From contig SMSO01000008.1 in assembly GCA_004764695.1 (NCBI GenBank), positions 496,001 through 560,000 on the forward strand: a stretch of DNA of 64,000 nucleotides, given 5' to 3'. Positions 1 to 64,000 of the stretch are shown here, piece by piece. The notes beneath the pieces are model-generated. The model was not told where the DNA came from. It did no database searches and was given only the letters and a program-made list of their open reading frames with translations. Every line of letters starts with the position of its first letter. The first letter of the stretch is position 1. Source of the DNA: Schizochytrium sp. TIO01. Its lineage: Eukaryota; Protista; Bigyra: Labyrinthulomycetes. The position numbers and the translations under genes were made by a program.

Positions 1-1520
1 CCACGAAGTGATTCAGTTCGTTCAAGAAGATCATCCTCTTCATCAGAAATCTCATCATCGCTATATCCATGACTACTACGAGCTTGACAAACACTTTCCA
101 GATCTTCTGAGCTTAACAATGCAGATACTGTACTGCTTCCAGAAGGGGCGGGTCTGTGTCGTGTGTTTTTTAGGACTTGACGCCACCAAAGGTCTTCTTC
201 CACGAAATATTGTCGAATTCGATCCAATGAGGGCTTCTCTGTTGTATTATATCTCCACTCCTTAGGCATTTCTGTTGAAACCTGTATGGTGCCTTTAATT
301 AAAAGCGTAATCCCACGAGCTTCAAAGCGTCCCCCGGGTGGTATCTCAAGTATGTCTGCCTCGGCACAGAGTTTCTCTACCTCAGCTGCAGGCAAGAGCT
401 GGAGAAGACGTGACTGAGAAGCAAGCAAGCTGCAGTGAGCTCTTCGATATGTCTTAAGTGCATCATCATTTGTTGTGATACCACTATACACTTGGGCTGC
501 CTCCAGAGCCTCTAAAAATACACGATGAACATGACTTTCTGTTGCCTTCAAGTGCTGGAATGCAGGAAGGCTTAGCTGGAGCACTATGGATGACGACTCC
601 GCTCGAGCTGAGTGTTCACGAGTTTGGTCAGGTCGAAGCAAAGCTCGCTGCCCAACAGCATCTCCAGCATAAAGCGTTGTGAGTTTACACTCCTCTTTTA
701 TTGATACAGAGCCTGCATCGGCAGAACTCTCAAAAAGGTCAATAGCACCCTGCAGTACAATATAAAGTCCTCCGACATTTGAGTCCCCAGATTGGTAGAG
801 GTATTCCCCACGATTCAAAGCTAGGAGGTGACAAGCTCTAGCAACCCGTGTTCGTGAGGATTTTGCTAGGCCACTAAAAAGTGCAAAGGATGCTAGCCAA
901 GTTTCTAAAATACCCACTTCAATCGAGGACCGCATCCAAACATGTTTGACAAAACTTTCTCTGAGCTTTCCTGCAATCACATGGAGTGCTTTACATTCTC
1001 TGCTTCTTTCTTCTGTCAAAAATAGTTCTTGTTCGCGGAGGGCATCCTGGTCGTTGACACCTGCTGACCCTCGATCGTTGATATCGGAGATGGCCCCTAG
1101 TCGCTCGATAATTTGCTTCGATCCAAAAGGCCGAAATTCCTTTTCTTTATTTGGGCTAATGTAATGGATCAGCTTGCTCTCAGCTTGTGTGCATTTTGTC
1201 TTGTACATTTGCTCGATATCAATTGAAGACCTCTTGGTGCCAAACACTGCTCGTTCTTCTCCGTCTTCAAAAATCAGCGCTGCTGGCCTAGCCTCTCCAA
1301 TTGTTTCTCTACGCCTCAAACGCGAAGCCGTGCAATGCTGCTCAGATTTAAGCTTCTCATGATGCTGTTGCTGTAGTGCTTCTGCAGATTCGCGCAACTG
1401 ACGGGCCTGCTTAGGAGACAGCGAGGATCGCCGTCCAGGTCTAGACTGAGAACCTCGTCTTGCAAAACGGTTCTGCTGCTTACGAGGCTCTCGAGGCACA
1501 TCTGACGGCGAGCCAAACAT
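1..1520 (-). CDS. Cyclic nucleotide-binding (cNMP/CAP) domain protein, 3'-partial (runs off the window start)
   Basis: Hand translation: open frame from ATG at 1520 to position 1 with no stop, so it is absent from the ORF track. It contains FALFSGL...LNRGEYLYQSGDSNVGGLYIVLQGAIDLF...LYAGDAVGQRALL..DQTREHSARAESSSIVLQL, the cNMP beta-barrel pattern. Confidence 0.8.
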   Translation of the reverse strand, partial: MFGSPSDVPREPRKQQNRFARRGSQSRPGRRSSLSPKQARQLRESAEALQQQHHEKLKSEQHCTASRLRRRETIGEARPAALIFEDGEERAVFGTKRSSIDIEQMYKTKCTQAESKLIHYISPNKEKEFRPFGSKQIIERLGAISDINDRGSAGVNDQDALREQELFLTEERSRECKALHVIAGKLRESFVKHVWMRSSIEVGILETWLASFALFSGLAKSSRTRVARACHLLALNRGEYLYQSGDSNVGGLYIVLQGAIDLFESSADAGSVSIKEECKLTTLYAGDAVGQRALLRPDQTREHSARAESSSIVLQLSLPAFQHLKATESHVHRVFLEALEAAQVYSGITTNDDALKTYRRAHCSLLASQSRLLQLLPAAEVEKLCAEADILEIPPGGRFEARGITLLIKGTIQVSTEMPKEWRYNTTEKPSLDRIRQYFVEEDLWWRQVLKNTRHRPAPSGSSTVSALLSSEDLESVCQARSSHGYSDDEISDEEDDLLERTESLR

Positions 1521-2069
1521 TCCCTCGGGCGCGCGTACCAAAGAAAGTCGTCCAAATAAATTTGAGATCTCACGACCTCGAAAGAACCTTTCAAGAGGCT
1601 AAATCTCTTTGAAAATCAGTAAATGGCAATCCTTTTGATGTATGTTCTAACCTTCATCTCACAATGTTCTTTCAAGTACACACCTTATGATGGGGTCAAG
1701 AAAGACCTGATGTGAAGAGAAAAAGACTATCCTAGAAGCTTAACCAAATGATCGTTCCATGATCTTCCTTAAATTATAAAAAGAAGACTCGATCGGAAAT
1801 CAAAAAGAATAACTCCGTTTATGATGAGAGCTCCCACTCAGAAGGAGAAGTATGTGCTACCTAGCAAAAAAGGATGTATATTTTATAGATTCTATCTTAA
1901 TTTATTATAACATAACTCATACGTCATCCTATTCATCTTTCTCAAAGCATGTGAGAAACAACGTGTTATGTTGTTTTATATTTAAATCCTTTCGTTGAAT
2001 TGACTTTTGATTCATTTATTTTGATACTTGGCAACATCAAATATTACCAGCACATACATACACACAGAC

Positions 2070-4161
2070 TTAGTCAAGCGCGAAGTGGCCCTGGCCATCT
2101 CGAATAGCCTGTAGCAGACGTTGCTTGAGGACAGATCGAGAGGAGTATGCAGGGAGTTTGAGATAGACTTGGCATGTGCTGCATGAAGGTAAACTCCCAT
2201 CTGCCTCGCCGGTAGTATTTTTTCGCACAACGGTTAGTCGAGGGCGGAGTTCTCCAAACCCCCCTACAGGAAGACGCGGAGAACCTGTTAAGAATTGCAT
2301 AAACAGTCGGCGGTCTTCAGCACCAAGTTCAGAAAGCACCTGGACAAGGTTTTGAATTTGCGGAGCCTTTGCATCGTAACCGTGTTTGCAGACAATATTT
2401 CTCATGATGACTTCAGCATCCCAATTAGAGGAATCTCCGCCATCAGACAATAGAGACTGCAGCTCGCTGGGTGTAAAAACTCGTAGTGCCTCCACTGGGA
2501 AAAAGGTGCTTATTCCATCTCTGATGCACCTCACTTGTTCTTCGACGTCCTCGTGAAGTAAACGCTTGCACACGAGATCCAGATACTCATGTAAAGTGGA
2601 AGCTGTAACAGAAATATCTACACCACCAGGTACAAGCTCCTCTTGTTCTCTGCCTGGTACAGTAAAATCAATTGCCATGTCGATGACTGAAGACTCGAGT
2701 TCACAGAGCTCTGCCTCAACATCCTCATCAGCACTGCGTGCAATAAGACGCGCATAAGCATCTGCCATGTCTTGAAGATACTTAAACGATCTTCCCAAAG
2801 CCTCGTCGAGGAGTCCAGCATCATTCAACTTCAAAGACTCGCCAATCAAGAGCTTACATAGTGGAATTGAAAGTGGCAAATCCAACAAACGTTTATCTTG
2901 AAGCGCCTTACCGATGAAGCGACCAACGAAGGTAAACAATGCCAACATTCGCTCACGAGAATGCTCGGATTCAAGAACACTAGGTTCTTCGAGACGAACC
3001 TCCGTAGGTAAAGGTGTATGCCTTCTAAGTGCCGCTATACGGAACTCGCCACGTCGCTGGAGGGCTTCAAATCGTGAGGGAATGGACGCCGATGATGCTT
3101 CATTCATGCCGGTAATGGCTGCCAAGGCAGAAGCTGCTGCACCCGAGTTGCCACTGATTCCAGCAATAACCTCAGACAGAGGTACACTTCGAGAACCTAG
3201 ACCTCGTGAAGTGGTGGTGGTAGCTGATGCTGAGCTCGATGAAGACGAAAGTAAGAAACGATGCGAAGACTCATTGGATGGGGTATGATTCGATCTGCTC
3301 GCTTGCTCTGAAAACTTGTGCGCAGATTCATTGTCATTCAAGTCAGCCTTGTGTTTGGCATCCAGCTTTTCGGATGCTGGGAGGCTCGCGGGCCAAAGTC
3401 CTTGAGGGCAAAACACTAGCTCGCTACTCTGAGTCACTTCTCCCTCAGTGCTTGACTTTGAGGAGGAGACCGTTTCAGAATCTCCATTCGATGTTACGCC
3501 GGAAGAGGGTGCACCTGCACGTTCTGGCTGGCGCCAAATATTGAGATCTCTTCGATGAAGTTCGCGGCAAACAAGAGAGTAGAACTCCAAGGTTGGGCCA
3601 AGACCGTGCCCAATCTCCCCGGTGAACTCCACACTAAGCAGATAAGTTGGAGCTGAAGCGTGCCCAATGAGGAACATTGCTGCTTCAAGAACACGGTCCC
3701 TAGGTACAACTGCTTTTTGTCTTTTCAGTACACCTAGCTGCCCATGGCTGCTTGGAATGTTCGGAATAATTCGCAAGCCGATGCGATATCTAACTTCATT
3801 GTGATGACGACGCCAAGAAGCGCGCAAAGACGCACTGACCTTTTCAACACGACGAATGATATTAGCAGCGCCCTCTGGCTGATTCAGAGCAAAATTGCTT
3901 GGTCTTTCGCGATTAGCATGAGAGCTTTGAGATGTGAGAGATTGGCGTGCGTTCTTGCCCCTGGTCCTGGCGCGATCATTGCGTGACGTAAGCCCGCCCA
4001 TATCTTCTCTGTTACCTTCCTTTGCGACTTTATCACCTCTCTTGCTATCCAACTCATCCTCACTCTCGTTGTCGTCATCGTCGCGGTTATTGTCGTTGCC
4101 ATCTTCATCTTCATCTTTATCCTCCTCCCCATCATCGCCATCATCATGATCGTCGTCGTTG

Positions 4162-4193
<32 letters not shown>

Positions 4194-7100
4194 ATCGTCG
4201 TCATCGTCGTCGTTATCGCCATCATCATCTTCACCATCACTGTTACCATCGCTATGACTATCATCGTCTTCCTCGTGGTCTTCGTCGTCTTCCACCACAT
4301 CATTATTCTTATATTCATCAATATGCTCACGGCCAGGAGTGCCATTCCTATGCGCACCTGTCTCGTCACCATTACCATCAAGATTGGGATCACCTCCTGC
4401 GCTGCTTGAAGTAGTCGATCTGCGTCGGGACTGTTCGCCTAGATTGATCGAAGGACGTCGATCACGAGCGTTCGAAAGACGCCTTGTGGGCATAGGGCGG
4501 CCAGCAGACGGCTGCTCGCGACGACCCTCTTGCAACCGCTCTACGGAGCGTGTCACGCCAAAAGACGCACTTTCAAACAACAGCATACGAGCTTCAAGCG
4601 GAACTAAGAACTTAAATTGGGTTGCCAATTCCCATACCCAATCTGGAAGAGAATTTGTACAGACTGATACCATATCTTGAATTTGCAGAACAAGTTTCTG
4701 GGTCAGTCGCTGACTCTGTAAAGCGTCTTCTCGCGCTTTGTTGAGTACGCTCATACTAGTCTTATTTTGTACACGAGAAAGTTCAGCTAATAGCTGCAGC
4801 ACGGCCTCCGCACCATCAATTTCATCACTTTCATCAAATGCATCTTGCATGCTTCTTGAGCTTGAAACACGACGGGGTCTCGTCAAGACAACAGGCGATT
4901 TGGCTTCACGACGGCCTTGCTGATCAGATTCTTCCTTCATTGTGGGATGAATAATAGCATCTTCTATTGAGGAAGCGCCTTCTGGAAGTGCAACAAGATC
5001 AGCACGTTTCCAATGAATACGGCATTGGAAAGACTTGTTAAAAGTAACAACTGGAAAGAGAGCAGGACCTGCAAATGGGATGCTATCAAATGCTGTCCCC
5101 ATAGGTGCATCAAAAGAGCCATTTTGAGAAAATCGCATAGTGGCAGTCCGTTGCACGGCATCAATCTCTATTTCACAGCCAATGACATCCCCATATTTCC
5201 AAGCAGTACCCCAGTCATGCGAGTCCATATTCCATCGCTTCAAGCGACTACCATCAAAGGCCCAGCTATACTGATCATCTCCACAGCCGACACCCTTGGA
5301 ATCATTAGGGCTGAAAAAAATTGAACCCCAACCAATCTGGGCAAGCCCACTATGTACAACCTCCACTTCATAGTACCATTTTCCACTCGTTAGCCATGCA
5401 CCTTGAATTGTTACAGATGGAAAATATGAATGAATCTTGACAATTCCATCTGCCTTTATACTTGTTTGACCACTAATAGGTATAATCTCACTTTGATGGA
5501 GAAGACCATCAAGAATTGCGATAGGATTTCTGCTTCCCGGCCGGCCAGTCCAGTCATACCGAATATCCTCATCAGCACCCCAAGGCTTCGTGAGTCCCAC
5601 ATCACGTGTAAGGACTATCCTTCTGCGAGTTCCATTCTCCAAGGCTTCATCTTGCTCTCGCTTCTTGCGACGGCGCCTGAGTGCTTCAAGCGCCTCCAGA
5701 AGCATATGGTTCTCATTGAGAGCCCAATCCGGATCGCGAGCGCTCATAAGCTCGATTGGGGCCATGCTGCAACCAGGAATTGTGTGCGCAGAAGCATTAT
5801 TTGAGCTTTGCCTATCAGGTGCCCGTTGCGGAACCATATCACCTAGAAGAACTGGTTCATGCGGGCTTCCCTCAACCCGAGATGCTTGCAAACGAGTAAA
5901 ATGTCGGCTTAAATACCTATGGTGGCCTGCATTGTGGGTGCCGTGTCGACGAGCGCCACTAATTTGTGATGGTGATGGTGATGACAAATTCTGTACCGCT
6001 CTGTCTCCAAAGCCAGATGAAGAGGAGTATGCAGTTGAAGCGCGTGACGCTGCTCCATAGTTTCCCATACGACCAACTTGACCCCGAAGGCCGAATACTG
6101 AGGATCTAGGTGTGGGTAAACTCGCTTCTTCCCTGGGCCCTTCACTACGAACGCTGTTGGTAGCAAGACTTCGTTGCGTGGGGAGCTGACTTTGATTAAT
6201 AATTCCCGCATTTACGAGATTATGCTGCACAGCCATAGGAATAGGTCCTCGCAATAAATTTTCAATTGCAGTTGACGGCTGACCTTGCGTAGCTGGTCGA
6301 CGTCGAGATGGGGAGTTGAGGGGCACCAGGGAATTTACAATTGCCATAATATCGCTGGCTGTTTCAGGGGCAGATGCTGTTTGAAATGGTGCAGCAAATC
6401 CTGATACATCAACCCGCGTAGTATCTGAAGTAAACTTTGCCTTTTTGGCGCCTTTGCCATGCGACTTCCACAAATCCTTTAATGCTCGCACTCGCTCCAC
6501 CGCAGTATTACTTTTCAAAGCTGAAAGCGTCTCCATCTCAAGCCGTGACCAAAAAGTTTTATCTCTCCCAATTAAACGTCGCAGGAGATCTGCTGTTGTC
6601 ACTTTGTCGTTTGCAGCAATCTCTGCAGAGTATAGCATGTTTATGGGTACACAACGTACCGCACAGGACTGATCACAAAGCACAACAATGATTTCATCTG
6701 ATTCTTTGGCGAGTGGGCACAAAATAGTTCCTTTCACAAACAAATCCGAGCGTTTACCGACGTGAACACCAAACGACACCTTTGTACCGATAACACATTG
6801 TTCCTCAGTGAGAGGGTCTGCAGAGCGAACTGCGCGCATTGGAGTCGCAGCATGTACATATCCAAGGACTCCTCCCATCAGAGCATCCTTCACAGCCGCT
6901 GTCTTTGCGGATGCAGTAACTTTAGAACTTCTGGAGGATTGAGATTTGGACATAGTAGCTTGTGATGATGATGGTGATGTAGATGGTCTACGCCTGTTCC
7001 CCCTCAAAGACACCATCCGGGTGTCTGATATTTCTTCGCTAGAATCATCTTCATCTTGAGACTCGGTAGGTGCTTCTCGTGTCATCTCGCTTGCTGATCG

Positions 7101-10100
7101 AGCGAAAAGACGGTCCACCTCTTGCTTGCCCTTTTCAGACACCCATTGCAAACTCATAGAAGGCTCCGCATTGAGATTACGTACTAAAATGTCCTTGCTA
7201 GATTTACCTGCGATTGCATCGCGCCCTTCTCCACATGCTAGAACGACTGCAGGGAACCAAACCATGCTTTCTCCGTCCAAAATATCTAGGCAATCTCCAG
7301 GTTGCAAAGTTTTCCATACAGGCAACTTCTGAGAGGCAATCATGAGTGCATCGCGTTCAAAGATTGTCGTACAAGAAAGTGATTGTATGCATGAGTATCT
7401 TGCCTTGGTTCCTATCTTGGCAATTCGCTCCGAAATATCAAGTACCCATTCGAAAAAATCATCTCCATTTAGTTGGCTGGACAATTGTCGATCATGGGAA
7501 CGCTGAGTACGCATAAATGATGCTTCGGGATAACGCATTTTTAGAGCTTTGCAACCAAGTTCCTGAACAAAGAATTCATCGACTATCTCAGCCCTAACCC
7601 AGCGACGTTGGGCCATCAAAAGTTCAGCGCTGATGCCAGTCACAAGAGAAAGTCGCCATACGTTTACGGGACTAGGTTTTAAACTATCCTCCAGGGAGTG
7701 AGCACTTACTTTCACTCCACGTAATGGGGTTAGCTTTTGAGCAGCCCCAGAGCCGCTATAAAAGTGTACAGTGATCCGGTCTTGGCTGTCATTTGGCCAG
7801 AGTACACACACTTGTTGTTGAGAGTCGCTTGACTTTTGTTGTTCATTCGTATTCTTTGAAGAGCTCGAACCGAGTTCCGAGGATTTAACGCTAGGGAATG
7901 TAGAGATGACAATTCCACAATTAGTATGTGACTCACTGGTCGAATTGAGCTTTACAAGGTCTCCAGCCCGCAGAGAAGGCACATCAAAAGTAGCAACAAA
8001 TTGCCAGGCAGTTAACTGAGCAGAATAAATGATGTGCCGAAAGTTTGTGTAGAAATTTTGGGAGCAAGCAGCTAGAATATCTCCGACACAAACAAGTGGT
8101 TCTAATTGGAAATGTTGATCAAGTTCGTTGACTTCATTGCGAGCTTCGGCAATCACACCTTGCATTTCCTCCTCGCTTACACCCAGTTTTACAAGGACAG
8201 AGCGAGCTGCATTTTCACACGCCATTTCGGCACATGTACGAATTGTATCACTAGGTCGAACAACGAGATATTCAGACCCAGTTAACTTTTCAATTGAGTT
8301 ACCAAGCAGCCGTACGTCAAAAACGTCTTCATCGTTCAATACATCAAACAACTTCTCAGTGAGCCTGTTCATTGAACAATCAGCGCTACTTACAGAGAAC
8401 ACGTGAGAAAATGCAGCTCGACCTGCTGGGCTGGAAAGAAGTCTTGCAAGAATTGAGGCGACGCCGGCGGTTCGCATCTCATACGAAGTGGCACTATCGC
8501 TTGTCAAAAGAAGTTCCTTTAGGGACTCGAGCGAGGAGACCATCAACCCACGAACTGTCTTACTCGAAGTTGTTGAGCCTGCTTGGTTCTGGTTGCCTGT
8601 GGTATCAAAAATAATACCACACGACTGAACATGATTGGCAGGTGAGAACAAGCGTCGACGCTTTGTTGCTGGCTGCGGTGGATTTTCTTTGGCTGTTAGT
8701 GGTAAAATCTGCGATACTACTGAGCCCTCTGATGTTGCCTGCGCGCGATTCTTTGTACGTTTGGATGATCTTCCCTTTAAAGTATTAGGTTGACTCACAC
8801 TTCGGCGCTTGCGTTGGCTCTTCCCCTTAACACCACCTTGAGCCTGATAATTCTGACGATTGCTAGGGTTTGAGTCCTGAGTGATACCTCCTTCGTTGCC
8901 TGATTCTTCGTCACCATTGTCTTGTTCATCTTCCTCAGAAAAGCATGCTTCTTCCAGCGGAAGCGAAGACGATGCCGAAGACATTGATTGTGCAGATGAC
9001 TCTTGCGCATGCTGAATAATATAATCAGCAGCCTCAGCAAGCTGTCCGACGATCTCGCGAAGTGATATGAGCACCTTGCTTTCCGTTGCTGATGGAGAGC
9101 ACACCTTACAATTTTCTGGATCAGAGTGATCAGCTGAAACTCCTTGCATCGTATGAAGCTTGCGGAAGGCAGCTTTTGCCAAGGTTGGGATATCGTGGGA
9201 ACCCACTGCTCGTCCAAGCTGCCGAAGTCGTGGAACAAGGCCCTCGCGACTGACAATTCGACGAAATGCCTGTACAGGAACTCGTTGCAGATCCACCATG
9301 ATACATCGTAGAGCTGCAAGTACAAGGTCTACATCGTTGGAGGTGACAGCTGAAGCAAAGACGCCAGTACTTCGATTAAGAGTCATATGACGGTGTTCTT
9401 CAATCGTTTCTGATGGCAGTGCAAGAATTAGACCACCAAAAATCTCCAGCGCATGCGCTCGAGAGCCTGGAAGACTAGACTCCCTCGCTACTCGAAGCAG
9501 GCGATCAGCTAGCATGGAGTAACAGTGCTCGGCAAGCTCTGGCTGATCTACGTAAACATCCCAAAGTGTACTGTTATCGGAGCTATTTTGCTGGTCAATG
9601 AGACTCTCTACACTAGGTCTCGACTCTGGCTTGGCTGATGCAGCTCGCTGGGAGATCTCTGGGCAAACTTGACCACACATTTCGCAGGAGGTTTGACTTA
9701 AAGAGTTGTGGTATGTACATGTAGGGCAGGCCCAAATGCCTGCAGCTGCAGCTGCAGCAGCAGCATCTGAACTTGGATCGTTATCACCGCCCGAGACAGA
9801 ATTATTATTACCTGGACCACCCTCGCTTCGAGGACTATGTTGAGTGGCCCCATGATCAGTTGACTGTGCAGAACGTACGGCAGTACTGTGTTCAGGAAGA
9901 GAGGGGAGGCTAAGTGAGACAGGGCCCCATACACCATCTCCAAATGACGATGAACGATCTGTACGCCCCTGTGTTAAATTTGGATTTGAAGCAATCGTTG
10001 CAAATGCAGGCATAGCCGTGTCGTCGCATAGAATTTCAGTACTGGGCATCTCTAGTGCTAGAGCTGACGCAAGCTCAAGTGTGTCTGCAAGGTCATGCTC

Positions 10101-11261
10101 CATTCTACGGAGACGACCCAATGTCCGGTTTGATTCAAGAGACGCAGTTGTAGTGGGGCCCTCAGGTGTGGGCGGGAGTTCGTGGCTTGTGACGAGATCG
10201 AGACGGCTCGCGATGAGTTCCAGCGTACCCTTTTGAACAAGGGGTAGCACGCGATCTGCATCCGCTCGTGCTGTGCACGCTAAAGTGCGCATGACATGAG
10301 AGAGAAGATCAGCATCAAATTTGCTATCAGAACTACTACCGCTTCCGTTGCTGCCTTGGGCCAGCCCAATGAGTTTACTAGTAACTGAGCCGGGTACGAT
10401 TTCACGAATCATAACCCTTTGCCAGTCCCTAAACTTTACTGGATCCAACACGCGCCCTTCACTGTCTTTTGGCTGCCGGCGAGATTGTCTCAAATTAAGT
10501 TTTGCAGCCCGCCGTCGCTTGGAAGCCTTGCGACTACGGTTATCTCTTCTTTGGTTTTTGGCTTGCAATGACGAAACCTTTGCTGAGGTTCGCGCTTCGA
10601 TGGCGGCAGCCCGTGCGTGGTCCTTTTCATATTTCTGTGCGAGAGTCCAAATTGATGTGCATACCAAACGAAGACTCTGATCATCATCTGTGCTGTTGAG
10701 AATCTTGTGAATGGCAGGTAAAACCTGGAGAACGTATGATGCGTCGGCAAGACCTTTCCCAAGATCCTCGTTTTCGTCGCAGACATGTTTACAAATCTTG
10801 GAGACAGTTTCGAGTGCTTTGTTTTGCATATGTTTAGGGAAAAAATCAAAGAATGCGGTGCACGCGTGCATACCTCCAGCGCGTAACAGCGCACGAAGTT
10901 GGATGGGCGTTTCGCCATGCTCACTTTTCGCAATAAAATGCAGGCAGTTGAGACACTGCTCCGCGACTTCAAAGTCCTGGAAAGCAAGGAGCTTGTCACA
11001 AAGAATAGGAAGGCCCTGCTCGTTAACAATCATACGTGCCATACGCGGGTCCATATCCAGAATCATGTTAAGTGATCTAGCGGCTAATAAGACCGCCTCG
11101 GGCGTTCTTTGGCATTGCTGAATGATACGTAGAAGGCAAGGCACGAGCGGCTCCGTGCGAATATCTGTTTGACCCATCGTCAAAACTGTTGTTACCTCCC
11201 TCAGGACCTCCAAGAGGGTTGCTTCATCCTCGAAGTCGCCAAGACTGCTAATGAGATCCAT
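2070..11261 (-). CDS. HECT E3 ubiquitin ligase, TRIP12/UFD4/UPL3-like (ARM repeats, NZF zinc finger, SPRY, acidic tract, C-terminal HECT)
   Basis: 3063-aa ORF. N-terminal LLAARSL...LCDKLLAFQDFEVAEQCL is TRIP12-type ARM. NZF: WACPTCTYHNSLSQTSCEMC. SPRY: GKWYYEVEV..GLAQIGW...GDDQYSWAFDG. HECT: VEFTGEIGHGLGPTLEFY...FLTGSPRLPVGG...LPSCSTCQVYLKLPAYSS, with the catalytic Cys. Confidence 0.93.
4050..4300 (-). repeat. Coding Asp/Glu-rich (GAC/GAT)n low-complexity tract in the HECT gene
   Basis: Runs of tcg/tca triplets on + encode poly-D/E. Confidence 0.9.
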
Positions 11262-12719
11262 CTTGCTAGCTAGTTCCTGCCCTCAGCTTGTATTCAGATG
11301 TTGCAAACTTGCTAGAAACCTCCGGGCTTTTGAACAAAGGCCTTGAGCTCCTTCAAGATTAAGGTCAGCCTAAATCTGAATACAAATTGATGTTGAAGTA
11401 AGCCTTCGCGAGGCGCTACGTCAAAGTCAATGTTTCCGTCAGTCCTAATGAATTCTCTTGTTCCAAGCCCGTTCTGCACTCTTTAGGGTGTCAATGCGGC
11501 CCCGCAGGGATTCTGAGGCGCTCTTCAAGATTAATTGGCTATCCACAGTACCTGATCGGCGCTCCTGGTTTGGCAAGAGCGCCTCCAAAAGTGGCGATGC
11601 AGCACGAGATGAACCTAAGCGCCCGGCGCGACGCAGATGCTGATGCCTGATCAGCACTGCTATGGCCGTCAGAGAGCCAAAACGCGTCGCAGAAAAGTTT
11701 TCCCTGGTCACGATGCTCTCGATGCTGCCTCTGCCACTCCAGATTATACGAAAGGCGTCGCAGATGCAGGTCTGTCTGGATGCGAAAGCCCGAAAGACGA
11801 AGATGATCTTCAAATAATTTCTCTCTTTCTGTCTTTCATTTCTAGTAGACTATCCGCTGCTATAATCTACTTTACGCAGTTTTAGTATAATAGTATAAAT
11901 TTATAATCTATAATGCGCTTGTTTTATGAAAATAGCGGAAAGTGTCGCGGAGAGAGAGTGATTATCGCTAGCATAAATAGACAGCGTTAGCCGTAGGATT
12001 AAATTGGTCAATTGGGAGTGGACAACTTGAACAAAGGTACGCTGAGAGGGAGAGAACAGCAGCAGAAAGCGGAGAGAAAATATCTCTGCAAGTCAATGTC
12101 GATGGTGCTGCTATGAGTGGACTGATCTAGCTAGATGATTTTCATTTTTTCATTTTTCGTTTTTTAGAAAAGAGATGGCAGCAGTTTCTGATTTATTGTA
12201 AAAATTCGCTCACATCAGTGTTTTTTGTTTGAGAGATATTTGGGTAAAGTTTCAACGCGAATAGTTGTTCTGACAATACAAAGGTAGTAAAGCAAAGCAG
12301 ATGACATTGAGACATTCGCAAAAAAACTCTGTAGGATGGCTGGAAGCATAGTAACTGGTGCTTTGTTCTCTTGAGAGCGCCTGGAGAGTGATGTACGGCT
12401 AATATGTTTACTTAAGGTAGTCTATGTTTATGGGAGCATATGACAGCTTTCAATTTTACAAAAGAGAAAATATCTTATCATTCACTTCATTCATGCACTA
12501 GGCTGCACTGCATTTCTGTGATTCTGATGCAAGTTCAGTTCTAAACGATGAAGGTCGTTGGGAGCCACACTTTAATTTCCTTCTAAAACTTGCAGAATAT
12601 GCCTCATATGGCTAAAAAACAGACATGCTGCGTTGCCAAAACAAACGTTTATAGTTCAATTCATCTTATAATACATGGCTCAATTATCATAGCTCATAAG
12701 AGGTGCTGTGCCTTGGCTC

Positions 12720-13703
12720 TTAAATTGGCGGAGGACGACTGAGTGGCGCCCCTGTCCTAAAATTGTGAGTAGAATTATCATTACTGCATTGTATAGTATC
12801 TTGTCGCTGGCGCAATACGCAAAATGGATGCTCATTATGTCCTGCTGCACGTCGGCTTGTTGCTTGGCGATGGAGCGTGAAGCGATCATCTCTGGAGAAC
12901 CGCATATTATCGGCATGTTTGAGAACTGCATTGACCTCGAGGTGCAACGGGCGCTGCCCCTTTTGCAAGCGTTCAACTTCAGGCATAATGACACGGTCGA
13001 ACCATACAGGTGGCTTAGCTTCTGCAGGATCAGCTCGCGAAGGGAGGACATACGAATCACCAATGTTGCTTCGTTTTTTTCTTTCGGCGGCTGTGTATCG
13101 CGGACAGTTTGGTAGGGAAATTGCCGACATGGAATTTGATAAATCAGGTGCGTGGATGAGGCGGTGGAGATCATCGGTACTCATGAGTACTGGAACCTGT
13201 TTTTGCTCATAATTTGTTGCCAAGTAGTTTGCCGGCATCATGTTCCTGCTTCGATCTAGAGGATCAGCCATACGGGAAGCAGATTCTGGCCTGTGACCGA
13301 AACTTGGGGATTTTAGTCTAACAAGGTTGTCACTTGTTGACTTCTGCCGCGTACTAGATGACTTCCTCGAGGGAGACTGATCCTTTTCTGAAACTGCTTC
13401 ATCGCGTTGTGCCATTTCTAGCGTATCCCGAAGTATACTTCTGACTTTTCCACTAGGAAGACCTGGATCTCTCTTGCGATATGCCCGAGCTGCAGGCCCT
13501 GCCCACTGAATGACGCGTCTTCTCCCTTCTTTGCGGATATCTTTCAGGTCGTTTAACTGTCTTGACTCGCAGAAGGGATGTTCTTCCAGATTAACTTTTG
13601 GTTTCCGCTTCGTCTGTCGAAAGCGCTCTGACTCACGCTTAACACGAGCCATCCGTCGTCTCTCTTCGCGTAAAATGCGCTCATGATCAGGATCCATCTC
13701 CAC
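12720..13703 (-). CDS. Hypothetical protein, 327 aa, basic and charged
   Basis: ATG-initiated 327-aa ORF with protein-like composition; no family recognised. Confidence 0.6.
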   Translation of the reverse strand: MEMDPDHERILREERRRMARVKRESERFRQTKRKPKVNLEEHPFCESRQLNDLKDIRKEGRRRVIQWAGPAARAYRKRDPGLPSGKVRSILRDTLEMAQRDEAVSEKDQSPSRKSSSTRQKSTSDNLVRLKSPSFGHRPESASRMADPLDRSRNMMPANYLATNYEQKQVPVLMSTDDLHRLIHAPDLSNSMSAISLPNCPRYTAAERKKRSNIGDSYVLPSRADPAEAKPPVWFDRVIMPEVERLQKGQRPLHLEVNAVLKHADNMRFSRDDRFTLHRQATSRRAAGHNEHPFCVLRQRQDTIQCSNDNSTHNFRTGAPLSRPPPI

Positions 13704-24921: not shown

Positions 24922-26367
24922 CGTTGCAGCGCAGCACCTCGGCGAGGCACCACCTGCTGCGCTACCTCCTTCGCAGGTTCTGAGTAAACATTGGAAATGA
25001 AAGCCACGTCGGACAAAGGTTTGAGGGCTTTTCGACAGAGAGCGAAGTGGGATATCGCGACGACTCCAGACAGCGACGACTCCAGCGATTGCGAGGCGCA
25101 GTTTGGCTTGCGGAGAGGAGAGAGCTCGACGTGGAGGGACAGCTGGCTGTAGCTGCCTGATGTGCAGCAAGTTCACGTCGACTCGCAGCGCATACGTTCG
25201 TTCGTTCGTTCGTTCGTTCGTTCGTTCATTTATTCATTTGTTCATCCGTCGCAACTGATCTTGAAAATGCCGCAAAACAGCGGTAACTTTTGAAGATGGC
25301 GTGAATAAGAGTGAACTCAATTCTTCATTTTTTAGGTTTAGTTTTTGAAAAGTCTAAAAACAAAGCAGATTGCACCCTGGAAACACATTGTTGAATGTTT
25401 TTAAAACAAGATAAAACTATAAAAAATCCCAACGCAAAGAATGAAAAGAGGGCAGCTGGTACCAATAGCAAGCCTGCTGAGGATCAAAATGCTGACGAAG
25501 GTGCGATAAACCGTGGAAAAGAGTAAAAAGAGAGCAGCTGATACTGATAATGAGCCTGCCGAGGATTAAAATACTGACGAAGGTATGATAAACTGTGGCT
25601 TGAAATGGAATGGAGGGGGAAAAAGAGACTCAAAAGCACCAGGGAGGAAGAAGAAGGCTTTGGGAAGGAGCGGCCTGCCCTCACCGGACTACGCGCACGC
25701 GAATGTTGGAGGTCTTTAGGGAGCGCCGTGTCGTGTAAGATGGCACGGCCTGCGCCCCTTTCAATTTTCTTTGACCAAATTTCCCTCCCTTTGAAAAGTT
25801 TCAAAGTTTTGAGAACGAGGTCGATTAAAAATAAATACATTAAAAAGCATAAATAACAAATAACTCGTTCGAGGTCTCCTTCGAAGCCCTGGTTCGCAGA
25901 GGCCATCGCGCTCAACGGAACGGCGCTCGCCATGGCGGGCAGCGACACGAAGCCCGTGGACAAAGCGCACCGCACCGCACCGCACCAGCCCGACTCGACC
26001 CCGGCTCTCTTCTCCAAGCTCCTCGAGGTCTCCAGTCCGGGCCCGAAGCCGGGTTCCTCTCTGCCGGTTCGCGCAGCGATGATTGACGATGCCTGAGCAA
26101 GTGGAGCTCGCTCGCGAGCTCGAGGGCCCAGCCGACGTCGCGGGGAGCGCGGCGCAGCAGGGCTAGGTCGGCAGCGGCATATCTCCTCGACGTCGAGGCT
26201 GTTCGCGCTCGGCTCTGCAGAAGCGGAGTGGACCGCCGGAACCTGGAGATCGATCTCGAGGGCAAGCGATCTCGCGCCTCGTTTGCAGTGCCCTCCTTGG
26301 TCCGCGAAGAAGCTGGCAATCTCGTGCCTAGAGACCAGGGTGGTTGCAATCGCCAACGAATTGCGCA

Positions 26368-26419
26368 GAGCTTGAGCTTGAGCTTGAGCTTGAGCTTGAG
26401 CTTGAGCTTGAGCTTGAGC
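26368..26419 (+). repeat. (GAGCTT)n microsatellite
   Basis: Directly visible. Confidence 0.95.
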
Positions 26420-27212
26420 ACCGAATCGAGGTTGAGAGATCAGCTTCGACTTCCGGGTTGGACCCGGCCTCGAGCGGTGTCGTCAACTTGAAACCTGGAA
26501 TCGGAGCGGTGTCGTCAGCTCAGAGCGAAGCCGCACGGCCGCAGCGATGCACGAGTTCCCAAAGGGCACCCGCGATGTCGGCGAGAGGAATATTGCAGAT
26601 GTACCTTCTACCTGCATACTCACTCGAACACACCGGCTGAGAGAGCTTGAACGAAAGAACCGCAGGCTTCAAGGCCTCAGGTGGAGCAGAGGAGCTCTCC
26701 TCGCCGACTTACTTATCGATCGATCGGTCGGTGGATCGTTTGTTTCTTTGGTTGGTTGGTTGGTTGGCCGATCGATGGATCGACTGACCGATCGATGGGT
26801 CGAAACCTCCTCTGCGGAGAATACATAAAACCTTTCTCCTCTGTTCTTTCTCTTTCAAGAAAGATACATTTTGTAGAATTTTACAAAATGTATCTTTCTT
26901 GAAAAGGAAAAGAGAGAGAAAGAGAGAAAAGAGACGAAAGGTTTTAACTTTTCACCTCTGCTGTGAGAGAATCTCTGAGAGGCTTTCAACTTACTTCCTA
27001 ACTATAGCGAGTGAGTTAGTTTGTTAGTTTGTTTGTTAGTTTGTTAGTTTGTTAGTTCGTTGATTAGTTAGTCAGGAAGGACAGAGGTCGCGAGCTAGAA
27101 CTTCAAGTCTCGAGGCGCCAGGGCGAGGTCGCCTGCCCGAAGAAGGAGGCTGCGTGCCCAGCCGTTTGGCTACGAAGCTCATTGGCTCGTTGGTTCGTTG
27201 GCTCGTTGGTTC

Positions 27213-27285
27213 GTTTGGTTTGGTTTGGTTTGGTTTGGTTTGGTTTGGTTTGGTTTGGTTTGGTTTGGTTTGGTTTGGTTTGGTT
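27213..27285 (+). repeat. (TTTGG)n microsatellite
   Basis: Directly visible. Confidence 0.95.
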
Positions 27286-29895
27286 TTGTTGCTGCTTGGT
27301 TGCTTGCTTGTTTCAAGCTGATTGTCGCGGTGGGCATGAACTTGCTGCGAGCTAGGAGGTTAGCTGCAGCGAGGAAGCTGGCAAGTGCGGGAAGGACGAA
27401 GCTGGAAGCTCCCAAGCTCCAAACAGAGACATCGCTTTAGCCCCGCAAAGCCCGAATGTCGCAGATGCCGCAGGCTGGCTGGGCTGGTCTTCTGTTCTGC
27501 TCAAGGGGCTTGTTTGGAAATTCGTGATTATTAAGCCAGGGAGCCAGGGTTAGATCGTTGGTTCGTTGGTTCGTTCGTTTGCCTGTTTTACAACAGTGCG
27601 ATTGTCGTTTCAATGCTCTGGGTAGCTAGGTAGCGTTTCGATACCTCGGCTTTGCCGCTGCAGCATCTGTTCCTGACCGAGACTTGTAGCGAGCGCTTGC
27701 AGGCTGCGTAGTTAGCTAGCTAGCTAGCTTAGCTAGCTAGCTACAAGTTGGTCGCTTGGTCGCTTGCCGGCTTGCACGCTTGGAGCACTGCCACCAGCCA
27801 GCGGTCACCGGCGATTCGATTACTCTGCGTCGGTGATGAGCTAAGGATGGGGAAATCAGCGGAGACAGCTGGCGCGTAGGTACCACCCGCATAGTGTTCC
27901 TTGAACGAAGATCTGGGTTGGACAAAGTGAGGTGCAGTCTCTCTGGGCAGTGCTCAGCTCGAAGGGCCGGCCTCTTGTTGCTGGTGCGGTGAACCATGCC
28001 GGCTTAGTCGCAGCTCAAGGACGCCCCTCAAAGCAGCGTCCTTCGGCGTTTGTGCTGGGCTCTGCCTTCTTTGCAAGGCGCCTGGAACCACAACTGGCAC
28101 CTTGATGGAGTGTGTTGATTTGAGAAATTCACAGTCTAAGACTGAGCTCTTGGTAGATGCCATTAGTACGATGCATGCGACTTATCATAGGAGGATCTGC
28201 TACCTTGCTACCTAGCTACCTTTGTGTGTGTGTTTCACTGTCACGGTTGAAAAGGTAAGGCTCTCTTGGTTTCGCTTTGTTTGAAACTGAGGAAAGCATT
28301 ACTTCAATGTTTCATGGCTCTGCTAGAGTGTCTCACGTAATCATATGCAGGTTTATCCAGGTTGACACCCAGAAATGAAATAAAAAAGAAAGAGCTGTGA
28401 AAGGAAAGAAAGGCTTAAAAGGCTAGAAAGATCGCATTTTTTAGATGTTCAGTACTTGCACATTTGCATGGTAGGTGTCATGTTGTGGAGCTGCTCACAT
28501 ACTTAATAAATTATTAGAGGCTAATCCTAGAATTTAATCTCTTCTTTGGGTCAAAATTCCAGTCAAAGGCATATCATTGCTATGGGTGTTAAATGCAGGG
28601 ATTTCGTGTAAAGCTTCTGAAGGGATCCTGGGAAATTCGAATGTGCAGGAATGGAAGGAAGTTACTAGTCCCGATATATAGCTACTTTCTTTTTCTCAAA
28701 GTAATCTAGAGCTAGGTATTCTTTGCTTTATCCTTGTATGAATATCTTTGGCCCGTGCCATTCAAGTCGAATTGCACAAGATTCACACGAAAGCTCCAGG
28801 TTAATCACACAAAACTCTAGCCTATGTGCGTGTTGTAGATCTGCAGTACCCTAGCAACAGAAATGGAGATGCACAAAGTTCGCAATAACTCATATAATGC
28901 TGAATGCCAAGAAACCCAGGATTTTTATATGTGAAAATCACCATCGATTCTGCTAACACCACCTTAGCAAGATTCTTTTGTTGCAATTAGGCCCATTGCT
29001 CATACATTCTAGCACGACGAATTACACGGCGTTGTCCACCCCGCCGGCTCCTCAAATTACTTCTGGGGGCAGCCACAGACAAAGGAACGGTTTCCGAATG
29101 ACAACGCGACAAAATTATTCCTCTTGCTGATAGTTAGCTGTACTGTGTCATCAAAAACTGGGAGGTGGCGAAATCTCGTGCCCATCCTCTCCAGGGAATT
29201 GAGAAACTCCTTCGGCGCGCTCTTGTCAATCAACTTGGGTCCTTATAATTTAGGACCTACTATTCTTACTTCTCATATTCTGTATGGCCAAGTCTCTACC
29301 AAATTATCGTTGCAACTTCAAGCTTTCGTCATTGGTGTCAGTTCTCAAGAACGGGGTTGTTCACAACTAGAGGGGTTGATCCTGTCAAGAATATGTTGGC
29401 AAAGAACTCAAGGAGGTTCTGTATGTCTTTCCATTCAAATTTATATATATTGAGGGCGCATTTATAGTTTATCCCGGAACACATGATGGCGCCGAATATA
29501 TCATTAGCAGCGGAGATGCGATCAATCTCTGCTTTTGAATATTTAAAAAGAAATTCGCAATTTCTTCTCACTTCGAAAAGTTGTTAGCTGTACGCGATCG
29601 ACTAAGAAACCCAGTGTTCATAGAATTTTGAGATTTGAGTCCCACGATTTATCAATTAGCAGAGTTGTAAATTACTAGTTCTTTTTTCGTTTTTTGTTTT
29701 GTAATTTTAAAAAGTATTTATTTATCAAATTACTTGTTCCACCTATTTTCCAAAACAAAGTACGGCTCGACAAAGAAGTGATCATATTCAATGCTTTTAC
29801 ATAAGAGCAGACCGGCAAACGGAAAGATACATTAAACACTCAAATTAAATAGTCGAATTCGTTCTATTTTGAAACAGGTTTAATTCACATCTTAA

Positions 29896-31249
29896 TTAGG
29901 TTGATTTATCTCGACTTTCGAAGATGCTTGTGATCACTCTAGAAAGCACCTCCCGCATGTTTGCAACAACAATCGACATTTTTCCGTCGGAAAGGTCGTT
30001 AGTGTTTGGAGAACCAACATGATTGGTTTCTGTATCAAGTGGTATCGAAATGCTCGCCAAGACTTGACATGAAGGAGTGTCCATGTCCAGCCTGGGAGCA
30101 ACAACATGGCCATAGGCGACATTGTCACGTAAAGTAGTCGCACCTGACTGAGAGCCGACCAGATGTTTGTCATTTTAACAATATTCGTGACAACCTGACA
30201 GGATATCTTGTTCTGGTTCGAAGGCGGTCTCAAGAGACCTAGATGGTCTATAAGCTATGCATCCTGATCTCGTTCCGACAAAACCATGTTTTTGATGCTA
30301 TTAGTTGTATCAGCCGGCAAACCCCCTTAAGCTTTGAGTTTTTTGTTTTTTTGTTTTTGTTTTTAGTTTTTTTTGTTTTCAAGGCAGGACTTCTCTTTGT
30401 AAACCTGAAAACCTGTAATCCTGCACGTTGCAGAGCCCCTGCCTTTAATCCAGGTATGCTAATACTTTCTGTGTCATGGTTAGAGGCCTTGCATCTACCT
30501 AGTCACAGAGTAAGACCTGTGTAGGGTAGCTAGGCCATTCGGGCGAAGCCAAGCCTTCAAAACACCCTCGTGCACATGTTAGCCCACGCAAGCAACACAT
30601 GACTTTCTACTCTTTGTATCTTCATTAAGTCCTTCGCAGCGTTCGGAAACGATTTCAAACGCTGCATGCGCCCAAAGCCTCTGTGATACAAAAGGGGGCC
30701 CAAACTTGGTCCAGATTTTGTCCCAATTTCTGCTGAAGCTTGCCTGTATACTAACGGGAAACGCCGCAGAGGACCTGGAGTTCGTAGCAACTATGCTAAG
30801 AGTTTCTTCCTCCGAATCGAAGCCTGTTGAGGGTTGCATGCGACGTTTGTACCGGCATCCTGGTGGACGGCCTGAAGCACATTTGAGATATAAAACTTAT
30901 GCTTAAGCACCTCGACATGTAGCAGCTTGTTTTCTCTACGCAGGAATGTATCTACGAAGCTGGCGTACTTCCGGCAAGCTACAGCAGCCTCCACCTCCAT
31001 CTCTAGTTCTGCAATTCGCCTCAAGTATAGCGGTCGCTCCGCCTCCAGCTCTGCATTTCGGGTTAGCAGCCGCCTCTTCCCCAGCGCTCCAATCCCTGTG
31101 ACGCCGCTGACCGAGCCATCATAGCCGCGCTTGCCGTGGTCACCATGTTTTCCTTGTGGGGCTCCGTCGTTGCAACCTCCATCAGAATTCGCTCTGCCTC
31201 CACGCTCAGTGTCTGTAGAACTCTCTGCGGAGCACTCGCGATCTGCCAT
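29896..31249 (-). pseudogene. Frameshifted paralog of the bZIP-like gene at 20061-21797
   Basis: TRNAELEAERPLYLRRIAELEMEV...LRRENKLLHVEVLKHKFYISN aligns with TRNEELEASRPMYLKRIADLQQEV...LRKENKLLRVEILKHKTYISN. Similarity continues in other frames (RNWDKIW vs TQWDPVW; SCQVLASISIPL vs TSHAIVTCSVPF). Confidence 0.75.
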
Positions 31250-31509
31250 TGCTCGAGCAGCTCCTTACGCGTAGGTTTCGACTTGCCTCGCGTGTTTTTG
31301 CGCTCTTACGCTCTTATTTTGTGTCTTTGTGCTCGGCCTCTCTTAAATTGGTCTGCGGTGTTTTGAGGGATTCACTCCTTCATCGCTAAGTCTGCGCGCT
31401 TGTAGTGTGGGGACTAACAAGCTTCTCGGGGCTCGAGTACAATGCCAGTTTGTAACACAAATTCCATTAGGAGGGACTAAGGTTTGTGGTAGGTGACTCC
31501 TTTATAGAA

Positions 31510-31617
<108 letters not shown>

Positions 31618-32197
31618 GCCGGTTGGTTGAGGAACGAGAGTTGTTGAATCCAAGCTGGAGATGCATAGATGCACATTGCCGCATACTCTACTTCGTATTT
31701 GGTTGTTGCACTGGCTTGCTATGTTACAATCAAATTCTACTCAAGCCCCCTCGATGAGCTGAGTATTCAAGGGGTCAATAATTATGTCTTTTCAGTGATT
31801 ATGGACTTCTATCTCGTATTGCAAAACAATGATTTTAAATCGATGAGAATATGTTGTCTCCGTTCATAAGTGTAAGTTCTTATATGTTTAAAAGCAATAG
31901 GAGCGGGGGGTGATAGAATACATTTCCTGATTGGCTTAGCGTGTTCGCACCAGCTCAACAAGTTTGATATATTCTTTATGATACGACCTCTCATTATGGA
32001 TAACGTCTACTTCTAATCCTCATCATCTGTTCGTACAGGCAAGTTTCTAACTTTGGTTCTAATCTTTTAAATATTGTGATATCTTCAATGAGGTTAGCAT
32101 CTTTTCTATACTGCAAATTTGCATCTGCAGTGATAGAAAAGAAGGTTAACACTATAAAACCCTCTTAAGTTTTTGTGCACTTACATGGTCATCTTCT

Positions 32198-35100
32198 TTA
32201 AGCAGCCCCATTTTTTTTAGCCTTCTCATCTCGAAATGCCTGAATTATTACATCGCGATCTTTATAAGTACTAATACAGATGTCTTTGCGCAGAACAGTG
32301 TGGTTAAGTTGAGCAGCTTTCTCGACGGTGTCATATCCCTTACTTATAATCAAAGCCGCATAGGAATCCATCCCAATATTCTTCAAAACACGTGTAACCT
32401 CATCCATGCGAGCATCCTCTTCCATAATCGAGAAGAGGCGAGTTGATCGACGACTGGCAACGGTGCTTGATCGCTCTCGGGCTGGCTCTGCTGCGTTTGA
32501 GATGGAGTTTGGTTTCGTTCGAGAAGAATCGTTTGGAGTGAAAGCCTCAATAATTTTCTGGCGGTCGCCAAATCTTATAAATCCAGCTGCACGTAGTTCT
32601 GTGTGAGTGAGTTTCTTCATCTTTCTCATCGAGGTCAAGTTTGCTTCGTCTAGAGCTTTAAATGCGGACATAAGTTCATGTTGGCGAAGAATCTTTAAGA
32701 CCATACCCTTTTCTGAGTTCTCATCAACAACAGGCTCGGAGCGACGACTGCGAGTGCTTCCTGTGCCACTTGAAATTGATGATGACAAACGAGAGTCCTC
32801 GTCAGTAGTACTGTCATTGTCTGCGCTCTTCTCTTCCTCACTTAGTCCTTCAAGCGGCTCTGGTGCAGGTTGAGATTCTCTTTTCGACTTTCTGGATAGA
32901 CGAGCTATCGATTTTCTAATGAAGGATGTAATCTTGCTTTGACGAGCAGGGCGACTTTGATCTGGTAAGTCTGAAAACGCCTGAATCATTTTATCACGAG
33001 TTGAAAAATTCGGGAATCCAATATTTCGAAGTTCCCGGTGGCTAAGAGCTTTGCAATTCTCAATAGTGTTAGCACCTTTCTCGAATAATTTATCGCAATC
33101 GGAATCGCTTACACCAGCCTTTTTGAGAATCTCTCTAATCTGGGTTTGCTCATTGACTTCTGAGGGCGAAGGAGGATATGGTTCTATCGGCAATGGCAGT
33201 TCTATCGGCTTTGGCAGTTCGATCGGCTTTGACGTTTCTTTTGGTTCATCATGGGGATCTCGCAATACCCTTAATGCTTTTGCTCGTTCTGTATAGGTAC
33301 TTACACCCATGCTACGCAGTATTGTATGATCAAGTTTTTGGCAATCTTTTAGGGTTCGAAATTTGTGCTCAGAAAAATTAGCCTGATACTTTTCCAGGCC
33401 AGCTTCCTTCAGAATTTTCAGAACTTCAGAGTCTACATCTGGGGTAGCGATCGGCAATCCAGTTTCTTCGTGGTTGTTGCTTTCATCTTCTTCTGCTTCA
33501 TCATCTTCCACTTCTGCTACAACAGCGTCCTCTTCTTCGTTTTCGTCCTCTTCTTCAGTATCGCTGGAAGCACGCGAGTTGATGTCCCTGTACTCTTGGC
33601 AAAGCTTGATAATAGCTGCACGTTCAGCCCGTAATACGCCAGCACTTTTCAATTCCTGTACAGATCCTGTTCTACCTACTGCCAGTGAGAACCCATGGAT
33701 CTTTGCGTCTTCAAACTTGTCCGGGACTTTTGCTTTCTTGAAAATCTCCAGGACTATTGCGTCATCTCGAGCAATCTCGTCCTCGCTTGGTATAACGCTC
33801 TTCTTTCTGCTTCGTCGTTCGCCTTTAAGATTTTGGCCATATGCCTTGCACGCTTTAATGAGGTGATGGCGTTTACCCATACTAACACCAGCTTCTTCAA
33901 GCCCGACATGGGATCCAGCCATTCCTACTTCCATCGAGAAACCGTGGGTCAAGGCATCCTCGAATTTATCTTCAATCTGAAGATCAACGAAAATTTTGTG
34001 CAATGGTTTGTGTTCTGGAGGATAATCATCTTGTTCGCCATCTTGTTCGCTTGTTGAGCTCTTCTCACTTACTTTGCTACTGGCATAGCTAGATTTGCTG
34101 CTCCTCCGCTTGCTTCCTTGTTCGCTTTCAGCGTCTCCACTCGGTGGTTTATAAGCTTGACATGCTTTAATGATCTCGCATCGCTTGCCCATGGGGATGC
34201 CACCAGCCGCTTTCAACTCCACATGAGACCCCTTCTTGCCAGCCTCGATGGTAAAACCGTGTGTCAAGGCATCTTCAAACTTGTCACCCAAGCCGACCTC
34301 TTCAAAGATCCTCTGAAGAGCCTTTTCTTCAGGAGTACGAGCAATTTCCTCTTCGTCATCTACCTCATGCGAACTTTTGCTACGCTTACTATTCTTGCTT
34401 CGCTTGCTACTGGCATAGCTGGATTTGCTGCTCCGCTTGCTACTTGCATAGCTAGATTTGCTGCTCCGCTTGCTTCCTTGTTCGCTTTCAGCGTCTCCAC
34501 TCGGTGGTTCATAAGCTTGACATGCTTTAATGATCTCGAATCGCTTGCCCATGGGAATACCACCCGCCGCTTTCAACTCCACATGAGACCCCTTCTTACC
34601 AGCCTCGATGCTGAAACCGTTGTCAAGAGCGGCATCGAGCTTGTCGGGAACTCCAGCTGCTTGAAAGATATCCTGCAACACCTCACGCTCAGATGGTATA
34701 CTGACTGATGGGTTCTCGGGTGTCTCTTCGTGTCTACTCTTACTGCTTCTACCGCTCGTACGGCTCGAAGAGCTTCTTCTACCGCTTGCAGAACTTTGTT
34801 TGCTACTTGCTCTGCTGCTTTGACGGTTTCTCCCACCCTCATCATCATTGGGCTTTGCGTCCCCACTTGGAGGAACATATGTTTGACAAGCTTTAATGAT
34901 GTCGAACCGCTCCTTAAAAGCAAACCCAGCCTCCTTAAGGCTGTCAGTATTGCCTTGTTCTCCTTGCTCTACTGTAAACCCAGATGCAATAGCAGCATCT
35001 ACCTTGCTCTCCAAACCTATTTCTGTAAAAATGGCTCGCAACGTGTCGACATTGCCAGGAGGCAATATGGGTGCACTTTTGTGGCTATTGATACTTTTCG

Positions 35101-38100
35101 TGCTTCTGACAGAGCTCCGCTTGCTACTGGCATAGCTGGATTTGCTGCTCCGCTTGCTTCCTTGTTCGCTTTCAGCGTCTCCACTCGGTGGTTCATAAGC
35201 TTGACATGCTTTAATGATCTCGAATCGCTTGCCCATGGGAATACCACCAGCCGCTTTCAACTCCACATGAGACCCCTTCTTACCAGCCTCGATGCTGAAA
35301 CCGTTGTCAAGAGCGGCATCGAGCTTGTCGGGAACTCCAGCTGCTTGAAAGATATCCTGCAACACCTCACGCTCAGATGGTATACTGACTGATGGGTTCT
35401 CGGGTGTCTCTTCGTGTCTACTCTTACTGCTTCTACCGCTCGTACGGCTCGAAGAGCTTCTTCTACCGCTTGCAGAACTTTGTTTGCTACTTGCTCTGCT
35501 GCTTTGACGGTTTCTCCCACCCTCATCATCATTGGGCTTTGCGTCCCCACTTGGAGGAACATATGTTTGACAAGCTTTAACGATGTCGAACCGCTCCTTA
35601 AAAGCAAACCCAGCCTCCTTAAGGCTGTCAGTATTGCCTTGTTCTCCTTGCTCTACTGTAAACCCAGATGCAATAGCAGCATCTACCTTGCTCTCCAAAC
35701 CTATTTCTGTAAAAATGGCTCGCAACGTGTCGACATTGCCAGGAGGCAATATGGGTGCACTTTTGTGGCTATTGATACTTTTCGTGCTTCTGACAGAGCT
35801 CCGCTTGCTACTGGCATAGCTGGATTTGCTGCTCCGCTTGCTTCCTTGTTCGCTTTCAGCGTCTCCACTCGGTGGTTCATAAGCTTGACATGCTTTAATG
35901 ATCTCGAATCGCTTGCCCATGGGAATACCACCAGCCGCTTTCAACTCCACATGAGACCCCTTCTTACCAGCCTCGATGCTGAAACCATTCTCAAGAGCGG
36001 CATCGAGCTTGTCGGCAATTTCAGCTGCCTCAAACATCTCCTGCAACACCTGACGCTCAGATAAAGGTTCTCGTCCACAGCTTTCCAGTCGAGAGTTTGA
36101 ACTACATTCGCTGTTCTGACTACAACTTGAACTCTCTTGTACCGTAGCAGGTGGTGTGCTGTCTGATTCGGACTCCTCGTCCTCTGAACCTTCCTCAATA
36201 ATTGTGGAGATCCTCTTATTGGATGATTGTCTACTTTTGCGATAGGAAATACTCATACGTTTACTAACGACCCTCTTCGCATCACTTTTTGTTGTTGAAT
36301 GACTTTTAACTTCACTTTGTGAGGACACACCGCTTGTTCGACTGACCCTATCAGCACCCACACTGGGCGTCCTAGATGATCTCTCACTTCGGTGGTTATT
36401 ATTCCCGACAGAATGAGACCGCTTACTACTCTGGCTAGAACGCGTCCTGCTGCGACTACTGCTTGTGCTTTGGCTTGCTGCTACTGAGCTTCCAGATGAC
36501 GATGTGAACGATTGCGGTCGGGCTGGTTTGACTTTCCAAATAGATGTTGGAGAATCAATGATGACGCTTTGCGGCTCGCTTGGTCTACTTGAAGTGCTAC
36601 CATGGTAGTTCTCTCCGCTGGGATGTCCCAAATCGGGATCAGCCACTTCAATTGCCAAGGCTTCATCGTCTTGATCTGTATGACTGGTAGTTCTTCTCAC
36701 AGATGGGTACGGTTCACCCTTGTTTGCTTGAATAATCGATAATCTGCGCGCAACAGCTTGTTGCTCCAACGCCTTCTTTTTCTTCGCCCGCTTTGCCGCC
36801 TTGGCTTCACGCTTGTTTTGTGTTGCCTTCTTGAAAACCTCTTTATAGTGTTCTTTTAACCCAGGGTCCTGAAAAATCTCATCTACAGAGTCGCTGTTTA
36901 TTCTTTTTGAGGCTGCTGGTGACCTGAACAGAGAAAACCGGTGTGAGACACCATTATGAATATCCTTGTTGTCACTGGAAGTGTTGGAAGTGATGTCTTC
37001 GTCTGCTCCATGTAGACGAAACAGCGTATTCATGACCCTGGTGGATCGTCTTTCCCGAGGCATTTCGCTAACCTTCTGAAGCACCATATCCATGTTTGGG
37101 CGAAATTTGGGTTGCGGGGCCCAACATTGCTTAATGAGTTTGCACATGCGAGCTTTCCATCCCGTGTTATCGCCAAAGGTTGGCCTTTCTCCACGGTCCA
37201 CAGCATCGACGACTTCGTCCACAGTGTAATTGTACCAAGGGGGTTGACGCTCTTTAATTTGCCAACACAGTATTGCGAACGAGTACACATCTGACCGTGG
37301 TGACCACCTCGCTGGCAATTCAAGAGTCTCCGGAGCAGCGTATGGAATGTTCCCTTCTGCAAAAGAATCTGGAATGAAGCCAAAGTCCGTCAACTTCACA
37401 CCGGGTTCGGCGCCCTCCAAGAGCAACACGTTCCGGGGCTGTAAGTTGCGATGCAATATGTTCAAGCTATGAAGGTGTGCGAGTCCCCGTGCTACTCCTT
37501 TCATAATAGTTTCTTCCTGTGATGGTGTGAGTTCGACCTCTTCATCATCGAGAAGGTCATCAAGACTCCAGTCGCACCGCTCCAAGACCAGCTGCAGACG
37601 CATGTCCCACATGTAGGCGCCCCATAAATGTACAAGATTACGATGGCTTATATTGGTCCATACACGTAAAACACGAAGAATCTCGACTTGGTCCTGGACA
37701 GACGTAAAGGAAGGATCTGATTTTGCCACAACGTCGATTCCTCGCCAGCGTCCGGCAACTGCTGTGCCAAAAGTTCCTTGGTGAATGATTGGCTCGATTA
37801 GCTTAACCTTTTTCCTGCGAATCGTGGCTGATTCGGCCTGCATTTCAACAGCAAGTTTTGATGCTAACTCTGCGAGACGGCCTTTTAAAGATTTGCGACC
37901 TGCCTTGGAGCTGTGTAATTTGGCATCTAATCCCTTGGCAGACAAGTCCCTCACCATGTGGCTTACTTTGCGTGCGAGGCGTGAGAGAGGGGGGTACTCG
38001 CTAGAAACTGCCTCCAAAGATTGTTTGAGCATAGCTGCGTCCCTCTCCAGGTCTTTACGATTATCACTCTTAAAGACCTCAAAAACGTCATCAGCATCAA

Positions 38101-38521
38101 AGGTATGGTGTGCATAAAAGTCATCTTGTCTGTGTGTCATTTCCAGCAAAGCTAGGTGCAGTTCATTTAAGTAATCAATGTAAAACCTTGACAAAATAAA
38201 CTGAGAGACAAAACCAGACTCCACATCGATATCTCTGGGTTCCTGCAATAGTGTCAGTATGTCTAGAAGGCTATGCAACATCTCCTCAAAGTCTACAAGA
38301 GCCTCAACACGTTCACTTCCGGAGAGTCGTTTATTGACAGCAATGACATCTTTCACTATACCCCAGATGGCTTTCCTTTTTTTGCCCAAAACACCTGGAG
38401 TGCTCAAGGCATCACGAAGCTCATTTGCAAGGTCATCTAGTCTCGCGTCGCCAGCTCCTTTGCGATGTCTCTGTGGAACAACCGCGCGACTTTGTGCCTT
38501 TTTGCCAACTAGACTTGACAT
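32198..38521 (-). CDS. Gene A: MLKL-like helical N-terminal domain + TKL-type pseudokinase + ~12 SAM-like domains (2107 aa)
   Basis: Kinase motifs HQGTFG, VVAK, LHRNLQPRNVLL (no catalytic Asp), DFG, YAAPE, SDVYSF. SAM pattern e.g. VLKILKEAGLEKYQANFSEHKFRTLKDCQKLDHTILRSMGVSTYTERAKALRVL. Confidence 0.88.
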   Translation of the reverse strand: MSSLVGKKAQSRAVVPQRHRKGAGDARLDDLANELRDALSTPGVLGKKRKAIWGIVKDVIAVNKRLSGSERVEALVDFEEMLHSLLDILTLLQEPRDIDVESGFVSQFILSRFYIDYLNELHLALLEMTHRQDDFYAHHTFDADDVFEVFKSDNRKDLERDAAMLKQSLEAVSSEYPPLSRLARKVSHMVRDLSAKGLDAKLHSSKAGRKSLKGRLAELASKLAVEMQAESATIRRKKVKLIEPIIHQGTFGTAVAGRWRGIDVVAKSDPSFTSVQDQVEILRVLRVWTNISHRNLVHLWGAYMWDMRLQLVLERCDWSLDDLLDDEEVELTPSQEETIMKGVARGLAHLHSLNILHRNLQPRNVLLLEGAEPGVKLTDFGFIPDSFAEGNIPYAAPETLELPARWSPRSDVYSFAILCWQIKERQPPWYNYTVDEVVDAVDRGERPTFGDNTGWKARMCKLIKQCWAPQPKFRPNMDMVLQKVSEMPRERRSTRVMNTLFRLHGADEDITSNTSSDNKDIHNGVSHRFSLFRSPAASKRINSDSVDEIFQDPGLKEHYKEVFKKATQNKREAKAAKRAKKKKALEQQAVARRLSIIQANKGEPYPSVRRTTSHTDQDDEALAIEVADPDLGHPSGENYHGSTSSRPSEPQSVIIDSPTSIWKVKPARPQSFTSSSGSSVAASQSTSSSRSRTRSSQSSKRSHSVGNNNHRSERSSRTPSVGADRVSRTSGVSSQSEVKSHSTTKSDAKRVVSKRMSISYRKSRQSSNKRISTIIEEGSEDEESESDSTPPATVQESSSCSQNSECSSNSRLESCGREPLSERQVLQEMFEAAEIADKLDAALENGFSIEAGKKGSHVELKAAGGIPMGKRFEIIKACQAYEPPSGDAESEQGSKRSSKSSYASSKRSSVRSTKSINSHKSAPILPPGNVDTLRAIFTEIGLESKVDAAIASGFTVEQGEQGNTDSLKEAGFAFKERFDIVKACQTYVPPSGDAKPNDDEGGRNRQSSRASSKQSSASGRRSSSSRTSGRSSKSRHEETPENPSVSIPSEREVLQDIFQAAGVPDKLDAALDNGFSIEAGKKGSHVELKAAGGIPMGKRFEIIKACQAYEPPSGDAESEQGSKRSSKSSYASSKRSSVRSTKSINSHKSAPILPPGNVDTLRAIFTEIGLESKVDAAIASGFTVEQGEQGNTDSLKEAGFAFKERFDIIKACQTYVPPSGDAKPNDDEGGRNRQSSRASSKQSSASGRRSSSSRTSGRSSKSRHEETPENPSVSIPSEREVLQDIFQAAGVPDKLDAALDNGFSIEAGKKGSHVELKAAGGIPMGKRFEIIKACQAYEPPSGDAESEQGSKRSSKSSYASSKRSSKSSYASSKRSKNSKRSKSSHEVDDEEEIARTPEEKALQRIFEEVGLGDKFEDALTHGFTIEAGKKGSHVELKAAGGIPMGKRCEIIKACQAYKPPSGDAESEQGSKRRSSKSSYASSKVSEKSSTSEQDGEQDDYPPEHKPLHKIFVDLQIEDKFEDALTHGFSMEVGMAGSHVGLEEAGVSMGKRHHLIKACKAYGQNLKGERRSRKKSVIPSEDEIARDDAIVLEIFKKAKVPDKFEDAKIHGFSLAVGRTGSVQELKSAGVLRAERAAIIKLCQEYRDINSRASSDTEEEDENEEEDAVVAEVEDDEAEEDESNNHEETGLPIATPDVDSEVLKILKEAGLEKYQANFSEHKFRTLKDCQKLDHTILRSMGVSTYTERAKALRVLRDPHDEPKETSKPIELPKPIELPLPIEPYPPSPSEVNEQTQIREILKKAGVSDSDCDKLFEKGANTIENCKALSHRELRNIGFPNFSTRDKMIQAFSDLPDQSRPARQSKITSFIRKSIARLSRKSKRESQPAPEPLEGLSEEEKSADNDSTTDEDSRLSSSISSGTGSTRSRRSEPVVDENSEKGMVLKILRQHELMSAFKALDEANLTSMRKMKKLTHTELRAAGFIRFGDRQKIIEAFTPNDSSRTKPNSISNAAEPARERSSTVASRRSTRLFSIMEEDARMDEVTRVLKNIGMDSYAALIISKGYDTVEKAAQLNHTVLRKDICISTYKDRDVIIQAFRDEKAKKNGAA
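34430..36060 (-). repeat. In-frame 684-bp (228-aa, two-SAM) tandem repeat in gene A, ~2.4 copies
   Basis: Identical shadow ORFs recur at a 684-bp offset (34708/35392, 34730/35414, 35017/35701). Confidence 0.93.
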
Positions 38522-39939
38522 CTTCCGCTATTCTGAACAAAAACCGTCTGTTTAGGAGGCCGTCGATGGTTCTTGCAAGGTCAGTCTCGCACTCCAGATC
38601 TCCGCTACTTTTATACGATACTAATAGCCAGCTACTGGTGCAGCTTACCACCGTCTCAAACCTTGACTAATGTCAGCTGCACAAACTTGGTCGTAGATTT
38701 CGTCGTGCTTGTCACAGCACGAGCTGCTGCTGCTGCTGTTGCTGCAACTCTCTAAAGGCTTACTAATACAAACAGTAGGACTATGTTGAACACACGCCGC
38801 CTTGATCAGCAATCTCGTGCACCACGGTGATTTGCGACGGCCTGAGCCCTGTGCGAGCGCGTAGAGCCTCTTTGAAGATACGTGGGGCTCCCTTTGCTCT
38901 GCAACAGCAGCTGTGCTGGTGGGTTAGATCCCACGCAAGCACCTAGCCACCTGCTGCCTAGACGGATTGCGGTCTGCCTCCTCGTGCGCGTGCACCAACT
39001 TGACAACCTCAAAGTCCAAGCGCGTTTTCCCCTCCTCTATAGCCGACTTGTGTATATTTATTCTCTACTTTGTTTACCTTTTAACTTACTGTACACCCTC
39101 TATACTCTATTTACACTGCCTCGGCCACACTGCAGTATCTCTTGCACACAAACATCTTCCCCTGCTGTCCACTTGTGCTATAGTCTACTTGCAAAGAGCC
39201 CCACAAGTGAGTTATAACAACGCTAAAGTGAGCTTTATATTTTCATAAATACACTATATTCTGCCGCAAGTCGAGAATGGCGACCCTTTCTCTTCGACGT
39301 GCACACTAGTCTCCCGCGACCCGGCGCGTGCACGGGCGACGGCGACGACAAACCTATCAACCAGAGGATCACCAAGACCGTCGATCGATTCATCGGCGTA
39401 TCGACAAAGATTAGGCAAAGATCGCAGGCTCGAGCAAGCAAAGCGACCGGCGCGCATGGGCCTTGTCACCAACGTGGTCTTCTTCGAGTGGGCGGAGTGC
39501 CACGGCTAGGAGCTGTAGGTGCCGACAGCTACGAAGCACATCCTTCCAACTCAAAGTCCCTCCGTGGCCGACTCGGCGGGCGAGGGAAGGGTGTGTACCA
39601 GTGGGAGTTCGAGCTCACGTTCAATTGAAGTTCAACTTGAAGTTCAACTTCAGAGGCGCGAGACTGAGCTTGACAGTTCGGCCCGAGTGGCCATCTTCAT
39701 TGAGGATCTGTCACCCTCAGCCTGGCCACGGTGGGGAGGTATGTGGCATCGCAATGGTGGTGGCCAGAGCTGGCCATTAGTAGAAGGCACCTTGCGTTTG
39801 GATGGTGCCCAGCTTCAGTATCGTCCACGGCCGAGACTATCATTTCTTGATTTTCAGTGAGGCAGTGATTACATGATGATGTAGGTGCTGCTGGTACACA
39901 CCAACTAACACGCCGGGCAGCCGGCCAGGTTTTGTCCAA

Positions 39940-40330
39940 TCTTCAACTTGGAGTTGCAACGTCGCGGCATTCGCACAACCACGATGTCCACGGGTCCTTC
40001 CCGAGGAATCCCTGAGAAGGAGGTTTCCAAGTAGCTCGAGTCTCTGCAATGCGATTATTTGCAGATTTGAGGGCGAAACCATAGGACTGGTCTTGCATTG
40101 CAACACTCGTGAGTATGGACTCAACGAAAGACATCATCACCGTTTCTGAGCTACGATTGTAGCAGTCAAGCGGTACTCCGTCTGTTACATTCAGCCGGCC
40201 CATTGCACACTGCCCGAGAGGCTACGATGGTGTCTTTGCAGCTTGGAGCCGGCCATGAAACGGTGGAGCCTCATCGTTCTTTAGCAAGGCAGCGCAACTT
40301 ATGCGCTTGCCCCGATTGCTTACACGTGCA
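39940..40330 (+). pseudogene. Possible degraded EEP-family (CCR4/PDE12/nocturnin-like) gene relic
   Basis: Scattered fragments SCNVAAFAQ, KDIITVSEL and RGYDGVFAAWSRP*NGGASSFF occur in the expected order but in broken frames. Weak evidence. Confidence 0.25.
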
Positions 40331-41132
40331 AGGTCAGGGCTATTAGGCTGGCAAATCAAAACACCAGAGCACTGGGTACCTCGTGTAATCATCCAATGAG
40401 CTGCGAACCATGTTGTGCGTAATGTATGTTCTTTCTGGCTGCTGCAGACTTGAGGGCGCTCGCACACGTGTATGAGTAGCCTTTCGATTTATACACCAAA
40501 CTAGCAGATTGTTGCGAGGGGCATTTATTCAACGCGATCTTAAATCTTCAAAGCAGTTCTCATAGGTTGGATAATGCAACGGGTGCTAAATATAGCCCAT
40601 GCGGCCTTTGCGCGATGGCAAGATCGGGCGCTTTATGGGTAAGATTACTTCTTTTTAATGTTCTCTAAGTTTTAAGACCCTAGAATCAGGGAATGTGGAT
40701 ATGGGCAAATTACCGGTCTTGTACGGACAGAGTCGACTAATTGGCCTGTCCAAGTTCGCCTGGGGGTTGAGAAGCCAAACAGAGACCTTTGGACGGGGTG
40801 CATAAGTTGAGCAGGAAACCGGCACATATGAAATACTACAACAGAGTTCTTATATGCACCTGTGATGCGGCTATCTGCCGATCTATGATGGTTGGAAATC
40901 TACAAGCCTTTCAGACCGAAAATACAGGAGTGATGGGTCCACCGAATAATACTTCTGTCGAATGGATTGCGCGTGCAAGGGCTCAACATTGAAAAGATAA
41001 CAACAGGGAGAGATAAATAAGCTTGTTTTATTCTTGAGGTGATGCAGATAGAAGGTCAATGTATGCAGGTCGAACATCTCTGTCAAAATTTTGTTTGATT
41101 TCCACATTAAAATTATATTACATATTATGCAG

Positions 41133-42006
41133 GTCTTTGTTAAGTAGTGAAGGTTAGGTAAGAAAATGGAATGGCCGAAGAACTACCAAGCTCCGAATAG
41201 TGCAAGTGAACCAAACCTTCAATTCGAATTATCAAAGCGCTTCAACTAGAAGTTTGGCGCCTCAGTACGTACCCTTCGGGTGCTTCCCCGGAGGCAATTG
41301 CAAATACGCAAGTGACGATGTCGAGGGCACCGATGGCTATGGTTTGTTACGGCGGCTGCGAGCAACGCAGCACTGACCGTACCATTATCTCCGAGATGGT
41401 GTTTCCCGCCAAGAGAAAGAGAATTCTACATTCTAGGTTGGCATCCTCCAGCGTGTCTATCCAGACGCCTCCGCCGTCGACAAAGGCATTGGTAGAGGGG
41501 TCGACTTTAAAAGGCTGGGCTTGCGCCACCTGATGACCTGGACCACTGAGATCCACCACCAGCTTAAGCTTTGGCTCTGTGAAAACTATGGTGTTCTCCT
41601 TTTGCATAAATTTGAAACCTCAACAAGTTAACAAGATGGATCAAAATCAAGACCGCTCGAGTGATGTATCGTTCGTTGGTTCCAGCCACACGCCCATTCA
41701 CAAAGCCGAGCTATTCACCACTGATGTAAACTGATTCTTTTTCGAGATTAATGCACTTCAAAACCATGCAATGAGTGTGTTATCATCCATGACAAGCTCA
41801 AAACATCCTTGATTTTCAAATGCCCCCCAAGATGCAAATACATAGCTGATCGTGATCTCCGTGCCGACAGAGGCATCCTTTTGCGCTACCTATCCAAGGG
41901 CATGGTTTAGGAATTATTCTTGAGTCGCAGGTTAGCTTTTGACTTGCGATCGGGCCTTAGCCCCACTTTGTCACCATAGAACATGCAAGTCTTGCAAATC
42001 CTATAG
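41133..42006 (+). mobile_element. Internally deleted, non-autonomous copy of the IS607/Fanzor2 element
   Basis: aggtctttgttaagtagtgaaggttaggtaagaaaatgg matches the copy-1 left end, and a TnpA relic follows (QRVYPDASAVDKGIGRGVDFKR). Near 41540 the sequence jumps to Fanzor LWLCENYG, TSKPCNEC and ADRDLRADRGILLRYLSK, then the hairpins and TATAG. Confidence 0.88.
41915..42006 (+). ncRNA. Putative omegaRNA scaffold (copy 2)
   Basis: Hairpins at 41925-41949, 41952-41963 and 41984-41996 are homologous to those of copy 1. Confidence 0.65.
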
Positions 42007-42473
42007 GTCAATTACCGAGTGAAGTTTTATGAAGTTTTATTTGTCAAATTATGTCATGTCATCCTCTTTCGTAATTTTAAATTCCAAGAACGGCGCTTGT
42101 TGTTGGCGTTTATAACGAAAACTTGACAGTGGATGTCTGCTTGATATGAGAAGTGCCAAAACTCTCAGAGGCAAAGCCCTGCACATAGTTCTTGCAACCC
42201 AAGTTGAGCAAGGGATATTTTTATGCACAATTCCTGAATTAGCACAACAATACTTTCTTGGCTTTGACAATGTGTGCTAAAGGTACGCATGGCAAGGGCT
42301 AGAAGGCGAGGGCTAGAAGGCGATTCCTGTGCGATTTCGCGTTGCTTAGATCTGGGCGAAGTTGGATTGCTTACTTGCATACTTGCTTATTAGTTGTTTA
42401 AAAAAAAATTGGTCCGCTATTTTTCTGGTATTCAGTTGAGCTGAAACAAAGCTACATAAAGAGCCAAAGGGGC

Positions 42474-45400
42474 CTAGAAGAGCCCAAGGAACTTCTTTTT
42501 CTTCTTGGGCTTCTCGTAGGAGACAGCCAGATCTATTTCTTTGCAGACAACCTCACGGATTTGGCGACCAGCGCCAAATCGCACAAGGTACTTGCTATCT
42601 GGAAGCTTGTTTGCAACCTGTCCAATTTCACCCATGTGCACACGAGCGTTTGTTCCCTTATAACGAACATAACTCCCGATTGCAAACTTAGGTCGCATGT
42701 TAGGTCGAGCATCTTCACCATAGCGCGATGGAGTAACGGCACCCTTAACAGCATTGAGGATCTTCTCACGGTCTCCAAACATAGTAATCCCCATGTTACG
42801 AAGCTGGGGGTGTCCAAGTTTCGAGCACTTACTCACTGTATCAAAGCCAGCATTACACATCGCCTTGTAGTATCTCTGTACGCCAGCATCAGTAAGCAAG
42901 TCCAAAAGTTCTTCGTCCTCAGAGGAACTGCCACCCCGACGTCGTGAACTAGATCGTGACCGAGACCGGCTGCCACTGCGAGAAGACACAGCTTGAAAGG
43001 CCTTGATGATCTGATCGCGCTCAGCATATGTAGGTATATTCATAGTACGAAGGGTTGTGTGATTCAGTTCTTTGCATTGCTTCAAGGTAGGATATCGACG
43101 GGAGATGATCGCATAATAGCGATCTGCGCCAGCACTTTTCAGGGCTTTACGAATGGCAGCTGAATCATCGGCATCAGACGAACTTCCGCTCGAGCTACTG
43201 GAGCCCCGACGCCGAGAGTGAGATTTTGGTTTCTTCTCTGCATTGGCCTTAATGTACTTAATAATCTCAAAGCGTTGGGTCATAGGAATATCAACCGCCT
43301 TTAACTCAACGTGTGAACCTTTCAAAGCTTTCTCTACTGTGAAACCCTGCTTCAGCAGTGGACTTAGCTTTGAATAACATCTTACACTCTTAAGCGCATC
43401 TTTGATGATTTCTTCATCATCACTACTTCCCTCCGAGCTCTCAGAAGAAGACGAACTTCCTCGGGAGCGACCCCGACTGCGACTTTTGCTTCGCGATTTG
43501 CTACTTGACTTCAAGTCTTTCATGGCTTTCATTAACTTATCACGATCTGAGAACAAGGTTATACCGGCCGATCGGAGGTCAGCATGGTTCAGAGCTTGAC
43601 ACTTCTTAACCGTATTAAAGCCTTGTTCGAACAGCTTCTTCCTGTAGATGCTCATACCTACACTCTTCAAAGCATCCTTAATAAGTGCTTCGTCATCACC
43701 CGAGCTCGAGGAAGACGAAGATGATGACGACCTCTTGCTACCTCGAGATCGGCCGCGAGATCGACTCCGACTACGTGACTTGCTCTTGCTCTTGCTCTTG
43801 CTCTTTCGTGAAGATTTATAGGCTTTAAAGGCCTTGATGAGACGTTCCCGTTCGCTGTATGTCAATATGAAAGATAGCAAATCAGCGTGGGTGAGGGACT
43901 GGCAAGTCTCAATCGAGTCAAAGCCCTTCTTGAATAGGTCTTTACGATATTGATCAAGCTTATTCTCCTTTAAGATCTCTTTGATCGTAGCTTCATCCTC
44001 AGAACTTCCTCCACTTCCTGACGAGCTTGATCCAGAGGAACTGCCTTTGCTACTGTCACTCCCACTCGATGAAGACGAGGAGCTATGCTTCTTTTTAGAC
44101 TTACTCTTGCTACGACTCTTGCTTCTCTTTGAGGGTTTTAAGTCGCGGAAGGCTGTAATGATCTTATCACGATCTGAGAAGAGTGACACACCAGCAACAC
44201 GTAGATTGGCATGTGTGAGATCCTTAGTCTTCTTGAAGGAGGTTAGGCCAACTTTCTTAAATTCCCTCGCATACTTCTCGTTATCCAGCTTCTTTAAAAC
44301 TTTCTTAATTTCACCCCACTCATCTGCACTTGAGCCAGAACTACTCCCAGAAGACCCGGAACTAGAACCTGATGAGGAGCTGCTCTCGCTTTTGCTGCGC
44401 TTCCGGCTCCGGGGCTTGCTTACAGATACGTTCTTAAAGGCGCTTATGATCTTGTCGCGATCAGCAAACCTGGTTATCCCAGCATTTTTGCGCAGGTCAG
44501 TATGGTTCACCTCTTTGAGTTTCTTCAGAGACATTAAGTCAGCTTTTTGGAGGTTTCTGCGGAAATCATCGAGTCCTTCTTTCTTGAGAATCTTCTTGAT
44601 CGTTGCTTTGTCATCTTCACGTGAATGGTCCCTGCTACGGCTGTGACTTCTCCTTCTTGACTTTGAAGCTTTCATTTCAGCAAAAGTGTTGATCACTTTC
44701 TCACGCTGAGTATACATTACCATTCCAGCCTCCCGCAGGTCGATATGTTGCATAGCTTTACACTTTTTGATCGTAGTGAAGCCCTTCTTTCGAAGGTACT
44801 TCCGAACCTTATCGTCAACTTCCAGTTTTTGGAGCGTCTTTTTGATCCTTTTCTCATCGTCACCACCACTACCTGAGTCCGAGCTGCTAAAAGAACTGCT
44901 TGAACTACCACCGCGGGAACGGCTGCGACTCCTGTGCTTGGATTCGCTGTGGCTGCGGCTTGTCTTCATTTTCCCTTCGGCTTCCTTAAAGGCGTTGAGA
45001 ACTCTTTCACGATCAGTGAAAGACGACATTCCAACTTGTCTTAGATCAGAGTGACTCATTTCGGCGCACTTCTTAACACTATTGAACCCTTTCTTTATTA
45101 AGTCCTTCCTTATTGAATCATTAATGTTGCATTCCTCCAGAACCTTTTTAATAACTGATTCCTCATCGCTCCTGCTGCTTCTGCTGCGACCGCGACTGAG
45201 GCTTTTACCCTCATCTAAATCACGGAGGCATTGGATCACTTTGTGGCGATCCGAATATAGGGTCATGCCGATTGCACGAAGCTCCCCGTGTGATAGATTC
45301 TTGCATTTTCGGATTGTAGTATAGCCACTATTAAAGAGAGTTTTGGTGTATTTCTCAAGACCCTCCTTTTTCAAGATCTTCTTGATCTCCTCCGAGTCGC

Positions 45401-47063
45401 TGCCCGCATCAATCTCGTTGCTACTGCTGCTACCTGAGGCTGAATCTCTTGAGCCCCCGCCTGCCGAGCTACTATCCGCCTGGCTCTGACCATATTCATG
45501 GGAAGGTTGCTCCGTCGTACCGAGACCAAACATCTGTTGCAACACACGAGTTGATCGTCGGTCTCGAATACGCTCCTCTAGCTCTCGTTGAATCTCCGCC
45601 ATGGAAGGTCTCTCCTCAATTCGCGCCGACCAAGCCTTCGTGACAATCTTCAGCAATCGCGACTTCCATGCTGTGTCATCACCTATGGATGGCCTGACGC
45701 CTTCTTGGACCTCCTCAATTATCGTTCCAGGATATTCGTTTACCCAAGGTTCTTGACGTTCCTTGATTTCATAGCATAACATGGCAAATGCGTACACGTC
45801 AGCATACTGGGTCCAATGCGGGGATTCGCCCATGATCTCTGGAGCCGTGTACGCCAACATGGACGAACTTTCGTGCTTGCACAAGCCAAAGTCAGTAAGC
45901 TTGATGTTCGAACGCAAGTGCTTGGCGCACATGACGGTCTCCGGGCACAAGTTCTGGTGTAGAATGTTGTGACTATGCAGGTGGGCTAAGCCCCGAGCTA
46001 CGCCTTTCATGATGGTTTCTTCTTCAATAAGAGATAGCTCCCGATCTCGATCGCTGAGAAACTCTTTCAGGCTAAAGTCGCAAGGTTCTACAATGAGCTC
46101 GACTTGCGACTCTAGGGCGCGTACGCCGTAGAGACGAACAAGATTGCGATGATTTATATTTTGCCAAGTCTGAGTTGCGCGGTCAAGCTGAGTGATCTCC
46201 TGAAGTTGCATTCTGGCAACCGAGACATGCTTGCTCAGAACACGTTTCTTCTTCCACACAGCGGCCGCAGGAGTACCAAAGATTCCCTGAGGCTCGACAC
46301 GAGCAAGGCCTGCGGGCTCATACGTAAGGTCGACCTCACGAATGGTAGCGTTTTTGATGAGCAGCTGGACAGCCAGCTGCATTGCGAGACCTTTGAAGCT
46401 GGTTCTCAGGAGCTCTCCATCCTCTGAGCTGGATGTCCAACACAAGTGGAAGTCTTCAGCACGTGACTGAAGAGGGGCTGTGAGGCGCTGGAGGTTTTGA
46501 GCCTCGGTATGGAGGAGCTGCAAGTCGAATTGGATAGCTTGGAGAGCAGCAGGAAGTATAGCGAGATCATCCTGCAAGTCTGCGAGGTTATCCTTGTCTA
46601 GTATGTGTGTCGTTGAGCTTGATGCAGGATCCTCGTCTTGGGTTGAAGTTGATTTAGAGTCAACTTCATTTTCATTGATGCTGCATACGCTCTGAAGAGT
46701 AAGGGTGAGGTCCTGTTGTAGACTATCGAGTTGCCCAATGAAGGATCGTGCATTGAAGAATTGCACAATGAAGGCTGGCAGGTATGACTGGCCTGTGGAA
46801 CGCGGTTCCTGAAGAGTGACAATAATGTCGAAAGTCTGGCGAGCGCATTGCTCGATCTGGACAAGGTCTTGTTTTGTAAGTCTCTGAGAAGCAGAAACGT
46901 TTTGCAAGATTTGTGTGACTAGCGTGAGGAGAGTGGCCCTTTTTCGTTCTAGCACACGTGGTGCCTGAAGTGCACCTTTGAGCTGCTTGAGCAAATCTTG
47001 GGTTTGTTTCTTAGTGGTGTCGTTGCCCACATTGCGGCTCCTCCTGAACAAGCTCGTTCGCAT
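42474..47063 (-). CDS. Gene B: MLKL-like N-terminal domain + pseudokinase + 10 SAM-like domains + SH3-like barrel + polybasic tail (1529 aa)
   Basis: Kinase motifs LHQNLCPETV, DFG, YTAPE. Ten ~60-aa repeats of the form I..IL...GL..Y...L...G..T...C..L.H.DLR..G......R.KII.AF, separated by S/R/K linkers. Ends KPKKKKKFLGLF. Confidence 0.9.
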   Translation of the reverse strand: MRTSLFRRSRNVGNDTTKKQTQDLLKQLKGALQAPRVLERKRATLLTLVTQILQNVSASQRLTKQDLVQIEQCARQTFDIIVTLQEPRSTGQSYLPAFIVQFFNARSFIGQLDSLQQDLTLTLQSVCSINENEVDSKSTSTQDEDPASSSTTHILDKDNLADLQDDLAILPAALQAIQFDLQLLHTEAQNLQRLTAPLQSRAEDFHLCWTSSSEDGELLRTSFKGLAMQLAVQLLIKNATIREVDLTYEPAGLARVEPQGIFGTPAAAVWKKKRVLSKHVSVARMQLQEITQLDRATQTWQNINHRNLVRLYGVRALESQVELIVEPCDFSLKEFLSDRDRELSLIEEETIMKGVARGLAHLHSHNILHQNLCPETVMCAKHLRSNIKLTDFGLCKHESSSMLAYTAPEIMGESPHWTQYADVYAFAMLCYEIKERQEPWVNEYPGTIIEEVQEGVRPSIGDDTAWKSRLLKIVTKAWSARIEERPSMAEIQRELEERIRDRRSTRVLQQMFGLGTTEQPSHEYGQSQADSSSAGGGSRDSASGSSSSNEIDAGSDSEEIKKILKKEGLEKYTKTLFNSGYTTIRKCKNLSHGELRAIGMTLYSDRHKVIQCLRDLDEGKSLSRGRSRSSRSDEESVIKKVLEECNINDSIRKDLIKKGFNSVKKCAEMSHSDLRQVGMSSFTDRERVLNAFKEAEGKMKTSRSHSESKHRSRSRSRGGSSSSSFSSSDSGSGGDDEKRIKKTLQKLEVDDKVRKYLRKKGFTTIKKCKAMQHIDLREAGMVMYTQREKVINTFAEMKASKSRRRSHSRSRDHSREDDKATIKKILKKEGLDDFRRNLQKADLMSLKKLKEVNHTDLRKNAGITRFADRDKIISAFKNVSVSKPRSRKRSKSESSSSSGSSSGSSGSSSGSSADEWGEIKKVLKKLDNEKYAREFKKVGLTSFKKTKDLTHANLRVAGVSLFSDRDKIITAFRDLKPSKRSKSRSKSKSKKKHSSSSSSSGSDSSKGSSSGSSSSGSGGSSEDEATIKEILKENKLDQYRKDLFKKGFDSIETCQSLTHADLLSFILTYSERERLIKAFKAYKSSRKSKSKSKSKSRSRSRSRGRSRGSKRSSSSSSSSSSGDDEALIKDALKSVGMSIYRKKLFEQGFNTVKKCQALNHADLRSAGITLFSDRDKLMKAMKDLKSSSKSRSKSRSRGRSRGSSSSSESSEGSSDDEEIIKDALKSVRCYSKLSPLLKQGFTVEKALKGSHVELKAVDIPMTQRFEIIKYIKANAEKKPKSHSRRRGSSSSSGSSSDADDSAAIRKALKSAGADRYYAIISRRYPTLKQCKELNHTTLRTMNIPTYAERDQIIKAFQAVSSRSGSRSRSRSSSRRRGGSSSEDEELLDLLTDAGVQRYYKAMCNAGFDTVSKCSKLGHPQLRNMGITMFGDREKILNAVKGAVTPSRYGEDARPNMRPKFAIGSYVRYKGTNARVHMGEIGQVANKLPDSKYLVRFGAGRQIREVVCKEIDLAVSYEKPKKKKKFLGLF

Positions 47064-49480
47064 CGTCTGCCTGTTGGTGCAATAGTGGCAGTGGTGCTTG
47101 ATCAGTCTGAGCTCTGCGTGGTGTGCCCTCGCGTTCGGGATTTGCAGTTAATCATTTAAATTTTAGTCTTACCTTCAGGTACCTACCATTTCTCATTAAA
47201 GTATGTAGTATGTTTTTAAGATTTGGAAGCTCTCAAAATCTCCTATCGAGTTTCATCCTTTCTTTGTAAATTATTTTTAAAGACTATTTTAAAATAAATA
47301 AATAAAATAAATAAATAAAAGTAGAAAAAACAATACAGATTTACCTTTAAATAGAAGTAGAGCATAAGTCGAGACAGAGACAGAGACAGAGACAGAGACA
47401 GCGACAGAGACAGAGACAGCGACAGCGACAGAGACAGCGACAGAGACAGTGACAGTGACAAAGAGTTAAAAAGCAAATTAAAACTAAAATGTCTTCTGGT
47501 AATATGATTCAAGTACCTATTTGTTTACGAACTGGAAAACTGGTGACATGAGATTTTTTGTTTTTTTGTTTTTTTAAATTTCTAGGATCGTGGACTTCAT
47601 AGCTGATCTGCAAAATAAAAGGCTGGATAGGAGTAGCATTTGACTGTCAGTGAGACAGCTTTCGGGGAAAACTTGACCTTCATCATGACATAATCCAGGT
47701 ATAGTTGTGGTATTTAAAGATAAGAGCGGCGAATCTCATGTTTCTAGAGACTCGGACGCAGTTGCAATATGTACACGCAAGCAACGGATAATTTGGTTTG
47801 GATTCACTGTTTACTCACAGTGGACGTGATGCGCAATGCTCTTTCTCTGACTTGGTATACAAGCTGAAACTTTGAAAGTTGAGGAAATTGTTCCTGACTT
47901 TCTCTGTCTCCCAGCCTGAGATATGAGAAGTTGGATTAAGCTTTGACAAAATGTGAGAGCACAGTCTTGTCTATAACTTGTGTTATACTAGTATGAAACC
48001 TTATTCACTGGGTTGAAGCTGTTTTATGATAACAAGTTCACTCACAACTTGACCTAGGCAGAAGTAGACAGCAGATAGCAGGACTCTGGCACTTGCCTAA
48101 CAAACCTTTTTGCATCCTGGTTTTCCAGCACGAGTTTACGAGTTACTTCTTTCTAAAAGGGTTTCTCAAGATAAAACCTTTCAAAACAATCGAATAGGTT
48201 GAATAGGTATCAGTTAGGTACCTCCTTCTATACGTGGACTTTAATTTTTAATTAAAACCAAAGTAAAATAAAATTTGGATTTGAAGTTGCATTTGCAGCG
48301 CTCGTTCAGTGCGAAAGTATAAAAGCAAAACAAGAAGGAAGGTTTCTTTTTTTAGTACGAGTAGTAGTAGGTAGTATCTGAGTAATGGTATTGCTAGCAA
48401 ACACTTTCTTTTCATTCAACCATGTGTCGGAAGATAAGTCCGGAACCAAATGAGGCGCTCTTGAAATTAATTTGAAACTTAGTATTTTTGGGAAGGCTTT
48501 GGATGGGATAAAACCTAGTTAGTAATAGGTACTGCCTACTTAGTATCTCCTCCAAAGATTGGCAGTCCAACTTCCGTGTGTAAACGATAATTGGTGGCCG
48601 ATGGACGTGCTTCAGCAACAGAGGCTTAATCCACTTGAATTAAACAAAACGTACTTGACTTTTGGCGGCTATGAATAAACAAAGGTTAAACGCTCAGTAA
48701 ATGTCTAGCTGGCCCAGATTAATCTTGCACGGAAGTAGTGGAGGTGTGCGACAGCAACTTAAAGTTGAGGCTTGTGTCCCGGCCGTCAGGTCTGTAACCT
48801 ACTCGAGTCATCGTGTGATTGTTTCTTCAGATTATAGTAGTTGTTCCTGTAAGAGAATACGCAGATCGATCTGAGTTCCACATTTGTCGTTTTCTAGTTG
48901 ACTTATTGGAAGATCGAAAGTATCATATTGCTCTCCCTAAAAGCGAACGCAACTCCATAGACAAAACCAGTTTGAGCGATGCGCCGACACAGGCTGAGAT
49001 CATGATTGCTCGACTGCCATAGGGGTCCACGACCTTCAAGGTGAAGAGCTGGAGGCGAGTCGAGGGTTCTCGCAAGACACCTGCTATGCTCGCAGTACCC
49101 ACCTTGGTAGTTCAGGACAGCTACAAAAACTAGGCATATCACTAAGAAAGGACGTGGTAGAACCCACTTAGGCTTTGAGATGAGACTTTAATTTACCAGC
49201 ACGCGCCGCCCTAAGCCAAAACAAGTACGTACTCATCAGATCAGGAAGTAGTAGCTACCTAATCAGGAACACCATTCTGTGAGGCGTGATAATAGATAGT
49301 GAGGTACTACCTAGTCACTAGTGTATTTTTCTAAATTGAGCTTGACCCTGTAAAAAGAGAAGTCTTGAATAGCGAGAGTGTAATCCAAGTATATGTTGGA
49401 CGAATGCCCGAACTTCAAGTTTGAGGGACATAGTGAAGCTGGCCGAGGGCCTTTCCATCGCTTCAGATAAGAGTATAGCG
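45486..49480 (-). repeat. Arm 1 of an inverted segmental duplication (gene B head + upstream region), partner ~57364-61350
   Basis: The reverse complement of 47064-49480 aligns with 57364-59777, and the coding heads are nearly identical. Confidence 0.92.
47370..47460 (+). repeat. (GAGACA/GCGACA)n microsatellite, short in the paralogous arm (~59455-59482)
   Basis: Directly visible. Confidence 0.9.
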
Positions 49481-49494
49481 AGGAGCCGTCCTAA

Positions 49495-50045
49495 AGTTGG
49501 TGACGTTTCTCCGCGCATGGTCAACTTTAATTCGACTTGATACGAGCAATATTTTATTAGTTCTACTAATTTGAAAACTTTCTCATTTTTTTTAATTAAA
49601 TAAAAAAAAATAACCTTTCAACTTTTAATTAAATAGTTTTCAATTTGAAAAAAAATAAAATTGTTTTTATTCAAAGTTCAAGGCTTGTACCTACTTATCT
49701 TCTAGCCGTAAATACCATCACTTTATCAAATATGAATATGTGAGTAGGTAGGTAGGCAGGGTACGTACATAGTAGGTACTAATGCTAAAAACCACCATTC
49801 TTATTCAAAATCCTCCAAATCCCCAAAATCTTTAAAATCTCTAAAAGTTTCAACTTAAAGATCAGTGATGCTATACCTTCAAGTCAAAACAAAGTGTCCT
49901 CGAAAACTCGAAAGTGAGAGGGTTCATATATTAATATTATGCTTAATGCAAAATCTTGGCAGATTTAAGATAGATTAGCCACTTCAAGAAAGTTGGATCG
50001 TGCTTACAATCAAGACTTAATTTGCAAAACCTGAACGCAAGAGAA
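49495..50045 (+). repeat. Left inverted repeat flanking gene C (partner 54465-55020)
   Basis: agttggtgacgtttctcc...gcaatattttatta and cagatttaagatagattagccacttcaagaaa match the reverse complement of 54465-55020. Confidence 0.88.
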
Positions 50046-50105
50046 CACCACCCAGAGCTCAAACTGATCAAGCGCCACTACCACTATTGCATCAACAGGC
50101 AGACG

Positions 50106-53100
50106 ATGCGAGCGAGCTTGTTCAGGAGGAGCCGCAATGTGGGCAACGACACCACTAAGAAACAAACCCAAGATTTGCTCAAGCAGCTCAAAGGTGCACT
50201 TCAGGCACCACGTGTACTAACACGAAAAAGGGCCACTCTCCTCACGCTAGTCACACAAATCTTGCAAAACGTTTCTGCTTCTCAGAGACTTACAAAACAA
50301 GACCTTGTCCAGATCGAGCAATCCGCTCGCCAGACTTTCGACATTATTGTCACTCTTCAGGAACCGCGTTCCACAGGCCAGTCATACCTGCCAGCCTTCA
50401 TTGTGCAATTCTTCAATGCACGATCTTTCATTGGGCAACTCGATAGTCTACAACAGGACCTCACCCTTACTCTTCAGAGCGTATGCAGCATCAATGAAAA
50501 TGAAGTTGACTCTAAATCAACTTCAACCCAAGACGAGGATCCTGCATCAAGCTCAACGACACACATACTAGACAAGGATAACCTCGCAGACTTGCAGGAT
50601 GATCTCGCTATACTTCCCGCTGCTCTCCAAGCTATCCAATTCGACTTGCAGCTCCTCCATACCGAGGCTCAAAACCTCCAGCGCCTCACAGCCCCTCTTC
50701 AGTCACGTGCTGAAGACTTCCACTTGTGTTGGACATCCAGCTCAGAGGATGGAGAGCTCCTGAGAACCAGCTTCAAAGGTCTCGCAATGCAGCTGGCTGT
50801 CCAGCTGCTCATCAAAAACGCTACCATTCGTGAGGTCGACCTTACGTATGAGCGCACAGGCCTTGCTCGTGTCGAGCCTCAGGGAATCTTTGGTACTCCT
50901 GCGGCTGCTGTGTGGAAGAAGAAACGTGTTCTGAGCAAGCATGTCTCGGTTGCCAGAATGCAACTTCAGGAGATCACTCAGCTTGACCGCGCAACTCAGA
51001 CTTGGCAAAATATAAATCATCGCAATCTTGTTCGTCTCTACGGCGTACGCGCCCTAGAGTCGCAAGTCGAGCTCATTGTAGAACCTTGCGACTTTAGCCT
51101 GAAAGAGTTTCTCAGCGATCGAGATCGGGAGCTATCTCTTATTGAAGAAGAAACCATCATGAAAGGCGTAGCTCGGGGCTTAGCCCACCTGCATAGTCAC
51201 AACATTCTACACCAGAACTTGTGCCCGGAGACCGTCATGTGCGCCAAGCACTTGCGTTCGAACATCAAGCTTACTGACTTTGGCTTGTGCAAGCACGAAA
51301 GTTCGTCCATGTTGGCGTACACGGCTCCAGAGATCATGGGCGAATCCCCGCATTGGACCCAGTATGCTGACGTGTACGCATTTGCCATGTTATGCTATGA
51401 AATCAAGGAACGTCAAGAACCTTGGGTAAACGAATATCCTGGAACGATAATTGAGGAGGTCCAAGAAGGCGTCAGGCCATCCATAGGTGATGACACAGCA
51501 TGGAAGTCGCGATTGCTGAAGATTGTCACGAAGGCTTGGTCGGCGCGAATTGAGGAGAGACCTTCCATGGCGGAGATTCAACGAGAGCTAGAGGAGCGTA
51601 TTCGAGACCGACGATCAACTCGTGTGTTGCAACAGATGTTTGGTCTCGGTACGACGGAGCAACCTTCCCATGAATATGGTCAAGGCCGCCTTGTTGAGAG
51701 GGCCTCAACGTCGAAGGTTTTTGAGGCAGGTGAGCGTCGCCCATTCCCATCCGGATCTTTAAGTGATATCTTTGATGCAATCTGGAATGGTGGTGAAGAG
51801 GAGGCCTTGAAGAAGAAGATCAGGAGTGAGAAAAGAAGCACTCGAATGCGCAAAGGCCGCAAGCATAGGTTTAAGCAGGGTCATACTCCTAGATGGAGTG
51901 CTGAGAAAATCAACATTTTCCAGAATCTTGATGATGAACAAGAGGAAATTGCCCGTACTCCTGAAGAGAAAGCTCTCCAAAGGATCTTTGAAGAAGCCGG
52001 CTTGGGTGACAAGTTTGAAGATGCCTTGACACACGGTTTTACCATCGAGGCTGGCAAGAAGTGTTCTCATGTGGAGTTGAAAGCGGCTGGTGGCATTCCC
52101 ATGGCCAAGCGATTCGAGATCATTAAAGCATGTCAAGCCTATGAAGCACCGAGTGGAGACGCTGAAAGCGAACAAGGAAGCAAGCGGACCAGCAAATCCA
52201 GCTATGCAAGTAGCTATAGTTCACATGAGGTAGATGACGAGCAAGAGGAAATTGCCCGTACGCCTGAAGAGAAAGCTCTCCAGAGGATCTTTGAAGAAGC
52301 CGGCTTGGGTGACAAGTTTGAAGATGCCTTGACACACGGTTTTACCATCGAGGCTGGCAAGAAGTGTTCTCATGTGGAGTTGAAAGCGGCTGGTGGCATT
52401 CCCATGGCCAAGCGATTCGAGATCATTAAAGCATGTCAAGCCTATGAAGCACCGAGTGGAGACGCTGAAAGCGAACAAGGAAGCAAGCGGACCAGCAAAT
52501 CCAGCTATGCAAGTAGCTATAGTTCACATGAGGTAGATGACGAGCAAGAGGAAATTGCCCGTACGCCTGAAGAGAAAGCTCTCCAGAGGATCTTTGAAGA
52601 AGCCGGCTTGGGTGACAAGTTTGAAGATGCCTTGACACACGGTTTTACCATCGAGGCTGGCAAGAAGTGTTCTCATGTGGAGTTGAAAGCGGCTGGTGGC
52701 ATTCCCATGGCCAAGCGATTCGAGATCATTAAAGCATGTCAAGCCTATGAAGCACCGAGTGGAGACGCTGAAAGCGAACAAGGAAGCAAGCGGACCAGCA
52801 AATCCAGCTATGCAAGTAGCTATAGTTCACATGAGGTAGATGACGAGCAAGAGGAAATTGCCCGTACGCCTGAAGAGAAAGCTCTCCAGAGGATCTTTGA
52901 AGAAGCCGGCTTGGGTGACAAGTTTGAAGATGCCTTGACACACGGTTTTACCATCGAGGCTGGCAAGAAGTGTTCTCATGTGGAGTTGAAAGCGGCTGGT
53001 GGCATTCCCATGGCCAAGCGATTCGAGATCATTAAAGCATGTCAAGCCTATGAAGCACCGAGTGGAGACGCTGAAAGCGAACAAGGAAGCAAGCGGACCA

Positions 53101-53558
53101 GCAAATCCAGCTATGCAAGTAGCTATAGTTCACATGAGGTAGATGACGAGCAAGAGGAAATTGCCCGTACGCCTGAAGAGAAAGCTCTCCAGAGGATCTT
53201 TGAAGAAGCCGGCTTGGGTGACAAGTTTGAAGATGCCTTGACACACGGTTTTACCATCGAGGCTGGCAAGAAGTGTTCTCATGTGGAGTTGAAAGCGGCT
53301 GGTGGCATTCCCATGGGCAAGCGATTCGAGATCATTAAAGCATGTCAAGCCTATGAACCACCGAGTGGAGACTCTGAAGTTTACAAAATTCTGAAGGAAG
53401 CTGGCCTGGAAAAGTATCAGGCTAGTTTTTCTGAGCACAAATTTCGAACCCTAAAAGATTGCCAAAAACTTGATCATACAGCACTGCGTAGCATGGGTGT
53501 AAGTACCTATACAGAACGAGCGAAAGCATTAAGGGTATTGCGAGATCCCCAGAATTAA
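50106..53558 (+). CDS. Gene C: B-type head + A-type SAM tail (6 SAM-like domains), ~1150 aa
   Basis: ATG at 50106 matches the B start. 50106-51683 is nearly identical to B. Then come five copies of the A module EEIARTPEEKALQRIFEE.. and one A-type DSEV.KILKEAGLEKYQ module. Confidence 0.88.
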   Translation: MRASLFRRSRNVGNDTTKKQTQDLLKQLKGALQAPRVLTRKRATLLTLVTQILQNVSASQRLTKQDLVQIEQSARQTFDIIVTLQEPRSTGQSYLPAFIVQFFNARSFIGQLDSLQQDLTLTLQSVCSINENEVDSKSTSTQDEDPASSSTTHILDKDNLADLQDDLAILPAALQAIQFDLQLLHTEAQNLQRLTAPLQSRAEDFHLCWTSSSEDGELLRTSFKGLAMQLAVQLLIKNATIREVDLTYERTGLARVEPQGIFGTPAAAVWKKKRVLSKHVSVARMQLQEITQLDRATQTWQNINHRNLVRLYGVRALESQVELIVEPCDFSLKEFLSDRDRELSLIEEETIMKGVARGLAHLHSHNILHQNLCPETVMCAKHLRSNIKLTDFGLCKHESSSMLAYTAPEIMGESPHWTQYADVYAFAMLCYEIKERQEPWVNEYPGTIIEEVQEGVRPSIGDDTAWKSRLLKIVTKAWSARIEERPSMAEIQRELEERIRDRRSTRVLQQMFGLGTTEQPSHEYGQGRLVERASTSKVFEAGERRPFPSGSLSDIFDAIWNGGEEEALKKKIRSEKRSTRMRKGRKHRFKQGHTPRWSAEKINIFQNLDDEQEEIARTPEEKALQRIFEEAGLGDKFEDALTHGFTIEAGKKCSHVELKAAGGIPMAKRFEIIKACQAYEAPSGDAESEQGSKRTSKSSYASSYSSHEVDDEQEEIARTPEEKALQRIFEEAGLGDKFEDALTHGFTIEAGKKCSHVELKAAGGIPMAKRFEIIKACQAYEAPSGDAESEQGSKRTSKSSYASSYSSHEVDDEQEEIARTPEEKALQRIFEEAGLGDKFEDALTHGFTIEAGKKCSHVELKAAGGIPMAKRFEIIKACQAYEAPSGDAESEQGSKRTSKSSYASSYSSHEVDDEQEEIARTPEEKALQRIFEEAGLGDKFEDALTHGFTIEAGKKCSHVELKAAGGIPMAKRFEIIKACQAYEAPSGDAESEQGSKRTSKSSYASSYSSHEVDDEQEEIARTPEEKALQRIFEEAGLGDKFEDALTHGFTIEAGKKCSHVELKAAGGIPMGKRFEIIKACQAYEPPSGDSEVYKILKEAGLEKYQASFSEHKFRTLKDCQKLDHTALRSMGVSTYTERAKALRVLRDPQN
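51930..53372 (+). repeat. In-frame 303-bp (101-aa, one SAM + linker) near-perfect tandem array, ~4.8 units
   Basis: Shadow ORFs recur at 52221/52524/52827/53130, a 303-bp period. Confidence 0.95.
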
Positions 53559-54435
53559 CCAACAGAACCGCCAAAGCCGATAGAACTGCCACTGCCGATA
53601 GAACCAGATTCTCAAAAAGGCTGGTATAAGCGATTCCGATTGCAATAAATTATTCAAGAAAGGTGCTAACACTATTGAGAATTGCAAAGCTCTTAGCCAC
53701 CGCGAACTTCGAAATATTGGATTCCCGAATTTTTCAACTCGTGATAAAATGCTTCAGGCGTTTTCAGACTTACCAGATCAAAGTCGCCCTGGTCGTCGAA
53801 GCAAGATTAATATCTTCATTAGAAAATCGATAGTTCGTCTATCCAGAAAGTCGCAAAGAGAATCTCAACCTGCACCAGAGCCGCTTGAAGAGCTAAGTGA
53901 GAAAGAGAAGAGCGCAGACGATGACAGTACTACTGACGAGGACTCTCGTTTTTCTAGAGTACAGGGACATCAACTCGCGTGCTTCCAGCGATACTGAAGA
54001 AGAGGACGAAAACGACGAAGAGGACGCTGTTGTAGCAGAAGTGGAAGATGTTGTAACAGAGGTGGAAAATGATGAAGCAGAAGAAGATGAAAGCAACAAC
54101 CACGAAGAAACTGAATTGCTGATCGCTATCCCAGATGTAGACTCTGAAGTCGCGAGAATTCTGCAGGAAACTGGCCTGGAAAAGTATCAGACTATTTTTG
54201 CTGAGTACAAATTTCTAACCCTTAAAGATTGTAAAAGCATTGATTATTCGGTACTGCGTGGTATTGGAGATAGGTACCTATACAGAACGAGCGAGAGCAT
54301 TAGGGTATTGCGTGATTCCCAATAGTAGATCTGGCTTTCTCCTACGAGAAACCCAAAAAGAAGAAGAAGTTCCTTTGGCTCTTTTTGTAGCTTTTTGTTC
54401 CAGCTCAACTGAATACCATAAAGCAAGCGGACCGT
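53559..54435 (+). pseudogene. Out-of-frame scrambled tail fragments: A-derived pieces followed by the B C-terminus and 3' UTR
   Basis: A-like QAFSDLPDQSRP..ESQPAPEPLE precedes A-like EYRDINSRASSDTEEEDE, the reverse of their order in A. Then agatctggctttctcctacgagaaacccaaaaagaagaagaagttcc...cagctcaactgaatacca matches the end of B. Confidence 0.85.
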
Positions 54436-54464
54436 CTTTTAAAGATATAAAAGTACTTACCAAG

Positions 54465-55020
54465 GTGCTCACACGTTAAGGTTTTGCAAACCAAGTAAAT
54501 CAATATTTTAGAAATCACCTTCAATTAAGTTTTGATTCTAACCATAATCCAGTTTTCTTGAAGTGGCTAATTTATCTTAAATCTGCAAAGATCTTGCATT
54601 AATCATAACATCAGTATACCCACCCTCTCACCTTCGAGTTTTCGAGAGCATTTTGGTTTGACTTAAAGGTAGCATCACTGATCTTTAAGTTGAAACTTAA
54701 AGATTTTGGGGATTTTAGAAATTTGGAGGACTTGGAGGACTTGGAGGACTTGGAATAAGAATTGTGGTTTTTAGCATCAGTATCTACCTACTTGCTTATA
54801 GTTCAAAGTATCCTTTTTAGAGTGATGGTATTTAGCCTACCTGTCTAGCTATGATATACCTTGTTGATAATAAAAAATAAAACAATAAGTTGTTTTTTTA
54901 ATTTTTATAAAAAACGACAAAAATAAACGAGAAAGTTTTTCAAGTAGTCGAATTAATAAAATATTGCTCTTATCAAGTCGAATTAAAGTTAACTATGCCT
55001 GGAGAAACGTGACCAACTGA
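54465..55020 (-). repeat. Right inverted repeat flanking gene C
   Basis: Reverse complement of 49495-50045, with one short indel. Confidence 0.88.
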
Positions 55021-57360
55021 AGAAAGATCAACCAAAAATTTTGCATAGCCTCGCCAGAACACCCCCTGTTTTGTACATGCCGTACAGAGAAAAAGAAAAA
55101 AAAGAAAAAAAGGGGTTCCGCAAAAAGAAAAAGGGTTCAGCAAGTATTGTTTAAGGTGGCTCAAGTTCCTTTGCATGTTGATGAATATGATAAAAAAACT
55201 ATATTGTACCCTGTTTTAATATGTAATACAAGGGAACTAAATAAGCGGTAAAAATTGGACATGCCCTCATCCTCGTTTTGTCCACCTAGAACCAGTTATA
55301 TGATAATAATAGAGACAGAGATGGGTGGTCCCGGCCTTTTTATAATGAAAAGTTTAGTTTGAGATATATAGGTAATAGTAAACTACTATTATTTTTAGAT
55401 CAGTGTAATAGGGGAACTCAGAAAATAATAGAAGGATTAATCTCTCTGTGAATGGGAGAGAACCTACGCTTTAATCACAGTCGTGTTGGCTAGTGGGGAG
55501 AAGATTTACCTCACAAAAAAATATGATCCTGTTTCTTGTATATATAATATAGAGATCATGAATATTAGGGTGATTACGATTGGGGTCAAATAATATTACA
55601 AGAACTTAGGACTGAGTTTGTTCAATCTGGGTCTCCACTTGATGGTTTGCATAATTCCCCTCCGGGTTCAACCTGTGAAATTCATAATGGCGGAGGAGAA
55701 TATTGACATGCCTATTAATAAGTATGCAGATCTGGAGATTGAGGATGACACTTGGGGCCAACATAGCATAGATTGTCGTTGCAAGTCCATTAGATTAAAT
55801 TTATTCAAGATTGCACATAGAAGGTTTTTTGTGTGAAGATTGGAGATGCTCGTGAATGGTTTGATAGAATTAACAAGAAAGCTTGGTTGTGGTGGCCTTC
55901 GTGGAGACTGGAGCATGCTAAGTAGTATGATAAGGACTAATTGTATGCAAGAGATGCTCGACGTGGCATCCAGCAAAGATGTTTCGTGAAATGCAAAATA
56001 TTACTCTGTCCGCATTGTGATAGCAGCCCAATTGACCATCAAACTGGTGAATGGCATGACATCAAAGCCACTGCCCTCAGCATCGTCCAGAAAATCATGC
56101 GCCATCAAATCGCTCTCGCAGAAGAGTGATCAAAGTTTGGAGAGAAGAGGATCTACTAAAGATACCGTGATAAATATTTACGAATATCGGTCTTATGTGC
56201 CTCCTATCAGAGACAGCAACATGTTGCCTGCTGAGAAAACTTTTAGGAGTGGAAATGTAGTGACGCTAAAGAAGATGGCTGCCATGCTTTATACAAGTGA
56301 CCTCTTGCCAATTTCTTTGGCGGAATTTCCTCAGAAACGTAATCAAGGATGTTTCAAGTCTGATATTCAGTTGGAACTCCGGCTTGATCATGCAACGATA
56401 AGTTCGAGCTCAGGATCTTTACAATATGTCTCTCAAACTCTCTCATGAATCTTTACTTGCAGATGCTTCAGGTGAATTAGGTGAGCGTTGAAGAACGTCG
56501 TCGCGAGACAGTTTTCTTGACATCTTTTCGCACCAACATCAGCGAGGACTTGAACAAAGACTTGAAGAAAATTTCCTAGAATTCTCTCGAGCAACGTGAA
56601 TTTGTCAAAGTCAAGAAGACTAGTTTATTGCCCACTCTGCTGTTCCCTTCATTTGTAAAGAGAATCATGATGCCCCTTTAAGCAAGCCATTGGACCTTGG
56701 TGACGCTGTGTTATAAAGATAAAACTCTCTATACTTATGACCCTCTCAAAAACCGTAATGACGGTTGCCATGACGAAAGGATTGAGAGCATTCTCTGATA
56801 GCTCAAGTTGGATGAATCTAACTGGTCAGTCAAGAAATTCTCTGGTCATCAAGAAAATGGCTATGGCTGCGGAGTGTATATTATGGCTGTAGCGAATGGT
56901 CTTTTGCATGGGGAAATCAATATTGCAGTGCTTGCAGAGAGTATTATGCCATCCTATGGAAATTCTGACCTGATGGAATATCAGAGGTTGTAGTTTGCGA
57001 CTTTTGCTGACATACTTCTAGACACAAATCGATTTTATGCTTGCGAAAGCTTCTTCGAAATGAGAGGAGCCTTTAAGCTCTTTCATCCTTGACTTCAAGC
57101 CTCAATAATTCGAGAAAGAGGTTGTTGCGATTGTTCAAGAACCCTCTCCAGCTGTTGACGATTCCCTTGACACTATGTTAGAGAGTTCTATCAACTTTTT
57201 TGGAAATTCGAAGGCTTCCTTATAACGCTTACTAACGTTCTCTTTAGGTCCACCTTAGCACCTTAAAACTTCCTTAAACTATAAACCCTTTTCACATTCT
57301 TCCAAGTTCCTTGATAAGAGATAATATGAACGTGCAAATGTAGTTAAGTGACGTAAGTCT
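55021..57360. mobile_element. ~2.3-kb insertion (relative to the paralogous arm) carrying a decayed Ulp1/C48-like protease; probable transposon relic
   Basis: The flanks are adjacent in the other arm (~49480-49495). On + at ~56660-56890: MMPL*ASHWTLVTLCYKDKTLYTYDPL and HQENGYGCGVYIMA. No TIR or TSD recognised. Confidence 0.55.
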
Positions 57361-57363
57361 ACC

Positions 57364-64000: not shown

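What the first reader, a model, noticed from the sequence alone, without database searches (positions are those of the whole stretch)
50106..54435. Gene C is a B-A-B chimera: SAM modules are exchanged between paralogs
C has the B head (nearly identical over ~1.58 kb) and a linker shared with D (HEYGQG.L.ERAS..KV.EAGER). Its SAM modules are nearly identical to modules 6 and 9 of A, skipping A modules 7-8. After its stop come A fragments in permuted order and finally the B C-terminal codons and 3' UTR. D ends in a copy of the first SAM of B. A constant head with a recombining repeat tail is the pattern of diversifying immune or self-recognition receptors, such as the repeat domains of fungal NLRs.
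Basis: partly seen in the sequence, partly recalled or inferred. Interest (0 to 1): 0.8.

Follow-up and report, generated by a model that had tools for sequence, protein, structure and literature searches.

The report
Patchwork pseudokinase gene with borrowed repeats
Gene C is a real patchwork of pieces of its three neighbouring paralogs, with the same main joints in four sequencing runs, so it is likely an old, settled recombination product rather than a fast-shuffling immune receptor, although its front end is predicted to resemble the cell-death protein MLKL.

Summary
The mosaic is real. C (50106-53558) has B's head (9 differences in 1,577 nt), a D-like linker, five tandem copies of a module 93-94% like A6 and one A9-like module. 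After the stop lie A10, a second A9 and B's end and 3' UTR. Two C-specific joints are bridged in 4 of 4 runs from four studies, so misassembly is unlikely.

The NLR-style reading is only partly supported. The joints seen are shared between strains. C's repeats carry no variable residues (units 2-4 identical; dN/dS 0.16-0.31 against A6). The pieces differ in age, and homogenisation also hits non-coding DNA and pseudogene D. This fits repeated gene conversion and microhomology template switches inside an inverted duplication. Repeat number across strains is unresolved; contig depth hints that it varies.

The more unusual feature is the family: a predicted four-helix bundle, a kinase domain lacking the catalytic Asp, and 6-12 SAM modules. 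This looks like MLKL with a SAM tail, but membership is inconclusive and I found no description in five paper searches.

The parts
32198..38521 (-). Gene A, 2,107 aa: helical head, kinase domain with HRN in place of HRD, 12 SAM-type modules (A2-A3 and A4-A5 are a 99.5% internal duplication). Donor-like for C's tail.
42474..47063 (-). Gene B, 1,529 aa: helical head, kinase domain with HQN in place of HRD, 10 SAM modules, basic C-terminus
49495..50037 (+). X: C-proximal end of the B-C intergenic region, the inner end of arm 1 (45487-50037) of an inverted duplication
50106..53558 (+). Gene C open reading frame, 1,150 aa, no intron needed
50023..51682 (+). B-like 5' leader and head of C: predicted four-helix bundle, further helices, pseudokinase; 9 nt differences from B in the coding part
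51683..51816 (+). D-like linker (about 80% nt), ending in 24 nt that match the start of module D3 (23 of 24)
51817..51932 (+). In-frame stretch with no donor in the window
51930..53378 (+). About 4.8 tandem 303-bp units, each with an A6-like SAM-type module; units 2-4 identical
53366..53558 (+). A9-like SAM module (95% nt) and the stop codon TAA at 53556-53558
53559..53951 (+). After the stop: A9/10 spacer with two deletions, A10-like module (95%), A10/11 spacer; dN/dS 1.7 on few changes
53956..54321 (+). After the stop: end of A8, A8/9 spacer, decayed second A9 copy (83% nt in the module); dN/dS about 1.0
54326..54464 (+). B-like last codons and 3' UTR
54474..55018 (-). X': inverted copy of X including 17 nt of C-like leader, the inner end of arm 2
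55019..57363 (.). 2.3 kb insertion in arm 2 with broken frames that resemble a Ulp1-type cysteine protease (motifs recognised from memory, not confirmed by a profile search)
57364..59694 (-). Inverted copy of the rest of the B-C intergenic region (arm 2), 82-100% identical in patches
59778..62510 (+). Pseudogene D: B-like head with stops at 61209-61211 and 61275-61277, linker shared with C, modules D1-D3, truncated B1-like module

Best explanation
Gene C is a mosaic of its neighbours A, B and D that was likely built in several old steps of ectopic recombination and is likely now a settled, probably expressed gene for a predicted four-helix-bundle pseudokinase with a SAM tail. Shown: the pieces, their donors, short shared sequence at several joints, different divergence of the pieces, and the same joints in other strains. 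Inferred history: (1) B and C form a head-to-head pair. An inverted duplication of B's head plus the intergenic region gave D and left C in the loop. (2) An older C tail ran parallel to A (A6 ... A8 end, spacer, A9) and ended in B's terminus. (3) A later microhomology-guided template switch put A9-A10 in place of A7-A8, which explains the 'permuted' order in one step. A point change to TAA then cut the frame and the rest decayed. (4) The A6-like unit was amplified by unequal exchange or slippage. (5) Gene conversion keeps the three heads alike. Inferred function (about 0.4): an MLKL-like switch, where the dead kinase holds a four-helix effector and the SAM modules set oligomer or partner contacts. 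Tail swaps would then change partners slowly, over evolutionary time.
For: Donor map and tree. Shared sequence at joints: 14 nt at head|linker, a GAC.CTGAA match at A6|A9, 5 nt at the tandem joint, 2-3 nt elsewhere. Layered ages: synonymous differences 8 of 40 sites for A6 against 4 of 115 for A9+A10 (Fisher p 0.002); linker about 80%; head 99.4%. Constraint on the in-frame unit (dN/dS 0.16-0.31, p 0.01 or lower) and none after the stop (1.0-1.7). Linker|A6 and second-A9|B-end joints bridged in 4 of 4 runs; stop present with 0 differences in X1 and X15. In X4 and X12, 6 of 13 and 6 of 11 listed head differences fall where B, C and D agree in the window, as expected if new alleles spread across heads. 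A non-coding patch at 47650-48150 is 100% identical between arms. Catalytic Asp missing in A, B, C and P0001. Four helices predicted at pLDDT 73.
Against: The order of events rests on one haplotype and small counts; C6 against A9 has dN/dS 1.2 (1.8 synonymous, 7.2 non-synonymous). About 115 nt have no donor in the window, so an unseen paralog may be the true donor of the tail. A6|A9 and the tandem joint were shown only for X15 (116 contig rows were not displayed). A word typical of A1/A3/A5 (3 copies in the window) has 5.2, 4.2 and 6.9 times single-copy depth in X1, X4 and X12, a hint of variable module number. The head-allele argument assumes contigs keep the majority allele. X15 is only guessed to be RNA. 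No fold match stands clear of generic helical bundles.
Confidence: 0.62

Rival explanations
1. The cluster is a diversifying defence or self-recognition system: an MLKL-like killing head kept constant, and SAM tails that vary in number and order between strains and set specificity, working like het-e/het-d WD40 repeats.
For: Highly conserved internal repeats in both A (99.5%) and C (99-100%), and module transfer between genes. Atlas leads to MLKL_N and MCAfunc at 0.76-0.80 for both heads (one source, under the 0.9 mark). Fold neighbours include Rx CC, NRG1.1 CC-R and MLA13. Depth hint of strain-variable module number. PMC10197012 (passages) describes such shuffling in fungal NLRs.
Against: Same joints in 4 of 4 runs where visible. 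No variable residues among C units 1-4 and dN/dS below 1. No NOD and no WD40/TPR/ANK repeats. Conversion also affects non-coding DNA and a pseudogene.
Confidence: 0.18
2. C is a neutral, decaying by-product of repair in an unstable inverted repeat, transcribed or not, on its way to the fate of D.
For: Premature stop relative to A, decayed pieces after it, dN/dS near 1 for C6 and the post-stop pieces. Neighbour D already has two stops. The low dN/dS of the A6-like unit could date from its time in a donor gene.
Against: A 1,150-codon frame stays open across five joints. The C contig alleles dominate the head in the run guessed to be RNA: 0 differences from C over 50113-51682, although B differs at 9 sites there. 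The structure is kept in strains that differ by SNPs.
Confidence: 0.15
3. C is a Pack-type transposon: terminal inverted repeats X and X' that captured fragments of A, B and D.
For: C is flanked by about 530-bp inverted repeats and holds fragments of several genes; a protease-like relic lies next to X'.
Against: X and X' continue into a 4.5-kb inverted duplication that includes the B and D heads. No target-site duplication is seen in the flanks printed. X has single-copy depth and lies on long unbranched contigs in X1 and X12.
Confidence: 0.03
4. The joints are assembly errors between similar paralogs.
For: The exact number of 303-bp units could not be checked with short contigs.
Against: C-specific joints and alleles occur in contigs of four runs from four studies; head depth is 2.6-3.1 times single copy, as three heads predict; C's pieces differ from their donors by 5-20%.
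Confidence: 0.02

Closest known systems
MLKL and plant MLKL-like proteins (four-helix/HeLo domain, brace, pseudokinase; 10.1101/681015, passages read)
   Same: N-terminal helical bundle, further helices, then a TKL-type kinase domain without the catalytic Asp; serine-rich C-terminal extension (15-18% Ser in the tails of A and B).
   Different: 6-12 SAM modules in the tail, whereas the plant tail is described as lacking any known domain. No Pfam MLKL_N hit and no MLKL chain among the listed fold matches. Killing activity untested.
Fungal NLR allorecognition genes het-e/het-d and kin (PMC10197012, passages read)
   Same: Paralogs with highly conserved internal repeats, concerted evolution and exchange of repeats between genes.
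   Different: No NACHT/NB-ARC domain. Repeats are 62-aa SAM modules in about 100-aa units, not 20-40-aa WD40/TPR/ANK. No hypervariable positions seen; joints shared between strains.
Chimeric genes from ectopic gene conversion and microhomology-mediated template switching in duplicated clusters (general knowledge; one search gave only a search listing)
   Same: Multi-donor patchwork, short shared sequence at joints, inverted duplication, patchy homogenisation of coding and non-coding DNA.
   Different: Here the exchanged units are whole SAM modules, and at least three layers of different age are stacked in one open frame.
SAM-containing signalling proteins such as ZAK, Ste11/Byr2 and SARM1 (recalled, from no call)
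   Same: SAM modules joined to a kinase or effector domain, where SAM contacts drive assembly.
   Different: Those have one or two SAMs; here 6-12 follow a pseudokinase. SAM self-association was not shown here.

Membership tests
Fungal NLR / het-e-type receptor | Central NACHT or NB-ARC domain | tested here: not met
   Pfam finds only kinase and SAM families above cut-off in A-D; the head is filled by the helical part and the kinase
Fungal NLR / het-e-type receptor | C-terminal WD40, TPR or ANK superstructure repeats of 20-40 aa | tested here: not met
   Modules are SAM-type. C1 scores 30.1 bits on a profile of 21 other modules against at most 3.3 for 300 shuffles; Pfam SAM hits
Fungal NLR / het-e-type receptor | Highly conserved repeats under concerted evolution and exchanged between genes | tested here: met
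   C units 99-100% alike; A2/A4 and A3/A5 99.5%; A6, A9, A10 in C and B1 in D
Fungal NLR / het-e-type receptor | Positive selection at variable repeat positions | tested here: not met
   One haplotype only: units 2-4 identical, dN/dS 0.16-0.31 against A6. A population test was not possible
Fungal NLR / het-e-type receptor | Many alleles that differ in repeat content | tested here: inconclusive
   Joints shared in 4 runs; repeats collapse in contigs; depth hint of 4.2-6.9 copies of one module word
MLKL-like proteins | N-terminal four-helix (HeLo/4HB) bundle | tested here: inconclusive
   Four helices, pLDDT 73. Matches: Cbl 4H Z 10.5-10.6 (rmsd 3.2-3.8, 106-109 aligned), Rx CC Z 9.3 (3.2, 107), NRG1.1 CC-R Z 9.0 (3.4, 102), MLA13 Z 8.5 (3.0, 105); GCP4 and a sperm microtubule protein score higher (11.3). 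All are under the mark of about 13 for bundles. Atlas leads 0.76-0.80
MLKL-like proteins | Brace helices between bundle and pseudokinase | tested here: inconclusive
   Helices 157-199 and 214-244 in a low-confidence model (mean pLDDT 38)
MLKL-like proteins | TKL-type pseudokinase lacking canonical catalytic residues | tested here: met
   HRD replaced by HRN (A), HQN (B, C), CNT (P0001); nearest solved sequences include a Src-Abl ancestor, BRAF, TAO, TAK1, CTR1 and RIPK1
MLKL-like proteins | Oligomerisation-dependent membrane damage or cell death | not testable with these tools
   Needs expression of the isolated bundle
Pack-MULE / Pack-TIR element | Terminal inverted repeats of a multi-copy family | tested here: not met
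   The inverted flanks are the inner ends of a longer duplication and have single-copy depth; no whole genome was held to look for distant copies
Pack-MULE / Pack-TIR element | Target-site duplication | tested here: not met
   None in the flanks printed (by eye; an old one could have decayed)

The most novel reading that the evidence does not exclude
A protist family of MLKL-like death switches whose four-helix killing domain and pseudokinase are kept uniform by gene conversion, while arrays of SAM modules, swapped between paralogs and varying in number between strains, act as the polymerising sensor. This would be an NLR-free self-recognition or antiviral system that uses SAM arrays where fungi use WD40 repeats.
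Probability: 0.13. Interest if true: 0.82.

Novelty: new variant of a known kind. Interest (0 to 1): 0.42.

Why it matters
The chimera itself is a clean, datable example of whole SAM modules moving between paralogs, but the process is known. The family matters more. If the head is an MLKL-type effector, this extends regulated cell death to another eukaryotic lineage and adds a SAM-array tail as a possible trigger. Both are directly testable: express the 130-residue bundle, and read the locus with long reads in the strains already sequenced.

Tried and rejected
No whole genome is held, so other paralogs and X-like copies could not be sought.

Homolog searches gave one family member outside the window, P0001 (1 of 39 hits). 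Searches gave only generic kinases. The N-terminal part gave one weak hit. None of the 7 window proteins looked up was in the collection as an exact sequence. Two metagenome scans found no locus.

No RNA holder is on record. X15, guessed to be RNA, has cover only from 50113 to 54518 and none on the flanks. Lack of cover is no proof, and only one such run was laid. Repeat number could not be read because units collapse and A-derived contigs are laid on C. The joints 52188/52214 to 53956 in X12 and X15 are most simply contigs of A itself, not C variants.

The single-sequence model of the whole head was poor (pLDDT 38) and its fold search meaningless. Foldseek gave nothing at E 0.001 or better. 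MLKL was not among the listed rows, which does not exclude it. A profile of the bundle found no relevant solved sequence. The dimer prediction for one C module gave no answer.

The Pack-transposon idea was dropped. The bacterial promoter scan is not applicable here. Earlier scan findings: none.

Paper searches for this architecture found no description: searches gave no paper; some searches gave listings whose titles and abstract starts were unrelated. Supplements were not read, and the library lacks most subscription papers. The organism was not identified. A thraustochytrid-like protist is my guess from recall (intron-poor genes, 60-68 Mb contig sets) and is untested.
Full report
Layout. The window's last 32 kb hold four paralogs read as single long frames: A (38521-32198, minus, 2,107 aa), B (47063-42474, minus, 1,529 aa), C (50106-53558, plus, 1,150 aa) and D (59778-62510, plus). 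A, B and C have about 240 residues without a Pfam hit, then a kinase domain, then SAM modules. D has the same plan but two in-frame stops in the kinase, at codons 478 and 500. No whole genome is held.

C 50023-51682 matches B at 98.8%; in the coding part 9 of 1,577 nt differ. Informative sites switch from B-like to D-like between 51668 and 51683, across a 14-nt stretch shared by both donors (max chi-square 69.4, 0 of 2,000 permutations as high). The D-like linker is about 80% identical and ends in 24 nt matching the start of D3. About 115 nt then have no donor in the window. Next come about 4.8 units of 303 bp whose module matches A6 (93-94% nt, next best 80-81%) and one A9-like module (95%). 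After the stop lie an A10-like module (95%), the A8 end with a decayed second A9 (83%) and B's last codons and 3' UTR. D4 matches B1 at 92%. The protein tree groups A9 with C6 and the second A9 (98/81), A10 with its post-stop copy (100/99) and B1 with D4 (100/99). It has few columns and an unsettled bootstrap. The A6-type module is missed by Pfam but scores 30 bits on a profile of 21 other modules, against 3.3 at most for 300 shuffles.

Not a misassembly. Twenty listed runs from 12 studies hold the stretch or part of it. I laid 4 of them, from four studies, on 49860-54715. Two C-specific joints are bridged by 31 or more letters on each side in 4 of 4 runs: linker|A6 (51933) and second-A9|B end (54321-54326). 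X1 and X15 carry the stop and the deletion behind it with no differences. 116 contig rows were not displayed, so joints not seen in the other runs are untested, not absent. X1, X4 and X12 differ from the window by SNPs and count as other strains. X15 has no differences and may be the window's own strain. Head depth is 3.05, 3.10 and 2.59 times single copy, as three heads predict; the tool warns that depth is no copy number.

Context. C's flanks looked like transposon ends. One search shows they are the inner ends of one inverted duplication. Arm 1 is B's head plus the whole B-C intergenic region. Arm 2 is D's head plus the same region, interrupted by a 2.3-kb insertion with broken protease-like frames. 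C lies in the loop. Identity between the arms is patchy, 82-100%, with fully identical stretches in the head and in non-coding DNA at 47650-48150. Gene conversion is therefore general in this cluster and not aimed at the head. It seems to continue. In X4, 6 of 13 listed head differences, and in X12, 6 of 11, fall where B, C and D agree in the window. If contigs keep the majority allele (an assumption), new alleles have spread over at least two heads.

Ages and selection. The A6-like core differs from A6 at about 8 of 40 synonymous sites, the A9 and A10 pieces at about 4 of 115 (Fisher p 0.002), so they arrived at different times. The simplest reading (inference) is an older tail parallel to A in which A7-A8 was later replaced by a copy of A9-A10. 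This gives the 'permuted' order in one event. Joints show short shared sequence of 2-14 nt, as template switching would leave. The in-frame unit has dN/dS 0.16-0.31 against A6. The post-stop pieces have 1.0 and 1.7, and C6 has 1.2 on about nine changes. Units 2-4 are identical; unit 1 differs by 4 nt and unit 5 by 3, and in protein only unit 5 differs. There is no sign of hypervariable positions.

Expression. No holder is on record as RNA. X15 is guessed to be RNA (34.8 million letters against 62-65 for the DNA runs). Its single head contig equals C at all 9 sites where B differs, with a loose end into B. In DNA run X1, the contig is B/D-type at 4 of the 5 sites where C stands alone. This is a weak sign that C is transcribed and outweighs B there; it could also reflect conversion in that strain.

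What the protein may do. The kinase domain lacks the HRD aspartate in A (HRN), B and C (HQN) and in P0001, the one outside relative, which has the same kinase-plus-SAM plan. Its nearest solved sequences include BRAF, TAK1, CTR1 and RIPK1. The N-terminal 130 residues fold as four helices (pLDDT 73 from three sequences). Structural neighbours include Cbl's four-helix domain (Z 10.5), Rx CC (9.3), NRG1.1 CC-R (9.0) and MLA13 (8.5), but unrelated bundles score as high and all are under the tool's mark. The Atlas points both heads to MLKL_N and MCAfunc clusters at 0.76-0.80, which shuffled proteins reach a third of the time. Together with the order bundle, helices, pseudokinase, serine-rich tail described for plant MLKLs (10.1101/681015, passages only), this makes 'works like MLKL' a fair lead (about 0.4), not a filing. 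I infer that the SAM modules provide oligomer or partner contacts.

Fungal NLRs have a NOD domain, short superstructure repeats, positive selection and many alleles (PMC10197012, passages only). Only concerted evolution with exchange between genes is met here. In its favour, one module word present three times in the window has 5.2, 4.2 and 6.9 times single-copy depth in three strains, so module number or type may vary in A or C.

Verdict. The feature is real and well described. The chimera is most likely an old, layered product of ordinary ectopic recombination that has been kept. The undescribed four-helix, pseudokinase, multi-SAM family is the part worth following (no description; listings only). 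Interest 0.42; new variant of a known kind.

Noticed in passing
window 55019-57363: 2.3-kb insertion in one arm of the inverted duplication, with stop-ridden plus-strand frames carrying His, Asp, Gln and Cys motifs like a Ulp1/SUMO protease (recalled); probably a transposon relic.
   Followed up: partly
window 42411-42535 versus 54326-54433: B's end carries a short tandem duplication around its stop codon (19 nt extra) that C's copy lacks.
   Followed up: no
window 45340-45487 versus 61355-62400: B's short linker matches two separate pieces of D (61732-61788 and 62081-62131), as if B lost, or D gained, the linker with D1 and the D2-D3 block.
   Followed up: partly
window 59778-61354: D-specific changes in the head are enriched in G>A and C>T (13 of 31), including both new stops.
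   Followed up: no
window 34430-36062: Gene A has its own recent internal duplication with a 684-bp period (modules A2-A3 and A4-A5, 99.5% nt).
   Followed up: partly
window 17600-19700 and 41100-41900: Broken frames resembling an IS607/IS605-type element (resolvase-like and TnpB/Fanzor-like, recalled), with diverged inverted fragments just downstream of gene B.
   Followed up: no
window 14932-17202 (minus): About 700-aa protein with a C-terminal TPR array (Pfam TPR_12) and an unannotated N-terminal part.
   Followed up: partly
window 2070-11282 (minus): 3,070-codon single frame that looks like a TRIP12/UPL-type HECT ubiquitin ligase with a SPRY domain (recalled); shows the genome is intron-poor.
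   Followed up: no
window 20061-21875 and 30791-31264 (minus): Two related bZIP-like frames sharing an 'R(N)..LEA.RP.YL.RIA.L' motif.
   Followed up: no
P0001: 1,310-aa relative from an unnamed assembly with the same helical head, an even more degenerate kinase (no DFG) and about seven SAM modules; the family extends beyond this species.
   Followed up: partly
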